Below, in pieces: positions 1 to 64,000 of a stretch of 64,000 nucleotides of DNA. The notes beneath the pieces are model-generated. The model did not search any database and was not told the DNA's origin. It was given only the letters and a program-made list of their open reading frames with translations. The DNA lies in NCBI GenBank assembly GCA_965261595.1, contig CBDHDG010000007.1, positions 1,319,030 through 1,383,029 of the forward strand, in the 5' to 3' direction. Origin of the DNA: a bacterium (lineage in GTDB: Bacteria; UBA8248; JACPRG01; G963555815). The position numbers and the translations under genes were made by a program. How positions within the stretch are numbered: position 1 is the first letter of the stretch; the number at the start of each line of letters is the position of its first letter.

Positions 1-13
1 CTTCACGTCGTCC

Positions 14-883
14 CTACAATTTCGTGTTGTCAAGACTGGATGCCAACTGGCTCAATCCTTCCGCCCACGAACATCGCAATAGCTTCTTGTCCACTACAGC
101 AAGAACGTGACCCCACTCGAAGTCTCCCTCGTTAGGAAATTTCTCTGTGTCAGCAGGTACGTTTATCAGTGCCAGATATTTTCCTAAAATTCCAACCGAC
201 ACCAGTAGACGTTCTTTTTCAGGTATGAGAACGACTACAGAACCCCTTATCCCATCACAAAACTTCCGAATGCATCGAAGTCGCCAATGCTTTTGAGAGG
301 GAGTCTCGTTTAGATAGTCGTCCGCTAGAGCCGTATATCCGTATTCGTCCAGTCTTCTTTCAACATCTTCTTGGTAAATATTCGCGAGATTCATCTGCAT
401 TATTTTACGTAGTTGGTGGTGGTCCACGTGATGTCGGAAGTGGTCACCGTAGACCAAATAGCCCGCGGTTAGAGCTACCTTGGCTGTAAAACGAATTGGC
501 AGATAGATGTCTAGGTGGGTAACGAATTGGATGTTCCCGGAACCCCATGTCAATTCGCACTCTTTGGCGTCCCACAACTTGAGGCCGTGCCTACGGTGAA
601 GATGTACTTGCGCTGGACGGGCCTCGTCGCCGTGACTCGCGTTCCTTGAAATTGCCCAAGGTTCTTTACCGCTGTGACCGCGTGCACCATATTCTGATCG
701 ACGCAACGCCACCAGGAAATCATTGGCTAGTGCGCCATCAAGCTCGCGTCCCAGCTGAGAATTGGATTCTCTGTCAACATCTATCGTCAATTCATTTGTT
801 CCGCCGAGAGATAGCGGTATGATGTGTTCGGGGTTGGATCGAACCTTAGGAATCTCACGATCTGTATATGGACAGTAAATCAA
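14..883 (-). CDS. HNH endonuclease domain protein (HNH_5-like), standalone
   Basis: N-terminal CPYT...EHIIPLSLGG...N motif typical of HNH nucleases; TTG start with GGAG upstream; visibly lower GC than the rest of the window. Confidence 0.7.
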   Translation of the reverse strand: MIYCPYTDREIPKVRSNPEHIIPLSLGGTNELTIDVDRESNSQLGRELDGALANDFLVALRRSEYGARGHSGKEPWAISRNASHGDEARPAQVHLHRRHGLKLWDAKECELTWGSGNIQFVTHLDIYLPIRFTAKVALTAGYLVYGDHFRHHVDHHQLRKIMQMNLANIYQEDVERRLDEYGYTALADDYLNETPSQKHWRLRCIRKFCDGIRGSVVVLIPEKERLLVSVGILGKYLALINVPADTEKFPNEGDFEWGHVLAVVDKKLLRCSWAEGLSQLASSLDNTKL

Positions 884-1658
884 GTTGCTTCACTCCAGAT
901 TTACAGGCACTTTCCGTATTTTTTACAATGCGAGAACTACACAATATCCCAAGATGTCCTAGACGGTTGAGCAGGCGCTATTGTATCCTACTGGCGAACT
1001 TGCCATGCGGTGCAGCCCGCAGAATGGCCTTTAGCGCTCGCTGCACAGCCTCAAGTGAACCGAGATTCCCCATGTGGATGCTTCCAGCGTCTTGAACATG
1101 TCTCGACATTGGCCACGTGGCAAGTCGCCGGGCCATTGCAGAGCATCATCGAGCCGATTCCATGCGACGAATGTCCGATCGCGGCGTTGGTTGGCGAAAC
1201 TGACGTTTGGGCTGTTTTCGAGACACATCGCGTCTCTTGTCTATATGGATGCGCGGTATCCCGTGCAACGCGACAATCACCGTGGGCTTGGCGCGCGCCT
1301 GACGGAGACAATTCGGTATCCGTCCACCTTGTGCAGCATAGCCAGCTAAGCCACCGTATTCATTCCACTCAAAGCGCATTGCGGGTTCCCGATCATCGAA
1401 CCTACCTCCACGATATCTTTGCCTCTTATGCAATCGCGCATCCAAGCGGCCAGTCGCCAAGCCCGCAACCCGGCAGCCACGCTGGGTTTTCTCCGCAGCA
1501 GGCCGGCAAGGCACCGCGCTTCCGTCATCGCATAGCAATCGGCCCGTTTCCATAGCGGGAGCGTGCATGGCGTCTTCGGTCGAAATCGGCGCACGAATTC
1601 CCCTTCACCGCCGCGGCGTGTCGCGAGGACCTCAGGAACGCGGTTTCATTCATCCCCT

Positions 1659-2132
1659 TCACGGCGCGCCTCCATTCATCAAAGCCCTCCGCGCAGTTCC
1701 TCGATCGCCAGGGCCCTGTGGTTCTCTCGCAGACATACTCCATGATCGGCATCGTCTCCAGCGCCCGGCCGTCCCCGGCCGGCAATTCACTTCCAGATGC
1801 GCCTCGACATAGCGCTCCGCCAGGTCGGCCACGGTCGGCTCAGGCGCGGGCTGCTCCGGAAACGCCTCCTCGCCCTTCTTCAGACGGTCGATGACCTCCG
1901 CGGCCACACGCCGCGCATCCTCGACCGTGATATCGACCTTCCGGCCGATCGCCACACGCTTCAGCGCGCCGCCCGGCGCCCGCGCGTGGACCACATAGAC
2001 CTTGCGCCCGCTGGCATGGATCCGCACACCGAACCCGGTGAGGTCGCAGTCGTAGAACACCCGGTCGCCGCGCTCGACCGCGAGCGCCTCGACCACGCGC
2101 CTGCTCAGCTTGAGAGTGCTCCTTCGAGGCAT
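1659..2132 (-). pseudogene. Truncated tyrosine integrase (arm-DNA-binding DUF4102-like N-terminus only)
   Basis: MPRRSTLKLSRRVVEAL..DRVFYDCDLTGFGVRIHASGRKVYVV..PTVADLAERY; similarity stops near 1770 and no catalytic domain is present. Confidence 0.8.
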
Positions 2133-2565
2133 GCGCCGCTCTCCCATCCTCCCGTGACCGAACGCACCGTCGCCCGGAGTTCCGCCGCCGACCCGTCCGG
2201 CCGCCGGGAATTCCGTGAACACCCAGATACCAAACGGTGTGCAATGCCAGTGTATGAGAGTCCATCCGTGACGCAAATGCAAGCCCTAAGTGGGCTTTCT
2301 CATACATCGTAACTTATTGTAAATGATAGTATTTGACCCCTCGTTGTAGCCCGGAAGCATCCGAACCTATCACTCCTTCAGGTTTCCATGATCTACGGCA
2401 CTCTTGTGCAATATACGGGGATTTCCACGTGCTCAAAAGTATCGTATCTATTTGTTATCACTTGTTATTCTCACCAACATCGCAACCGGATTTGATCAAT
2501 ATACAGGCATGACATGTCCGTGAAAGTCGTAATCATTCGGTTGTGCCGTGATGGGCGGGCTGACT

Positions 2566-3393
2566 TTAGCGGTTGAGAGTTCGTTTCCAATTTTTTCTGA
2601 GAGGGCGAAGCCAGATGTCCTTTTTCGGTTGGGCGCGTCTCGTGTACCTGTCGTAGCGCCCACGTCCCTGAGTGGTTCCGACGTGGATCCAGCCCGATGC
2701 CCTGTAGACGGCGCCAGTGTAGCGCAGGGTCTGGACGAAGGTCTCGATGGCACGGGGGTTCTGTTGTAGCGCCCGGCTCAGTCCTCGGGCAGGCGCTGGC
2801 GGACGATGGCGAGGATGAGCGAGCCCAGGTTGGGGATCGCGATCCAGGGCAGGATGAGGAAACTCGGGTTGTCGACCACGAGGGGGAGGTTCTTCTCGCG
2901 CAGTTGCGGCGTCCAACCGATGAAGCGGTCGCGTGGCGCGAGCTTCCACGCGGCGGTGTAAAGCCGAGCATGGCGACCGGTCGTGGACGGCGTAGCGCAT
3001 CTGGGTGCCGACGAGGGTTTTGTAGCCGAGATAGTGGTAGCGGGCGACGAACTCGTTCCACCGCTTGCCCTCGCGGGTGTCGCGGACGACGAGCCGCAGG
3101 TCGAGCGGGTGGACCTCGTCGAGGGTTGCCGGCGCCGGGATCAGCGGCGGTTCGATCTCCGGCCCGAAGACGATCGGGCCGGGCCGGTTCTGCCGCCACT
3201 TCGGCGGCGGCAGGGCGATCAGGCCGTCGGGCTTGAGCCAGCGGATGTTGAGCCAGCGGATGCGCCGACAGAACTCCTTCGACAGCGCATGGCGGTTCAA
3301 CGCCGGAGGGCCGCCGATCAGCGAGCACAGCAACCCCATCTCTTGCGTCGTGAAGTCACGGCCGTAATAGTGGCACTCGACCGCGCCGCTCAT
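2566..3393 (-). pseudogene. DUF4338-domain protein (IS-associated type), frameshifted
   Basis: YYGRDFT, WNEFVARYHYLGY, ETFV..YTGAVYRASGWIHVGTTQGRGRYD, KDIWLRPL motifs; the middle part is in another frame; 15-bp tandem duplication ttgagccagcggatg at 3233-3262. Confidence 0.75.
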
Positions 3394-3549
3394 CCCGGCG
3401 CCATGAGGGCGCGCCTGCGTTCCCCGCTCATCGACCACGGCAACCATGGCGATGGGTTGTCCGGTGTGGGGTTCGTATAGATCATTTCAATTCGTGCAGA
3501 TTCTGATCCATCACGTAGTTCTGGTCCCGGATTCGCTCCTTGGTCGGAT

Positions 3550-4734
3550 TGGAGTTGCCCCGTTTTTGTGGACACCTTCAGACTGTGCGGAGGAGGTGTT
3601 CAGATGCCGAAAACTCATTCACCCTACGCGCCGGAGTACCGGCGCCAGATGGTTGAGCTGGTTCGCTCGGGCCGTACGCCCGGGGAGCTGGCCCGGGAGT
3701 TCGAGTGTTCCGCTTCGGCGATTCGCAACTGGGTGCGCCAGGCCGACCGCGACGAGGGCCGTCGTGAGGACGGTCTGACAAGCTCAGATCTCGAGGAGCT
3801 ACGGCGGCTTCGTCGGGACAATCGCCAGCTTCGCGAAGAGCGGGAGGTCCTAAAAAAGCCGCGGTCTGGTTCGCACGGGAGACCGGCTCGGTGCCGGGGA
3901 GGTCTTCGGGCTCGTGAAGGCGAACCAGGCCTGTCATCGGGTGGCCACGATGTGCCGGGTGCTGGGTGTCTCCTCCAGCGGGTACTACACGTGGCGAAGC
4001 CGTGGGCGTTCCAATCGTGCGAAGCACGACGAGGCGTTGGGGGGCACGATACGGGCCATCCACGAGGCATCTGGCGGCACCTACGGGGCGCCTCGGGTCC
4101 ATGCCGAGCTGATGGCCGGCGGCTGCCGGGTGAGCCGCAAACGGGTGGCTCGTCTGATGCGCGAGGCGGGCTTGGCCGGGGTGAGCCGACGCCGAGGCAC
4201 GCGCACTACGCGGGTGGACCAGAGCCATTGTGTGGTCCCGGACCGGGTCGAACGCCAGTTCCAGGCCGATGCGCCGGATCGGCTTTGGGTGGCCGACGTG
4301 ACCTACGTGCCGACCTGGACGGGGTTCGTGTACCTGGCCATCGTGCTCGACGTGTTCAGCCGCCGGGTGGTGGGATGGCCCATGACCCACCATCTTCGCA
4401 CCGAACTGGTGCTCGGGGCGCTGAACATGGCGTTGGGACAGCGCCGCCCCGACGGGGTCGTACATCACTCCGACCAGGGCTCGCAGTACACCGCGCTTGC
4501 CTTTGGGAAGCGGTGCCGGGAGATGGGGGTGGTTCCGTCGACCGGGTCGGCCGGGGATTGCTTCGACAACGCCATGGCCGAGAGCTTGTTCGCCACGCTG
4601 GAGTGCGAGCTCATCGACCGGCGCTCGTTCCGTACCCAGGCCGAAGCGCGCATGGCGATCTTCCAATTCATCGAAGGCTGGTACAACCCACGCCGTCGTC
4701 ATTCGGCCCTGGGTTACCTCAGCCCCAACGACTA
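3550..4734 (+). mobile_element. IS3-family element, right end lost to the adjacent IS
   Basis: IRL TGGAGTTGCCCCGTTTTTGTGGACACC at 3550; orfA from 3604 (HTH, LKK slippery A-run); orfB from 3914 with DDE motifs WVADVTY, HHSDQGSQY, NAMAESLF. Confidence 0.9.
3604..4734 (+). pseudogene. IS3 transposase orfA/orfB (A-run one base short; 3' end clipped)
   Basis: The natural orfA tail AAVWFARETG sits one frame off at taaaaaagcc (about 3851); orfB is cut at YLSPNDY. Confidence 0.75.
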
Positions 4735-4800
4735 TGACCTGCCCGGCGTTTTTTGTACCATCAGAAGTGAGAGAGGATCTCACGAAGGAGGAAGCTGGAC

Positions 4801-5079
4801 ATGCCGGTCCGAAAGTACAAAGCAGAGCAGATTGTGACCTTGCTGCGGCAGATCGAAGTGCAGATGGCAAACGGGAAGACGGCTCCCGAAGCCTGCAAGG
4901 AAGCCGGCATCCACACCCAGACTTATTACCGCTGGCGGAAGGAATATGGAGGGCTGAAGCTGGATCAGGCGAAACGGCTGAAGGAGCTGGAGAAGGAAAA
5001 TACGCGGTTGAAGCGACTGGTGGCCGAGTTGTCGCTGGACAAGCAAGTGCTACGGGACGTAGCCCAGGGAAACTTCTGA
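4801..5079 (+). CDS. IS3/IS407 transposase OrfA
   Basis: TYYRWRKEYGGLKLDQAKRLKELEKENTRLKRLVAELSLDK; ends at a GGGAAAC slippery site. Confidence 0.9.
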   Translation: MPVRKYKAEQIVTLLRQIEVQMANGKTAPEACKEAGIHTQTYYRWRKEYGGLKLDQAKRLKELEKENTRLKRLVAELSLDKQVLRDVAQGNF

Positions 5080-5870
5080 GCCCTGAGCGGCGACGTTGCG
5101 CGGTGGAGTGTGCGCGGGGGAAGTATGGCCTGTCGGAACGGCGCGCCTGCCGGCTGCTGGGGCAATGGAGGGGAACACAACGATACCGGCCGATGGATCG
5201 GTTGGACGAGGATGAGCTGACACGAGCGGTGGTGGCTCTGGCGGCGCAGTACGGGCGGTACGGTTATCGACGAATCACGGCGTTGCTGCAGAGCTCGGGC
5301 TGGCCGGTGGGGAAGGATCGGGTGCAGCGAATCTGGCGGCGGGAAGGTTTGAAAGTGCCGCAGAAACAAAGGCCCCGAAGACGGCTCTGGCTGAACGGCG
5401 GTTCCTGTGTGCGACTGCGGCCGGAGCATCGGAACCACGTCTGGAGCTATGATTTTGTCAGCGCCAGAACGCACGATGGAAGAACGCTGCGGCTTCTGAC
5501 GCTGCTGGACGAGGTTACGAGGGAGTGCCTGGCCATCCGAGTCGAGCGGAGGATAGGCAGCCCAGCGTTCCTGGCCCGGGACTTGCGCCAGTGGCTGGGG
5601 AAGGTCGGAACCGGAACGTTATACATCGAACCCGGTAGTCCCTGGGACAATGGGTATTGTGAGAGTTTCAATGGGAAGCTGAGAGACGAATGCCTGAATG
5701 GTGAGATCTTCTATTCGTTGAAGGAGGCCCAGATTGTGATTGAGCCATGGCGGGAGGAATATAACACCCGGAGACCGCACTCGGCGCTGAATTATAGGCC
5801 CCCGGCGCCGGAGGTCTGCACTCCATTCCTTCCCCCCAAACCGGGTTCACAGCCTCAGGCTGTCATGTAA
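5076..5870 (+). pseudogene. IS3/IS407 transposase OrfB lacking the second catalytic Asp segment
   Basis: WSYDF and NGYCESFNGKLRDE are present, but RRIGS joins directly to PAFLA, so the IRSDNG region is missing. Confidence 0.8.
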
Positions 5871-5911
5871 ACTCTCTCCCAATAAAATGGTACAAAAAAT
5901 CGGTCTGGTCA

Positions 5912-6906
5912 CCCCCTCGGAACCCGCGAAACGAAGCTCTGGCCCGCAGAAACACCCGGCGATCGTTGCTCTCTGGTCGACCATTCTGCAGGTAATCGGC
6001 GATTGCTTCCCCGATTTGCTCGGTCAGGGGATACACACTGCGTCGTCCGCCCTTGAGCGTCACAGTCAGTGTTCCAGCCCTCCAGTCGACATCATTCAGT
6101 GTCAGGAAGGCGATCTCACTGGCACGCAGTCCAAGCCGGGCGAGCAGCAGCAAAATAGCGTAGTCGCGGCGTCCTACGGGCGTGCTGCGGTCCACGCTTG
6201 TCAGCATCTTCTGTACCTGGTCGGCTGCAATGCCTCGTGGAACCGATGTCATGGCCCAACCGGCGACGGTCGGGACCTGGTGAGCCAGGTCCGGCATCCT
6301 CGCGGCATGGGCATGCACATAACGCAGGAAAGCGCGTAACGAGCCGGTCACCGACTTCATGCTCCCCCGGCTGGTCAATCGGGCCGTCTCATGGCGCACA
6401 AACGCAATCAGATCGCCAGCGTTCAGCTGCGACAGCACCACCTCTCCGTTACCAAACCGGTGCTGGAGAAAATTGCGGGCTCGGATGACGTAATTCACGA
6501 TGGTGCCGTCGGCCAGATCACGCTGCTCGCGCAGATACTGCGCGTACTTTTGTACACAGCGTTCAGCCGGTGTCGGGGGACGGACGGGTTCCTCCGGGGA
6601 GATCACGCCCACGCATCGCAAGTAATCCATCAGATGCCTGAGAGAAGGCCGGGCGCTCAGTTGTTGAGAGCGCAGGCTCCTTGTCCGCAAGTATTGAGTT
6701 ACGTCTTCAGACGACAGGCTGGGCAGCTCGATTTGCTGCTGCTCAAGCCATTCGCTGAAAAGAACTATCCGTCGAAGCTGTTGATGGATCGTGTCGTGAG
6801 AATACTTCCGGGCGTTCAATGCTTCTGCAAGTCCCCTCAGCCACGGGACCAGCGGCCCGACTGGGCGTCGTTGCAAGACAAATTGGTCGTTGATCGGATA
6901 CCTCAT
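5912..6906 (-). pseudogene. RIT-element RitA-like tyrosine recombinase, C-terminally truncated by IS
   Basis: GPL..W N-terminus; GRRDYAILLLLARLGLRASEI and LKGGR motifs; HxxR and catalytic Tyr region replaced by the IS end at 5911. Confidence 0.8.
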
Positions 6907-6948
6907 AGCAGGCTCCTTTCCCCTCAGGGGTTGTTGTTGGAGCCTTTA

Positions 6949-7036
6949 CTATGTCGCGTAATTGGGGGCGCCGATGGCGTACTTCTGAAACCTTTTCAAT
7001 CAGATATCACCACGCATTCCTGATTACGCCACATAG
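6949..7036. repeat. Inverted repeat at the probable RIT element end
   Basis: CTATGTCGCGTAAT (6949-6962) and ATTACGCCACATAG (7023-7036) are 13/14 complementary; upstream of ritA. Confidence 0.6.
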
Positions 7037-7322
7037 GCCGGTTCGCGAAATAGTGGTGCAACTGGGGGCCGCCGCCGGGGACAGGGAACCGCGAGCCCTG
7101 GGGCGAGCGCATCGACATCAAGATGGCGTGAGTGTGGGACGGTGCGCCGTTTCCCGCCCTGTCCTCCACTTGGTCGGCATGTCCATTCACCGGCCGGTTT
7201 CCCGAACGCGCCGATCCCCGCCGCGAGACCGAGGCCGGGCGGCGGCCGGGCGAAGCGCGGGCGCGGAGGCGAGGCAGGCGCCATGCCCCGGCCCCGCGCG
7301 CCGTCCCAACGGAGGAACCGCC

Positions 7323-7565
7323 ATGACCGATACCAACATCACGGAGGAGCACCGACGGGCCTTCTCGGCCCTGACCAGCGGCGACTGTGAGAACCTCGCT
7401 CTCTTTTCCTGCTTCTGTGACGGCCGGCCCACGGCGGCCATCGCCGCGGTGACCGTCCACCCGCCGGCCCACGAAGACGGCGAGGCGGAATACCGCGTCA
7501 GCCCGCTGTTCATCGGCCTCACGCCGGACATGATATTAACCGACCATGACGGGCGCGAGGCATGA
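7323..7565 (+). CDS. Small conserved mobile-element protein (DUF6117-like)
   Basis: GGAGG RBS; F.AL..GD..NLALFSC..DGRPTAAI....V.PLF pattern; overlaps the next start (ATGA). Confidence 0.6.
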   Translation: MTDTNITEEHRRAFSALTSGDCENLALFSCFCDGRPTAAIAAVTVHPPAHEDGEAEYRVSPLFIGLTPDMILTDHDGREA

Positions 7566-8458
7566 GCGCCGACGTCATGCGCCGCCGGTCTCCGGCCGAT
7601 CCGGGCCGCATCCCGCACATTCCCTTGCCGCCGGAATGCCGGGAGATGATCCGGCGCGGCGCGCTCTTCGCCCTGAACCACAGCGGCGGCAAGGACAGCC
7701 AGGCGATGACGATCCTTCTCGCCCGGATCGTCCCCCGGCAAAACCTTCTGGCGGTTCACGCCCCGCTCGGCGAGGTGGAATGGCCTGGCACCATCGAGCA
7801 CATCGAGGCAACGATCCCGGGCGGCGTGCCCCTCGTTTTCGCGCCCGTCGCTTCCGGCAAGACGCTTCTCGACAGGATCGAGGAACGGGGCCGGTTCCCC
7901 TCGGCGTCCGTTCGCTGGTGCACTTCCGATTTCAAGAGATCGCCCATCGAACGCGAGCTACGGCGTTATCTCAAGGCCCATCCCCGCTTCGGCAGATGCG
8001 TCGTGAACTGCATGGGGCATCGCGCCGACGAAAGCGCCGCCCGCGCCGTGCGGGCCGCCTGGAGACGCAACGCCCGCAACAGCAAGGCGGGCCGGGAGTG
8101 GGTGGACTGGCTTCCGGTCCATGCCCTCTCGACCGCCGACGTGTTCCGGGTCATCCGCGACGCCGGCCAGTCGCCGCACTGGGCCTATGCGGCCGGCATG
8201 ACGCGGCTCTCTTGCAGCTTCTGCATCCTCGCGTCCCGCCAAGACTTCCGCACCGCGGCGCGGCTCCGTCCGGCGCTTTATCGCCGCTACGCCGCGCTCG
8301 AGCGGCGCATCGGCCACACGCTGTCGCCGTCGCGAATCCCCCTGCCCGAACTGACGGGCGTGCCGGCCGAGGCCGGGCAAACCCCCTTCGGAGGAGTCTC
8401 GCATGCCGCTCGATACCGCCGTGACCGAGCGCGCCGCCCGCATCCTGATCGAACGTGA
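7562..8458 (+). CDS. PAPS reductase-family (PP-loop) protein
   Basis: SGGKDS PP-loop, RWCTSDFKRSPI, G.RADES..R, RLSCSFC. Confidence 0.85.
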   Translation: MSADVMRRRSPADPGRIPHIPLPPECREMIRRGALFALNHSGGKDSQAMTILLARIVPRQNLLAVHAPLGEVEWPGTIEHIEATIPGGVPLVFAPVASGKTLLDRIEERGRFPSASVRWCTSDFKRSPIERELRRYLKAHPRFGRCVVNCMGHRADESAARAVRAAWRRNARNSKAGREWVDWLPVHALSTADVFRVIRDAGQSPHWAYAAGMTRLSCSFCILASRQDFRTAARLRPALYRRYAALERRIGHTLSPSRIPLPELTGVPAEAGQTPFGGVSHAARYRRDRARRPHPDRT

Positions 8459-8905
8459 TCCGGGTCCAGGTGACCGGCTCGACGCCTTTCTGCTGCTCAC
8501 CGGCCAGGAGTATCTGTGGCGCCGCCGAGACCGCCTCGGCGCCGACTTCGGCGAGGCGGTCCGCATGTACGAGCCGCGGCCGGCCGGCGCCTCCCGAGGC
8601 CCACGTCGCTCCCCTTCTTCGGCGCGGTCAAGCGGCGGCGCATCGAGCGTCGCCGGGAAGTCGCCGTCTGGCTCGCGGGCCGCTTCCTCGACTGGCTGTA
8701 CAGCCCCGATGGCCGGGGCCGCGCTTCCGACACGGACTGGCGTCCGGGCCCCAGCCTGTCGATTGGCCTGGAGCTGCCGTACGAAACGGCCCTGAAGGAG
8801 CCTCCCCGTTCGCTTCCCCATGCCGAGCGTCGCGTGACCGAGCTCGCCCTCGCGAACGTGGTCGACCCCGGCGTTGAGGGTGTCGCCCGTGAGCCGCACC
8901 GTTGA
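8403..8905 (+). pseudogene. Hypothetical protein, apparently frameshifted near 8590
   Basis: GGAG RBS; protein-like N-half in ORF 8403 continues in the C-half of ORF 8516-8905. Confidence 0.45.
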
Positions 8906-9090
8906 CGGCACGCCGGCGCCGGCGCCGCTTCCCCGCCGAGCCGACCTGCCGCCCGGCATCCTCCCGCAATCCGCCTCGCGGTCCCGCGTGCGCGCCCCCG
9001 CGAGGCCGAGCCGGGCCGGGGCCGGTCGCAGGCCGGACGGCCGGAGCGGCCGTTCCCCGCGCCATCCACTTTCATCCATGGGAGATACGC

Positions 9091-11409
9091 ATGAACCACA
9101 TCGCTTCCCCGCCCGAACCCGTCATCCGAACCATCCCGCTGAGCCGGCTGGACCTGGCCCCGGAGAACGTGCGCAAGACCCCGGCCGGCTCGGCTGGGAT
9201 CGCCGAGCTCAAGGCCTCCATCGCAGCCCACGGTCTGCTCGAGAACCTGGTCGCCCGGGCCCAAGGCCCCGGTCCGGACGGCATCGGCCGCTACGCGGTC
9301 ATCGCCGGCGGGCGCCGTCTCGTCGCCCTGCAGGCTCTCGTCAGCGATGGTGTGCTCGATGAGGACCACCCCGTGCCCTGTTTGATTGCCGTCAATGGCG
9401 ATTGCGGAGAGCTGTCTCTCGCAGAGAACGTGGTCCGCATCGCCATGCACCCGGCCGACCAGGTGATCGCGTTCTACAGGCTCGCCGAATCCGGCGTGAC
9501 GATATCCGCGATCGCCGCGCGCTTCGGCATCTCCGAGCGCCTGGTCGAACAGCGCCTGCGGCTCGGCCGTGCGGCCCCGGAACTGCTCGACGCCTACCGG
9601 GCCGAGGAGATCGACCTGGAGACCCTGAAGGTCTTCGCGGTCACGACCGACCACGGCCGCCAGAGGGCGGTCTGGGCCCAGGTGAAGGACCAGGGCTGCC
9701 GGCCAGGGGCCTGGCAGGTGAGGCGCATGCTGACCGAGGACCGCGTGCCGGGAACCGCCGCCATCGCGCGCTTCGTCGGTATCGATGCCTACGAGGCCGC
9801 GGGCGGGGCCATCACCCGGGACCTCTTCGCACAGGAGGACGACCGTGGGATCTGGTTCGACGACCCCGCGCTTCTGAACAAGCTCGCCATGCAGAAGCTC
9901 CAGGACACGGCGGACGAGCTGGACACCTGCTGGAAGTGGGCCGAGGCGGCGCCGGAGTTGGACTGGAGCGCGACCGCGCGGTTCGGGCGCATCCGGCCCG
10001 AGCCCGCGGAGCCGACCGACGAGGAGCGGGCCGAGCTCCAGCGGCTGAGCGCCCGCCATGACGAGCTCGCCGACATGGACGACGAAGACTGGACTGGGGA
10101 GCTCGTGGAAGAGGCGGAAGGCATCGAGAGGCGTCTCGACGAGATCCACGCGGCCGTGGAAGCGCGGGCCACCTTCCGGCCCCAGGACATGGCCATGGCC
10201 GGGTGCATCGCGACCATCGGCCAGGACGGCGCGCTCCAGGTCATCCAGGGCCTGGTCAGGCCCGAGGACATGCCCGAGAAGGCCGGCAAGGACGCAGACG
10301 GACTGGAAGCCGACACCGGGGACAGCGGCGCAGCCGAGCTTGGCCGCGTCGATGGCCCCGAGATCTCGGCCCCCATCGCTTCGCCTCCCGACCCGCGCGC
10401 CAAGGCCCGGGAGGAGGCCGGAGTGGGCATCGGCCTCGCCGACGACCTGCGGGCGGTCCGCACGGCCCTGGTCAAGGCGCATCTGGCCAAGGACTACGAG
10501 GCGGCGTTCGATCTCATGCTGTTCCAACTCGCCCGGGCCGTGTTCACGAACGTCCACAGGGCCGACGCCCTCGACGTCGCCGTCAAGGAGACCGCCGACC
10601 GGCCCACATCGCGCATGAACGACGAGGCGTTCGCCAACTGGAGCCCGGGCGAGGCCATGCTGGCGGACCGCTCCGGCCTCTCCCTCGACTGGATGGAGAA
10701 GGAGGACGAGGGCGAGTCCTTCGCGGCCTTGCAGGCCCTTCCCGAGGGGGAGAAGCAAGCCCTGTTCTCAGCAGCCGTGGCGCGCACGGTCAAGGGCCAG
10801 CTCGCCTTCGAGCCCGACGCCCGGCCCGAGCTGGAAGCCACCATCGCCCGGCTCGACATCGACTTCGCGAAGCACGTGCGCCCGACAGAGGACATGCTCT
10901 GGTCGCGCATCAGGAAGGACCGGATCCTCGCCGTGGCGCGCGAGACCCTGGGCCCTGCCTGGGCCTCGGCGCGCTCGAAGTACAAGAAGGCCGACCTCGC
11001 CAAGGCGATGGAAGGGGCTTTCGCGGCCGGAGACCCGCCCGTCGGACTCACCGCCTCTGCCAGAGCCGCCGCTCTCGCCTGGACTCCGCCCGGCTTCGCG
11101 CCCTTCGACACGGGCCGCGTGGAGGAGCCGGACAGGGACGTCCCGCCGGCTGGCGAACCCGAACCGGATCCCGCTCCGGTTCCGGACACCATGGAAGTCG
11201 TTGATGACGGCGTCCCCGATACGGTCGGCGGCGATGCGTCGGAAGCCTCGGGTCCCGGTGTGCCGGCAGACAAGGACCCCGGCCCGGAGACCGCCAATGG
11301 CGGCCCCAGCATCGACGTGTCCCAGGAGAACGTCCTCACCCCGCCACGGACCAACGGCCGTGACAGCGGCGACGGGCTGGACATCCCCGAGTTCCTGCGC
11401 CGGGCCTGA
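9091..11409 (+). CDS. parB: ParB/RepB/Spo0J-family protein with acidic linker and FtsZ-like C-terminal peptide
   Basis: NVRKT, GLLENL, AGGRRL, SLAENVVR, HTH (IAARFGISERLVEQRLRL); ends GLDIPEFLRRA; GGAG RBS. Confidence 0.85.
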   Translation: MNHIASPPEPVIRTIPLSRLDLAPENVRKTPAGSAGIAELKASIAAHGLLENLVARAQGPGPDGIGRYAVIAGGRRLVALQALVSDGVLDEDHPVPCLIAVNGDCGELSLAENVVRIAMHPADQVIAFYRLAESGVTISAIAARFGISERLVEQRLRLGRAAPELLDAYRAEEIDLETLKVFAVTTDHGRQRAVWAQVKDQGCRPGAWQVRRMLTEDRVPGTAAIARFVGIDAYEAAGGAITRDLFAQEDDRGIWFDDPALLNKLAMQKLQDTADELDTCWKWAEAAPELDWSATARFGRIRPEPAEPTDEERAELQRLSARHDELADMDDEDWTGELVEEAEGIERRLDEIHAAVEARATFRPQDMAMAGCIATIGQDGALQVIQGLVRPEDMPEKAGKDADGLEADTGDSGAAELGRVDGPEISAPIASPPDPRAKAREEAGVGIGLADDLRAVRTALVKAHLAKDYEAAFDLMLFQLARAVFTNVHRADALDVAVKETADRPTSRMNDEAFANWSPGEAMLADRSGLSLDWMEKEDEGESFAALQALPEGEKQALFSAAVARTVKGQLAFEPDARPELEATIARLDIDFAKHVRPTEDMLWSRIRKDRILAVARETLGPAWASARSKYKKADLAKAMEGAFAAGDPPVGLTASARAAALAWTPPGFAPFDTGRVEEPDRDVPPAGEPEPDPAPVPDTMEVVDDGVPDTVGGDASEASGPGVPADKDPGPETANGGPSIDVSQENVLTPPRTNGRDSGDGLDIPEFLRRA

Positions 11410-11435
11410 ACCGTCCCCGCATTCCCATCCCTCAT

Positions 11436-11476
11436 GCGCCCCGCCGGTCCCGCGCCGGCGGGGCGCTTTTCGTTTC
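11436..11476 (+). terminator. Rho-independent terminator-like hairpin
   Basis: GCGCCCCGCCGG-7nt-CCGGCGGGGCGC followed by TTTTCGTTTC. Confidence 0.7.
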
Positions 11477-11501
11477 GGCCGCTTCCACGGAGACCGTCCC
11501 C

Positions 11502-13244
11502 ATGAACGACATTCCCGTCACGGCGCCCCGGCCCTGGCCCGGCCGCATCCGGGCGCGGATCCATGACAGCGCCCTCCAGCGCGTCACCCGGCTCTGGGCC
11601 GCCACAACCATCGACACCCTCGTGGAGAGTTTCCAGAATGGCAGAAGGGCCGGCGCGACGCGCGTGTCGGTGATCGTTACCGATCCCGCCGGTGAGCCAT
11701 CCGACAACAGCGCCCTGACCGTCACCGATGACGGCATCGGCATCGCCGATCCCGCCGTGCTCCTGAGTCTTGGCGAGACCGGATGGGACGGGGAGCTTGC
11801 CGGCCGAGAGGACGCGGCCGGGATGGGATTCGCCAGCCATGCCCGCCAAGGCTGCCGCATCGTCTCGCGTCCCCGCTCCCGTGGCGGCGAGCCCGGCCCC
11901 GGCTGGCGCGTCGATCTCAGCCCCGCGCATTTCCTGGGGGAGGAGGAGGCGACCGTCGTCCCGGAGGACGGCGCGCCCTGGCCCCATGGCACGGCCGTCA
12001 GCTTTACGGCCTCGGGCGACCGCGATTCGATCCGCCGGGCGGTCGAAGCCGCGGCCCGCCATTATCCGCTCCCGGTCACGCTGGACGGGGAGACCGTGCC
12101 CCGCCGGGCCTTTCTCGACGGGGCCGTTGACGCCGAGCCTTGGCGGGGACTCGTCTTCGGCGTGTTCGTGGGCCGCAGCCGCGGCTACAACGAGCCCGAC
12201 CTCAACTTCCACGGCCTCACCCTGCCGGTGCGCCTGCCCACGGTCGATCCCGTGACCGGCCAGACCTGGTCGGTCCGCGCCGAGGTCGTGAGCTGTCCCG
12301 AACTCGAGCTGGTGCTGCCGGCTCGGAAGGAGGCGGTCGAGACCCCTTTCCTGAACGAGACGCGAGAGGCCGCGCGGCTCGCCGTCTACCGGGCCATGGC
12401 GTCGACCGAGGCGCCGCCGCGCATCGCCTTCGAGGACTGGACCCGGGCGCGGGAAGCCGGGATCGAGCTTCCGATACCGTCCCCCCAACTGCGTCCCTGG
12501 CGTCCCTGCATCGCCGATATCGACGATTGGCGCGAGGCGCCCGCTCTCGCATCCGTATCCAACGATGCGCTCGTGATGCACGTGGATCCGGAACCGCCCG
12601 AAGCCCAGGCTCTCTGGCGCGCCGCCGAACATGGCGGGATAGCCCCACGGCTCTTCGAGGCCGACCGCCGGCTCGACGGCTACGGCTGGTACGACGCGCT
12701 TCCCCGCGTCACCGATGTCCGCACCGAGATCGTGATCAACAACGAGGCCCGTCCGCCGGAGGACTACCGGACTCCGTCAGAAGGGTCCAGCCCCGTCGAG
12801 CCGCCTCCACGGCCGGATGGGATCCGCATGCGTCTCGATGTCGAGGGCCGAGGGGGAAAGACCGGGACTCTCGATCTCGATACCGATCTCGCCTTCGCCG
12901 GCGAGGCCTGGGCCTGGCTTCCCGATGCGAAGCCGCTGGTCATGGCCGAGAGCGCCCTTGAGCCCGCCGAACTCGCCGAGCTGCTGCGCGCCGCCTGGTT
13001 CTCTCCGTCGGATGAAGCCGATTCGGACAGTTGGGAGACCCAGCGCCTGCGCTTCGACGAAGAGGCCATGCACATAGCCGTGAAGCTCCTTTGCTCGGCG
13101 GACGAGGCCCGCCGGACATCCATCGCCGAAGCGGTCAGGCGCGAGCTGTTCTGGCTCATCCCCCGGGACCGCGAGGTCACCATTGCCGTGCGCGGGAGGG
13201 AGGTCAGCGTCGATCTCGGCGCCGCCAAGGAGACTGCGCGATGA
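11502..13244 (+). CDS. GHKL (HATPase_c) ATP-binding protein
   Basis: ESFQNGRRAGA, VTDDGIGI, AAGMGFAS, HGTAVSF motifs. Confidence 0.8.
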   Translation: MNDIPVTAPRPWPGRIRARIHDSALQRVTRLWAATTIDTLVESFQNGRRAGATRVSVIVTDPAGEPSDNSALTVTDDGIGIADPAVLLSLGETGWDGELAGREDAAGMGFASHARQGCRIVSRPRSRGGEPGPGWRVDLSPAHFLGEEEATVVPEDGAPWPHGTAVSFTASGDRDSIRRAVEAAARHYPLPVTLDGETVPRRAFLDGAVDAEPWRGLVFGVFVGRSRGYNEPDLNFHGLTLPVRLPTVDPVTGQTWSVRAEVVSCPELELVLPARKEAVETPFLNETREAARLAVYRAMASTEAPPRIAFEDWTRAREAGIELPIPSPQLRPWRPCIADIDDWREAPALASVSNDALVMHVDPEPPEAQALWRAAEHGGIAPRLFEADRRLDGYGWYDALPRVTDVRTEIVINNEARPPEDYRTPSEGSSPVEPPPRPDGIRMRLDVEGRGGKTGTLDLDTDLAFAGEAWAWLPDAKPLVMAESALEPAELAELLRAAWFSPSDEADSDSWETQRLRFDEEAMHIAVKLLCSADEARRTSIAEAVRRELFWLIPRDREVTIAVRGREVSVDLGAAKETAR

Positions 13245-13732
13245 AGAAGCCATACACGGTCCAGTGCGCCCATGCGGCGTATTACGGCAACATCGTCACC
13301 GTCGAGGCCGATACCCTTGACGAAGCCCTGGACAAGGCGATCCAGGAAACCGACGGCGATGCGGCCGGCTGACGTTCCATGGACGACGCCGGCCCGACCT
13401 TCGTCGTCGAAGTCCGCGAGGGAACCCACCTCGATCCCTTGGATCGTAAGACCCCGGCGCTTCCCATTCCCGACCGGTTCACCGAGCAGGGCGAGCCGCC
13501 GGTGGTCACCCTTATTGATCCCGGTCAGCCAGGCGGCGGCGCCATCGAGGTTTCCCGGGGCCGGATTCTGCTTTGCTTCACGACCCGGAACGGAACGGTC
13601 ACGGGCGAGGTTTCCGATCCGCCCCATCCCCCGGCCAACCACCCCCTCGTCGTCATTCGGCGCCGCGCCGACGGCGCGCCCGACGTCACCGTGACCGAGG
13701 GCCGGGCCCGGGTCCGCATCCTCTACCCCTGA
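13241..13732 (+). pseudogene. Hypothetical protein with an in-frame TGA at 13370-13372
   Basis: MKKPYTVQC.. and MDDAGPTF.. are in the same frame, separated by one TGA; ATGA overlap with the upstream gene. Confidence 0.55.
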
Positions 13733-13825
13733 CCCCGGCTTCCCGCCGCCGGCCGGACGGGCGGAGGCGCTGGAGCGTCTCTGGCCTCTCCACGTCCGTC
13801 CTTCACGTACTGGAGAACCCGACCC

Positions 13826-14227
13826 ATGAAACTCATGACCGAAAAGCAGCGCGAAAAACTGCTCGCCAACGGCGCCGACCGCGGGGCCGACCGCGGGGCC
13901 GACCATGTCCCGGTGGTCAAGCTCTTCAACCCCTGCGGAGCGGGAACGTGGATCGTCACGGAGCTGGATCCCGAAGAACCCTCCGTGGCTTTCGGACTCG
14001 CGGATCTCGGCTTCGGCTTTCCCGAGCTGGGCAGTTTCAGCCTGGAGGAACTGTCCGCCTTCCGGGGCCCCTTCGGCCTCGGGATCGAGCGGGATCTGCA
14101 TTTCGAGGGCAAATACAGCCTCGCCACCTACGCCGACGCCGCCCGGGCCGCCGGCCATATCGTCGAGTACGGTCCCGAGCTCGACGCCGCCGCGCACCGC
14201 CGCACCCACGCGGCAGCCGGTGCCTGA
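13826..14227 (+). CDS. DUF2958-domain protein
   Basis: PVVKLFNPCGAGTW..TE, FGLADLGFGFPELG, GLGIERDLHF; 12-bp tandem repeat encoding ADRG x2. Confidence 0.85.
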   Translation: MKLMTEKQREKLLANGADRGADRGADHVPVVKLFNPCGAGTWIVTELDPEEPSVAFGLADLGFGFPELGSFSLEELSAFRGPFGLGIERDLHFEGKYSLATYADAARAAGHIVEYGPELDAAAHRRTHAAAGA

Positions 14228-14386
14228 CCCTGGCCTCCCGTCGCCAGCCCACACCGGGATTCAGCGGCGACGCGCCTTGCGTCTCTATAAGACGAGCCTG
14301 GCCCGGCCGGGTCGATCCGTGAGGCCCGGGGGCGTTTCCCCCCCGCCAGCCCCCGACTTCCAAGACTTCCGAGGAGAAGACCCCCC

Positions 14387-17300
14387 ATGCCCCACGCCCT
14401 GACGGCGGTGGAGGGCGGGCCTGTGAACGCTCGTTCGCACGCCCCCCGGTCCATTCCGTCCATGCCCACGGCCGCCCTGTTCGCCGCGGCCCAGACCCTG
14501 TTGCCTGTACTGACAGCCGGCCGGCCTCTCGACGCGGCCACCCTCCGCCAAGCCATGACCCAGGCCTTCGGGGCCACCGACGCCGAGGGGGCCTGGGTCT
14601 GGAAGGACGCCTACGAGGCCGCCGAAGCGGCCGTCGTGCTCTTCCTGAAGCGCTACGGCCGGGCCATGTGCCGCCGGGCCGGAGCCGGCGGCCCGCCCGC
14701 CATGCTGGCCCTGCTGCAAAAGATCGCGGCCCTGGAGCCCTCCCACACGAAGCGATCCGAGTCCCAGGTCCGGCTCCAGCAGTTCTCCACGCCCCTGGGC
14801 CTCGCCTATGCGGCCTTGCAGGCGGCCGCCATCCGGCCCGGCGACATCGTGCTCGAACCCAGCGCCGGGACCGGGATCCTCGCCGTCATGGCCGAGTGCG
14901 CCCTCGGGGCCGGCGGCGAAGGCGCGCTCCATCTGAACGAGATCGCCGGGGCCCGGGCCGGCCTCCTGTCCCGGCTCTTCCCCAAAGCCTCGGTGACCGG
15001 GTTCAACGCCGAGGCCATCGCCGACCGTCTCCCGGACGTCCGGCCGACCGTGGTGCTCATGAACCCGCCGTTCTCCGCGAGTCCGGGGGTGCATCGCATC
15101 CGCCATGACGCTGACCTGCGCCACCTGCGCTCGGCCTTCGCCATGCTGGGGCCTGGGGGCCGGCTCGTGGCCGTCACCTCGGCGGGCTGCATGCCCGGGG
15201 ACAGCGCCTGGAAGGACGCCTTCGAGCGCCTCGATCCCCCGGCCCGCGTCGTCTTCTCCATGGCCATTGACGGCCGGGCCTATGCCAGACGCGGGACCAC
15301 CTTCGACACCCGCCTGACCGTGCTCGACCGGAGCGGGGACCGCGAGCATGCCGCGATCGATCCCGCGGCCCGGGCGGACAGCTCCGCCGAGCTCCTCGAA
15401 GCCGTCATGGCGGGCGTGCCGGCGCGCCTCGCCACTGGCGCTGTCGAGACCCCGGACACAGCCGCTCCGATCCGGGACCTCTTCGGCGACACGGCCCCGG
15501 TCAAGTCAAAAGAGCGCACGATCACGGCCAGGCCCGCCCACCGGCCAGCCGAAGACAAGGACCGCCGTCACGACTGGGGGCCTGTGTCCGAGCTCGCGTA
15601 TGCGACGGCCCCGGTCTCCGGCGATGCCCCCGCCGGCTCCGAGACCGCTACCGGCCCCTATGCGCCCTGGAAGCCGGGCATTGTCCATGTCCCGGGCGCC
15701 GTCGTCCATCCCACGCCCCTGGTCCAGTCCGCGGCCATGGCCGCCGTACCGCATCCCGGCCCGTCCTACCGTCCGGTGCTGCCCGCGCGCGTGGTGACCG
15801 ACGAGCTCCTGTCCGACGCCCAGATCGAGAGCGTCGTCCTGGCCGGCGAGGCCCACAACCGCCATCTTTCGGCCCGCTACCGGATCGGCTCGGGCTGGGA
15901 GACGGTCCACCGCTGCAATGATGACGGTGGTGACGGTGACGCCACTAACGACGACGGAGAAGTACTCTCCGAACCCGTGCGCTTCCGCCGCGGCTGGATG
16001 CTGGGCGACGGCACGGGATGCGGCAAGGGCCGGCAGGTCGCCGGGTTCCTCCTCGACAACCGGCTCCGCGGAAGGAAACGGGCCCTGTGGCTGTCGCAGT
16101 CCGACAAGCTCGTGGAGGACGCCCGCCGGGACTGGGCCGCCCTCGGGGGGAACGAGGACGATGTGATCCCCTTGGGCAAGTTCCGCCAGGGAGCGGAGAT
16201 CCCGCTCCCGGAGGGCATCCTGTTCGCGACCTACGCCACGCTGCGCTCGCCGGCCCGCCAGGGTAAGGCCTCGAGGCTCGAGCAGATCGTCTCCTGGCTC
16301 GCGGGGGGAACGGAAGAAGACCAGCGTCACGCCTTCGACGGCGTGATCGTGTTCGACGAGGCCCACGCCATGGCCAACGCGGCCGGCTCCAAGGGAGCGC
16401 GCGGGGAGGTCAAGCCCTCGGCCCAGGGACGGGCCGGACTCAGGCTTCAGAACGCACTGCCCGACGCCCGTGTTCTCTACGTCTCGGCCACCGGGGCCAG
16501 CACCGTGCCCGGCCTCTCCTACGCCGGACGCCTCGGCCTCTGGGGAGCGGAGGAGACGCCCTTCGAGACCCGGGGGGATTTCGTGTCGGCCATGGAGGCG
16601 GGAGGCGTCGCCGCCATGGAGGTGGTCGCCCGGGACTTGAAAGCCCTCGGGCTCTACCAAGCCAGGGCCCTGGCCTATAACGGCGTGGAGATCGACATCC
16701 TGCAGCACCCGCTGGCGCCTGAGCAGCGGCGTATCTACGACGCCTATGCAGGCGCCTTCAAGGTGATCCACGCCAACCTCCAGGACGCGCTCGAGGCCAC
16801 CGGCGTCATGCAGGGAGACTCGACCCTGAACAGGAACGCCAAGTCCGCGGCCCTGAGCGCCTTCGAGGGGGCGAAACAACGCTTTTTCGGCCACCTGCTG
16901 ACCGGCATGAAGTGCCCGTCCCTGATACGCGCCGTCGAGGCCGATCTCGATGCCGGCCGGTCGGCCGTGATCCAGCTCGTGTCCACGGGCGAGGCCCTGA
17001 TGGAGCGCCGCATCGCCGAGATCCCCGCGTCCGAATGGGACGACCTCTCCATCGATCTCACGCCCAGGGAATACGTTCTGGACTTCCTGGCCCACGCCTT
17101 CCCGGTGCAGCTCCAGGAGCCCTTCACCGACGAGGAGGGCAACCTCATGAGCCGGCCCGTGTTCGATGAAAACGGCAACCCCGTGCTCTGCCAGGAGGCC
17201 CTGGCCAAACGCGAGGCCCTGATCGGGAAGCTGGCCTCGCTTCCGCCCGTGCAGTCGGCCCTGGACCGGATCATCCACCACTTCGGCCACGAGGCCGTGG

Positions 17301-18871
17301 CCGAGGTCACGGGCCGGTCCCGCCGGGTGCTCAGGATCGCGGACGGCCGGGGCGAGCGCCTGGCGCTGCGCAGCCGGCCCGCCTCCGCAAGCCTGACCGA
17401 GACCGCCGCCTTCATGGACGGGGAGAAGAAGATACTCGTCTTCTCCATGGCCGGCGGCACGGGACGCAGCTACCATGCCGATCTTGCATGCGGCAACACC
17501 GCGCGCCGGGTCCACTACCTGCTTGAGCCCGGCTGGCGGGCCGATCAGGCCATACAGGGGCTGGGCAGGACCCACAGGACCCACCAGGCGTCGGCCCCCG
17601 TGTTCCGGCCCGTGACCACGGACGTGAAGGGCGAGAGGCGGTTCATCGCCACCATCGCGAGAAGGCTCGACTCCCTCGGGGCCATCACCCGGGGCCAGCG
17701 GGACTCCCAGACCGCCATGGCCGGCGATGACGCGGCGCTGTTCCGCGAGAGCGACAACCTGGAGAGCCCCTACGCCAAGGCGGCGTTGAGAAGGTTCTAC
17801 ATCGCCCTGTGGCGCGGCCGCATCCCGGACTGGTCCCTCAGCCGCTTCGAGGAGGCCACCGGCCTCGCCCTCACCTGGGAGGGAGCGCTCAAGGACGACC
17901 TGCCGCCCATGTCCAGGTTCCTGAACCGCCTGCTGGCGCTGCCCATCGACGAGCAGAACGCGCTCTTCGCCGAGCTGGAGTCCCTCATCGCGGAGAACGT
18001 CGAGCAGGCGATCGAGGCCGGCGCCCATGACATCGGCGTGGAGACCCTGCGGGCCGAATCGCTCGCGGTGGCCGGCCGCGAGACCCTCTACACCCACCCC
18101 GGGACCGGAGCCGCGACCGATCTCGTCGAGATCCTCCTCCGCGACCGGCTGGAGCCGACCCCGGCGGACGCGGCGCTCGAGATCGGCGCCCTGGGCGGGG
18201 ACAGCCGGCCTGAACTCGTCGTCAACAGCCGCTCGGGACGGGGGGCCGTTGTCCTGCCCGCGCCGTCCAGGATGCTCGACGACGGCGGGGTGCAGGAGCG
18301 GGTGCGCCTCCTGCGGCCCACGGCCCGGGAAGCCATGGCCAGGGCCGAGCTCGAGGCCTCGAACTGGCGCAGGGCCTCGGAGGGGGAGTGGCGTTCCCGC
18401 TGGGAGGAGGAGATCGCCGGCCTGCCGACGCATACCGAGTCCCGCTTCTGGCTCGTCACCGGGCTGCTCCTGCCGATCTGGGACCGGCTCGGAATGGAGA
18501 ACATGCGCGTGCGCCGGCTGTTGACCGACGCCGGCGAGGCGATGATCGGCCGCGTGCTCGACGCCGAACAGGTACGGGCCGCGCGCACCTCTTTCGGCCT
18601 TGCCGGCGGTCCCGGCATGACCCCCCTCGAGACCTTCGAGGCGGTCATGGGGCGAGGCGCGTCCTTCGGCCTCGCGAACGGCTGGCGCCTCGCGCGCCGG
18701 CGCATCATGGGGGCCGACCGCGTCGAGATAGAGGGTCCCGTTGACGGCGACATCGCCGCGCTCAAGCGCATGGGGTGCATCGTCGAGATCGTCTCCTGGC
18801 GCTCACGCCTCTTCGTCCCCGACGCCGGCGTGCTCGAACGCGTCATCGAGCGCTGGCCCATCGCGGCCTGA
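14387..18871 (+). CDS. N6-adenine methyltransferase + strawberry-notch (SF2) helicase fusion, DarB-like
   Basis: VLEPSAGTG and MNPPF MTase motifs; GDGTGCGKGRQ, DEAH, SAT, QGLGRTHR helicase motifs. Confidence 0.9.
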   Translation: MPHALTAVEGGPVNARSHAPRSIPSMPTAALFAAAQTLLPVLTAGRPLDAATLRQAMTQAFGATDAEGAWVWKDAYEAAEAAVVLFLKRYGRAMCRRAGAGGPPAMLALLQKIAALEPSHTKRSESQVRLQQFSTPLGLAYAALQAAAIRPGDIVLEPSAGTGILAVMAECALGAGGEGALHLNEIAGARAGLLSRLFPKASVTGFNAEAIADRLPDVRPTVVLMNPPFSASPGVHRIRHDADLRHLRSAFAMLGPGGRLVAVTSAGCMPGDSAWKDAFERLDPPARVVFSMAIDGRAYARRGTTFDTRLTVLDRSGDREHAAIDPAARADSSAELLEAVMAGVPARLATGAVETPDTAAPIRDLFGDTAPVKSKERTITARPAHRPAEDKDRRHDWGPVSELAYATAPVSGDAPAGSETATGPYAPWKPGIVHVPGAVVHPTPLVQSAAMAAVPHPGPSYRPVLPARVVTDELLSDAQIESVVLAGEAHNRHLSARYRIGSGWETVHRCNDDGGDGDATNDDGEVLSEPVRFRRGWMLGDGTGCGKGRQVAGFLLDNRLRGRKRALWLSQSDKLVEDARRDWAALGGNEDDVIPLGKFRQGAEIPLPEGILFATYATLRSPARQGKASRLEQIVSWLAGGTEEDQRHAFDGVIVFDEAHAMANAAGSKGARGEVKPSAQGRAGLRLQNALPDARVLYVSATGASTVPGLSYAGRLGLWGAEETPFETRGDFVSAMEAGGVAAMEVVARDLKALGLYQARALAYNGVEIDILQHPLAPEQRRIYDAYAGAFKVIHANLQDALEATGVMQGDSTLNRNAKSAALSAFEGAKQRFFGHLLTGMKCPSLIRAVEADLDAGRSAVIQLVSTGEALMERRIAEIPASEWDDLSIDLTPREYVLDFLAHAFPVQLQEPFTDEEGNLMSRPVFDENGNPVLCQEALAKREALIGKLASLPPVQSALDRIIHHFGHEAVAEVTGRSRRVLRIADGRGERLALRSRPASASLTETAAFMDGEKKILVFSMAGGTGRSYHADLACGNTARRVHYLLEPGWRADQAIQGLGRTHRTHQASAPVFRPVTTDVKGERRFIATIARRLDSLGAITRGQRDSQTAMAGDDAALFRESDNLESPYAKAALRRFYIALWRGRIPDWSLSRFEEATGLALTWEGALKDDLPPMSRFLNRLLALPIDEQNALFAELESLIAENVEQAIEAGAHDIGVETLRAESLAVAGRETLYTHPGTGAATDLVEILLRDRLEPTPADAALEIGALGGDSRPELVVNSRSGRGAVVLPAPSRMLDDGGVQERVRLLRPTAREAMARAELEASNWRRASEGEWRSRWEEEIAGLPTHTESRFWLVTGLLLPIWDRLGMENMRVRRLLTDAGEAMIGRVLDAEQVRAARTSFGLAGGPGMTPLETFEAVMGRGASFGLANGWRLARRRIMGADRVEIEGPVDGDIAALKRMGCIVEIVSWRSRLFVPDAGVLERVIERWPIAA

Positions 18872-19051
18872 GCCTGTCCGTACAGCCGGCCCGCCGTCCG
18901 CCCGCGGGGGGGGCCGTTCCACCGCCTTCATCCGTATCGCCGTCCGCCCGGATACGTATCGGCCCGGAGCCGTCTGGAACCCGTATGGCCGGGGGGGGGG
19001 CATCACCCACGCCCCCCGGCACACCGCCGACACCTCACGGGAGACCCGAAC

Positions 19052-19321
19052 ATGACCGCGCACACCCTGCCGGACAACCCCGACTACGCCTTCTGTCCCG
19101 CCTACGGCCTCGCCGACGAGCCGCAGCAGATCCGAATCGTCATCGACGGCATGGCGGGCTACGTTCCCACCGCCCTGGTCGCGCTCACCCTCGAGGACGC
19201 GGAGCGCATCTGCGACCGATTGAACGCTCGCCTCGGACTCTCGCGAAAGGACTGGACCGAACTCGCCGCACGGTCCATGCGCGCCGAGAACGGTGCACCG
19301 GACAACGAGACCGTGCACTGA
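19052..19321 (+). CDS. Hypothetical protein (89 aa)
   Basis: GGGAG RBS, coding-like composition. Confidence 0.6.
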   Translation: MTAHTLPDNPDYAFCPAYGLADEPQQIRIVIDGMAGYVPTALVALTLEDAERICDRLNARLGLSRKDWTELAARSMRAENGAPDNETVH

Positions 19322-19363
19322 GTCGCCCGCCATGCTGCGCAGCCGGCCCGACGTCCTCCGGCC

Positions 19364-19744
19364 TCAACCCCGCCGCTTGAGCCACCACCACGCCGCCCAG
19401 ACCGGAAGGCTGAGCACCGCCGCGTAGACGGCGATGGCGACCGGGCCGAGCAGTCCCGCCACCAGCGACGCCGCCACCGTGACGGCGCCGAGCCCGATCC
19501 CCGCCGTCCAGGCGGCGCGCCGGTAGCCCAGCCGCCACAGTCGCCGGCATCCCAGCGCCAGCGGCAGGCCGCACGGCGCAACCGGCACCAGCGACCCCGC
19601 CCACATCAGCGCCATCCACAGCCACATCCCGGGCTCCATCTCCGGCGCGAAGCGCACCGCCGCCGTCGCGACCACTCCGGCGGGCAGCCACAGGAGCGCC
19701 AGCAGCCAGAAGCCGCGCCGCTTGATGAGTCCCTGGTCGTCCAT
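19364..19744 (-). CDS. Small integral membrane protein (about 4 TM segments)
   Basis: Several hydrophobic, Trp-rich stretches starting MDDQGLIKRRGFWLLALLW. Confidence 0.6.
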   Translation of the reverse strand: MDDQGLIKRRGFWLLALLWLPAGVVATAAVRFAPEMEPGMWLWMALMWAGSLVPVAPCGLPLALGCRRLWRLGYRRAAWTAGIGLGAVTVAASLVAGLLGPVAIAVYAAVLSLPVWAAWWWLKRRG

Positions 19745-20006
19745 GCGCCTTATCCGACTCGAAACTCGCACCGCACGCAAGCCCGAGCGGGTCCGTGTTC
19801 GACGACAGCCGGGCGAGGGCGAAGACCGCGCAAGGTCGGCGAGCGGCTGCCGGCGTCCGTCGCGCCCTCTGAGCTCGCCCAGGGTCCCGTCACCGTCCTT
19901 CGAGCCAGAGGGAAGCAAGGGCCGGGCAAACGCCCGGCAGGGAAGAGGGAGACGGTCTCCCGGTCCCGATGCCGGGAACTGCAATCCCGGAACAGGAGAC
20001 AAGCCC

Positions 20007-20147
20007 ATGATCGACCAGGACCTCGACCTCGAACTCCCCACAGGTGACGAACTGCTCGCCGAGATCGGCCTCGACTCTTACACCATCCGCAGGATCCTCA
20101 CCGAAGCGGTCCATGCCGACACCGGCGAAGGAGAGGAGCTTTTCTAG
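20007..20147 (+). CDS. 46-aa acidic microprotein
   Basis: AGGAG RBS; MIDQDLDLELPTGDELLAEIGLD...GEGEELF. Confidence 0.55.
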   Translation: MIDQDLDLELPTGDELLAEIGLDSYTIRRILTEAVHADTGEGEELF

Positions 20148-20237
20148 GGGGTGAACCAAGGGGCCGGAGAGAGAGGCTCTCCCCCCTTTTTACATCACCC
20201 GTTGTCTTCCACACCCTTAACTCTAAGGAGAATGATC

Positions 20238-20663
20238 ATGGCCTTCGGACTCAATCGCGCTGAAGTGATCGGCCGCCTCGGCGCCGACGTCACCGTCAAC
20301 CACCTCACCAGCGGCGGACGCGTCGCGAACCTGTCGATCGCCACCGACGAGGGCTACATCGATAAGCAGACCGGAGACCGGGTCGACAAGACCGAGTGGC
20401 ACCGGGTCGTGACCTTCCAGCCCGGGCTGGTGGACATGTTCGAGAAGCACGCGACGAAAGGCCGGCTGGTCTATGTGGCGGGCAAGCTGCAGACCCGTCG
20501 CTGGAAGAAGGACGACGAGGACTCCGACCGGTTCTCGACCGAGATCCTGCTGGTTCCGGGCGGGCGCGTGCAGTTCCTCGACAAGCCCAACGGCAACGGC
20601 GCGCCGGTCGCGGAGGCGGAGACGCCGTCCGCCGAAGCGCCCATCGACGACATCCCGTTCTGA
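20238..20663 (+). CDS. ssb: Single-stranded DNA-binding protein
   Basis: LNRAEVIGRLG, TEWHRVV, GKLQTRRW, acidic DDIPF tail. Confidence 0.95.
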   Translation: MAFGLNRAEVIGRLGADVTVNHLTSGGRVANLSIATDEGYIDKQTGDRVDKTEWHRVVTFQPGLVDMFEKHATKGRLVYVAGKLQTRRWKKDDEDSDRFSTEILLVPGGRVQFLDKPNGNGAPVAEAETPSAEAPIDDIPF

Positions 20664-20691
20664 GCGCGCATTCCGTTTCCTCCCTCTACCT

Positions 20692-20722
20692 GGGCCGGCG
20701 CTTCGCGCGTCGGCCCTTTTTC
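20692..20722 (+). terminator. Rho-independent terminator
   Basis: GGGCCGGCGC-loop-GCGTCGGCCC then TTTTT. Confidence 0.7.
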
Positions 20723-20857
20723 TTGCTGCCCGTTCCGAGACAGCGCCCGTTCGGGCCTCGCGCCAGCGCTGCGCGCGGCGCTTCGCCCTCCGGCGCCGGC
20801 CGGAGGCGGAGGCCGGCCGGTATCGGGCGTTCCCCGTCCATCCAGAGGAGGCCCGTT

Positions 20858-21871
20858 ATGCCGCCCCCATCGTCCCGTTCCGTATCTCCCGCCGCCGACA
20901 TCGCCGCCGCGCTCGGCGCGTGCGCCGAGGCCGTCTGCCGGCGTTACCTGCCCCAGGGCAAAAAGCAGGGCCGGTACTGGGTCGCCGGCGATCTCGAAGG
21001 CGCTCGCGGCCGCTCGCTCTTCGTCCGCCTGCACGGTCCCGGCGTCCCCGGCAAGTGGACCGACGCGGCCACCGGAGAGCACGGGGACCTGCTCGATCTC
21101 GTCCGGCATCGCTCGGGCGCGCCGACGCTTCGCGCGGCGCTCGCCGAGGCCCGCGCCTTCCTCGCCCTGCCGGCTCCGCCGGCGCCGGGCGAGGGCTACG
21201 ACGCAACAGAAGCGGCCCGCCGCCTCTGGCGGCGTTGCCGCGCCATCGGCGGCACCCATGCCGAGGCCTATCTCCGCGCCCGCGGTCTCGCGCGCTGCCG
21301 GTTCCCGGCATTGCGCTTCCATCCCGAGCTTCGCTATCGCGAAGGCTCTTCCCTACGCCGTTTTCCGGCGCTGGTCGCCGCCGTGACCGGCGACGACGGC
21401 GCCATCCAAGGCGTGCAGCGCACCTGGCTCGATTCGCGCTTGCCCGCCAAGGCGGACGTCGCGGCCCCGCGCAAGGCGCTCGGCCGCATCCACGGACGCG
21501 CCGTGTGCTTCGGCAAGCCCGCCGACGGCGCTTCGCTGCTCGTCGGCGAAGGCATCGAGACGGTGCTGTCGATCGTCACCGCGGCGCCCGGGGTCATTTC
21601 GGCGGCCGCGCTCTCGGCCGGAAGCCTCGGCGCCTTCGCTCCGCCTGGCGGGCTCAAACGGCTCGTCATCGCCCGCGACAACGATTCCGAGGGGGAGCGG
21701 GCCGCCCAACGCCTCGCCCGGCGCTGCGCGCGGGCGGGCGTCGCCGCCCACGTCATCGTCTCCGAATACGGCGACTTCAACGACGACCTCGTTACCCTCG
21801 GACCCCGGGCCCTGGCCCTTCGGCTCGCCGCCCTGTTCCCCGCGCCTCAGCGGGTCGGAGAGAGGGAGTGA
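20858..21871 (+). CDS. Toprim-domain (primase-like) protein
   Basis: W.DAATGEHGDLLDL, YLRARG, VQRTWL, VGEGIET, IARDND, GDFND. Confidence 0.85.
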   Translation: MPPPSSRSVSPAADIAAALGACAEAVCRRYLPQGKKQGRYWVAGDLEGARGRSLFVRLHGPGVPGKWTDAATGEHGDLLDLVRHRSGAPTLRAALAEARAFLALPAPPAPGEGYDATEAARRLWRRCRAIGGTHAEAYLRARGLARCRFPALRFHPELRYREGSSLRRFPALVAAVTGDDGAIQGVQRTWLDSRLPAKADVAAPRKALGRIHGRAVCFGKPADGASLLVGEGIETVLSIVTAAPGVISAAALSAGSLGAFAPPGGLKRLVIARDNDSEGERAAQRLARRCARAGVAAHVIVSEYGDFNDDLVTLGPRALALRLAALFPAPQRVGERE

Positions 21872-21912
21872 AGAGCGGGGGAGGGGTGAACGGCTCCAAA
21901 GGAGAAGAGAGC

Positions 21913-22227
21913 ATGGCGCACATCGTCAATCTCAGGCATGCGCCCACCCTGCGGGCGGCGCTCGACGGCAAGGCGGAGCACGGCGGGACCGTGCGGATCG
22001 ACCGCCTCTCTCAATGGGGAAACCGGTTCCGCATCGGCCCGGACGGACCGCGCGATGAAGTGATCGCGCGCTATCGCGCCGATCTCTGGCGCCGCATTCG
22101 CGCCGCCGAGGTCAGGCTCGACGAACTCGCCGCCCTTCACGGCAAGCCGCTGGCCTGCCATGGGCAGGTCCTCGCCCGCGCCGCGGCATGGGCGGCCTCC
22201 GTCCTGGCGGAACGGAGGGGAGAGTGA
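21913..22227 (+). CDS. DUF4326-domain protein (LAC..CHG motif appears shortened)
   Basis: IDR.SQWGNRF.IG.DG.RDEVI..Y, L.GKPLACHGQVL. Confidence 0.75.
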   Translation: MAHIVNLRHAPTLRAALDGKAEHGGTVRIDRLSQWGNRFRIGPDGPRDEVIARYRADLWRRIRAAEVRLDELAALHGKPLACHGQVLARAAAWAASVLAERRGE

Positions 22228-22622
22228 AGCGCGAGAGGGGCGAACGCCGCGAGGAGGGAGAGAGAGGGCCCCGGGCATCGGCAACACGGAAGGAGAACCG
22301 AAATGCAATCCGTTACCTTCAGGAGCATCGCCCGTACGAGTCGAGGGTCTACCACGATGGCAATCTCGCCTGCGAGGTTGCGGAGCCACTCGTCGATACG
22401 CGTCCGTTGCGGTGACGGGCCATGCCGTCTTCGGGCGATCCCTTCGGGCCGGGCTCTCCGCTTCGATTTCCGCTCCGCTTCGATTTCCGCTTCTATCCCT
22501 ATCGCCTCCGCTCGCTGGCGCTCGCTGCGCGCTACGCTTGCCGGGCCGGCGCCCGAGACCCGGGTCTCAATCCCGGAACCGCACAGGGCGTCCGGGACAG
22601 TGGCTAACAATATCCCTCTCGA

Positions 22623-22869
22623 CGTGATGGCCCATTGTCCCACACGTGCTCGCTGCGCCAACCCCGCCTCCGGCGGGGTCCTCCTCTTCGTTCCGGCCCT
22701 GGCTCGCAAGGCTACGGCGCTGAAGCGCCTAGGCGTGGCGAGAAACGCGACCGAGGCTCCGCGCTCCCTGCGGTCGCTTGTGCGCCCGCACCACTCGCGC
22801 CCCTCGCCGCGCCAAGCCTTGCGGCCACGGTGACTTTGCTGCGCGCGCGTGGGCCACTCAACCATCACG
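22623..22869. promoter_or_regulatory. Large multi-stem self-complementary region (ssi/Frpo-like candidate)
   Basis: Nested complementary pairs: CGTGATGG/CCATCACG, GCAAGGCT/AGCCTTGC, GGCGTGGCGAG/CTCGCCGCGCC, GCGACCG/CGGTCGC, ACCCCGCC/GGCGGGGT. Confidence 0.55.
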
Positions 22870-22935
22870 TTCGGAGACTCTCTCCGCACAACGAACCATA
22901 ACGGTTCTCAACCCTCTACCCGGAAGGAGAGCATC

Positions 22936-23859
22936 ATGCACGATATCGACAACATCTCAGAACAGAACCAGTCCGTCACCGCCACCGTCTGCGAGCAGGC
23001 GGCTCTCTTCGGCGCAACCCCGGAGCGCGACGAATTCGATAACCGGGAGGTCTGGGACCCGGAGAACGCCCTCTCCGCCGTCACGGAAGCCTTCCGCATC
23101 ATGGCACACGGCGTCGCGCCCGACGGAACGCAACTCGCCGACGAGCGCGAGAGCCTGCTCTGGGGATTCGTCAACATGCTCGACGCCCAGACCCAACGCC
23201 TCGACCGCGCGGCCGACAGGCTCCTCCCCGACATGCGCGACCTCCAGCGAGAGCAGGACGGCTCGGAGATCCGGTCCCGAGAGCTCGAACTCGTCACCGA
23301 CCGAACCAAGAACCTCACGGACCGGCGGGACGCCTTCGAGCAACTCAGAGATGCAGCGGCCGAGGCCTACCGGGTCGAGACCGGAGACCTCTGGCGGCCC
23401 CGGCGCGGGTCCCACACCTCCCAGACCGGCAAGCTCACTTCGGCCATGATCGACGCCCGCGACTTCCAGCGTGCCCGCAGGGACCGCGAGAACAAGGCGC
23501 TCCTGCCCCAGGGAACCCTCGTGGCGGTGGCAGGCGGCAAGCAGGCCGGCGACGCAGGCGCCATCATCCGCACCCTCGAAAAGCTCAAGGCCAAGTACGA
23601 CGATGTGGTCCTGGTCCACGGCGGTGGTCCGGGCGTCGAGAAGGTCGCGGCCAAGTGGGCGGACCGCAACGGTGTCCACCAGATCGTCTGCAAGCCCAAC
23701 TGGAACGCGCACGGACGCGCGGCGCCCTTCCGGCGCAATGACGAACTGCTCGATCTCCTCCCCAAGGGCGTCATCGCGTTCCCGGGTTCCGGCATCACCG
23801 ACAATCTGGTCGACAAGGCGCGCAAGCTCGGTATCCCGGTCCAGTGCGTCGCCGCCTGA
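22936..23859 (+). CDS. DUF2493 / SLOG (YspA-like) domain protein
   Basis: LLWGFVN, WRPRRGS, VLVHGGGPG, APFRRND, IAFPGSGIT; AAGGAG RBS. Confidence 0.8.
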   Translation: MHDIDNISEQNQSVTATVCEQAALFGATPERDEFDNREVWDPENALSAVTEAFRIMAHGVAPDGTQLADERESLLWGFVNMLDAQTQRLDRAADRLLPDMRDLQREQDGSEIRSRELELVTDRTKNLTDRRDAFEQLRDAAAEAYRVETGDLWRPRRGSHTSQTGKLTSAMIDARDFQRARRDRENKALLPQGTLVAVAGGKQAGDAGAIIRTLEKLKAKYDDVVLVHGGGPGVEKVAAKWADRNGVHQIVCKPNWNAHGRAAPFRRNDELLDLLPKGVIAFPGSGITDNLVDKARKLGIPVQCVAA

Positions 23860-23873
23860 GTCGAACGACCTCG

Positions 23874-23913
23874 CGGGTCGCGTCGCCACCCGGCGGCGCG
23901 GCCCGTTCTTCTT
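23874..23913 (+). terminator. Terminator-like hairpin
   Basis: CGGGTCGCGTCGCC-ACCC-GGCGGCGCGGCCCG then TTCTTCTT. Confidence 0.6.
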
Positions 23914-24127
23914 CCGCGTTGCCCGCTGCCTCACCGCCCGCCGCTCTTCGCACCGCACCGGTGCGGACCCCACTGCTCGCACCGCCCCGCACTGCTCCAT
24001 GCACCATGCTCCGCACGGCCGTCCGCTCAATCGCCGCGGCGGCTCCCCCGCGCGTCACGCGCCCGCGGAGATCCCCTCTTCGCTCGTTCCTCACATTTTG
24101 GTCTGTCGGACGCCGGTCGGCGCTTTT

Positions 24128-24155
24128 ACTCTCACACCCCACGCACCGTTGGTGC
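24128..24155 (-). other. oriT: MOBF origin of transfer (nic site)
   Basis: Minus strand reads GCACC-AAC-GGTGC-GTGGGGTGT^GAG: the F-type GCGTGGGGTGT^G core preceded by an R388-style hairpin; predicted nick between 24134 and 24133. Confidence 0.85.
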
Positions 24156-24235
24156 CCTGGCAACCGGGCGCGCGCTTGTCATGCGGTTTGTTGCGCTAAT
24201 ACCGAAACAAGCTGCCTGGATGTTGTTGGATCGAG

Positions 24236-24360
24236 CGTATACCGCACCGATATACGGACCTAAGACATTGATATTGTGATATTCTGACTCGAGCTGATAT
24301 GAGACCAGCATACGTCCCTGTCGCGGTTGCGACGGCTGTGTATGCTGCACCGACATACGG
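24236..24360. promoter_or_regulatory. Two repeated palindromic boxes, putative RHH operators
   Basis: GTATA-ccgcaccga-TATAC (24237-24255) and GTATG-ctgcaccga-CATAC (24340-24358). Confidence 0.6.
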
Positions 24361-24452
24361 GAAATCGGTGGCAACGATGACCCCAAGTCTTCAGTTACCT
24401 GCGTGAAGTTTGAGCATTCCCGAACGAAAACGGCCACCGGAGGGGTAGGATA

Positions 24453-24836
24453 ATGAACGAAAACGACCGAACTGACGCCGAAACCGGCGCGCTTCCGGAC
24501 GAAAAACAGACCGACGCGCGAACGCCCCGGGCGATCAGGTTCTCGGATGCCGAATGGGAACAAGTCAAAATGACTGCGGCGGAGCGTGGAATACCGGCGG
24601 CCGAGTTCGTGCGCAATGCGGCGCTGAGCCTCGCCAGCGACAAAGCCGGCGTGGATTCCGCCTCAATGCTGGCTGGAACCACTGCGCTGATCGAGCGCAT
24701 CTATCGCGGCGTCTACCTCCTTTCGACACTAAAGCGCGATGAAATGATCCGGCAGGGACGCCAAGGCGAGATCGACCGAACCATGAAGAACGCCCGCGAC
24801 TCGCAGGATTCAATCCTGAACGATGTCTCGTTATGA
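24453..24836 (+). CDS. Ribbon-helix-helix protein, probable relaxosome accessory factor
   Basis: PRAIRFSDAEWEQVKMTAAERGIPAAEFVRNAAL; adjacent to oriT. Confidence 0.75.
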   Translation: MNENDRTDAETGALPDEKQTDARTPRAIRFSDAEWEQVKMTAAERGIPAAEFVRNAALSLASDKAGVDSASMLAGTTALIERIYRGVYLLSTLKRDEMIRQGRQGEIDRTMKNARDSQDSILNDVSL

Positions 24837-27800
24837 ATCCGAACGGTCGGAACGGCAATCCGATGCAACTGCTTCAAAAGGTCCTTTCCGACACCGGATT
24901 GCCGGCTCCGGATCGCCGTCCCCTTCACGACTACTCCTGTTCTCCCGAAACATTCGCCGAGCTGGAGAAAGCTCTATGCTCCCGAATCGTTGCTGGGCGG
25001 GGAATCGAAACCGCCGCGGCGGGGTTCGTGTTCTGGGCCGCCGAACATATCCGGGCGCGATTTTCCGGCGGTCCGTTGACTTGGGTTTTTGTCCTCAACG
25101 GCCTTGGCTTGCCGGACAACCAGCAGCTTGGCAAGGAACTCGTGGAGCGGGGACTCGGGTGGTGGGGCCGCGAGATCAGGGTATTGGCTGCCGGCACTCG
25201 CCGCATGTTTCTTTACAGTCTCATGGCCGAGGGAGGGATTCCAGAAGCGCTTCTAAAAGAGCCAGGGCTCTATCGGGATGTCGTGCTGGGACTTCTAAGG
25301 GAGATCGAGAGCGAAGGTGGGACGGCTGCGGAGTTGTGGTCGGAACGGATCGCAGCGCGTTGGATCGTACGGCTGCCCCAGACGTTTCAAAGCTCTGACG
25401 TCGCTCGGCTTCTGGCCGGACTCGCACTCTCTCTGGCCGATCTTCGCGCTGAGTTGCCGGCCGATCTGCCCGAGGCGGCGGCCGAGCATTGGCTGAACAC
25501 GCACCGGCCGGGTTGGACCTCGGACATTCCTCTCCGCATGACGCCGGAGATCGCCGAAACCCTCATACGCCCCGCGCTCCGGGCCGAACGCGAACCTCTC
25601 TCCGCTCTGCCTGGGCCCTTGTGCAGACGCGAGCTGCGGCGTGACGAAACGGGGACTTGGCACGGTTACTTGGCACTCAGTGACGACGGATGGCTGCCTG
25701 CGGCGTTATTCCCCGGTGCTGTGGACCTCAGACTTCGACTGCTGCCCGCGGGAACGCGACCGATTGACGGTCTCACCTACAGTGCCGCGCCCGAGGATAA
25801 CGGCTGGCGGCTCCGCCGCTTTGGGAGCACTGGAGGGGTACCGTTCCAGTTTCATCCGCAGGAACCATTCGCACTTGCGGCCTTCGCCGACGGCCGGGTG
25901 AAAGGAGAGGCCGTGATCGACCCGGGTCTTCCCGCCCCCGATGAATCTCCACACTTTTGGAGAGTCGCTGATCTGGGTGAAGGCGCCTCGGCTCACCGGC
26001 TGATTCCACTTTCGGGTACCGGGAGAACCCGGGCGGCCTGCGTTTGGGTGTTGGCGCCCGAGGACATGGATCCGGAGACCGATGCTGGTCTGATGCTTGA
26101 AGATCTGGACGCCGCACCCGGCGGGCTTCTGTGGCGTATTTCGGGGAAGGGCATCCTCTCACTCGGCACAAGGGGTTATCGGGTCGAGACAGGAGCCGAA
26201 GACGAATCAACTGAAGCGCGGCTCATCGCATCGGGCGAGACTCTTCCCGGATGGCGTCTTGAGGGGAGCACGCCGGTTTATCACGGAGATGTGACCTTCT
26301 ACGGGCAGGTCGGCGCGTCCGCACCGCGCCGCGTTCCTGAAGTCGAGCTTCGACGCGCGCCAGCGCGGTCTCTCGGCGGCGAGATCGTGGAATGGGCGCA
26401 AGAGGATGAAACCCTGGCAAGCTTTCGACTTGTTCGCCTTCCTCGTTCCACGCGTTTCGAGCTGCGCGAAGATGCGCCGGGGCGCGTTACACTCACGGCC
26501 GAAGGACTTCAAAGCGGGTGGCGCGTTAAACTCGGCGCTGGAGAAGCCGAGACAGGAGGCGAGGTCGAAGACGGGGCCGCGCGGTTGACGTTGGAAACGC
26601 CGGGAATGGCGCCTGGTCTCGTCCGGTTGAGATTGTCTGAACCCGAGACAGGCGCCGCGCTGATGCTTCAGGCGGCTTGGCCGGCGCGAATGGGCATGAT
26701 CTTCGATCCCCAAGGCGTCCGGTTGATCCAGAACCAACCGATATCGATCGAGGCACTACATGGCTGGCGCGTGGTCGTACCGGAGGGACTCCGCGGCGAG
26801 CTTCAACTGTGGCTGAGGGGGCAGCGCGCGATCTCCTTGCCGGTCGCGGGAGAATGTTCGCTTACGGCCCACCGACCTTTGATCCAGGCGATGTTGGTTC
26901 AAGACGGACCGGATGCCCAGGTGAATCTGTCTCTGGTCGTCGGTGGGGACGAAGGTAAGCGCCTGGAGATCCGGCGTTATCACGAACAGGCGGTGGTCGA
27001 AGGTGGATATTTACGTGTGGGTGTAGCAAGGGACCAACCGATCTCGCCTGAAACGAGCTTGGCGATTCAATTGCGAAAGAGCCAGCGATTGACGATCCAT
27101 ACCGTCGATATAGGCAGACCGGAGTGTTCCAAGCTGATTGAGCAGCCAGCCTCTCTCGAACTCCGTACATTTCTTGGTGACGCAGGAGGACCTTGGCTGA
27201 TGCAACCTCGTCTGGAAGGACAGGTTCAACGGGCCGTTGTCTGGACTGCGCATCCGACGGTACAGACATCGCGTGACGATCGAATCGAGATCTATACGCA
27301 GGAATGGAGACGGCTGATCTCCACCCCGGAAGATTCCGAATGGGATCGGCTGTGGCGACTGATCGCAGCCGCTGGCCAGGGCGGTGATGCGGGGATGCTT
27401 GATGAGGTGCAGGCGCTGGCCCAGGTACCGACCGCAGCGATTTGCTTGGCCTTGCGCGTTCACTCTAGGGACCTGTCCGAAGTTCTGGCGCTGGATTCGG
27501 CAACTCCCATATTCTGGCCGACGGTGCCGGTGGCGGATTTCACCGAAGCGATTCAGGCCGATCACAGACGGCGGCTGGCCAAGCTGTCGTCGCTCTTCGA
27601 CGCACAGGACGCAGAAGAAGAAGCGAATCGCGCCCTTGTCAAGCGGTTCCGACAGATTTTGACGATGATGCCTGAGCTGGCCGGGCACTTTGGCGGGGCG
27701 CTGACGACGACTGAATTGTTTCAGCGGATGATTCACCTCCCTGACCTTCTGGAGATGCTGAAGCCTCTACTGCTCTCCAATCCCGGGGCTCGCCTGACCG

Positions 27801-28081
27801 ACAGTGCCCAGGATGCGGCTCGGCGCTTCGATCGTTTGCCGGCCGGTGTGCTCGGCCTTGAGCCGCTCCACCGCCCCGAAGGGATCGACTTCAATCCCTA
27901 CGCCCAATCGGTGATCGACGCGCCCCTCGTCGCCGCCGAGATGGCGGCAGGCCAGAGGGCCACGCCGAGCGTCGCGGAAAAGCTGATCCTCATCAATCTG
28001 CGCCTCGTCGATCCCATCTATTTTGATGCTGCCCTGCCTGCGGCCCTTCACCTTCTCTTTACGACGGAGTCCAGTGTATGA
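24833..28081 (+). CDS. druH: Druantia type III DruH-like (STY4851/ECs_5259-family) protein
   Basis: N-terminal PD.RPL..Y.C...F, FVFWAAE..R..F.GG..W, L..EGGIP pattern; about 1080 aa; directly upstream of a DUF1998 helicase. Confidence 0.75.
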   Translation: MNPNGRNGNPMQLLQKVLSDTGLPAPDRRPLHDYSCSPETFAELEKALCSRIVAGRGIETAAAGFVFWAAEHIRARFSGGPLTWVFVLNGLGLPDNQQLGKELVERGLGWWGREIRVLAAGTRRMFLYSLMAEGGIPEALLKEPGLYRDVVLGLLREIESEGGTAAELWSERIAARWIVRLPQTFQSSDVARLLAGLALSLADLRAELPADLPEAAAEHWLNTHRPGWTSDIPLRMTPEIAETLIRPALRAEREPLSALPGPLCRRELRRDETGTWHGYLALSDDGWLPAALFPGAVDLRLRLLPAGTRPIDGLTYSAAPEDNGWRLRRFGSTGGVPFQFHPQEPFALAAFADGRVKGEAVIDPGLPAPDESPHFWRVADLGEGASAHRLIPLSGTGRTRAACVWVLAPEDMDPETDAGLMLEDLDAAPGGLLWRISGKGILSLGTRGYRVETGAEDESTEARLIASGETLPGWRLEGSTPVYHGDVTFYGQVGASAPRRVPEVELRRAPARSLGGEIVEWAQEDETLASFRLVRLPRSTRFELREDAPGRVTLTAEGLQSGWRVKLGAGEAETGGEVEDGAARLTLETPGMAPGLVRLRLSEPETGAALMLQAAWPARMGMIFDPQGVRLIQNQPISIEALHGWRVVVPEGLRGELQLWLRGQRAISLPVAGECSLTAHRPLIQAMLVQDGPDAQVNLSLVVGGDEGKRLEIRRYHEQAVVEGGYLRVGVARDQPISPETSLAIQLRKSQRLTIHTVDIGRPECSKLIEQPASLELRTFLGDAGGPWLMQPRLEGQVQRAVVWTAHPTVQTSRDDRIEIYTQEWRRLISTPEDSEWDRLWRLIAAAGQGGDAGMLDEVQALAQVPTAAICLALRVHSRDLSEVLALDSATPIFWPTVPVADFTEAIQADHRRRLAKLSSLFDAQDAEEEANRALVKRFRQILTMMPELAGHFGGALTTTELFQRMIHLPDLLEMLKPLLLSNPGARLTDSAQDAARRFDRLPAGVLGLEPLHRPEGIDFNPYAQSVIDAPLVAAEMAAGQRATPSVAEKLILINLRLVDPIYFDAALPAALHLLFTTESSV

Positions 28082-31000
28082 CCGCTTCGCACCTTGACGA
28101 GACCCTCTCGCGTCTGTCCGTCCGCGCGGCGTCATCGGTCATCGCGCGAGGCAGGCTCGCGTCGTCCGCGCTCAACACGGTACTGCTGCGTCGCCTCTCC
28201 GCCGAGCCGGGAGCGAGAGATTCTCTTCTGGCCGATCCGGTCTTCGAGGCGGCTCGCACCTGGGAATCCGCCGATTGCAGTCTCGACGATCTCTCCGGGG
28301 GGCTTCTACACCCCGATCTGGTCGCGGCCCTGGATGGAGCCGAGCCGGAACGGATGCCGCGCGATCGCAGCCCCTGGACGCACCAGCTTGCTGCCTGGGA
28401 AGCAACCCGGGCGGGCTTATCCTGCCTTGTCAGCTCCGGCACCGGATCGGGCAAGACCGAGTGCTTCATGGTTCCCATGCTGGACGAGCTGCTGCGCGAC
28501 CCCACAAAGGGTAAGCTCGCTGGCGTGCGCGCGATTTTGATCTACCCTCTCAATGCCTTGATCGAGAGCCAGCGCGAGCGTCTCGCGGCCTGGACCGAGA
28601 CGCTGAAGAGCCGGATCAGCTTTGCGCTCTACAACGGCCTCACGCCCGAGACCCCCCGCGGAGAGAATCGTAGCAAGCTCGCCGCAGCCGAACTCGGTAA
28701 CCGGCGGGCGATTCGCGAGACTCCACCTGCGATTCTCGTGACGAATGTCACGATGCTGGAATACCTGCTCTTGCGTGCCCAGGACCGCACAATTCTGGAA
28801 CGGTCGCAGGGGCTGTTGCGCTGGATCGTGCTCGACGAGGCGCATAGCTACATCGGCGCGCAAGCAGCCGAAATGGCGCTTCTTCTCCGCCGAGTGCGTG
28901 CGGCCTTCGGCGTTGAGCCGGAACAGGTGCGTCTGATGGCGACCTCGGCGACGATCAGCGAGGGTGAAAGGACCGAGGCGAGGCTCAGGCGTTTCGTCTC
29001 CGATCTCGCCGGTCTGGACGAGAGCCGTGTGCGGGTAATCGAAGGCCGCACGGTAGAGCCCGAGCTCCCTCCGGCACAGGAGGATACGCCGCTTGAACCA
29101 AGAGGCATGGACGAACTCGATTCTGCCGCACTCTGGGAGGTTCTTGCGCCTCATCCACGTGTTCATACGATCAAGCAAGCGTTATCGAAGCAGAGCGTTA
29201 CGCTCACCGAGGTGGCTAAGATTTTGTTCGGCCCTGCTGCCGTCGGGGGCAAAGCACAGGCCCAATCCCTGCTCGATGCGGCGGCCCGGGCGATATGCGC
29301 GGAGACCGGAATCCGGCTCCTGCCGTGGCGGGCGCACATCTTTCACCGTTCCCAAGGCGGGTTCTGGGTCTGTGTCGATGCAACCTGTCAGCACCGGGAC
29401 CCGGAGCTGTCCGCCAGTGATTCGGGCTGGGGATTCGGCGCAGTCTGGCTCAAGCAACGCGACATATGTGAGTGTGGCGCCCTGGTCTTCGAACTCTTCG
29501 CCTGCAACGAATGCGGTACACCGTATCTACTGGCCGGACTCGAAGCCGGAGCCTCGACGAGGCTCGTGCCGCTGCGCACCATCGGGATGGACGATTTCGC
29601 GGTGGATGCCGAGCCCGACCCGGAAACCGAGGATGAAGGCCCCGCCTCGAGCGGCACAGTCATACTGTCGCCTGCGCGAAATGATTCCAATGATCGCTTC
29701 CTCAATCTCGATGACGGGACGGTGTTCGACAACGCTCCGCCGCAGGACGCGCGTTCCGTGCGCCTTGGGCTGGAGGAGGACGTATCGGCGCGCACCTGCT
29801 GTCCCGGAGCCGCTCACGCGAGGCTCGCCCCGCAGCGATATGGCCCGCCTTTCTTCATGGGGGCCACAGTCCCGGCGTTTATCGAATCTCTCGCCCAACC
29901 GATGGACCGTGCCGGCCTGCCAATGGGCGGGCGGCGCGCGATCACGTTCTCCGATAGCCGCCAGGGGACCGCCAGATTGGCGGCAAAGCTTCAGCAGGAT
30001 GCGGAACGAAACCTGACCCGGGCATTCCTTTACCACGCCGTGCAAGAGGATCGCAGTCCACGGGGCGAGGAACGTACCAAGCTTGAAAAAAAACTTGAGA
30101 GCTACCGTAGGGCCAACGATTCGGAATTTGCTGAAGACATCCGAAGCATCGAGGCACAGCTTGCCGGCAATGCCGAGCCCATCCACTGGACCGAGCTGAT
30201 CGACCGATTCGCACAGCAGTCCGAGCTGCGCGAGTTCGCCACCGACGTCTGGCGCGAGCGAGCGAGCGGCGGGCGCGAGATGGCCAACGAGCCGAGCAAG
30301 CTCGCAGAGATGTTCCTCTACCGCGAGCTTTTTCGACGTCCCAAGGTTCAGAACAACGCCGAGACGATGGGGCTCTTGCGCCTGTCCTTCCCCAAGATCG
30401 AAGAACAGGCGCGTGCACGACTACCCCGTGTTCTCGAGGACGCGGGAATCGATGCGGATGGATGGATTGGGCTCGCATTGACCGCGGTGGACTTCGTGTT
30501 CCGCGACCAGCTTGCAACCTGGGTCACGCCAGACTGGATGGTCCGTTTCGTCAGCCCTCGAACGGGACGCCAACCCAATACCATCTGCCGCCCTGGTCTC
30601 GACCGGGCGGATCGCCCCGCAGGAGGCCGGCCGTGGCCCGCTTCTACTCCGCACCCTGGGCGCGCGTCCCGTGTACATCGTCTGATTTACGCGCTCATTA
30701 AGGGAGATTGGGAGAACAAGGCGGATCAGGATCGGGCGGGTGAGGTGCTCACGTGTCTCTGGTCTCTCATCGCCTCAACGGCTGCCAGAGATGTCGGCGG
30801 CGGCGCCTTCCAGCTCGATTTCACAAACGCCGCCGTGGTGCGACTCGATCAGGGCTGGCTGTGCCCGGTGACGCGACGGATCTTCGGCTACTCACCCGCT
30901 GGGTGTTCGCCGTACGATCCGTACCGGCTGCTTTCGCCGATCGAGCTGCCGCGCCCGCGCGTGGCCAATGCGGGCGGGTTGGATCCCCACGCCCGCGCCG

Positions 31001-34000
31001 AGGCGATGCACTGGTGCGAGACCGATGCCGGCATCGCAGACCTGCGCCAAGCGGGCCTCTGGACTAACCTTCACGATCGTGTCGTCGCCTATGCACCGTT
31101 CCTCCGTGCGCAAGAGCACTCGGCGCAGATCGAACGTCCCGTACTTGCCGACTACGAGCATCGGTTCAAGGAGGGGTGGATCAATCTGCTCAACTGCTCT
31201 ACCACGATGGAGATGGGCGTGGACATCCCGAATGTCCAAATCGTGGTCAACGCCAATGTCCCGCCCTCGGTGTCGAACTACCGGCAGCGGGTGGGCCGCG
31301 CCGGACGGCGGGGAGAGCCCTGGACCTTTGGCGTCACGTTCTGCCGGAATCTGCCACTCGATCAGATCGTGTTCGATGACCCCTTGCGCTTCCTCTCGGC
31401 GCCAGTCACGGCGCCCGTCGTGAGCCTGGACAGCCCTGGTCTCGTTGCCCGTCACGTCCATGCCGCGCTGCTCGCCGCGTTCCTTCGAGAGCAACCCGAG
31501 GGATTTAGGCTGAAGGTGTCGACCGGTGCCTGCTTCGGAGCCACGGAGGACGCCGAGGTGCCGGTCGCATCGGGGTCTGTCGCCGACGCCTTCCTGGACG
31601 CTCTGCGAGGGGGCTGGGGTCAGAACGACGTTCTCGCATCCGATCTCGCCCATCTGACCCGAGGCACATCGCTGGAAGGCCAACCCGCCGCGTACCTCTC
31701 AGCCGAGACAGCCGAAGCTTTCGAGACGATGCTAGGCCGTTGGCGCGGTGAGTACTCCGAGCTTCTTCTGCGGCGTGAAGCGGCGGCTGAGCCAGAGGTG
31801 AAGATGGCCTTTCAGATGCGGGCACGCCGCATGAAGGGTGAATTTCTCCTGGGCGAGCTCGCCCGGCGCGGATTTACACCTTCCTACGGCTTTCCGGTCG
31901 ATGTAGTGGCCTTTGATCATCTCTCAGGCCACGAGCGTGACAAGAAGACCGAAGTGATCGCCTTTGGGGAGTACCGGGGCGGAGCGTCGCGTACGCTCGA
32001 TGTTGCGATCCGTGAGTATGCACCGGGAGCGGAGATCGTGGTGGACGGGCTTGTGCATCGCTCCGAAGGCGTCTTTCCCGCCTGGGGCGCAATGGCTGAC
32101 GCCTCGAATCTGGAAGACTTGCAGGATTTCTGGGAGTGCCCGTCTTGCCACTACTTCGAGCTGGTGCGCATCGTTCCCGAGATCTGCCCGCAATGCGACA
32201 CGCCGGTCTCGAATCACAAGCCCTGCCTGCGTCCCGTGGGCTTCCTGGGTCGCCGTGCGCCTCACACGGGGTACGAGAATCTTGGCCACGCGGTCTATGA
32301 AATGCCCCGGCTCTCGGCGGCCGGATCACCGTGGCGGGCATTGCCGGACCTCGAGGCCGGACGGATACGTGCCGATCCAGATGGACAAGTGATCACCCTG
32401 GGCTCGGGCCCCAACGGTAAGGGCTACGCGCTCTGTCTCTTCTGTGGACGGGCCGAGGCCGAGACCGAGGAGGGGCCGGGCTCCCAGCCTCCGACGCAGA
32501 TTCAAAAGCATTGGCCGCTGGCTGTAGCTCGAGGGATGAAACTGGCAAAGGGCTACTGTCCAGGAGGATACACCGAGCCACAACGCATCAAACGCAATGT
32601 TCGCCTCAGCCACGCTGCCCGCACCGATGTATTCGAACTTCAACTGCCAAATCGCGCTCGCCGGGATCACGGACTTGCGCTCGCCGCCGCGCTGCGCGAA
32701 GCACTCGCCGAACGGCTCGGAGCCGAGGCCCGTGAGATCGGGGTCGCCGTCGGCCGTTCGGTCGGACCGAGTGGCGAGAACCGGGTGTCTGCTCTCCTGT
32801 ATGACCGGGCATCCGGAGGAGCAGGGCTCGCTTTGCGATTGTCAGAGCAGGAATGGTTCGACGCCTGCCTGGAGAAAGCTCTCGATAGGCTTTCCTGTCC
32901 AGAGGATTGCACCTACGGTTGCCCGGCCTGTGTTCTACGTTCCGATCTCAGCTTTGAAAAGGAGCTGCTCGACCGGAGAGGAGGTCGGCTCCTTGCGCAG
33001 ACAATTCGTGACCGCCTCCGGCTTCCGGAGGCTATGCGGGTATTCGGTCCAGATACACGTATTCCGGATCTGCCGCTTACCGAATGGCTCGAACGGCGAA
33101 GGCGGGCGGGAGGGCTTTCCGCCATCAGCCTCTATCTGCATGGGTCCCCATCGGACTGGGAGCTTGCCGCTTGGCCGGTCGCGGACCGTTTTGCCCGGCT
33201 GAAAGAGTCTGGCGTGGACGTTGAGCTTGTCGTGGAGAGTCGGACGCTGACCAACAAGTCGATGGACTTGGCGCAACAGCTCGACCTCTATCGGCTGGCG
33301 GCCCATGCGTCTCTCACTCACGTCCCGGACCTGCCGAAAGCAGGCGATGCATTGGTAGTGGCTGTGATCAAGGATGCGAATGGAAGAACCGCCATCGCTG
33401 CGCACGATGCCAAGGAGGCGATTCCGGGCCCTCAGTGGGGCCACGGTGCCGAAGTGGCACTAGTCCAGGGCTCCCCACCCGAGCTACCCGCAACACAGAG
33501 TCTCGCAAGCGACCGGCTCGTGGAGGTGTCGAGCGGAAACGCGCATCTGATCCGGCCTGGCGTCCGACTCAACGGTCGGGTGGCTTCATTCGGTCGTACC
33601 TTCTGGAAAATCTTGACCGAAGAAGCTCCGTTGACGATCGCGGCGATCCGCGCGCACAAGGTCCACGCCGTGACCTACACGGATCGTTATCTTCTGACGC
33701 CTCTCGCTCTGCGACTTCTGGTCGAAGTGGTGCGAAAGATGCCTGGAGCAGGAGCGACGAGCTTGTATGTATCGACCGCGCGTCTCTCCAGGCCCGAACG
33801 ACGGGGATGGGCGGTGTTCCATACCTTTGCCGATGACGCTACACGTCGCACCGTGCTACAGGCTCTGCTGCCGAATGCGCAGATAGACATCCGCGGGAAG
33901 GTGGAGCTACCCCACGCCCGAAGCTTCGCACTTCGCCTTGGAGATGGCCGGAATGTCACGATCCTGCTTGACCAAGGCTTTGGAGCTTGGCGCGCTCAGG

Positions 34001-34122
34001 GGGCACCGAAGTACGATTTCGGCGCAGAACCGGCCAGACAGGCCCGCTCCCTCAATTCACTGGACTTTACGATCAGCGTTGAACCAGGATGCGAAGCGCC
34101 AATCGTTCTGGAGCAAAGATAG
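28078..34122 (+). CDS. druE: Druantia DruE-like SF2 helicase with DUF1998 and C-terminal nuclease-like domain
   Basis: GTGSGKTE, YPLNALIESQ, DEAH, SAT, TFSDSRQ, TTMEMGVDI, QRVGRAGR, C.EDC..GCPAC, YTDRYL..LPHAR. Confidence 0.85.
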   Translation: MTASHLDETLSRLSVRAASSVIARGRLASSALNTVLLRRLSAEPGARDSLLADPVFEAARTWESADCSLDDLSGGLLHPDLVAALDGAEPERMPRDRSPWTHQLAAWEATRAGLSCLVSSGTGSGKTECFMVPMLDELLRDPTKGKLAGVRAILIYPLNALIESQRERLAAWTETLKSRISFALYNGLTPETPRGENRSKLAAAELGNRRAIRETPPAILVTNVTMLEYLLLRAQDRTILERSQGLLRWIVLDEAHSYIGAQAAEMALLLRRVRAAFGVEPEQVRLMATSATISEGERTEARLRRFVSDLAGLDESRVRVIEGRTVEPELPPAQEDTPLEPRGMDELDSAALWEVLAPHPRVHTIKQALSKQSVTLTEVAKILFGPAAVGGKAQAQSLLDAAARAICAETGIRLLPWRAHIFHRSQGGFWVCVDATCQHRDPELSASDSGWGFGAVWLKQRDICECGALVFELFACNECGTPYLLAGLEAGASTRLVPLRTIGMDDFAVDAEPDPETEDEGPASSGTVILSPARNDSNDRFLNLDDGTVFDNAPPQDARSVRLGLEEDVSARTCCPGAAHARLAPQRYGPPFFMGATVPAFIESLAQPMDRAGLPMGGRRAITFSDSRQGTARLAAKLQQDAERNLTRAFLYHAVQEDRSPRGEERTKLEKKLESYRRANDSEFAEDIRSIEAQLAGNAEPIHWTELIDRFAQQSELREFATDVWRERASGGREMANEPSKLAEMFLYRELFRRPKVQNNAETMGLLRLSFPKIEEQARARLPRVLEDAGIDADGWIGLALTAVDFVFRDQLATWVTPDWMVRFVSPRTGRQPNTICRPGLDRADRPAGGRPWPASTPHPGRASRVHRLIYALIKGDWENKADQDRAGEVLTCLWSLIASTAARDVGGGAFQLDFTNAAVVRLDQGWLCPVTRRIFGYSPAGCSPYDPYRLLSPIELPRPRVANAGGLDPHARAEAMHWCETDAGIADLRQAGLWTNLHDRVVAYAPFLRAQEHSAQIERPVLADYEHRFKEGWINLLNCSTTMEMGVDIPNVQIVVNANVPPSVSNYRQRVGRAGRRGEPWTFGVTFCRNLPLDQIVFDDPLRFLSAPVTAPVVSLDSPGLVARHVHAALLAAFLREQPEGFRLKVSTGACFGATEDAEVPVASGSVADAFLDALRGGWGQNDVLASDLAHLTRGTSLEGQPAAYLSAETAEAFETMLGRWRGEYSELLLRREAAAEPEVKMAFQMRARRMKGEFLLGELARRGFTPSYGFPVDVVAFDHLSGHERDKKTEVIAFGEYRGGASRTLDVAIREYAPGAEIVVDGLVHRSEGVFPAWGAMADASNLEDLQDFWECPSCHYFELVRIVPEICPQCDTPVSNHKPCLRPVGFLGRRAPHTGYENLGHAVYEMPRLSAAGSPWRALPDLEAGRIRADPDGQVITLGSGPNGKGYALCLFCGRAEAETEEGPGSQPPTQIQKHWPLAVARGMKLAKGYCPGGYTEPQRIKRNVRLSHAARTDVFELQLPNRARRDHGLALAAALREALAERLGAEAREIGVAVGRSVGPSGENRVSALLYDRASGGAGLALRLSEQEWFDACLEKALDRLSCPEDCTYGCPACVLRSDLSFEKELLDRRGGRLLAQTIRDRLRLPEAMRVFGPDTRIPDLPLTEWLERRRRAGGLSAISLYLHGSPSDWELAAWPVADRFARLKESGVDVELVVESRTLTNKSMDLAQQLDLYRLAAHASLTHVPDLPKAGDALVVAVIKDANGRTAIAAHDAKEAIPGPQWGHGAEVALVQGSPPELPATQSLASDRLVEVSSGNAHLIRPGVRLNGRVASFGRTFWKILTEEAPLTIAAIRAHKVHAVTYTDRYLLTPLALRLLVEVVRKMPGAGATSLYVSTARLSRPERRGWAVFHTFADDATRRTVLQALLPNAQIDIRGKVELPHARSFALRLGDGRNVTILLDQGFGAWRAQGAPKYDFGAEPARQARSLNSLDFTISVEPGCEAPIVLEQR

Positions 34123-34182
34123 TGGATTGTATGGATCCAAAGAGTTCGGTCGGTTCGCGCGGAACGACATTGGCCCATTCGT

Positions 34183-34776
34183 TCACAGCCCGAGATCGTG
34201 CTCGATCCGTTTCGGTTCCCGCGTCTTCGCCTGTTCGGGTTCTCGCGCTCCTTCCGGCGCTTCGACCGGCGTATCCGGTATCGCTTCCCGCCCAAGGCCG
34301 CCGGCTCTGTCTCGGGTGGCTGATTTCTGTGCCGTAACGCCGATCCCCTCTAGCCTCGATTTCTCACCAAGATGATGGTCTCGTGTTTGGGTTAGCGAAG
34401 GGCTGGCCATCGGCGGCTTTGTCGCGTTGAAGATGGCGAATACACGCAACGGTCGGTTTTTCGGGCGGGTACGGGGGAAAACCCCTACGGGTAAACAGGC
34501 GTTTTTTCGTCGTAGGGGCCGGTCCCCGTCCCGGCCCGTCACACTCCCATGGGGAACACAATGCTGCAACTTGCTCAGCATCCGTCCGTTGGGTAACTTA
34601 TTGAAAGATAACCGGTTCAATCGACCTACCTCGTTCGGGTGTTTAAGTTGGTGAGAAATCCAGGATAGCGCCGATATGCGCTCGCCGGTCGCGACTTCCA
34701 ACTGCCCCCGCAGCCGGGCGGCGTCGTCCGTCACCAGTTCGACTCGGTTGCGGGCGCGACTTATCTCCACATAGAC
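34183..34776 (-). pseudogene. 3' remnant of a second MOBF relaxase, split by a MITE
   Basis: YVEISRARNRVELVTDDAARLRGQLEVATGERISAL|EGIG...IEHDLGL parallels the tail of the intact relaxase. Confidence 0.8.
34354..34664. mobile_element. 311-bp non-autonomous MITE with IS1380-like ends
   Basis: 17-bp terminal IRs CCT(C/G)GATTTCTCACCAA; flanks CTAG / ATAG; removing it restores the relaxase frame. Confidence 0.75.
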
Positions 34777-34914
34777 TCCCTTACGTGGTTACGTTGGGAT
34801 TGGGATCCCGACGCGACGGCATTACAGCCATCCACTCTCACGGAAGGCCGCAAGATCGACGCCGGGCGGCGCATGCGAGCCCTCCGCCGCGTAGCGGGCA
34901 CCGAGTTCGAACGC

Positions 34915-34981
34915 TGGAGTTGCCCCGTTTTGGTGAACACCTCCTGACCAAAATCTGAAGGTGTCCACCGGGGCAACTCCA
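34915..34981. mobile_element. 67-bp IS3 remnant consisting of two terminal IRs
   Basis: TGGAGTTGCCCCG...CGGGGCAACTCCA, matching the IR at 3550. Confidence 0.75.
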
Positions 34982-35151
34982 CCACGGCCTGTCGAATGAT
35001 TTGCTGCGCGCCGTCGCGCACCACTTCGCTGAGTTCGTCCCGAAAGGCTGTTTTCGATAAAGAAACTGTCGCATCTTTGTGTATGATGGCGTATCTTTTA
35101 TCTCGCTGAATCACCGGGCTGTTCACAACCTTATTTCAGCAGGAATGCACC
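34982..35151 (-). pseudogene. IS256-like transposase N-terminal fragment
   Basis: FRDELSEVVRDGAQQIIRQAV resembles IS256-family N-termini. Confidence 0.5.
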
Positions 35152-35303
35152 GCCTTCTTCAATTCAGCCCGTACACCAGATCTGACAGTAACTCCATTTC
35201 GACTAGTTGAAACAATCGAAGATTTCTGTAAATCGCGGGCAACTACATCTAAACGGGTGGACCGCCCCTGGGTTATTGGACACTCGGGTGAGGGTATTCG
35301 ACC

Positions 35304-36221
35304 TCATGCGGCCTCCGCAACTTGAGCGAGTTTTTCCTGCCTTGCCTGGGCCGGCGTTCGGTAGCCGTAGCCCTCGAGAATCCAATGATGGTTGTACAGG
35401 TTCTTGAACTCAAGCAGCGCCCACCGCAGTTCCTCTACGGTGGCGAAAGAGCGCACCCACAGGAGATTCTCCTTCAAGATGCGGATGAACCACTCACAGT
35501 AGCCATTTCCCTCGGGCGCCCGCACGAAGCTGGGCGAACTGGTCATGCCCAGGTAGGCGATCTCCCGCTGAAAGTCATCGGACAGATAGGCGGGGCCGTG
35601 GTCGTGACGAACTTTAAGCCCCTCGGCGACGTCCGCCTCCAAGCCGGCGAAGCGCTCGGCGACCCCCTGCCGGATCGGCTCCAGGGCCTCGAAGCGGTTG
35701 CCGCTCTTGGCCGCATGGATCCCCACGCAGTCCACCGAGCAGTGATCCACCGCCACGAACACCGAGGCCATCCCCTCCTCGGTGGTCACCGTCGTCGTCA
35801 TGTCCGTGCCCCACATTCGGTCGGGCCGCTCGGTGCGGATGGTCCCGTTGTGGGCCTTGGGACCTCGGGGTTTGCCCACCCGGTGGGGGGCCTGAAGCCC
35901 CGCCTCCCGCATCAGGCGACGCACCCGCTCCTTGCTGGTGCGGATGCCCGCGAAGCGCAGCCTCGCCCACACCTTGCGGTAGCCCTCGCCATGGAAGGGA
36001 GAGTCCTCCAGGACCTGCCGGATGTGGCCGAGGAGTTCCGCATCGGTGCACGGGCCCACAGGGCCGCGCTTATTGGGCGTGGGGCGTTCATGAACGGGGA
36101 CCGCCTCTCGCCGCCGTTGCGCGTAGACCGTGGAGCGCGCCAAGCCCCAAAGGGCGCACACCCGCTTCAGGCCGTAGGCTCTGCCCGTGGAGGTGAAGCG
36201 GGCCTGACTCATCGCCTCCAC
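35304..36221 (-). CDS. IS3-family transposase OrfB
   Basis: WGTDMT, RHDHG, EGNGYCE DDE-type motifs. Confidence 0.9.
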   Translation of the reverse strand: MEAMSQARFTSTGRAYGLKRVCALWGLARSTVYAQRRREAVPVHERPTPNKRGPVGPCTDAELLGHIRQVLEDSPFHGEGYRKVWARLRFAGIRTSKERVRRLMREAGLQAPHRVGKPRGPKAHNGTIRTERPDRMWGTDMTTTVTTEEGMASVFVAVDHCSVDCVGIHAAKSGNRFEALEPIRQGVAERFAGLEADVAEGLKVRHDHGPAYLSDDFQREIAYLGMTSSPSFVRAPEGNGYCEWFIRILKENLLWVRSFATVEELRWALLEFKNLYNHHWILEGYGYRTPAQARQEKLAQVAEAA

Positions 36222-36622
36222 CTCCTGCCGGCTAAAGGGCGGCCGGCCTCCAGGCGGTCGATCTTCTCCCGCAGGACCTCGCCCTCCATCGTGAGTTCGC
36301 CCACCTTGGCCTTGAGCCGGGCGTTCTCCTCGTCCCGCTCATCCGCCGGGCGGGCTTTGAGCGCCGCCTCGCCCCCGCGAAGGAACGCCTCGCGCCAGGC
36401 GGAAAGCCGAGCCGCTGTCGTGCCCAACTCGCGGCAGAGCGTCTCCAGGCTCTCGCCCCGCAAAAGACGCAGGACCGCCTCCCGCTTGCGCTGGCAGGAG
36501 AACCGACCCCGCTCACTGCGATGCCCTGGGGCCTTGGCTCCGTTCGCCCTACGGGCGCCCTCCGCCAAAGCCCCCTCTTGCTTTTGTTCGTTCATCGCGA
36601 CACCCCTTTCTCCATGAATCAT
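36209..36622 (-). CDS. IS3-family transposase OrfA
   Basis: RKREAVLRLLRGESLE HTH and a coiled coil; the start may be the downstream ATG (MNEQ). Confidence 0.85.
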   Translation of the reverse strand: MIHGERGVAMNEQKQEGALAEGARRANGAKAPGHRSERGRFSCQRKREAVLRLLRGESLETLCRELGTTAARLSAWREAFLRGGEAALKARPADERDEENARLKAKVGELTMEGEVLREKIDRLEAGRPLAGRRWRR

Positions 36623-37684
36623 GGATCAATCGAGTGTCCAACAAAACCCTAGAGCGGGGGACGGGAAACTAAACAATTGAGGGGGGGCCAAGGGTGAAAT
36701 TACTGACCGTACATGTGACCAACTTCCGATCAGCGGAAGATTGTGAAGAGTTTAATGTGGGGCCGGTTACCTGCTTGGTGGGCAAAAACGAGGCGGGTAA
36801 GATCGCCATCCTACTTGCCTTGGCCGCCCTCAATCCGCATGAGGCAACACCTGCGATTTTAGACAAGGAGCGAGACTACCCACGGCGCTCCCTGACCCAA
36901 TACGATCAGATGCACACGGATGGAGACGCGATCGCGATCACGACAAAGTGGAAGCTGGAGGAGATAGAAATTGAAGCGGTCGCGTCTGCGGTTGGCGAGG
37001 GCGTCATGACATCGGACATTGTCACTGTGTCAAGGCGCTATGGTCAGATGGCAGAAGTTGACGCAGACCTGAACTTCAAACCAGCGCTCGAATTCCTCTG
37101 CTCGAAGTTCGCGCTGGATGCCCCCGAGCGCTCAGTGCTCAAGTCCGTGAGCACGACATCGCAATTGATTCAAACATTGCCCGAGCTAGTTTCGCCCACC
37201 GAAAAGCATAAAAAGCTGCAAGAGTATCTCACTGCACGAGGATCTGCGACCAATCAGGTGAAGAGTCTAATTTTGCAGATGCTCCCCAAGTTCATGTACT
37301 TTTCGTCCTACGACCGCATGAACGGGGCCATCCAGCTTGAGCAAACCAACACCCTCATTGAAAATGGGGCGATCACCCAAGACGAACACCGGGGCGCTCG
37401 ATTGTTCGCCGAGTTCCTCGATTATGCAGGGGTGTCGATCGACGAAATCATGAAAGTTGCCACCTATGAGACGTTCAACGCCAAGCTACAAGCCGCATCC
37501 AACAATATCACTGATCAAATTCTTGAGTATTGGACACAAAATCCCGACCTTAGCGTTGTAGTGCGTGTTGAGCAGGCGCGGCTAGGCGACCCCGCGCCTC
37601 TTAATACCGGAACCATTGCGCGTGCGCGTATCGACAACAAACTCCTCCCCCGCTCTAGGGTTTTGTTGGACACTCGATTGATCC

Positions 37685-38098
37685 ATGATTCATGGAGAAA
37701 GGGGTGTCGCGATGAACGAACAAAAGCAAGAGGGGGCTTTGGCGGAGGGCGCCCGTAGGGCGAACGGAGCCAAGGCCCCAGGGCATCGCAGTGAGCGGGG
37801 TCGGTTCTCCTGCCAGCGCAAGCGGGAGGCGGTCCTGCGTCTTTTGCGGGGCGAGAGCCTGGAGACGCTCTGCCGCGAGTTGGGCACGACAGCGGCTCGG
37901 CTTTCCGCCTGGCGCGAGGCGTTCCTTCGCGGGGGCGAGGCGGCGCTCAAAGCCCGCCCGGCGGATGAGCGGGCCGAGGAGAACGCCCGGCTCAAGGCCA
38001 AGGTGGGCGAACTCACGATGGAGGGCGAGGTCCTGCGGGAGAAGATCGACCGCCTGGAGGCCGGCCGCCCTTTAGCCGGCAGGAGGTGGAGGCGATGA
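37685..38098 (+). CDS. IS3-family transposase OrfA
   Basis: Identical to copy 1 except D/A in ERxEEN. Confidence 0.85.
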   Translation: MIHGERGVAMNEQKQEGALAEGARRANGAKAPGHRSERGRFSCQRKREAVLRLLRGESLETLCRELGTTAARLSAWREAFLRGGEAALKARPADERAEENARLKAKVGELTMEGEVLREKIDRLEAGRPLAGRRWRR

Positions 38099-39003
38099 GT
38101 CAGGCCCGCTTCACCTCCACGGGCAGAGCCTACGGCCTGAAGCGGGTGTGCGCCCTTTGGGGCTTGGCGCGCTCCACGGTCTACGCGCAACGGCGGCGAG
38201 AGGCGGTCCCCGTTCATGAACGCCCCACGCCCAATAAGCGCGGCCCTGTGGGCCCGTGCACCGATGCGGAACTCCTCGGCCACATCCGGCAGGTCCTGGA
38301 GGACTCTCCCTTCCATGGCGAGGGCTACCGCAAGGTGTGGGCGAGGCTGCGCTTCGCGGGCATCCGCACCAGCAAGGAGCGGGTGCGTCGCCTGATGCGG
38401 GAGGCGGGGCTTCAGGCCCCCCACCGGGTGGGCAAACCCCGAGGTCCCAAGGCCCACAACGGGACCATCCGCACCGAGCGGCCCGACCGAATGTGGGGCA
38501 CGGACATGACGACGACGGTGACCACCGAGGAGGGGATGGCCTCGGTGTTCGTGGCGGTGGATCACTGCTCGGTGGACTGCGTGGGGATCCATGCGGCCAA
38601 GAGCGGCAACCGCTTCGAGGCCCTGGAGCCGATCCGGCAGGGGGTCGCCGAGCGCTTCGCCGGCTTGGAGGCGGACGTCGCCGAGGGGCTTAAAGTTCGT
38701 CACGACCACGGCCCCGCCTATCTGTCCGATGACTTTCAGCGGGAGATCGCCTACCTGGGCATGACCAGTTCGCCCAGCTTCGTGCGGGCGCCCGAGGGAA
38801 ATGGCTACTGTGAGTGGTTCATCCGCATCTTGAAGGAGAATCTCCTGTGGGTGCGCTCTTTCGCCACCGTAGAGGAACTGCGGTGGGCGCTGCTTGAGTT
38901 CAAGAACCTGTATAACCATCATTGGATTCTCGAGGGCTACGGCTACCGAACGCCGGCCCAGGCAAGGCAGGAAAAACTCGCTCAAGTTGCGGAGGCCGCA
39001 TGA
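38086..39003 (+). CDS. IS3-family transposase OrfB
   Basis: Protein identical to copy 1. Confidence 0.9.
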   Translation: MEAMSQARFTSTGRAYGLKRVCALWGLARSTVYAQRRREAVPVHERPTPNKRGPVGPCTDAELLGHIRQVLEDSPFHGEGYRKVWARLRFAGIRTSKERVRRLMREAGLQAPHRVGKPRGPKAHNGTIRTERPDRMWGTDMTTTVTTEEGMASVFVAVDHCSVDCVGIHAAKSGNRFEALEPIRQGVAERFAGLEADVAEGLKVRHDHGPAYLSDDFQREIAYLGMTSSPSFVRAPEGNGYCEWFIRILKENLLWVRSFATVEELRWALLEFKNLYNHHWILEGYGYRTPAQARQEKLAQVAEAA

Positions 39004-40072
39004 GGTCGAATACCCTCACCCGAGTGTCCAATAACCCAGGGGCGGTCCACTCCATCGGGTGGACACTCCCTTCTCAGAGCGTAGCGCAGGTTTCGTTTGG
39101 TTCTTCTCCTTCCTCGTTAAGTTCGCTAAGGTAAAGGACGAAGATTCACCGGTTGTTCTGCTTCTGGACGAGCCGGGCCTTTCCCTCCACGGAAAAGCAC
39201 AGGCGGATCTCCTACGGTTCTTCAAAGAGAAGCTGGCTCCCCATCATCAGATTCTCTATTCGACCCATTCTCCCTTCATGGTCCCTGCCGACGACTTTGC
39301 ATCTGTTAGGATCGTCCAAGATCAGGTGGAAATGAGGGGACCACGACGATTGCCACTCGGCACCAAGGTCAGGGACGATGTCCTTGCCCTAGATCCCGAC
39401 ACCTTGTTCCCCCTACAGGGCGCACTCGGCTACGAGATCAGCCAATCACTTTTTATTGGCAAAAATACACTGCTGGTCGAAGGGCCTGGTGACATCCTCT
39501 ATATTCAGGCGCTGTCGGATGTGTTGCACAGCCACAGCCGGACTGGGCTTGACCCACGCTGGACCATGTGCCCCGCTGGCGGCATCGACAAAATCCAGCC
39601 GTTCGTCGCGCTGTTCTCCGGCAACGCCCTGCACGTTGCCGTACTCTCCGATCAAGCTAGAGGAGATAAAACGAAGATCGAGAAAATGAAGAAGTCTGAA
39701 ATTCTTGGTGTCGGACACTTCTACACGATTGCCGACCTTCTTGATCGTGCAGAAGCCGACATTGAGGACATGTTCGATCCCGAAGTGTTCGTTGCCATCC
39801 TGAATGACTGCTACGAACTCAAGGACCCTAATAAACTCACGGTCGAGAAGCTGAAGGCCGCCGACGCGTCCACTGAGCGCCTCGTGAAGCAGGCCGAAGC
39901 AGCGTTTCGCGTCATGCCTGAGACAATCCCCATATTTGACCACTTTAGGCCCGCCGCTTGGCTAATACGCAATCCTATGTTGCTAGAAAAGAAATCTGCG
40001 CCAATAGGGCGGACGCTCGATCGCGCTGAAAAGATATTTGAAACCTACAACGCTCTACTCTACGAGAAGGGT

Positions 40073-40800
40073 TGAGGTGGTCCTGGTTTGTTGGACCGGA
40101 TGGGGCAGAAATAAGGTGTATTCCGCGGTAATCGATCATGCCGCCAAGGTCCTGTTTAACACGTCTCGCTGTTCCGGTTGAGCCGGCAGAGGGGCAGGCG
40201 AGCTGCGGCGCTTGGTCTGCATCTCCGGCAGCATTCCTTTTTCGTAGGCCTCGGCTGGGGTGGAGCCCCCCAAGGCAGGGTGTGGCCTCCCCCGATCATG
40301 AAAGGCGAACTAGCGAGCAACTAGCCGCTGAGCTTGGAAGCCGTCTGAGAGCCCGTGCAGGTAAACGGACTCGTACTTGAGTGAGCGCCACAGGCGCTCG
40401 ATGAAGATGTTGTCCAGGCACCGGCCCCTGCCGTCCATGGAGATGGCGACTCCGGCGTCTTTGAGGACGGAGGGGAACTCCAGGCTGGTGAACTGGCTGC
40501 CCTGGTCGGTATTGAAGATCCCAGGCCGGCTATAGTGCTCCAGGGCTTCTGTGAGAGCCTCGACGCAGAACCGGGCATCGAGGGTATTGGACAGCCGCCA
40601 GGAGAGCACACGGCGGGTAGCCCAGTCCATTACGGCCACCAGGTACAGGAAGCCGCGCTGGACGGGGATATAGGTGATGTCCGCAGTCCAGGCCTGATTG
40701 GGCCGGTCGATGGCGAGCCCCTTGAGAAGATAGGGATACACCCGGTGCTCGGGATGCCGAGTGGTGGTCCGCGGCGCCTGATAGATGGCCTGTAGGCGTC
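40073..40800 (-). pseudogene. IS3-family transposase 3' fragment with IRR
   Basis: YPYLL, WTADITY, NTDQGSQFT, DNIFIERLWRSLKYE; end GTCCAACAAACCAGGACCACCTCA at 40073. Confidence 0.85.
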
Positions 40801-40840
40801 CTTTGGATTGATCCTGGCCTCAGCAGCGCAGACCTCGCTC

Positions 40841-43800
40841 TCAAAGGCCCAAGTCCATCTCGACTCGTTTCCCACGGTCCGGCACACCCGGCTCCCGGTT
40901 CCTCACGACCGGCTCGGTCTCTTTCCCGGCCGCCTCGCTCCTGCCCCGGTCCGTATCCCGGGTGGCTTCAGCCTCCCGATCCGCCGTCCGTCCCGCGTTC
41001 GCAGCCGCTTCCATGCCCTTTGACGGCGCGTCCCGCGCCGCCTCTCCGATCCCCTCCAGCGCCGAGACCCGCTCGCCCGTCGTGGTTTCGAGTTGCTCGC
41101 GCAGCCGCGCCGCATCGTCCGTCACCAACTCGGCCCGGTCGCGGGCGCGGCTGATCTCCACATAGAAGCTCTTCTGCGTAGTGAGGTGGGGGTGATTGGC
41201 CTCCATCGCCGCGATCACGTTGTCCACCGTCCGGCCCTGAAAGGCATGCACGGTCGAGGCCCAGGCATGGTCGAGATGGTGCAGCTGGGGATCGCCCGCC
41301 TTCATGTCGAGCACGCGCCCGTCTTCCAGACGGAAGGTCACACGGCCGTCCTTCACGCTCGCCACCTCGGCGGTGCGGCTGTTGACGAGGCCGAGGCCCT
41401 TGTCGTTGCGGGTCCAGCGGATGCGGTCTCCGGCGCGAAGCTCGATGCCCTCGGCTCGGTAGACCTCGGCGCCGCCTGTCCGCCCGGCGATCCGGCCCGG
41501 CTTCCACGGAACGGTCCCGCCGTCCCCGCCTTCGAGTATCACCGTATGGCTCTTGTGATCCACGTCAGCGACCCGGCGCTCGTCGCCCTTGTCGACCCCG
41601 AGCGTCTTGTAGGGGCGGTGGAAGGCGACGATATCGCCCTCAGCGTAGTTGGCCGCGAGCGATTTCTCGGCGTTCGTGTAGCCGTGGGAGACCAGCCGCT
41701 CGCCCGTGAAGGCGGGGCCGTGGATCCTGCCATCGCGCGCGAGGCGCTCCCGGATATGACCGTTGATCTCCCGGCGAAGCTCATGGCTCGGCGCCATGAC
41801 GCCGGTGTTCTCTCTCGCCTCGGGGGACAGCTTGAGCCAGCGCGCCGCCACCGCGCCCGCGATGTTGTCGGCCTGGACCTCGGCTACGTTGGGGCCGAGC
41901 TTCTCGAAGGCCTTGCCGATCTCGCCGGCGAGGCTCGCCTTCACGGCCGCCTTCAGTTCCGGGTCGCGCTGGCGCAGGATCTCGTCCATCACCGCGGTCT
42001 TCATGCCTGCCCGCTGCAACTGCGCAAAGGGTTTGCCGGCGTCGACAGCGTCGAGCTGCTTCTCGTCGCCGACCAGGACCACGCGGGGAAGGCGCAATAC
42101 GTTAGCGATCCTCAGGAGGTCGCGGGCCTGGACGGTGGAGGCGAGCGAGCCCTCGTCCACCACCAGCACGGTCTTCCGCCAGGCGGCGCGCATCTCCTTC
42201 TCGCCCTTCTTCGTCAAACGCCCTTCGGCGACCCCGGCGTTCCGCGCGAGGAAGCGTTGCAGGGTCTCGCTCTCGATCCCGGCTTCGGTCGCCAGCGTCT
42301 TGACCGCCGAGGCCGACGGCGCCAGTCCCATCATGCGGTAGCCGCTCTTGCCCGCGAGCGCGTTGGCGCGCCGCAGCATGGTGGTCTTGCCGGTGCCGGC
42401 ATAGCCCTGCACGCCGACGACGCGGTCCTTCGAAGACAGGATCAGCTTGACGGCCTGCTTCTGCCCCTCGGTGAGCGGTCCCTTGTGTAGCCGCGCGCTC
42501 GCTTTCCAGCTTCGCATCACCACCGGGCTTCTGTCCTGTCCGTCCTGCATCAGCCCGATCGTCTCGCGCTCGTCGACTAGGGCCTTGTCGGTGGTCATGC
42601 CGTCGCCCGCATGCAATGCCGGCGCGGCATGGAGCCGTCCCTGACCTTCGAGATCGCCCAACGCCTTCTCCGCCGCCTCGACGGACACGGCGCCGGGCCG
42701 CCAGGCCAGCGCGGCGGCGAGCAGATCGGCGCGCGAGAACACCGCCTCGCGTTCGGCGAGATGCGCCATCGCCCATTCCGAGGCCTCGGCCGCCGGCTCC
42801 TTCGTTGCCGGTTCCCGCCGCGTTGGGTCGGTTTCCGCGATGGAGGCGGGAGACCCGACGGCACCCGCCAAAGCGGGATCGACATCCCGTGCGGGAGCGT
42901 TCTCCCGGCCGGAGTCCCTGCCGGCTTCCCTCGCCGCGGCCTCGGCGGCGAGCGCCCGCGCGTCGAATCCCAGGCCGACGGCCTGCTTCTCCCAGCTTGC
43001 CTTGAGCGTCGCCTTGTCGACCTCGCGCTTGTGGGCCCGGGTCATCAGCGCCGCGCGCTCGGCGAGGCGCTGGTTCTCGGCGGTGCCGCTCATGCCCCGT
43101 TCGGCCACCGCCGCCTCGATCTCCGCCCGCCGGGTCGAGAACGCCTCGATGACCTTCCTGGGGACCCCGGCGATCTCGAAGCGCCCGTCGGCATGGCTCT
43201 TCTCGATGCCGTAACCGAGCTTGCCCAACTCCCGCGCGAGCTCGCTCCGGTAGATCATGCCAATCAGCTTCTGGCGTCGGTAGAGCGCCTCGTTGGCCAT
43301 GGTCCGCCACTTGCCGTCCCCGCCCTGGACCATGTTGGCGAGGACCGCGTGGGTGTGGAGCTGGGGATCCAGATTGCGCGAGGCGTCGTGCCGGAAGGTC
43401 GCGGCCACCGTCTTCTGGTCCCCGGCGCGGACCATCCGTCCGGTCTCCGGATCCTTCAACCGGGTCTCGGCGGCGTTGCCCTCGATCCAGGCCAGCGAGC
43501 GCTTGACCGCCCGGTCATGGGCCTCGACCACGCGCCCGTCGCCGCCGACGAGCGCGGCGAGCGAGACGGATTTGGGAGCCGAGAAGGTGAGATCCCGCCC
43601 GGGCCGGTGCTGCAGGGCCCCATCGGGTCCCCCGCGTCCGAGTTGCCGGCCGGTCCCGTCGAGTACCTTGCCCTCCAGCACCGCCTTGAAGAGGTCCGGC
43701 TCGACCGGGCCGGAGAGGCCGAGGTCCTCCGCGCCCCTGCCGGCCCAGGCGCTCGCTTCCCTGTGGGCCGGGTCGTCCCTGGCGTAGTAGCCGTCCCTCT

Positions 43801-43855
43801 CGTAATAGGAGATGCCCTGGGCAGAGGACGCGACGGCGCCGATCGAGACGACCAT
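40841..43855 (-). CDS. traI: MOBF conjugative relaxase-helicase (TrwC/TraI)
   Basis: YY..DGYY, DLTFSAPKSVS, HDASRNLDPQLHTH, GYAGTGKTT, YVEISRAR; TGATG overlap with traD. Confidence 0.95.
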   Translation of the reverse strand: MVVSIGAVASSAQGISYYERDGYYARDDPAHREASAWAGRGAEDLGLSGPVEPDLFKAVLEGKVLDGTGRQLGRGGPDGALQHRPGRDLTFSAPKSVSLAALVGGDGRVVEAHDRAVKRSLAWIEGNAAETRLKDPETGRMVRAGDQKTVAATFRHDASRNLDPQLHTHAVLANMVQGGDGKWRTMANEALYRRQKLIGMIYRSELARELGKLGYGIEKSHADGRFEIAGVPRKVIEAFSTRRAEIEAAVAERGMSGTAENQRLAERAALMTRAHKREVDKATLKASWEKQAVGLGFDARALAAEAAAREAGRDSGRENAPARDVDPALAGAVGSPASIAETDPTRREPATKEPAAEASEWAMAHLAEREAVFSRADLLAAALAWRPGAVSVEAAEKALGDLEGQGRLHAAPALHAGDGMTTDKALVDERETIGLMQDGQDRSPVVMRSWKASARLHKGPLTEGQKQAVKLILSSKDRVVGVQGYAGTGKTTMLRRANALAGKSGYRMMGLAPSASAVKTLATEAGIESETLQRFLARNAGVAEGRLTKKGEKEMRAAWRKTVLVVDEGSLASTVQARDLLRIANVLRLPRVVLVGDEKQLDAVDAGKPFAQLQRAGMKTAVMDEILRQRDPELKAAVKASLAGEIGKAFEKLGPNVAEVQADNIAGAVAARWLKLSPEARENTGVMAPSHELRREINGHIRERLARDGRIHGPAFTGERLVSHGYTNAEKSLAANYAEGDIVAFHRPYKTLGVDKGDERRVADVDHKSHTVILEGGDGGTVPWKPGRIAGRTGGAEVYRAEGIELRAGDRIRWTRNDKGLGLVNSRTAEVASVKDGRVTFRLEDGRVLDMKAGDPQLHHLDHAWASTVHAFQGRTVDNVIAAMEANHPHLTTQKSFYVEISRARDRAELVTDDAARLREQLETTTGERVSALEGIGEAARDAPSKGMEAAANAGRTADREAEATRDTDRGRSEAAGKETEPVVRNREPGVPDRGKRVEMDLGL

Positions 43856-45912
43856 CACAGCCAGTCGGGCGGACAGCGCCCGTCCGCGCCGCCGGCGCCG
43901 CTGTCCTCGGGTTCATCCGGATCGGCCGCGGGGTCTTCCCGTTGCCTGGAAAGGACGGAATCCCGGCCGCCGGAACCAACAGCCGGGAACTCGGGCATTT
44001 CCGCTCCTTCCGCTTCCACCGCGCGGCATCCGGCCGCCGAACCCGCCGCGCCCGTATCGCCATGCTCGCTTTCGTTCCCGGCATCGCCCGGGGCCGGGGC
44101 ATCGGTGTCGTGTCCGCTTCCGGAATCGGCCGCGGTCACATCGGAGACCCAACCGCCTTGCTCCGAAGGCCCTTCCTCCCTGGGCACGAAGCGCTCGGCC
44201 GCCTTGGGCCTCTTGACGTAGTCGAGTCCGATCCGGGCCACGGGCCAGGGCCCGGGGAACTTCAGATAGCCTTTCAGGTTCTCGAGCCGCATGATCTCCG
44301 ACGGCAGGGCCAGGGAGCGCATCTCCCGGCGCTGGGTCAGCGAGACCCCGTCCCGCAGCACGCTGGCCCCGTAGCTCATCCCGTGGGAGTATTCCTCGAC
44401 CTCGCCCCGCCCCAGGCTTTCGGCCGACCACCGGGCCGTCTCCTGGTCGGGCGCGGCCAGCACCACCCGGGTGCCGCACAGCCCGGAGATCGTCTCCGCC
44501 CCGTTTTTTCCGTAGAGGTCGCGCAGGGCCGAGATCACCTGGATCCCGAGCACGAAGCACCCTCCGAACTGGCGGGACTCGGCCAGCCCCGGCTGGAGGC
44601 TCGGCACCTGGTGGAGGGTGGGCAGCTCGTCCAGGACCACCCAGACCCTTCTCGCGTCGTCCTGATGGAGGGAGAGGAGCGCGTTCACCGCGATCTCCAG
44701 CCAGGTGGAGATGAGCCCTCTCAGGCTCGCGTGCTGGTCGCCCCGGGAGGTCAGGAACAGGAACCCGGTCCCGTCCTCTTGGCCCACCCAGTCCCGGATC
44801 GAGAAGGGCTCTCCCGTATCGGGCAGGAACTCGAGCGCTCCCAGGTGCGCGGTCAGCATGGCCCGGACCGAGAGGGCGGTCTTGGGGTTTTCGGGGTCCA
44901 CGATGGACTGGGCCACCGTGCCCTCCATGGCCCGGGCCAGGGCCGTCAGGTCGGTCTTGAGCAGGTGGTCGACGAGCACCCGGTTCTCGGTCACGCCCTT
45001 CTTCCAGAGCACGCCCGCGCCGTTGGAGAACAGCTGCCTGGCGGCGGTGACCCAGAAGGGATCCACCGTGTCCTTCTGCTGGGGGATGAGGGCCGCGGCC
45101 ATCATGTCGAAGTCCCGGGGCGTCCTCGCCTCGAAGAAGGGGGACCAGCGGGGCGCCCGGGCGTCCAGGGGGTTCATCAGCACGTCACAAGAGGGATCGA
45201 AGAAGGAGCGGGTATAGCTCCCCATCTTGTCGTAGAGGATGCAGCGCTCGCCCCGGGCGCGGAGCCGGGCGACGAGGTCGGAGATCAGCACGGTCTTGCC
45301 CGAGCCGGTGGTGCCGGAGACGATGGTGTGCTGGGTCTCGGCGCGCCTGGGCCAGGGGATCCCGGCGATGCGGCAGGAGGCGCGGCGCGCGGCGGGGAAC
45401 AGGGCCTCCGCCAAGCGCGCGGACACGGGCTGCACGCGCCTTCTCAGCTCCCGGGCCGTCGTCATTTCCGCGCCGCGGACCCGTTGGGCGCGGTCCAGGC
45501 GCCTTCCCAGGACCGAGAACAGGACCGTACAGAGGACCGCGCCCCCCACTCCGATCCAGAGGCCGAGCCACGCCCTGGCGTAGACGGTATGGAGCATGCG
45601 TTTCCGGATCCTTTCGATCCTGGGGTCCTGGGCGATATCCACGATTCTCAGGGCCGTTTTTTGGCCCTCTCGCCACTCGTACGCCTGGAGGGAATGACGT
45701 GGATACCCGAGCGCGAGCTTGACCTGGGCGAGGGTGCCCGTTCCGACGAGGCGCCATTCATGGGCGGCGGTCGTGCGGAACAAGGCAACGGCGGGGACCA
45801 GGACGACCGTCAGGGCGATGCCCAAAAGCCCCCAGCGGACCAGCTGGCCCCACATGTGGACGTCGTGGGCCAGGGTCTGGCCGCCCCTGAGCGTTGCGTT
45901 GCCGAACATCAT
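43855..45912 (-). CDS. traD: Type IV coupling protein TraD
   Basis: RGGQ N-terminus, two TM segments, GTTGSGKT, LDELPTL, ESRQFGG; acidic tail. Confidence 0.95.
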   Translation of the reverse strand: MMFGNATLRGGQTLAHDVHMWGQLVRWGLLGIALTVVLVPAVALFRTTAAHEWRLVGTGTLAQVKLALGYPRHSLQAYEWREGQKTALRIVDIAQDPRIERIRKRMLHTVYARAWLGLWIGVGGAVLCTVLFSVLGRRLDRAQRVRGAEMTTARELRRRVQPVSARLAEALFPAARRASCRIAGIPWPRRAETQHTIVSGTTGSGKTVLISDLVARLRARGERCILYDKMGSYTRSFFDPSCDVLMNPLDARAPRWSPFFEARTPRDFDMMAAALIPQQKDTVDPFWVTAARQLFSNGAGVLWKKGVTENRVLVDHLLKTDLTALARAMEGTVAQSIVDPENPKTALSVRAMLTAHLGALEFLPDTGEPFSIRDWVGQEDGTGFLFLTSRGDQHASLRGLISTWLEIAVNALLSLHQDDARRVWVVLDELPTLHQVPSLQPGLAESRQFGGCFVLGIQVISALRDLYGKNGAETISGLCGTRVVLAAPDQETARWSAESLGRGEVEEYSHGMSYGASVLRDGVSLTQRREMRSLALPSEIMRLENLKGYLKFPGPWPVARIGLDYVKRPKAAERFVPREEGPSEQGGWVSDVTAADSGSGHDTDAPAPGDAGNESEHGDTGAAGSAAGCRAVEAEGAEMPEFPAVGSGGRDSVLSRQREDPAADPDEPEDSGAGGADGRCPPDWL

Positions 45913-46083
45913 CGGGTTCTCCCATTCAAGGTTGTGTGGATAGCGGCGGTCTTGGCGCCGTTCCGTTGCAATGCGCCAGGCGGGAGGCCGAGGAAGGCGG
46001 GGTCAAGGGCGCGGGACGCCGGGACCGGAGAGGCCGGCGCCCGAGAGGCTTGAACTTGAACCGCAACCCCGGAGGAACGACCC

Positions 46084-46452
46084 ATGTCCAATCCATCCGA
46101 CCCATCCAACGGCTGGCGCGCCCGGGCCTTCGTCCTCGGCGGGATCGCACTCGCCCTTGCCGTCACCGTCTTTTCCGTCGTCATCGCGATCGGTGCCCGC
46201 TTCCTGGGGGCCATCTGGTTCTGGGCGGTGCTCTGGACCGTCCTTGCCGCCCTCGCGTGCGCCCTGTGGCGGGGGTTCCGCTATGGCGACTGGTCGGCCT
46301 TCGGCCGCTACGGGCTCCCGGAAGAGGGCGGCGACCGGTTCGACTGGTCGACCAAGACCGGCCGCTACGCCTGGCTCCGCGACGTCGAGGACCGGGATCT
46401 CCACGACCACGGGCGCCTTCGCGGTCACGGCCCGAGCACCCGGTCCCCGTAG
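46084..46452 (+). CDS. Small 2-TM membrane protein convergent with traG (entry-exclusion candidate)
   Basis: GGAGG RBS, two hydrophobic helices, position tail-to-tail with traG. Confidence 0.6.
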   Translation: MSNPSDPSNGWRARAFVLGGIALALAVTVFSVVIAIGARFLGAIWFWAVLWTVLAALACALWRGFRYGDWSAFGRYGLPEEGGDRFDWSTKTGRYAWLRDVEDRDLHDHGRLRGHGPSTRSP

Positions 46453-46466
46453 AAGGGACCGTCGCG

Positions 46467-49337
46467 TCAGCGGTCGTCCTTCTTCCCCGGGTCCGGCGCC
46501 GCGTTCCTGGCGGTGCCGTAGAGCTTGCCGCCGAGCCACTTCCCGATGAACGGGACCGCCTCGGTGGCATGCTCGACGAAGGGTTTGTCGGCCTCGGCCG
46601 CGACCTTCGCGCGGCCTTGCTCGATGCGTTCGTCCGTCATCCCGGCCCGCTCCTCTCGTCCCGCCTCCCTTACCCTCAGATCATGCTCGGTCCTGGCGCT
46701 TTCGCGCCTTGCCCGGTTCTCGACCTTTCCCGGCCCGGGCGTCCCGGCCCCGCGTCCGCGGTCGCGCACCGAGGCCGACCAGCCGCCCCAGGCCGCCTCG
46801 GTCTCGCCCGCGTGATACTCTTTCAGCCCGTCTCTCCTCCGCTCGTAGTCCGCCAGCCCCGGGACCGAGGCCGGATCCACCCCCTCGGGCGCCGGGAAGC
46901 GCTCCGCGATGAAGGCGGCGGCATGCGCGCGCAGCTCTTCGGCGTCCTCCGGGGTCTGGGGCGAGGCGAGCCGCATGGCGCCCCCCACGCCGATCTCGCG
47001 CCCGTCGGCGCCAGGCCGGGCGGTCAGCCAGGCGAAGAAGGGCTGGCCCAGCTCCTGGTCGACGGCCCGGGACCGGCTTCGCACCTCGGCCGCCTGAGAG
47101 CTCCAGCTCTCGGCTTCCCGGTGGCTCAGGGCCTCCTGCTCGCCGAAGCGGCGCATCCGCGTCAGGTTGGCGCCAAAACTCTCCTCCAGGCTCTTGAGCT
47201 CGCTCTCGCCCGAGGCGGTGGAGTAGCGCCTGGAGGCATCGGCGACCCGGGACCAGTGATCGATCACTTGGTTCTGCTCGGCATAGTCGGTCATCCGGTT
47301 CCAGGCTTCCCGGCCGATGGTCTGGCCCCGCCAGCTCGCCGAACCGTCGGCCCCGAACTTCACGATGAAGTCGAACCCCCCTCCCACCCTGGCCTCGCCC
47401 ATGAGAACGGCCGCCTCCTCCTTCGAGATCCCGCCCGCCTCGGAGAGGCGTTTCATGTGGCTTTCCAGGGCCTGGACTTGCGTGCTCTCGCTTTCCGTCA
47501 CGCCCCTCGAATGGGCGAGGCCCGTGTGCACGTCCCGGGAGAACCGCTCGACCATGGCCGCCGAATCGGTCGCAACGGCCGTGCGCGCCGTGTCGGCCTC
47601 GGCCGACCAGTGCCGGGCCTGCTCCCGGGCGGCGCCTGCCCGGCTCTCGTGGCTGACCGCAAGGGATTCGGAGAGTCTGACGCCCGCCGCCGGGATCCGG
47701 CTGGTGGCGGAGCCGGCGTCCATGACCGCGGTACCGTCTCCAGTCACGGTGAAGGCCGCGCCCTCGGGAGCGAACCCGGTATAGCGGTCCGTATCGACGT
47801 GCATGGAGGTGCGGAGCTGGCGGCCCTCGAGCGTTGCGAAGCGGTGGACGTCGGCCTGGGTGTTGGCGAGGGAGATATTGCCCGTCGTGCCCTCGTGGGC
47901 GGCCGAGGAGGCCGCGTCCTGGCCGACCGCGAGCACCGAGGTGGCGAGCATGGTCGCCTTGCCCACCCCGTAGGCCAGGGCCGCGGCGAGGAAGGGCACC
48001 GACATCGAGAGGTAGCCCGACATCACGGCCACGTCGGAGGCCACGGCCCGGATCCCCGCCTGGGCGACGAGCGATACGCCGCTCTCGCCGTCCGGCATGA
48101 GGGCGCCCGCGCTCATGCGCTCGGCGGCCTCGCCCATGGAGATCCGGTGGAGGATCGCGTAGAGCGGCCCCCAGCTCTGGATCCAGACGATCCCGGCGAA
48201 GTAGGACCGGAAGAGCCCGCCGCCCGCGGGGGTGAGCATGAGCAGCACCGCCATGGGGAAGGCGCCCACGTAGAGGCACTCGAACACGATGCGCAGCATC
48301 GGGACCCAGGTCTCGGCCTGCCTTCCGATGGCCCGGTAGGCCGAGACGGTCTGGGCCTCGGCCCGGGCTTCGGTATAGGACCTGAGCGCGGCGGCGTTGC
48401 CTGCCTCCGCGGCCCATTGCTCGCCCGCGCCGTGGAGGGTGTTGAGGACCATCTGCTGGCGCAGGATCTCGGCCGCGGTCCTGGAGGCGCCGATCAGGTA
48501 GTCGTGGGCCACGGGCAGCGCGGCCATGAGCTCGGCCCGGGCCAGCGCCTCGGTCGCCGCACCGGGGAAGAGTCTCCATCCGAAGATGCCGGACGCCCTC
48601 GCGATCTCGGCCCCCCAGAGCGCGTTGAGCCGCGGGGCGGCCTCGGCGCAGGTGACGATCTCGCGATCGATTGGCGTGGCGCCGGTGCCGGACGGCGTCC
48701 CCCGGGTCGCGTACTCCACCATGCGCGCGGGCGAGGCCCCGGCGGAAGGCGATCCAGTGGATGTGACGAGCCGCCAGATATCGGTGCTCTCGCGCAGATC
48801 GTCGGCCGAGACGTGGCCCAGGAGCAGGGCGTGGAACACGCATTGCCTTGCGTAGGCCCGGAGGTTCCGCGCGAACACCGTGTCGGTCACCTCCATGCGG
48901 GTCGCGGCGGCCGCGAGCCTCGCGCCGAAGATCAGGCCGTGGCGGCGGTAGGTCAGGTCGTCCGGAAGGGAGAAGGCCTGCTCGGTGAGCCGCGTCAACC
49001 CGTCGCCCACCTGGCTCGTCAGGGAGGCGAAGAGGGCCAGGCCGAGCGGGACGCCCGCCACGACCGCGGGCGCCAGCGCCGGGTCGAGCCGGTCCACGAC
49101 CCGCACGGTCGCCTTGGGGACCACCATCGCGCCCCAGACGGCGATGAAGAGGAGGATCCACTTGGCGTTGTCCTTCCACGAGCCGCCGAAGGCGGTGCGG
49201 AACAGGACCCAGGCGAGCCCGGCCACGCCCGCGATCCGGGCCAGGGTCACGAAGGCCCCGCCGCCGGTGATCGCGGCGACCGCGTTCAGCAGGTCGACCA
49301 GATAGGTCCCGCCGCCCAGGGTGAAGAGCTCGTACAT
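46467..49337 (-). CDS. traG: F-type TraG mating-pair stabilisation protein
   Basis: MYELFTLGGG..LNAVAAI, VPLGLA, WIQSWGPLYAIL. Confidence 0.9.
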   Translation of the reverse strand: MYELFTLGGGTYLVDLLNAVAAITGGGAFVTLARIAGVAGLAWVLFRTAFGGSWKDNAKWILLFIAVWGAMVVPKATVRVVDRLDPALAPAVVAGVPLGLALFASLTSQVGDGLTRLTEQAFSLPDDLTYRRHGLIFGARLAAAATRMEVTDTVFARNLRAYARQCVFHALLLGHVSADDLRESTDIWRLVTSTGSPSAGASPARMVEYATRGTPSGTGATPIDREIVTCAEAAPRLNALWGAEIARASGIFGWRLFPGAATEALARAELMAALPVAHDYLIGASRTAAEILRQQMVLNTLHGAGEQWAAEAGNAAALRSYTEARAEAQTVSAYRAIGRQAETWVPMLRIVFECLYVGAFPMAVLLMLTPAGGGLFRSYFAGIVWIQSWGPLYAILHRISMGEAAERMSAGALMPDGESGVSLVAQAGIRAVASDVAVMSGYLSMSVPFLAAALAYGVGKATMLATSVLAVGQDAASSAAHEGTTGNISLANTQADVHRFATLEGRQLRTSMHVDTDRYTGFAPEGAAFTVTGDGTAVMDAGSATSRIPAAGVRLSESLAVSHESRAGAAREQARHWSAEADTARTAVATDSAAMVERFSRDVHTGLAHSRGVTESESTQVQALESHMKRLSEAGGISKEEAAVLMGEARVGGGFDFIVKFGADGSASWRGQTIGREAWNRMTDYAEQNQVIDHWSRVADASRRYSTASGESELKSLEESFGANLTRMRRFGEQEALSHREAESWSSQAAEVRSRSRAVDQELGQPFFAWLTARPGADGREIGVGGAMRLASPQTPEDAEELRAHAAAFIAERFPAPEGVDPASVPGLADYERRRDGLKEYHAGETEAAWGGWSASVRDRGRGAGTPGPGKVENRARRESARTEHDLRVREAGREERAGMTDERIEQGRAKVAAEADKPFVEHATEAVPFIGKWLGGKLYGTARNAAPDPGKKDDR

Positions 49338-49348
49338 GGTCGTTGCCC

Positions 49349-50788
49349 CTACCGGGCTCCTGCGCCGCCCCGGGAGAAGGCGAGCGCCGCCCTGAGATCG
49401 GCCGAGAGCGCGCCCGCGAGCTCGGTCTCGATCAGCCTGAGCTTCTCCACGACGGCGAGGGCGGTGTTGAACCGCTCCAGCCCCTCGTGGCGGTGTTTGG
49501 CGAGGGCGGCCCGGTTCCGGCGCAGCCCCTCGCGCCAGCGCTCCAACTGGTCGCCGTCGGCGATGTCCAGGGTGCCGGCGCGTTCCTCGACCGTCCGGTG
49601 GAGGTCCGAGATCCAGACCTGGAGCACGTCGAGGGCCACCGCCTCGGCCAGCGCGTCCACCTCCTGGTCCACCACCGCCCCGCGGTAGGCGGCGGCCGTG
49701 TTGATCACCCGGTAGACCGGCAGGGTGGTGAGATTGACGAGCCCCAGCGCGTCGGCCGGGGGCGCCGTGTCGGCGCGCACCGCCTCGACCAGCCGGCGGA
49801 GCAGGCCGGCCACCCGGTCCCGGAAACCCCGCGCCGCCGGCACGGTGAGCCGTCCGAGGACGGGGTTGAGACAGTCGACGGAGGTGTCGCAGCGATAGAC
49901 CGGGAGGTCGCCTCCCCCCTCCATCAGGATCTCGGTCACCCGGCGGTCAAGGGCCAGCGGCTCCAGGATGCGTATCCTGGGGCCGGAGGTGTCGCCGTCG
50001 GAGACCGGGGCGGTGACGATCGCGGTGCCCGAGATCGACATGGCGAACTCGCCGAGATCCCGGTCGGACGCCAGGAAGCCCGACGCCCTCACCGCGCGCC
50101 AGGCGTAGTTGACGTTGACCGGGGCCTGGTCCTTGAGCGGTCCCGAGGCGGCGGCCAGGGTCGAGTGGCGCTTGCCGTCCGCGCCGCAGCCGTGGCGGGC
50201 GGCGGCGTAGTCGGAGAAGATCCCCTGTCGCGTGCCGATGGCCGCACAGATCGCCGCGCTCGCCCGGTCGTTTTTGGACCAGACCGCCCCGACCAGGGCC
50301 TGGGCGGTCTCGCAGGAGTTGAGGTTCTGGCTGTTCACCCACTGGGCCAGGGCCCGGAGCTTGGACAGGGTCTCGGCGATCACCGGCGAGATGGTCTCGA
50401 GCGCCAGCTCGAAGGCGAAGCCCGCGGCGTTCTGGGCCACGGCGCGGCCAAAGGCGATCAGCTGGTCGGAATTGATGAAGGAGAAGGCGCCGGCGAACGT
50501 GTCGATGCCGCCGCAGCCGGCCCGGAAGGAGGGCAGGCTCACCGTGGCGATGGGCTCGGAGCGCACGGGGGCGCGCAGGTAGAGGTTGCCCAGGGTCCAG
50601 TGGCCCGAGGCCTGGCCGTCGAAGGCGGTCGGCCCGGTGGTGTTCACCGCCGCGCCCCTCCAGAAGCTCTCCATCTCCGAGAGCACGTCCGCGCCCGCGG
50701 GCGGGGCGAGGCAGAGCGAGATGGCCCACACGAGCACGAATTCGCGGGCAGCCATGGTCATGCCCGCAATCCTTTGCTTAATAGTCAT
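49349..50788 (-). CDS. traH: TraH pilus assembly protein
   Basis: AGCGGIDTFAGAFSFIN, NSCETAQALV. Confidence 0.92.
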   Translation of the reverse strand: MTIKQRIAGMTMAAREFVLVWAISLCLAPPAGADVLSEMESFWRGAAVNTTGPTAFDGQASGHWTLGNLYLRAPVRSEPIATVSLPSFRAGCGGIDTFAGAFSFINSDQLIAFGRAVAQNAAGFAFELALETISPVIAETLSKLRALAQWVNSQNLNSCETAQALVGAVWSKNDRASAAICAAIGTRQGIFSDYAAARHGCGADGKRHSTLAAASGPLKDQAPVNVNYAWRAVRASGFLASDRDLGEFAMSISGTAIVTAPVSDGDTSGPRIRILEPLALDRRVTEILMEGGGDLPVYRCDTSVDCLNPVLGRLTVPAARGFRDRVAGLLRRLVEAVRADTAPPADALGLVNLTTLPVYRVINTAAAYRGAVVDQEVDALAEAVALDVLQVWISDLHRTVEERAGTLDIADGDQLERWREGLRRNRAALAKHRHEGLERFNTALAVVEKLRLIETELAGALSADLRAALAFSRGGAGAR

Positions 50789-51611
50789 GTCCGATCTCCC
50801 GTGCGGTGAGGGTGAAGATGCGCTCGGCGAGCTGGTCCTTGGCGACCACGCCGAAGGAAACCGGAAGCGCCCGCCTGGTTCGCGTGTCGTAGAGGACAAG
50901 GGCGGGGAACACCGGGGCCTCGAGGCCGAGACGCGCGGCGCGGCCCTGGTCGGGGACCGCCTCGGGCCACCCATCGAGGGGCTCGCCCGTCATCGAGACC
51001 GCGAGCACGTCGAGGCCGTGGCGCAGCGCGAAGGCGCGCAGAAGGGGGCCGAACACGCGGCATCCCGGGCATCGCGCATGGCCGAGATAGATGAGGCCGT
51101 AACGCTCGCCGAGCCGGGCCAGGACGGCGTCGCGCTCGGCCCGGCGCTGCTCCGACCAGACCTGCTTGGCCAGGGCGCCCACCGGACGCTTCAGCGTGTA
51201 ATCGAGATCCGGGCTCGCCCAGACCGTGCGGCGGAAGGCGTCCGAGAAGGAGGCGGCTTTTTGCAGGGTCTCCTGCTGGAGGCGCAGGTAGGCCGTGACG
51301 TTCTCCGGGCTCGGGTCCAGGATCGCCCTGGCCCGGGCTTCCTCCAGGGCCCGGCGCATCCCCAGGAGGCGCTCCATTGCGGTCTCGGGCCGCGAAGAGG
51401 GTCTTGCGGGAGGCGTTTGCGCCGCCGGCGCGTCCTCTTCCGCGTCTTCCTCGTTCCGGTCGCAATAGAAGTGCCAGCCGAGCGAGGGCTCAGTCTCCCG
51501 ATTTGGGCCCGATCGGGGACCGCACCAAGGCCGCCATTCCCGCGCATCCGCGGGCAGCGCCGCGAGGACGGCGAGGAGGCAGGCGAGTGCGAGGGCGTAC
51601 GGGATGGTCAT
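50778..51611 (-). CDS. traF: TraF thioredoxin-like pilus assembly protein
   Basis: GWHFYC, AILDPSPENV, CPGC, VSMTG. Confidence 0.9.
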   Translation of the reverse strand: MTIPYALALACLLAVLAALPADAREWRPWCGPRSGPNRETEPSLGWHFYCDRNEEDAEEDAPAAQTPPARPSSRPETAMERLLGMRRALEEARARAILDPSPENVTAYLRLQQETLQKAASFSDAFRRTVWASPDLDYTLKRPVGALAKQVWSEQRRAERDAVLARLGERYGLIYLGHARCPGCRVFGPLLRAFALRHGLDVLAVSMTGEPLDGWPEAVPDQGRAARLGLEAPVFPALVLYDTRTRRALPVSFGVVAKDQLAERIFTLTAREIGHDY

Positions 51612-51622
51612 GGCTGCCCCCT

Positions 51623-52822
51623 TCACTTGCTTTTGGTGTAGAAGCCGTGGATGCGCTCACGCATCACCGCGCCGGTTCGGCCGGCTTCCGGAAGCTCGAT
51701 CGAGGGCTCATACGACCCGTCGGTCAGATTCTCGGTGAACTCGGAGAGGTCCACGGCCTCGAAGTCGATGCGTTCCATCTCATCGACCGTGAAGCCGCGG
51801 CAGCTGCCCCAGCCGATCCCGAGCTGGCCGCGTGTCGCTTCCTGCAGGATGCGCCCGAGCTTGGAGCCGAACACGCACCAGGAACGTTTCCAGCGGATGC
51901 ACACGCCGAAGATCCGCTTCGCGCATCCCTTGCCCAGGTAATGCGTGTTCCCGGCATGGCGCTCCTCGGCCAGGAGGCGTTCCTCCTTGGTGCAGCCGGC
52001 CACGCCCACGAGCGCGCCCGAGTTCTTGCAGCAATCGGCGAGGCCTCCCCACTGGATCCGGCAGGACTGGCGATCGCCCCTGAAGAACCGGAGGGTCTGG
52101 CGGTCGAATTCCTCTCCGCCCAGCTCGATGGCCATGTTGAGCCGGGCCGCCGAATCGACGAACCCGGTGTTGGCCCGGGACGCCGCGGTTCCGCACTCGG
52201 CGCCCACGCACCAGGAGACCGAGCCGCAATGGCCGCCGGCCCCGGCGCGCTCGAGTCCCGCCTTGCAGTCGTTCACCGATCCGGAGGCGATCCCGTCCGC
52301 GCCCCAGAGGGGGGAATGGGCGTCGCCTTGGATCCCGTCCCCGCGCCTCACCATCGGATCGTCCGCCTTGACCGGGGCGTCCGGGCGCTTGACCGTACCC
52401 TCGATCACCGCGCGGCCGGCTTGGCCCCCGGGATCGGCGGGATCGTTTATCACCCGGTTCGCGGCGTTTCTTAGTTCGCCCGCGCCCAGGCCCCTCTCTG
52501 GCAGGCTCGTTCCACCGTAGCCCGGCACATGGGCGGCGGAATCCGCATCCTTCGCGATGGCGCCCGCCGCGGCTTGTCCCGCCTGGCCGATCGCGCGGGC
52601 CGCCGCTGCCGGGTCTTCGGCCCGGGCGGGGCCGTTGACGAGGTGCGTCAGGACCACCAGGGCCAGGACGAAGGCCTTCGCGGCCATCGTCCAGCAAGGG
52701 AAGCGTCCCCAGGCCTCGATTCGCGCCATCTGAAGCCTTGGCCGCTTCGCCTCCATGAGGGCTTCGAAGCTGCGATCGGAACCGGGTTCCGGATTTTCGT
52801 TCGTGTCGTCCTTGCGGTTCAT
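51623..52822 (-). CDS. traN: TraN (short form)
   Basis: Cys-rich C-terminus: DCCK, WCVFGSKLGRILQE, CRGFT..E..RIDF..VDLSEF; a signal peptide may start at 52687. Confidence 0.85.
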   Translation of the reverse strand: MNRKDDTNENPEPGSDRSFEALMEAKRPRLQMARIEAWGRFPCWTMAAKAFVLALVVLTHLVNGPARAEDPAAAARAIGQAGQAAAGAIAKDADSAAHVPGYGGTSLPERGLGAGELRNAANRVINDPADPGGQAGRAVIEGTVKRPDAPVKADDPMVRRGDGIQGDAHSPLWGADGIASGSVNDCKAGLERAGAGGHCGSVSWCVGAECGTAASRANTGFVDSAARLNMAIELGGEEFDRQTLRFFRGDRQSCRIQWGGLADCCKNSGALVGVAGCTKEERLLAEERHAGNTHYLGKGCAKRIFGVCIRWKRSWCVFGSKLGRILQEATRGQLGIGWGSCRGFTVDEMERIDFEAVDLSEFTENLTDGSYEPSIELPEAGRTGAVMRERIHGFYTKSK

Positions 52823-53532
52823 GGCAAGTTTCCTCTCAGGCTTGCGAGATGGCGGCGCGCGGCCGCGCGGCCCGGCCCTCCCTCGGCGGCGATGGCCTCG
52901 AGCGCCGCTTCCAGGCCGATGTTCCCCGCGATGCGGTCGTGGGGCGGCGCGGGATCCGCGGCGCAACCCCGGCTAGTGCAGGGCGGGACCCCGCCCGGGA
53001 CCACCGCGACGGCCGGGATCGCCTCGATGCCGAAGATCCGGAACAGACGCGGATCGATTGTTGCGCCGGACTTGCGGCCCAGGTACGGGCCGATGCGTTT
53101 CACCGTGGCCTGCAACCCGTCCGGGCCGAGCCCGCGCAGCACCAGCGGCGCGCCGATCCGCGCCGCCTCGCGGCTCCACTGCCGCCAGCTCGCCGCGGGC
53201 GCCGAGAGGCTCATGAAGACGATGACCTCGGGGCCATGGGGACGCTCGGAAAGGCCGCGGGCAACGCGGCCGGCATGACGTTCGGCCGGGAGGGGGCCGG
53301 AGGCCCCGGGGGCGTTTTTGCCCGCGCGTTCCAGCGCGCGCTCGATCACCGAGCGCGACCAGGCGTCCAGGTCCCCGTCACGGACTTTTGCCGGTTGCCG
53401 CAGGACCTGATCGACAGTATCGCGCGCCAAGTCCTTGGCTTTTCCCTGGGCCCGGGCCGGGCCGCACCAGGCCGCCATCACGAGCGCGCAGGCGAGAGCC
53501 GGGATGGTCTTACGAATCGGGTTATCGTTCAT
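52819..53532 (-). CDS. trbC: TrbC (F-type) pilus assembly protein
   Basis: VFMSLS.P, LVLRG, IDPRLF..FGI..IPA, GNIGL..AL. Confidence 0.85.
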   Translation of the reverse strand: MNDNPIRKTIPALACALVMAAWCGPARAQGKAKDLARDTVDQVLRQPAKVRDGDLDAWSRSVIERALERAGKNAPGASGPLPAERHAGRVARGLSERPHGPEVIVFMSLSAPAASWRQWSREAARIGAPLVLRGLGPDGLQATVKRIGPYLGRKSGATIDPRLFRIFGIEAIPAVAVVPGGVPPCTSRGCAADPAPPHDRIAGNIGLEAALEAIAAEGGPGRAAARRHLASLRGNLP

Positions 53533-53542
53533 GTCAGCCTCC

Positions 53543-54545
53543 TCAGAGCAGACAGCAGTTGCGCTTGCGCCAGAGCAGATAGCCGAAGTTCTCGCCCGCC
53601 ACCGGCAGCTCGCGCAGCGCTTCCCAGATCACCGAGGACCGGCCCGTGGGGTTGCAGCCGGTGAGGGGCGACGTGGCCGGGACCGGCTGGGTCATCTGCC
53701 AGCGGTACTGGGACTTCTTCATGATGGGCATGGGATAGCGCCCGCAGAGCGCCGCCGGCCCCGACGTGCCCCAGGCGAGCAGCAGCCGGTGAAGACGGAA
53801 CACGAGCCGCTGGGCCACGAGGAGCGAGGCCTGGACCCCGCCCACGTGGGCGGCCACGTTGCCGGTCAGGGGATACATCCCGCCCTGGCAGCCCGCGCAC
53901 CAGAACAGGGGGTCGAGCGGCAGGCCAGCCGAGGCGGCGGCGCAATCGGCGGCGCAGGCCGCCTGGGCCGGCAGGTCCGCGAACAGCGCGGCTTCCGGGT
54001 TCAACAGGAAGGACAGCTCGTCGTCGAGCCAGGCCGGGTCGAGCTCGGAGACCCAGGCGATGTCGAGCCCCCCGCTTTCAAGGCAGCCGATGTCGAGCAG
54101 GGCCCCGAATCCAGGACAGGAGCGGATAGACGTAGTCATGGACGTGCCACACAGAGCCCGAGGCGCCGTCGCCGCCCGAGGAGCCAGTACGTCCGCGCCC
54201 CGCGGGCAGGCCCGGGTCGATGGTCATGCCCCCGAGATTGGGGAAGCACCAGGGCGCGCGGCTGACGTCGATCAGCCGCGCCGGCTCCCACAAGCCCAGG
54301 GAGAGTCCGATCCGGGGGATCGGCTTGCCGCAGAGGCAGATCGGCGATCCCGGATTGGGCGTGTCCGGCGCGCCCGTGGCGCTGCCCATGCGGATCGGCC
54401 CGATCGAGATCGGCAAAAGACACTCCCAGCACACGTCCGTGACGGGGTTCACGAAACGCCCGGTGCAGGACTGGGCGGAAGCGGTCCCCGTGGACAGGGC
54501 TCCGGCAAGGACCAGCGCCGTGCAGACGGTCTTCAGGGATCTCAT
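53543..54545 (-). CDS. traU: TraU, split by a +1 insertion near 54109
   Basis: NPVTDVCWEC, WEPARL, then SELDPAW.DD, WCAGCQG, WRKRNCC in the adjacent frame. Confidence 0.88.
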
Positions 54546-55213
54546 GGCCGCCCTCCGATGGTCGCGGGATTGGCTTCGTCGTCGAGCGGCACTTCCGTGA
54601 TCCTGAGCATGGATCCCTCGGCCGCGACCAGGGACGGGGTGGCGCGGAGCCCGAAACGTTTCGCAAGCCGGCCGTTCTGGTCGAAGAAGAACGGCCGTTC
54701 GTGGGGCCGCATCAGGTCCAGCGGGCGGCCCGCCAGGAGCACGATCTTCGCGGGCCGTTCGTGGCCGAGGGCCCAGGTGACCTCGGCCGGCCGCGCGCCG
54801 TCGATGAACAGCAGATCCCGGGTCAGCGGGTACACCTCGAGGGGGTTGATCCGAGCGCCCCGGGCCGCAATCAGGGTCCCATCGTGCGCCCGGACGTCTT
54901 GCTCGACCGTGATCGAAGGATCGAACAGCCGGGTGCGACGGACGCGCGCGGGCCCGATGCCCTCGACGCGCCCGGGCGCCTCGATGCGCTCCCGGCCCCG
55001 GTCCAGGGCCTCCCGGCGCATGCGGGTGAGGTCGCCCGAGGACTCCAGCGCTTCAAGCCGGGCCTCGATCCGTTCGAGCAGGTCGGGCTCGGCGATGGGC
55101 CACACCGCGCCGCGCACGCCAAGGTCCTTCGCGGGTACGGGCCGCGCCGCGAGCATCAGCACGCAGGCAATCGCGATGAGCCGAAGACGGGACAGGAGAA
55201 CACGCCGCGTCAT
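54542..55213 (-). CDS. traW: TraW
   Basis: DLG..G.VWPIAEPD, FDPS, NPL, FFDQ.G.L..RFG...TPS. Confidence 0.9.
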   Translation of the reverse strand: MTRRVLLSRLRLIAIACVLMLAARPVPAKDLGVRGAVWPIAEPDLLERIEARLEALESSGDLTRMRREALDRGRERIEAPGRVEGIGPARVRRTRLFDPSITVEQDVRAHDGTLIAARGARINPLEVYPLTRDLLFIDGARPAEVTWALGHERPAKIVLLAGRPLDLMRPHERPFFFDQNGRLAKRFGLRATPSLVAAEGSMLRITEVPLDDEANPATIGGRP

Positions 55214-55786
55214 GGCCGCGCCTCCTCGGGTTTGGCGAGCGGTCCCTTGAGCCCGAGCCAGGGGACGTCGGGCAGGGCCCAGGCCCGGCCCCCGGATGCG
55301 TTCTTGCGGGATGAGCCCGATCTCCGAATAGCGGCTGTCGTGGCTGTCCACGTGATCGGCGTGGACGTAGTAGCGGCCCGGCGGGATCACGCCCGGCCCG
55401 ATCGCCTCGAGCCTGCGCCCATCAAGCGCATGCGTCTTGGCAACGCCGAGGACCGCGCCGTTCACCGAGACCCGGCGCTCCCTGTCCACCTCCACCCGGT
55501 CTCTGGGCAGGCCGCGCACGGTCTTGAGGTAGGGGATCCCCGAGCCGGCCTCCTCGGGTGGGTCGAACAGGACCGCGTCGCCCCGTTGGAACTCTCCCAC
55601 GAGGGGCAGCACGAAATACCCCCAGGCTCCGTCGGACCAGCTCGCGTTGACGTAGACGCGCGAGACCGCGACGAGCCACAGGGCGGCCAGCATGGCCATC
55701 CAGAGCAGGATCTTGCGGCCCCGTCCGGTTCGTTCAGGCGCACGCCGTCCGGGCGCACGCGGCAAGGCGTGCAGGGTCTCTCTCAT
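55210..55786 (-). CDS. S26-family conjugal signal peptidase (TrhF-like), +1 insertion near the 3' end
   Basis: NASWS, YLKTVRGLP.D, SHDSRY; the corrected frame ends in an ATGA overlap with traW. Confidence 0.8.
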
Positions 55787-56163
55787 CGTTCGTCCTCCGT
55801 GTTCGTCGGGGGATGGGTTTTGGACAGGGCCGTCTGGATCGCCGCCTTTATCTCGGCGGTGAGGTCCGGCGCGCCGCCGGCGACCGCCCTTGCGGGCAGC
55901 AGCACCGCGCGGTGGCGGGCTGCCGTCCGGACGAGCGCCTCCTCCAACCGGCGCGCCCAGCCGCGCACGGCTTTTACGGCCTCCTCTTGGTCGCCGTGCT
56001 CCCGGGCGGCCTTGGCCATGTAGTCTGCCGTGAGCTCGGCAAGCCGCACGCTCGCGATGCGCGGGACCCTCTCCAGGGCCATGCGCGCCGTGACGGCCGA
56101 GACCGCCGCGGCCACCCCGGCACTCAGCACAAGCGCGGCGGCCAACGCCGTGGGCCCGCTCAT
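55783..56163 (-). CDS. trbI: TrbI (F-type)
   Basis: N-terminal TM; VLL...AV..GAPDLT.EI. Confidence 0.8.
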   Translation of the reverse strand: MSGPTALAAALVLSAGVAAAVSAVTARMALERVPRIASVRLAELTADYMAKAAREHGDQEEAVKAVRGWARRLEEALVRTAARHRAVLLPARAVAGGAPDLTAEIKAAIQTALSKTHPPTNTEDER

Positions 56164-56894
56164 GACGCAGCCCGTTCCGGCGCCGTCTGTTCGCGCGTGA
56201 CATGAAGCTCCTCCGGTGGGGTGGGGTCGTGCGTGCCACGGGACTCCCTCTGGGCGGACGCGATGGGGCCCCGTCCCGCGCCCTCCTGCCCTTTCAGGGC
56301 CCGGAAGCGGTCCAGCCAGAGCCTGGCCGCCCGATCGGGAACCACGGTCCGGATGCGGCGCTTAAGGGGCGGGAAGGCGACCGCGGAAGCCGCGCCGTCG
56401 CGCGCGCCCGGCAGGTCCCGGTCCTCCGCGGCCTCGGCCATGCGGGCCACGAAACGCAGCAGTTCCGCCTGCTCCGGGGAGGGCTCCGCATCGAGCCCGG
56501 CCGACTCGCGCACGGCCCGGTCGATGGTCCCGCCGAGCCGCTTCAGCCGCTCCGCCCCGCGCTGGGAGGAAGCGGCCTTTGTTCCCAGCCACGCGACGCT
56601 CGCGTCCGCCAGAAGGGCGTAGAGGGCCGCCTCCCGGCGGTCCCCGGATCCTTCAAAGGCCTCGATCTCCTCGCTCATCAGCACCGCGTGGGCCGCCAGC
56701 GAGTGGAACCGCCTGAGCCGGCCGCCCCTGCGGCAGGTGTTGGCCAGCACGTGGGCCAGGGCCTCGAAGTCGACGGCGTCCGGGGTCAGCCCCTCCGGAT
56801 CTTCCGGCCAGGCGAGGGGCCGATCCCCGGATCGGGGCTTCTCCGCCCGTGTCGCAGCACTCGATGGCGCCCGCCTGTTCCTGTCCTTGCTCAT
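56160..56894 (-). CDS. HD-domain (YfbR/YfdR-like) phosphohydrolase homologue with degenerate HD motif
   Basis: D...LAHVLANTCR.GG....FHSLAAHA...ALLADA..AWLG; E.RDL. Confidence 0.65.
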   Translation of the reverse strand: MSKDRNRRAPSSAATRAEKPRSGDRPLAWPEDPEGLTPDAVDFEALAHVLANTCRRGGRLRRFHSLAAHAVLMSEEIEAFEGSGDRREAALYALLADASVAWLGTKAASSQRGAERLKRLGGTIDRAVRESAGLDAEPSPEQAELLRFVARMAEAAEDRDLPGARDGAASAVAFPPLKRRIRTVVPDRAARLWLDRFRALKGQEGAGRGPIASAQRESRGTHDPTPPEELHVTREQTAPERAAS

Positions 56895-56927
56895 GTGCGT
56901 CTCCTTCTGTTTAAGCTATGGAGGCCG

Positions 56928-59465
56928 TCACGGCGCGCTGCCCGCAGGGCCGGCTGTCGTGGCCTCCGGACCGTCGCCGTCGGCGATGCGGTCGATGGCC
57001 TGCTCGGTGGTGAGGCCTTCGGCCTTCAGCCGCTCGACCGCGGCGAAGGCCGGCCCGCGCGATGAATAGAGAGCTACCGACCAGGGGTCCAGGGCGAGCC
57101 GCGCCACGCGCCAGCCGTCCGGACCGTGCAGCACCAGCTCGGCATGGCGCCCGTCCACGGTGGCCAGGCTCTTGAGGGCCCGCTCCATGCCGGGATCGCA
57201 GTGGATGCGCTTTTCCTGTTTGAGGAGCTCGACGGACTCGTCCTTCTGGGCCAGGAAGATGGTCCAGTCGGCGTTGTCCCAGGCCGCCCGGGCCGCGGGG
57301 TTGGCGTAGTAGTCGTTGACGCTCTGGGTGCCGGTGACGAGCGCGCCCCGGTACTTGCGCGCCCGCCTGGCCGCGCCCTCGAGGAAGGCCCGGCTGTCCT
57401 CGCCCGACAGGAGGTCCCAGGCCTCGTCGATGACGATCGCCTTGGGCCGGGTTCTGGGGCCGTGATACATGCGCTGGGTGGCGAGGAAGACCACCAGCAT
57501 CAGCACCACGCCCTGGACGTCGCCCCGGCCCTTGAGCTCGGCGAGCTCGAACACGGTGAGCGCGGCGTCCAGGGCCGGGGTCTCCGATCCCTCGAAGAGC
57601 CGCCCGAGCGCGCCGCCCGGCCGCCACGGTCCGAGGGCGAGAGCCATGTCCGATGCCCGCCGGTCGCCCGCCGCCTCCAGCCGGCGCTGCACGGTCCCGA
57701 GGTCGGCGCCGTTGCCGGCCTCCTCCCAGGCGCGCGCGATGGCCTCGTCGATGAGCGCCGCCTCGATGTCGTCGATGCGCCCGCGCCTTCGGCACATGCG
57801 CCCGACCACGGCGGCCAGCATGGCAAAGCACTCCTCCCGGTAGTCCCCGTCCCGGGCCGCCACGTCCGCGTCGATCATGGCGAAGGGGTTGAGTCTCGCC
57901 GGGTCCTTGCCGAAGGCGATGAAGACGCCGCCGAGGGCCTCGGCCGTGTGCTGGAAGGAACGCCCGTCATCGATCACCACGGCCTCGCCGCCCGCGCCCG
58001 CGATGCCCGCGACCAGCTCCTGCATCAGGACCGACTTGCCCGACCCGGACTTGCCGGTCACGGCCACGTTGTAGTTGCCGGCCTCGTTGGCGAAGGGGGA
58101 CCAGCACGCGGGCTGGCCCCGCCTTCCGATCAGGAGCAGGGCCGGCGGCGCGTCGGGCGACGCTCCCTGGCCGCGCCACTCGCCGTGCACCGGCGCGAGA
58201 TTGACGGCCGAGGAGGTGAGCAGGGTCTTCATCCGGCCCATACGGGCGAGGTCGGCGTCGAGCCCGCCCGCCGGAACCATGGGCAGACAGGCGAGCCAGG
58301 CCGGCAGGTGGGCGTAGCGCTCCGCGCCCAGGCGCCAGCCCTGGCCGTGATAGATGGCCCGCACCGCCTGCTCGGCCTCGTCGATGGCGTCCAGGGGCGC
58401 GTAGACCGCGATCGTGTAGCAGGCCTTGACCAGCCGCTCGCCGTTCTTCAGCCGCTCGGTGACGAAGCGCCAGTCCCGGGCCTTCTCGGGCAGGCCCGGC
58501 AAATAGCGCGCGATCCCCGTGCCCGCCTGCTGCGTGGCCCGGGCCGACTTGAGGAAGGCGCGCTCGCCGGCGGCCGCGTCGCCCATCGTCACGGTGAGGG
58601 CGGTCAGGACCGGGGCGCCCGGCTGCAGGAAGTCCCGGTGGAAGTCTCCGATCAGCGCGTTGCCGCGCCAGCCGGGCCAGACGTCGGGGAAGGCCCGGGC
58701 CGAGAGCACGCGCACCGCCACGTCCGTCCCGTCCGGGTGAAGGAAGACCAGGCCCGTGGGCGCAACGGTCAGGGCCCGGCCCGGCGCCGCGCACTGAAGA
58801 TGAATGGGGTCTCTGGGCGACCAGCGCCTTTGCGGCCTGTCGAGCCCGCCGTCATGCTCTCCCGCCAGGTCGGGGGCCGTGATCTCCGCGGCGAGGGACA
58901 GCAGAACGTCCGGCTCGACCCGCCGCGCCTCGGCGCCGGCCGAGGCGAGCGTGCCTTCCAAGGCCCGCCGGAACCCCCCGAGGGCGGTCTCGGCCGCCGG
59001 TCCGGCCGGGCCCGCCAGGCAGGCCGCGAGGAACACCCGGCAGTCGTTCAGCGTGAACGGCGGTCCGCTCGCATGGAGGGGGCGCCATCCGGCATGGGCA
59101 AACAGGGCCCTGCGCCGCGCCGCCATCCCCGCCTGTACCCCGCCCGTCAGGCGCCGGGGTTCGGCCCAGCTCCGGATCGCCGCCCCGTAGCGCGGGCTCG
59201 TCCAATGGATGATCTGCACCACCGCGCGCTCGGGCGCGGCGTCGGCGAGCGTGCCGGCCAGCGCGCCCAGGGTCTCCTCGTCGATGCCCACGAAGGGCGG
59301 CAGCTCCAGCAGGAAGCCGCAGCTCGCGGCGTTGATATAGAGCTCGCTCCCTTCGTCCCAGGCCCGCCAGGGCAAGAGGCCGGCGAGGGGCGCCGGCAGG
59401 GCCGGAAGGATCCAGGGCTGAAGCGCGTCCGGTCCCCTGAGCAGGTCCTTGAGGCGCTCGATCAC
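56928..59465 (-). CDS. traC: TraC (VirB4-like ATPase)
   Basis: LPWR, NYNVAVTGKSGSGKS, IDDGRS, IDEAWDLL, RRARKY.G. Confidence 0.95.
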   Translation of the reverse strand: MIERLKDLLRGPDALQPWILPALPAPLAGLLPWRAWDEGSELYINAASCGFLLELPPFVGIDEETLGALAGTLADAAPERAVVQIIHWTSPRYGAAIRSWAEPRRLTGGVQAGMAARRRALFAHAGWRPLHASGPPFTLNDCRVFLAACLAGPAGPAAETALGGFRRALEGTLASAGAEARRVEPDVLLSLAAEITAPDLAGEHDGGLDRPQRRWSPRDPIHLQCAAPGRALTVAPTGLVFLHPDGTDVAVRVLSARAFPDVWPGWRGNALIGDFHRDFLQPGAPVLTALTVTMGDAAAGERAFLKSARATQQAGTGIARYLPGLPEKARDWRFVTERLKNGERLVKACYTIAVYAPLDAIDEAEQAVRAIYHGQGWRLGAERYAHLPAWLACLPMVPAGGLDADLARMGRMKTLLTSSAVNLAPVHGEWRGQGASPDAPPALLLIGRRGQPACWSPFANEAGNYNVAVTGKSGSGKSVLMQELVAGIAGAGGEAVVIDDGRSFQHTAEALGGVFIAFGKDPARLNPFAMIDADVAARDGDYREECFAMLAAVVGRMCRRRGRIDDIEAALIDEAIARAWEEAGNGADLGTVQRRLEAAGDRRASDMALALGPWRPGGALGRLFEGSETPALDAALTVFELAELKGRGDVQGVVLMLVVFLATQRMYHGPRTRPKAIVIDEAWDLLSGEDSRAFLEGAARRARKYRGALVTGTQSVNDYYANPAARAAWDNADWTIFLAQKDESVELLKQEKRIHCDPGMERALKSLATVDGRHAELVLHGPDGWRVARLALDPWSVALYSSRGPAFAAVERLKAEGLTTEQAIDRIADGDGPEATTAGPAGSAP

Positions 59466-60028
59466 GGCAGCCTCCAGCGCGCCGGCTCCAGCACCGCGCG
59501 CACCCAGTGGGCCTCGCGGTAGACCCCGTCGGCGTCCACGAAGGGCGCGATCCAGATCCGCGCGATGCTCTCTTTCGTGCGCAGGCGGTCATTGGCCTCA
59601 TCCGGGGATCCTTCGTCCGGCGAAACGGGTTCCGGTTCGGCAGGGGCCGCGGCGGTAGGAGGACGCCCTGTCTCCGTGGACTTCTCTGCGGTGCCGTCTC
59701 GGTCCCCGACGGTCCGGAACCACTTCGCGAGCCAGGCGAGCGGATCGCAGCCTTCGGCGCAGGATGTGCCGGTCCCTTTGGCATTACCGGTCTTGGATTG
59801 GTAGAGGGGTGTCCGGATCGCGAGCCCTTGCGCCTTGCCGGGGGCCGCGACCGCCGGATCGGCCTCCGCGACGCTCGTGCAGGCCGCGCCTTGGGCCAGG
59901 GGGCATTGCCAGGCGTCGCCCACGTGGGTCGCCGCGCAGCCGCCCAGGACCAGCGCCGCCGCGAGGATCGCGGGGATCACCGCCCGGCTTTGTCCGATTC
60001 GTGGATGAATCGTCGATTGCGCTCTCAT
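59462..60028 (-). CDS. traV: TraV lipoprotein
   Basis: LGGC lipobox, C...QG..C, LRT.E...RIWIAPFVD..G. Confidence 0.85.
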   Translation of the reverse strand: MRAQSTIHPRIGQSRAVIPAILAAALVLGGCAATHVGDAWQCPLAQGAACTSVAEADPAVAAPGKAQGLAIRTPLYQSKTGNAKGTGTSCAEGCDPLAWLAKWFRTVGDRDGTAEKSTETGRPPTAAAPAEPEPVSPDEGSPDEANDRLRTKESIARIWIAPFVDADGVYREAHWVRAVLEPARWRLP

Positions 60029-61280
60029 TGGCCTCCTCTCTTCCTGTCCTTGCGCCCGTCGAGCCAGGCGCCCTCGATGAACACCACCGTCACCCGCGTT
60101 CCCGTCTGGAGCTGGATCACCGGCTGGTACTGCTCGGCCCGGCGGATCAGGTAGTTCGGCCACCCTGCGGCCGGCCGAGCCCGCGCCCGCGCCAAGACCG
60201 GCCCGGCCGAGCTCGGCTAGGCTCGATACGTTCAAGGCTCCGTCCGAGGTTGTCCTGGCCGGGGCCTGAAGCAGGTTGGCGGCCGTTTCGCCCACGCCCG
60301 AGATGAGGCCCGCGAGGAACGCCTTCTCGATCAGGGCCCCCTCGCGGCTCACCACCGGGCCCCGAACGCCCACCTTGCCGCTCCCGGCCACGAAGCCCGC
60401 GACCTGCGTCTCGGTCACGGTTTCCGGATCCGGCCCGGCGCACGTCAGGGTCCGCAGCCGGACGTAGACCTTCTCCGAGGAGAGGTCCCCGTAGCCGGCG
60501 CCGGTCAGGGTGCACCCCGCCACGTCCACTTCGAGCGCTTCGCCGCCCTCGGCCGCGCTCCGGGCCGGACCGGTCAGCCGCAGGAGCACCGGGCGCGGCT
60601 CGCCCTGGGAGGCGACGCCCCGCCGAGGCGTCCGCGCCGGCCAGCACCACGGCGTCCGCATAGGACCCCGCCGGCAGCCAGGACCCCAGCGAACGGGGTC
60701 CCGGATCAGCGGCGTTCTTGTCCCCCGCCGGATCCGCATCATTCTCGAACTCCTGGATCATCGGTACGGCCGGTGCGGCATCCGAGGCCGCGGGGGCTCT
60801 CTTGCCGGGAGCAGGTTGGCTCGAAACCGCACGGGTAAAACCGTCCGTGCCCGGGGCGGTCCGGTCCTCCGGACCCGGTCCTGCCGTCCGGGCTTCGAGC
60901 CGGCCGCGCAGTTCCTCGATGGCCGCCGCCTGTTGGTCGATCACCGCCCGGCCGTCCTCGGCGCCGCGCGCGAGGCGCTCTCTGAGCTTGGCGTTCTCCT
61001 GCCCGGCCCGCCGGCTTCGCGTCTCCATGTCCCGGAGCCGCGTCTCCAGTTCGCCGATCCGCGCCTCCGAGCGGCGCACCCAGCTCACCTCCGCCGTCTC
61101 CGGACCGGCCAGCTTCGCCTCGATCCCGGTCGGCGGGGGCGAGCCTCCGCCTCCGCCCGCCGAGAACCACACCGCGAACACGATCAGCAATGCCGCGGCC
61201 ACGCCCGAGAAGAGCAGCACCTGTTGCTGACGGGTGCGCCGGGCCTCCGGATCCATGGGGACCTTGTCCGGGCCGCTCAT
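60025..61280 (-). CDS. traB: TraB (VirB10-like), with two +1 insertions (about 60620 and 60155)
   Basis: TM and coiled coil, LPAGS...AV.L.G.DA, GDLSSEKVY.R..TL.C, YLIRRAEQYQPVI spread over three frames. Confidence 0.88.
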
Positions 61281-62032
61281 GGCGCCGCCTCCGTGGAACG
61301 GGTCCGGAAGGCGTCATGTACGGCCACGACGAGCCGCCCGCCCGATGGGCCGGTCCCCGGCGCCGCCAGCCAGATCGCGGCCGCGCCCGGCGCGAGACGG
61401 CCCGCCAGGGCCTCGGCGCCGGCTCCCGCGCCGGGGCCCGCTTCCAGCACGCGGGCGGTGAACCGGGGCCCCCGCCAGATCTCGATGACTGAAAGACCTT
61501 CCTTGTAGAACGTTCCTGAAGGCGTCTCGATCGCGTAGCCCGGCAGGGTCTCGCGCCGCGCCACCGCCCGGACCAGCGCCACCAGCGCGCCCACGCGCCG
61601 ATCGCCCGGCCCTTGGACGTCCGTTTTGGTCAGTGCGGCCGCGTTGCGGATCAGGATCTGGGCCGAGCCGCGCGAGGCCACCGTCAACGCCAGCCGGTAG
61701 GTGAAGCCCGCGACGGTCCCGATGAAGAGCGTCACCGGCTCCCGGGGGGCGCCACGGGCAACGCGGACGCCGGTGAGGCCCGCGGGTCGCAGGTAAATGT
61801 CGCCGCGCGCAGGGTCGTGCTCGACCTGGAAGCCGTCCGGTCCGCGGATCACCCGCGCGATCCGGTCGTTCGCCAGGGCGATGCGGCTCACCGCACGGTC
61901 CGAGACCTCCGCTTCCAGCTCCGCGTGGTCCACGGCATCCAGGATCTGCATGGCCGAGGCCGGCATGCAGTGGAAAAGCGTTCCCAAAAGAAGCGCCGCC
62001 ACGGACACCCGGATTCTCGTCGCATGTTTCAT
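61277..62032 (-). CDS. traK: TraK (secretin-like)
   Basis: Signal peptide, S....SRI...DRI, G.IYL.P, GFTY.L.L; position in the operon. Confidence 0.8.
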   Translation of the reverse strand: MKHATRIRVSVAALLLGTLFHCMPASAMQILDAVDHAELEAEVSDRAVSRIALANDRIARVIRGPDGFQVEHDPARGDIYLRPAGLTGVRVARGAPREPVTLFIGTVAGFTYRLALTVASRGSAQILIRNAAALTKTDVQGPGDRRVGALVALVRAVARRETLPGYAIETPSGTFYKEGLSVIEIWRGPRFTARVLEAGPGAGAGAEALAGRLAPGAAAIWLAAPGTGPSGGRLVVAVHDAFRTRSTEAAP

Positions 62033-62586
62033 TCTCGGTCCTCCAGTTCTTCGAAACGCACCAGGCCGATCCGGCCGGCATCCACGCGGAAGGCCAGCCG
62101 GTACCGCTTGCGCTCGCGCGAGACCGGCTCACGCCCGATCCAGGTCGCGAGCTCTCCGGTCACCAGGACCGTCAACCTCTCCGCGTCCGCCTCGATGCGC
62201 TCGGGATAGAAGGCGGTCGCAAGGTCCCGCCGCGCCATGCGACCGGCCTCGGCCGCGACCCAGACCCCGATCGCGCCCCGGGCCGAGGCGTGGCTCAGCC
62301 GCGCCGCCGCCTCCCGCACGTGCGCCGCGTTCTCAGGCGTCAGCGTCAGCAGCGTCACCGCCACGGTCCGTCCCATGTCCTCCAGGTAGCGAAGCCCGGC
62401 CCGGCTGCTCCCGACCTCCCAGGCAGGCCCCGTGACCGCCGGGATCAGCACCGCCATGCGATCCACCGAGGCCAGACCGACGCTCAGGCCCAGATTGGCC
62501 AGGAGCGAGAGGCCCAGGAGCCCGGCCAGGGCCGCACGCCCGTCGCGCACCCGCCGCCGCTCCGCTTCCATGACGTCCCGTCTCAT
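62029..62586 (-). CDS. traE: TraE
   Basis: N-terminal TM, YLEDM....L.LTPEN, F.P..I, V.GEL..WIG. Confidence 0.85.
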   Translation of the reverse strand: MRRDVMEAERRRVRDGRAALAGLLGLSLLANLGLSVGLASVDRMAVLIPAVTGPAWEVGSSRAGLRYLEDMGRTVAVTLLTLTPENAAHVREAAARLSHASARGAIGVWVAAEAGRMARRDLATAFYPERIEADAERLTVLVTGELATWIGREPVSRERKRYRLAFRVDAGRIGLVRFEELEDRE

Positions 62587-62596
62587 CCAGGCCCCC

Positions 62597-62890
62597 TCAT
62601 CCGATGAAGCGGCGCACATGACTCGGGGGCGCGCCCTTGAGGCCCAGGGTGAAGCCGGGCAGGTACCAGTAGAGCGCGCAGATCGCCACATCCGCGCCGC
62701 CGCCCCGCTTGGCCCGGCGCAGCAAGGCCCAGGCACCGAGCCCGGCCACCAGCCCGGTCACGAAGGCGTTGGCGGCCAGCCCCAGGACCGCGGGCCCCAG
62801 GAGCGCCGCCGCCTCGTCCAGGGTCCAGAACAGCCAGCGCTCGGGATCGTCCAGACGCGAGGGGATCGCGTGCCGGGCCGGATCGCTCAT
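62597..62890 (-). CDS. traL: TraL
   Basis: IP..LDDP.R.LFWT.DE, YWYLP, PPS..R.FIG. Confidence 0.9.
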   Translation of the reverse strand: MSDPARHAIPSRLDDPERWLFWTLDEAAALLGPAVLGLAANAFVTGLVAGLGAWALLRRAKRGGGADVAICALYWYLPGFTLGLKGAPPSHVRRFIG

Positions 62891-62902
62891 CGTCCGCCCC
62901 CC

Positions 62903-63235
62903 TCATACGATCGCCGTGCCGACAAGGCCGGTGACGATGCCCGTGCCGGCCCCGGCCGCGATGCCCACGCCGACCGCGCCCATCAACTGCGTGGCGTTGA
63001 AGCGCAGCACCGAGCCGACCAGCGCGGCGCCCACCGCCAGCGCGGCCGCGAGCTGCCCGCCCGTGCCCGAGACGATGTCGGTCACCGTGCCGAGCGGACT
63101 CGAGAAGGTCGTGTCCGTCGAGGCCCAGGCCGTCTCCAGGCTAACCAGCGTCAACACGAGCGCCGGAGCCGCAACCCGATGCGCGCTGCCCACGACGGCT
63201 TTGAGGGCGTTCCTGGTAAAGGAAGGTGTTCTCAT
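62903..63235 (-). CDS. traA: Conjugative pilin TraA
   Basis: Long leader, AWA cleavage site, D.TF, two hydrophobic helices; upstream of traL. Confidence 0.7.
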   Translation of the reverse strand: MRTPSFTRNALKAVVGSAHRVAAPALVLTLVSLETAWASTDTTFSSPLGTVTDIVSGTGGQLAAALAVGAALVGSVLRFNATQLMGAVGVGIAAGAGTGIVTGLVGTAIV

Positions 63236-63993
63236 CGCGCCGTCCTCCGCCCGGCCTCGCCGTCGTCCGAGGTCGAGATCCGCCGCCGCGCCGAGGCCCA
63301 GGTCTCCAGATCGGCGAGCAGGTAGCGCACCCGGGACCCGAACCGGTGGAACACCGGTCCCGCGCCACTCACCCGGTAGCGGTCCAGCGTCCTCGGCGAG
63401 AGGCCCAGCCATGCGGCCGCCTCCCGTGTGCTCAGGTAATGCCTGCCGTTGTTGTCGTTCATGCGCGTGTCTCCTTCTCGTTCGAGGTCGGCCCCGGACC
63501 CGGCAGGCGGGACCGGAGCGGTGGATGGACCGGGCAGGATCGCCCCGGCGGATGGGTTCGCTGCGTCCGTCACCCCGGCGCGGATGGCTCGGGCCTCTTC
63601 CGCGCTGGCCTGGGCCGCCATCCAGGCGCGCACCCGATCGACCGTGGTCAGCCGCGGCGACACTCCCCGGCGCAGCCTTCCCATGAAGGACGGATTGCCG
63701 ACAGCCTCCAGGCCCAATACCGAGAGCTTGGTCCCGGTCACGGTCAGGAACGCCTCGACCTCGCGCCGGAACACAGGGCCCAGAGGCGGATGCCCCATGA
63801 AGACCAGGACCCGGTCCGCCGTCGCCAGCCGCACCGAGCGTCCCCGCATCTGGGAGGCCACGAAACCCGGGTCCCCGAGGGCCTCCAGGCCGAAGCGCCG
63901 GGCGCTCATGCCGTGGCGTACGCGCCAGGCCGCAACGGTCCGGCGCAGGCGCTCGTCGAAAGGCATATCGGAGGGGGTGCCGGGCGTTATCAT
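63232..63993 (-). CDS. Regulator: two tandem Cro-like repeats plus a C-terminal AlpA/excisionase-like HTH
   Basis: Repeats ..GLEALGDPGFV..RGRSVRLATADRV / ..GLEAVGNPSFM..RGVSPRLTTVDRV; YLSTREAAAWLGLSPRTLDRYR..G.GP. Confidence 0.75.
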   Translation of the reverse strand: MITPGTPSDMPFDERLRRTVAAWRVRHGMSARRFGLEALGDPGFVASQMRGRSVRLATADRVLVFMGHPPLGPVFRREVEAFLTVTGTKLSVLGLEAVGNPSFMGRLRRGVSPRLTTVDRVRAWMAAQASAEEARAIRAGVTDAANPSAGAILPGPSTAPVPPAGSGADLEREGDTRMNDNNGRHYLSTREAAAWLGLSPRTLDRYRVSGAGPVFHRFGSRVRYLLADLETWASARRRISTSDDGEAGRRTAR

Positions 63994-64000
63994 GTGTGAG

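Follow-up and report, generated by a model that had tools for sequence, protein, structure and literature searches.

A HerB/ParB2-family protein of an F-type integrative conjugative element ends in a disordered linker and an FtsZ-like peptide: a possible mimic of the FtsZ tail

The locus and its genes

The window analyzed here, a stretch of 64,000 nucleotides of bacterial DNA, encodes TraI (MobF), TraD and TraE/K/B/V/C/W/U/N/F/H/G/L, and by this complement of MOBF relaxase, TraD and Tra pilus genes the element can be recognized as an F-type integrative conjugative element. Scans of the window recovered no Rfam family, and no tRNA genes that might have served as integration sites were found. 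The gene of interest occupies 9091..11409 of the + strand and codes for a ParB-like protein of 772 residues belonging to the HerB/ParB2 family, with a C-terminal linker and peptide. Its reading frame opens with an ATG at 9091 and closes with a stop codon at 11407-11409; 6-11 nt 5' of the start there is a GGGAG sequence resembling a Shine-Dalgarno site, and M1 is invariant in an alignment of 50 sequences. On the same strand, 3' of the gene (11436..11476), there is an intrinsic-terminator-like hairpin with a 13-bp stem containing 12 G-C pairs, followed by TTTTCGTTTC; the search for such hairpins returned two overlapping sites, as against 0.6 expected in shuffled sequences.

Directly downstream lies a gene for a GHKL ATPase (11502-13244) and further on one for a Sno-like methyltransferase-helicase (14387-18871), the order ParB, GHKL, DUF2958, Sno, SSB being conserved among related loci. 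The predicted fold of the GHKL protein (pLDDT 83.7) is matched by Foldseek to Hsp90/TRAP1, MORC and MutL (E 1.5e-10 to 1e-8), proteins that are dimerizing ATPases, with MORC and MutL acting on DNA. The first-pass annotation had placed the ParB-like gene in the leading region of the element. This placement is tentative: it is favored by the presence of the gene in a co-oriented block with the methylase-helicase and SSB genes, co-oriented blocks of such genes being described for leading regions (PMC11541004), but the tra operon converges on the ParB block in the window and in locus L020, and is co-directional with it in L016. The chromosomes bearing close relatives are labelled Alpha- and Gammaproteobacteria, Binatia, Thermodesulfobacteriota, Dehalococcoidia, Gemmatimonadota and Vicinamibacterales, labels that can be wrong for short MAG contigs. 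A megablast search of the gene against a plasmid collection gave no match, and a tblastn search of the same collection hit at least 5,000 records, all those listed being below 60% identity.

A HerB-type protein rather than a partition ParB

The first-pass annotation had described the protein as an element-encoded ParB, but it is not a partition ParB. A 57-sequence profile compared by hhalign with IncI1 ParB2, which comes from an ssb-DUF905-parB-psiB-psiA cluster, gave a match with a probability of 100 and an E-value of 5.8e-58 over 570 columns, extending over query residues 7-636 and target residues 32-619 of 652; identity to the IncI1 protein is 34% over the N-terminal half. On this profile alignment the window protein belongs to the HerB/ParB2/YfjB family and is homologous to it across all four domains. 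The traits of the family are present, namely a ParB-type CTPase fold at the N-terminus, which has the residues of Boxes I, II and III, and, by profile alignment, a helix-turn-helix followed by the D3 and D4 domains. The family is very large: sequence searches recovered 3,564 homologues at E <= 0.001 and, among cluster representatives, 10,778 relatives at E <= 0.001.

A canonical ParABS partition ParB is ruled out by the HerB-type D3/D4, the lack of a ParA and sub-cut-off model scores. The C-terminal half is of the D3/D4 kind, not the short dimerization domain of canonical ParB; TIGR00180 reaches 32.7 bits where the cut-off is 58.45, and PRTRC_parB 60.1 where it is 278.6. As had been noticed at first pass, no ParA is encoded: no frame of the window has a ParA-type Walker box (K[GS]GxGK[ST]), and Pfam/NCBIfam scans of the window yielded no ParA family. 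A search of 7000-25000 for parS-type repeats gave no convincing family, the matches being of low identity, as is usual in G+C-rich DNA. The HerB of plasmid F is reported to be a CTP-binding clamp that forms foci on the host chromosome, which it binds, and that reprograms transcription rather than serving segregation (PMC13370423); this weakens the earlier idea that the window protein tethers the element to the divisome.

The window protein shares with HerB (YfjB, ParB2) of F and IncI/IncF plasmids the four domains, the CTPase box residues and the lack of a ParA, and its gene likewise has an SSB gene for a neighbor, the two lying co-oriented in one block of a conjugative element, as in the reported ssb-parB2-psiB-psiA cluster (PMC8406263). 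However, the neighbors here code for a methylase-helicase and for a GHKL ATPase rather than being psiB/psiA, the element is integrated in chromosomes instead of being plasmid-borne, and the protein adds a disordered linker of ~80 residues and an FtsZ-like peptide. By comparison, IncI1 ParB2 stops 23 residues past the anchor that concludes D4, at ...VPGWMCAPRPQMDATEHTTNLADAA, and the C-terminus of F HerB is described as a short predicted helix only (PMC13370423).

In an AlphaFold2 model built on the 57-sequence alignment the mean pLDDT is 82.2 and residues 5-683 are folded; the domains below all lie on the + strand. D1 (aa 1-118; 9091..9444) is assigned to the ParB-type CTPase fold by Foldseek and by its box residues: G73-G74-R75-R76 in Box II, N26/R28 in the Box I region and E112/N113/R116 in the Box III region, of which G73, R76, N26, R28 and N113 do not vary among 57 diverse sequences. 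The Box II segment aligns with GGRRLAA at 91-97 of the IncI1 protein, the numbering that the preprint gives for Box II of HerB (PMC13370423). Foldseek matches of the N-terminal half are to Noc, ParB and KorB, with alignments of ~210 columns and Noc (7nfu) as the best (E 6.5e-9); Pfam ParB_N scores 21.1 bits, under its cut-off of 26.3. D2 (aa 119-217; 9445..9741), a DNA-binding domain of the helix-turn-helix kind, is identified by Foldseek and by Pfam HTH_ParB (E 9.5e-4, under the curated cut-off), with borders set by the hhalign offset to D2 of HerB (137-235). The family-specific D3 (aa 218-398; 9742..10284) has high pLDDT and aligns to the IncI1 protein; it is followed by a disordered inter-domain loop (aa 399-431; 10285..10383) with pLDDT below 50 at 399-410, 412-415 and 428-431 and an identity of 34% in the block 401-420. 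D4 (aa 432-683; 10384..11139) is helical, with pLDDT of 90+, and is homologous by hhalign, whose coverage reaches query residue 636, to the core of HerB to which the preprint ascribes dimerization (PMC13370423). It finishes at a conserved anchor, AWTPPGF (aa 663-669), with W664 and G668 invariant. Past the N-terminal ~210 residues, that is for D3 and D4, Foldseek found no PDB fold match, as the preprint likewise states for these domains of HerB (PMC13370423). By homology to F HerB, D1 probably binds CTP, the protein is likely to bind DNA, and it would be expressed early in the recipient.

The linker and the terminal peptide

Beyond D4 the pLDDT falls below 50 at residues 684-749 and 751-764, by which the disordered region is placed at about nt 11140-11382, close to the 11110-11376 of the first-pass annotation. 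Its linker portion proper (aa 684-760; 11140..11370, + strand) is acidic and rich in proline and glycine, and is marked as disordered by pLDDT, composition and divergence; residues 675-760 comprise 19% P, 14% G, 14% D, 12% V and 9% E, with a net charge of -15. The protein ends in ...RTNGRDSGDGLDIPEFLRRA, with a short linear motif resembling the FtsZ CCTP, DGLDIPEFLRRA (aa 761-772; 11371..11406, + strand), that is defined by its conservation and its match to FtsZ; positions 11371-11409 read GAC GGG CTG GAC ATC CCC GAG TTC CTG CGC CGG GCC TGA. The reading frame, the AlphaFold2 model and the motif scans thus bear out the first-pass description of a ParB-like protein with a disordered linker and an FtsZ-like end.

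The check suggested at first pass had been whether the peptide is kept among homologues while the linker diverges, and such is the case. When 116 homologues are compared with the window protein, linker identity is 27-31%, with 16-29% gaps, whereas the last 12 residues are 75% identical and the folded blocks 57-91%, and the C-terminal extension past the anchor varies from 27 to 186 aa among relatives. The pattern [DE][ILV]PxF[LM] is retained at the C-terminus of 116 of 121 close homologues; in the 50-sequence alignment P766 and F768 are invariant, and L769 and R770 nearly so. At the nucleotide level the 9-codon tail exists in 38 distinct versions, in which P, F, L and R are fixed via 2-5 synonymous codons. 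This pattern of substitution shows that the terminal peptide is under purifying selection while the linker diverges. Nor is the tail motif a chance occurrence: among stop-to-stop segments of at least 100 aa from 1.5 Mb of DNA (the window and 80 related loci), the strict form [DE][ILVM]PxF[LM][RK] occurs in the last 20 residues of 46 out of 7,153, and all 46 are the ParB-like gene. The looser [ILVM]Px[FWY][LIM][RK] occurs once in the six frames of the window, in the ParB-like tail, and the six-frame motif scan revealed no other window gene with an FtsZ-like tail. The tail is, then, a real and conserved short linear motif. The last two 10-residue blocks have pLDDT values of 57 and 48, so that no docking of the tail onto domains of the same chain is predicted; a helix of four residues is predicted at 767-770. 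A phmmer search of the last 30 residues against the PDB gave no matches at E <= 10, the query being too short to be informative.

In the wider family 50 of 102 diverse representatives have no extension at all, while 41 of the 48 representatives with an extension keep Px[FW][LM], many without basic residues, a count that leaves out the D4 anchor PGF[LM], which also fits the pattern. The distribution across these sequences identifies the linker and peptide as an accessory module that about 40% of the diverse representatives carry. Distant relatives have [ILV]Px[FW][LM], and what comes next is often acidic or neutral (LPAFLSGDAA, LPAFLQD, LPAWMNN), which implies that the family-wide partner need not require the basic part seen in FtsZ. 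Among the bearers of a non-basic tail are elements of Sulfitobacter dubius, Thalassovita litoralis and Fulvimarina pelagi (loci L079, L081 and L074). Loci L026 and L061 encode a protein of 226-235 aa with DMPAWM near its end; there the motif lies inside a stretch conserved between the copies and was not counted as a tail.

Likeness to the FtsZ tail

The FtsZ tail serves as a hub, since through it the division ring is read by anchors, positioning systems and proteases. The module layout of the window protein, with a folded core, a divergent linker and a conserved terminal peptide, mirrors that of FtsZ, whose linker is described as poorly conserved in length and sequence (bioRxiv 10.1101/2023.09.08.556907). 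What is shared with the CTL and CCTP/CTC of FtsZ is a disordered variable linker and then a terminal [DE]-[IV]-P-x-F-L-[RK]-[RK]. The consensus [DE]-[IV]-P-x-F-L-[RK] at the extreme C-terminus is seen in the window as D-I-P-E-F-L-R-R-A-stop and in the FtsZ of E. coli (DYLDIPAFLRKQAD), Legionella, Paracoccus (NVEIPAFLRRQAN), Tistrella (LLEIPAFLRRQAN) and Bacillus; Tsukamurella FtsZ has Q at the last consensus position, and Acinetobacter FtsZ falls outside the consensus. In each of six canonical FtsZ tails there is an R, K or Q together with basic residues. The likeness claimed at first pass is real and closest to alphaproteobacterial FtsZ: 118 of 120 alphaproteobacterial homologues of the Tistrella protein end in ..[DE]IPAFLRRQ[AS]N, and the window tail LDIPEFLRR agrees with their L[DE]IPAFLRR at 8 of 9 positions, the sole systematic difference within the peptide being E in place of A. 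E occupies the x position in 33 of the 38 distinct tail versions of the window clade and in 0 of the 118 FtsZ tails, whereas loci L035 and L036 carry LDIPAFLRR, a 9/9 match to the alphaproteobacterial form. In contrast to FtsZ, the peptide sits on a DNA clamp rather than on tubulin, x is E rather than A, T or S, the QAN/KQAD-type final residues are lacking, the QAN ending of FtsZ being absent from the ParB-like tail, and the basic residues are missing from distant family members.

The positions that are fixed and those that vary parallel what has been reported for E. coli FtsZ, in which I374 and L378 are crucial to binding ZipA, FtsA, MinC and SlmA, while FtsA/ZipA function is retained with D373E, I374V, A376P and K380M (PMC4117426). 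For the FtsZ peptide itself a Kd of 20-80 uM is given with ZipA, FtsA and SlmA (PMC4117426). The fixed residues of the ParB tail (I/V, P, F, L, R) include the equivalents of I374 and L378, and its variable positions (D/E, I/V, x and the last basic residue) are the tolerant positions of E. coli FtsZ. We found no published description of an FtsZ-like tail on a HerB/ParB-like clamp, and 'FtsZ' occurs 0 times in the main text of the HerB preprint (PMC13370423), in keeping with the first-pass statement that no system of this kind had been described.

A candidate FtsZ-tail mimic and its alternatives

Given a floppy linker that carries a near-identical copy of the FtsZ docking peptide, the protein may plug into the host division machinery, and we hold it about an even chance (a probability of roughly 0.5) that the tail of this HerB-type clamp is an FtsZ-tail mimic acting on host division. 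The protein would be a ParB-like CTP-dependent DNA clamp (D1 CTPase, D2 HTH, D3, D4 dimer core) of the type that F and IncI plasmids would make right after entry into the recipient, with D4 joined via the acidic disordered linker of ~80 residues to a peptide of 9-12 residues, L-D-I-P-E-F-L-R-R. Each DNA-loaded dimer would show two such peptides and clusters of dimers many, and these could fill the CCTP-binding sites on host readers of the FtsZ tail, in the first place FtsA, the universal membrane anchor, and, depending on the host, possibly FzlC, ZipA, MinC, ZapD, SlmA or ClpX. The outcome that we favor would be a brief titration of the FtsZ anchor, by which division might be delayed while the element establishes itself; a related one would be that the clamp-DNA complex is brought to the membrane or the division site. 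Binding of FtsA or other readers and an effect on division are what we infer from the sequence likeness. Free FtsZ C-terminal fragments (354-383) are reported to inhibit growth in vivo (PMC10769210), so competition by the tail is physically plausible. The range of chromosomes in which close relatives sit would also suit a handle conserved among hosts as broadly as the FtsZ-tail reader. If such a mimic operates, it would be a new route by which plasmids and integrative conjugative elements manipulate recipients minutes after transfer, and the 'host reprogramming' role of leading-region ParB-like proteins would widen from transcription to the cell cycle.

We further put forward, as a guess that we would sooner expect to fail than to hold, that conjugative elements spread over many phyla deliver a multivalent FtsZ-peptide decoy clamp that captures FtsA and other readers and thereby transiently controls division or positions DNA at the membrane or mid-cell. 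The change of A to E would then tune which readers are captured. A decoy of this kind would account for the broad host range of the element by a handle so widely conserved; it would also be the first mimic of the FtsZ tail from a mobile element.

Delay of host division by mobile elements is not without precedent, phage Kil and prophage DicB being division inhibitors. CbtA/YeeV domains in conjugative polyvalent proteins have also been suggested to delay host division (PMC5512222). However, CbtA, Kil and DicB inhibit FtsZ, MreB or MinC as folded proteins, and in the literature we found no mobile-element division inhibitor built as a copy of the FtsZ tail on a DNA clamp. SlmA and Noc offer another parallel, in that both sit on DNA and link it to the division machinery or membrane; Noc is in addition a ParB-like CTPase and, for the N-terminal half of the window protein, the best match in fold. 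SlmA is reported to act through the FtsZ tail (PMC4117426), so that the logic is reversed, SlmA reading the tail of which the window protein carries a copy; in Noc membrane contact is attributed to an N-terminal amphipathic helix (PMC12704722) rather than to a C-terminal peptide. Against a mimic stand the ability of F HerB to function without a tail, with no division phenotype reported in the preprint text (PMC13370423); the E at x and missing QAN; the distant tails without basic residues; and the company that the strict tail always keeps with the GHKL gene and that tails generally keep with the Sno-like gene. Of the first-pass proposal that the host divisome is the target, the FtsZ match stands in support, while partners encoded by the element itself remain a live rival.

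In this rival explanation, which we regard as unlikely though deserving of attention, the tail is a docking site for the Sno-like methyltransferase-helicase or the GHKL ATPase, and the DNA-bound clamp recruits the enzyme to incoming or host DNA, the likeness to FtsZ being convergent or incidental. Fusions of ParB and methylases would be comparable, ParB-CTPase folds of phages being reported as often fused to methyltransferases (PMC12704722). Among loci with enough downstream sequence, the GHKL gene is present in all 40 with the strict FtsZ-like tail, in 1 of 14 with a non-basic tail and in 3 of 11 with no tail; a tail of any kind and a Sno-like gene within 10 kb occur together in 46 of 55 loci, with neither in 5 and discordant combinations in 3 and 1. 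The conserved gene order and the Hsp90/TRAP1-, MORC- and MutL-like fold of the GHKL protein are likewise in favor. Yet these co-occurrences amount to just 3 independent contrasts (sign test p 0.25-1), for which reason they are neither significant nor dismissible, and they may mark a single lineage of elements. Domain and fold scans found no known FtsZ-peptide-reading domain in either neighbor, and the match to the host FtsZ peptide at 8-9 of 9 positions would be left as coincidence. With the gene absent from 13 of 14 non-basic-tail loci, the GHKL ATPase cannot be the family-wide partner, but within the clade of the window it is a possible partner of the tail. Even if the peptide recruits one of these enzymes, the design would still be a modular one of clamp plus docking peptide.

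It is improbable that the tail serves chiefly for turnover, being recognized by ClpX or some other protease adaptor so as to keep the clamp short-lived without any role at the divisome. A free disordered C-terminus suits a degron and ClpX figures as one of the proteins that read the FtsZ tail (PMC4117426), but a degron needs neither a linker of ~80 residues nor the strictly kept FtsA/ZipA contact residues, and F HerB is transient without a tail. We give very little credence to the tail being a signal for type IV secretion of the protein itself into the recipient: many type IV substrates bear C-terminal signals, often positively charged, but the charge past the core of the peptide is not conserved in the family (RR, GD, SGDAA, QD). 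ParB2 of pED208 is reported to be translocated by an F-type system, with up to 1e-3 recombinants per donor (PMC8406263), yet ParB2 of the pED208/IncI type has no linker and peptide.

Two further motifs were set aside. A beta-clamp-binding motif is unlikely, given a consensus of the Q-L-x-L-F type. The SSB tip, an acidic linker with the hub peptide DDDIPF, follows the same plan as the window protein, in which a core that binds DNA leads into an acidic disordered linker and a short hydrophobic end, and the SSB tip needs a free carboxylate. Mimicry of it is excluded by motif spacing and a non-terminal Phe, as in SSB the Pro and Phe are adjacent and Phe is last, whereas the window tail has P-x-F and then LRRA. 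The SSB of the element itself ends in PIDDIPF.

A HerB-family protein with a linker-plus-peptide module

The ParB-like gene (ATG at 9091, stop at 11407-11409, + strand) is preceded immediately 5' by a GGGAG ribosome-binding site and followed by a strong terminator-like hairpin (11436-11466). Its 772-aa product, the start methionine of which is invariant in a 50-sequence alignment, ends in RTNGRDSGDGLDIPEFLRRA. The AlphaFold2 model (57-sequence alignment) has a mean pLDDT of 82.2, with a folded part spanning residues 5-683, disorder from 684 to 764 and a short helix of four residues at 767-770; P, G, D, V and E are abundant in residues 675-760, where the net charge is -15. The first-pass annotation had correctly described such a linker and FtsZ-like terminal peptide on a ParB-like protein, placing the start of the linker about 30 nt off; it had also seen no ParA in the window, and a search of the window for ParA-type Walker boxes was likewise empty.

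All ParB matches to this protein in Pfam and NCBIfam are sub-threshold. The predicted fold of its first ~210 residues resembles Noc, ParB and KorB (PDB comparison, best E 6.5e-9), and the remainder has no PDB fold match. In tblastn searches at least 5,000 plasmid records match it, all at below 60% identity, mostly enterobacterial and annotated as ParB, RepB or Spo0J. A 652-aa IncI1 plasmid homologue, encoded in the cluster ssb-DUF905-parB-psiB-psiA-...-ardA, shows 34% identity over the N-terminal 349 residues, and profile comparison extends the match to 570 columns (query 7-636, target 32-619; probability 100, E 5.8e-58). The GGRRLAA at 91-97 of this homologue occupies the exact place of Box II of F-plasmid YfjB in PMC13370423, a preprint that gives YfjB the new name HerB and describes it as a ParB-like protein of four domains, with a new D4 dimerisation core and a crystal structure with CTP-gamma-S bound. 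The same source reports zygotic induction of HerB, nucleoid-associated foci, chromosomal ChIP peaks, reprogramming of host transcription, and homologues (n=429) on plasmids of Alpha-, Beta- and Gammaproteobacteria; the ParB2 protein of pED208 is reported to be itself translocated into recipients (PMC8406263). By sequence homology the window protein is a HerB-family member, and a partition ParB is rejected on this ground. Unlike the enterobacterial HerB/ParB2 homologues, it carries the linker-plus-peptide module. Descriptions of the family date from 2021-2026. The module seems to be new: full-text searches of open-access PMC and bioRxiv gave no ParB-like or mobile-element protein with an FtsZ-type tail, in agreement with the earlier statement that no system of this kind was known.

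Likeness to FtsZ and conservation of the tail

FtsZ consists of a core, a linker of poorly conserved length and sequence and a conserved FtsA-bound peptide (bioRxiv 10.1101/2023.09.08.556907). We compared the FtsZ tails of E. coli (DYLDIPAFLRKQAD), Legionella (YLDIPAFLRRQEEA), Paracoccus (NVEIPAFLRRQAN), Tistrella (LLEIPAFLRRQAN), Bacillus (ALDIPTFLRNRNKRG) and Tsukamurella (LDVPSFLQNRR), as well as that of Acinetobacter, which is diverged. Among 120 homologues of Tistrella FtsZ, 118 have the ending ..[DE]IPAFLRRQ[AS]N, all of them with A between P and F. The window's LDIPEFLRR is identical to L[DE]IPAFLRR at 8 of 9 positions, with LDIPAFLRR present in two related loci; as a sequence, the tail nearly duplicates that of alphaproteobacterial FtsZ. 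The FtsZ tail is described as widely conserved, with FtsA, ZipA, MinC, ZapD, ClpX and SlmA as partners; I374 and L378 are critical, and the essential FtsA/ZipA functions tolerate D373E, I374V, A376P and K380M (PMC4117426). It is at these tolerant positions that the ParB tails vary, with P, F and L being fixed. FtsZ homologues were also seen in 120 plasmid-labelled records. Many of these are chromosomes, complete or in part, catalogued as plasmids; genuine ftsZ paralogues on plasmids may be present in those from Rhizobium (17), Aminobacter (9), Bradyrhizobium (7), Sinorhizobium (5) and Agrobacterium (5).

A scan of all six frames of the window and 80 related loci (1.5 Mb) for the strict, basic tail ([DE][ILVM]PxF[LM][RK] inside the final 20 residues) gave 46 hits among 7,153 stop-to-stop segments of 100 aa or longer, every one of them the ParB-like gene. 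When the window protein is taken with its best 120 database homologues, a C-terminal [DE][ILV]PxF[LM] is present in 116/121 and missing from P0011, P0046, P0088, P0091 and P0094; P0011 looks frameshifted, its end being an other-frame reading of the same DNA (compare the ORF at 10203-11204). Identity to the window protein across this set is 57-91% in the folded blocks and 75% in the last 12 residues, as against 27-31% in the linker blocks, where gaps reach 16-29%; the homologues thus bear out the first-pass expectation of a kept peptide on a diverged linker. The nine tail codons exist in 38 distinct DNA versions among the 46 loci, and P, F, L and the first R are fixed as amino acids despite two to five synonymous codons each, indicating that the tail peptide is under purifying selection. 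The window protein is a HerB-family clamp with a selected disordered-linker-plus-peptide module.

Distribution of the module

Relatives at E <= 0.001 among 50%-identity cluster representatives number 10,778, and from the best 150 of these we retained 102 full-length representatives by BLAST coverage. At least 25 residues follow the D4 anchor (the conserved W-x-P-x-G-F near the end of the folded part) in 48 of the 102, with Px[FW][LM] near the end in 41; 50 have shorter ends and none of them the motif, and the anchor was not found in four, two of which have the motif. In many distant tails the core is followed by no basic residues (LPAFLSGDAA, LPAFLQD, LPAWMNN, DIPAFLED). The module is patchy on a 114-sequence FastTree tree, where the motif pattern mislabelled three rows, the starred branches forcing at least 7 changes of tail-less state, and the basic FtsZ-like tail is concentrated in the window's clade (17/20 rows). 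A 226-235-aa protein of related loci L026 (20570-21247) and L061 (8395-9099) has DMPAWM, similar to LPAWM, a variant seen in some ParB tails, about 10 residues before its C-terminus; it was rejected as a tail, the motif lying inside a sequence run common to both copies.

The conjugative element

The window encodes an F-type transfer system (TraL, E, K, B/V, C, W, U, TrbC, N, F, H, G and TraD) and a MobF TraI (40841-43858). The block of the ParB-like gene includes, co-oriented on the + strand, a PAPS-reductase-like gene (7562-8458), a 580-aa GHKL ATPase (11502-13244), DUF2958 (13826-14227), a 1494-aa Strawberry-notch-like (Sno-like) methylase-helicase (14387-18871), an SSB with a DDIPF end (20151-20663), a DUF4326 protein (20473-22227) and a YspA/SLOG protein (22849-23859). 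Such blocks with methyltransferases and SSBs are reported as typical of leading regions (PMC11541004). The first-pass placement in the leading region stands in part, as an inference from homology: the block may be the leading region. The tra operon, the orientation of which bears on the order of gene entry, is convergent with the block in the window and related locus L020, and co-directional in L016. The differing orientation suggests inversions or deletions among the relatives; in L020 traI-traD come after a truncated GHKL gene.

The SSB tip ...APIDDIPF is the canonical hub tip, which makes the SSB, beside the ParB-like protein, the second DNA-binding protein of the element to pair a disordered tail with a docking peptide at its end. 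As the SSB domain begins at residue 34, the annotated GTG start probably lies too far upstream. The Sno-like protein matches AAA_34 (E 4e-107), Helicase_C_4 (E 3e-90) and, weakly, an N-terminal methyltransferase; its gene is kept beside tail-bearing ParB genes down to 38-42% ParB identity.

Relatives with 59-67% identity are integrated in chromosomes or contigs titled as Alpha- and Gammaproteobacteria, Binatia, Thermodesulfobacteriota, Dehalococcoidia, Gemmatimonadota and Vicinamibacterales, and complete chromosomes with such relatives carry labels of at least 6 phyla. Some genomes, e.g. OZ253442.1, OZ253541.1, OZ245021.1 and CBDHFB010000011.1, have at least two copies. Such a spread suggests frequent transfer or a very broad host range, with labels of short contigs possibly unreliable. 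The plasmid collection yielded no DNA-level match to close relatives.

Candidate partners of the tail

We give a probability of about 0.5 to the tail binding readers of FtsZ tails, with FtsA as the foremost candidate; early after transfer, clusters of DNA-bound clamps would in that case titrate or relocate these readers. ZipA is described as confined to Gammaproteobacteria and FzlC to Alphaproteobacteria (bioRxiv 10.1101/2023.09.08.556907), and FtsZ fragments 354-383 are reported to inhibit growth in vivo (PMC10769210).

A docking site for an element-encoded enzyme, especially in the window's clade, is a distinctly less probable reading. It is favored by the 580-aa GHKL gene, found in all 40 of the 44 strict-tail loci that have at least 2.5 kb downstream. 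That gene is found in 1/14 loci with non-basic tails (core motif without basic residues after it; all 14 with this much downstream sequence), by which it is excluded as the partner of all tails, and in 3 of the 11 such loci among 13 without a tail; the ParB gene is incomplete in 9 further related loci. The three tail-less loci with the gene are L012, L018 and L061, the latter two of which look truncated or frameshifted. The GHKL protein has no Pfam family at E <= 0.001 (HATPase_c_3 is weak, E 0.021), and its predicted fold (pLDDT 83.7, pTM 0.77) resembles Hsp90/TRAP1, MORC and MutL (E 1.5e-10 to about 1e-8), which identifies it, at the level of the model, as a GHKL ATPase with a transducer-like middle domain. 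No known FtsZ-tail-reading domain was seen in it, which speaks against the docking of this enzyme. Where 8 kb or more of downstream sequence is available (55 loci), tail and Sno-like gene are both present in 46 and both absent in 5 (discordant 3 and 1), but these represent only three independent contrasts (sign test p 0.25-1). That the tail is a turnover signal seems improbable, and that it is a secretion signal highly improbable.

Flanks and cargo

G+C is lower in the left flank (1-7500; 0.55-0.64) and increases near 8 kb. The flank contains an HNH-like ORF (14-883), an integrase arm-binding fragment (1659-2282), a weak DruA-like ORF (2566-3447), an IS3-type transposase (3568-5870) and a tyrosine recombinase (5863-6906); no tRNA gene was found in the window. 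A cargo island at ~24-40 kb has a G+C of 0.60-0.64 against 0.70-0.73 around it. It carries a type III Druantia-like pair (24833-34122, +; DruH3 E 2.3e-41, DruE3 1900 bits), the first gene of which belongs to the YjiT/STY4851 family in NCBIfam. Two inverted copies of an IS3-type element (35304-36622, -; 37685-39003, +) flank or interrupt an OLD/Gabija-like ATPase-TOPRIM gene (N-terminal part 36694-37758, C-terminal part 39059-40075), and an rve integrase fragment lies at 40310-40741.
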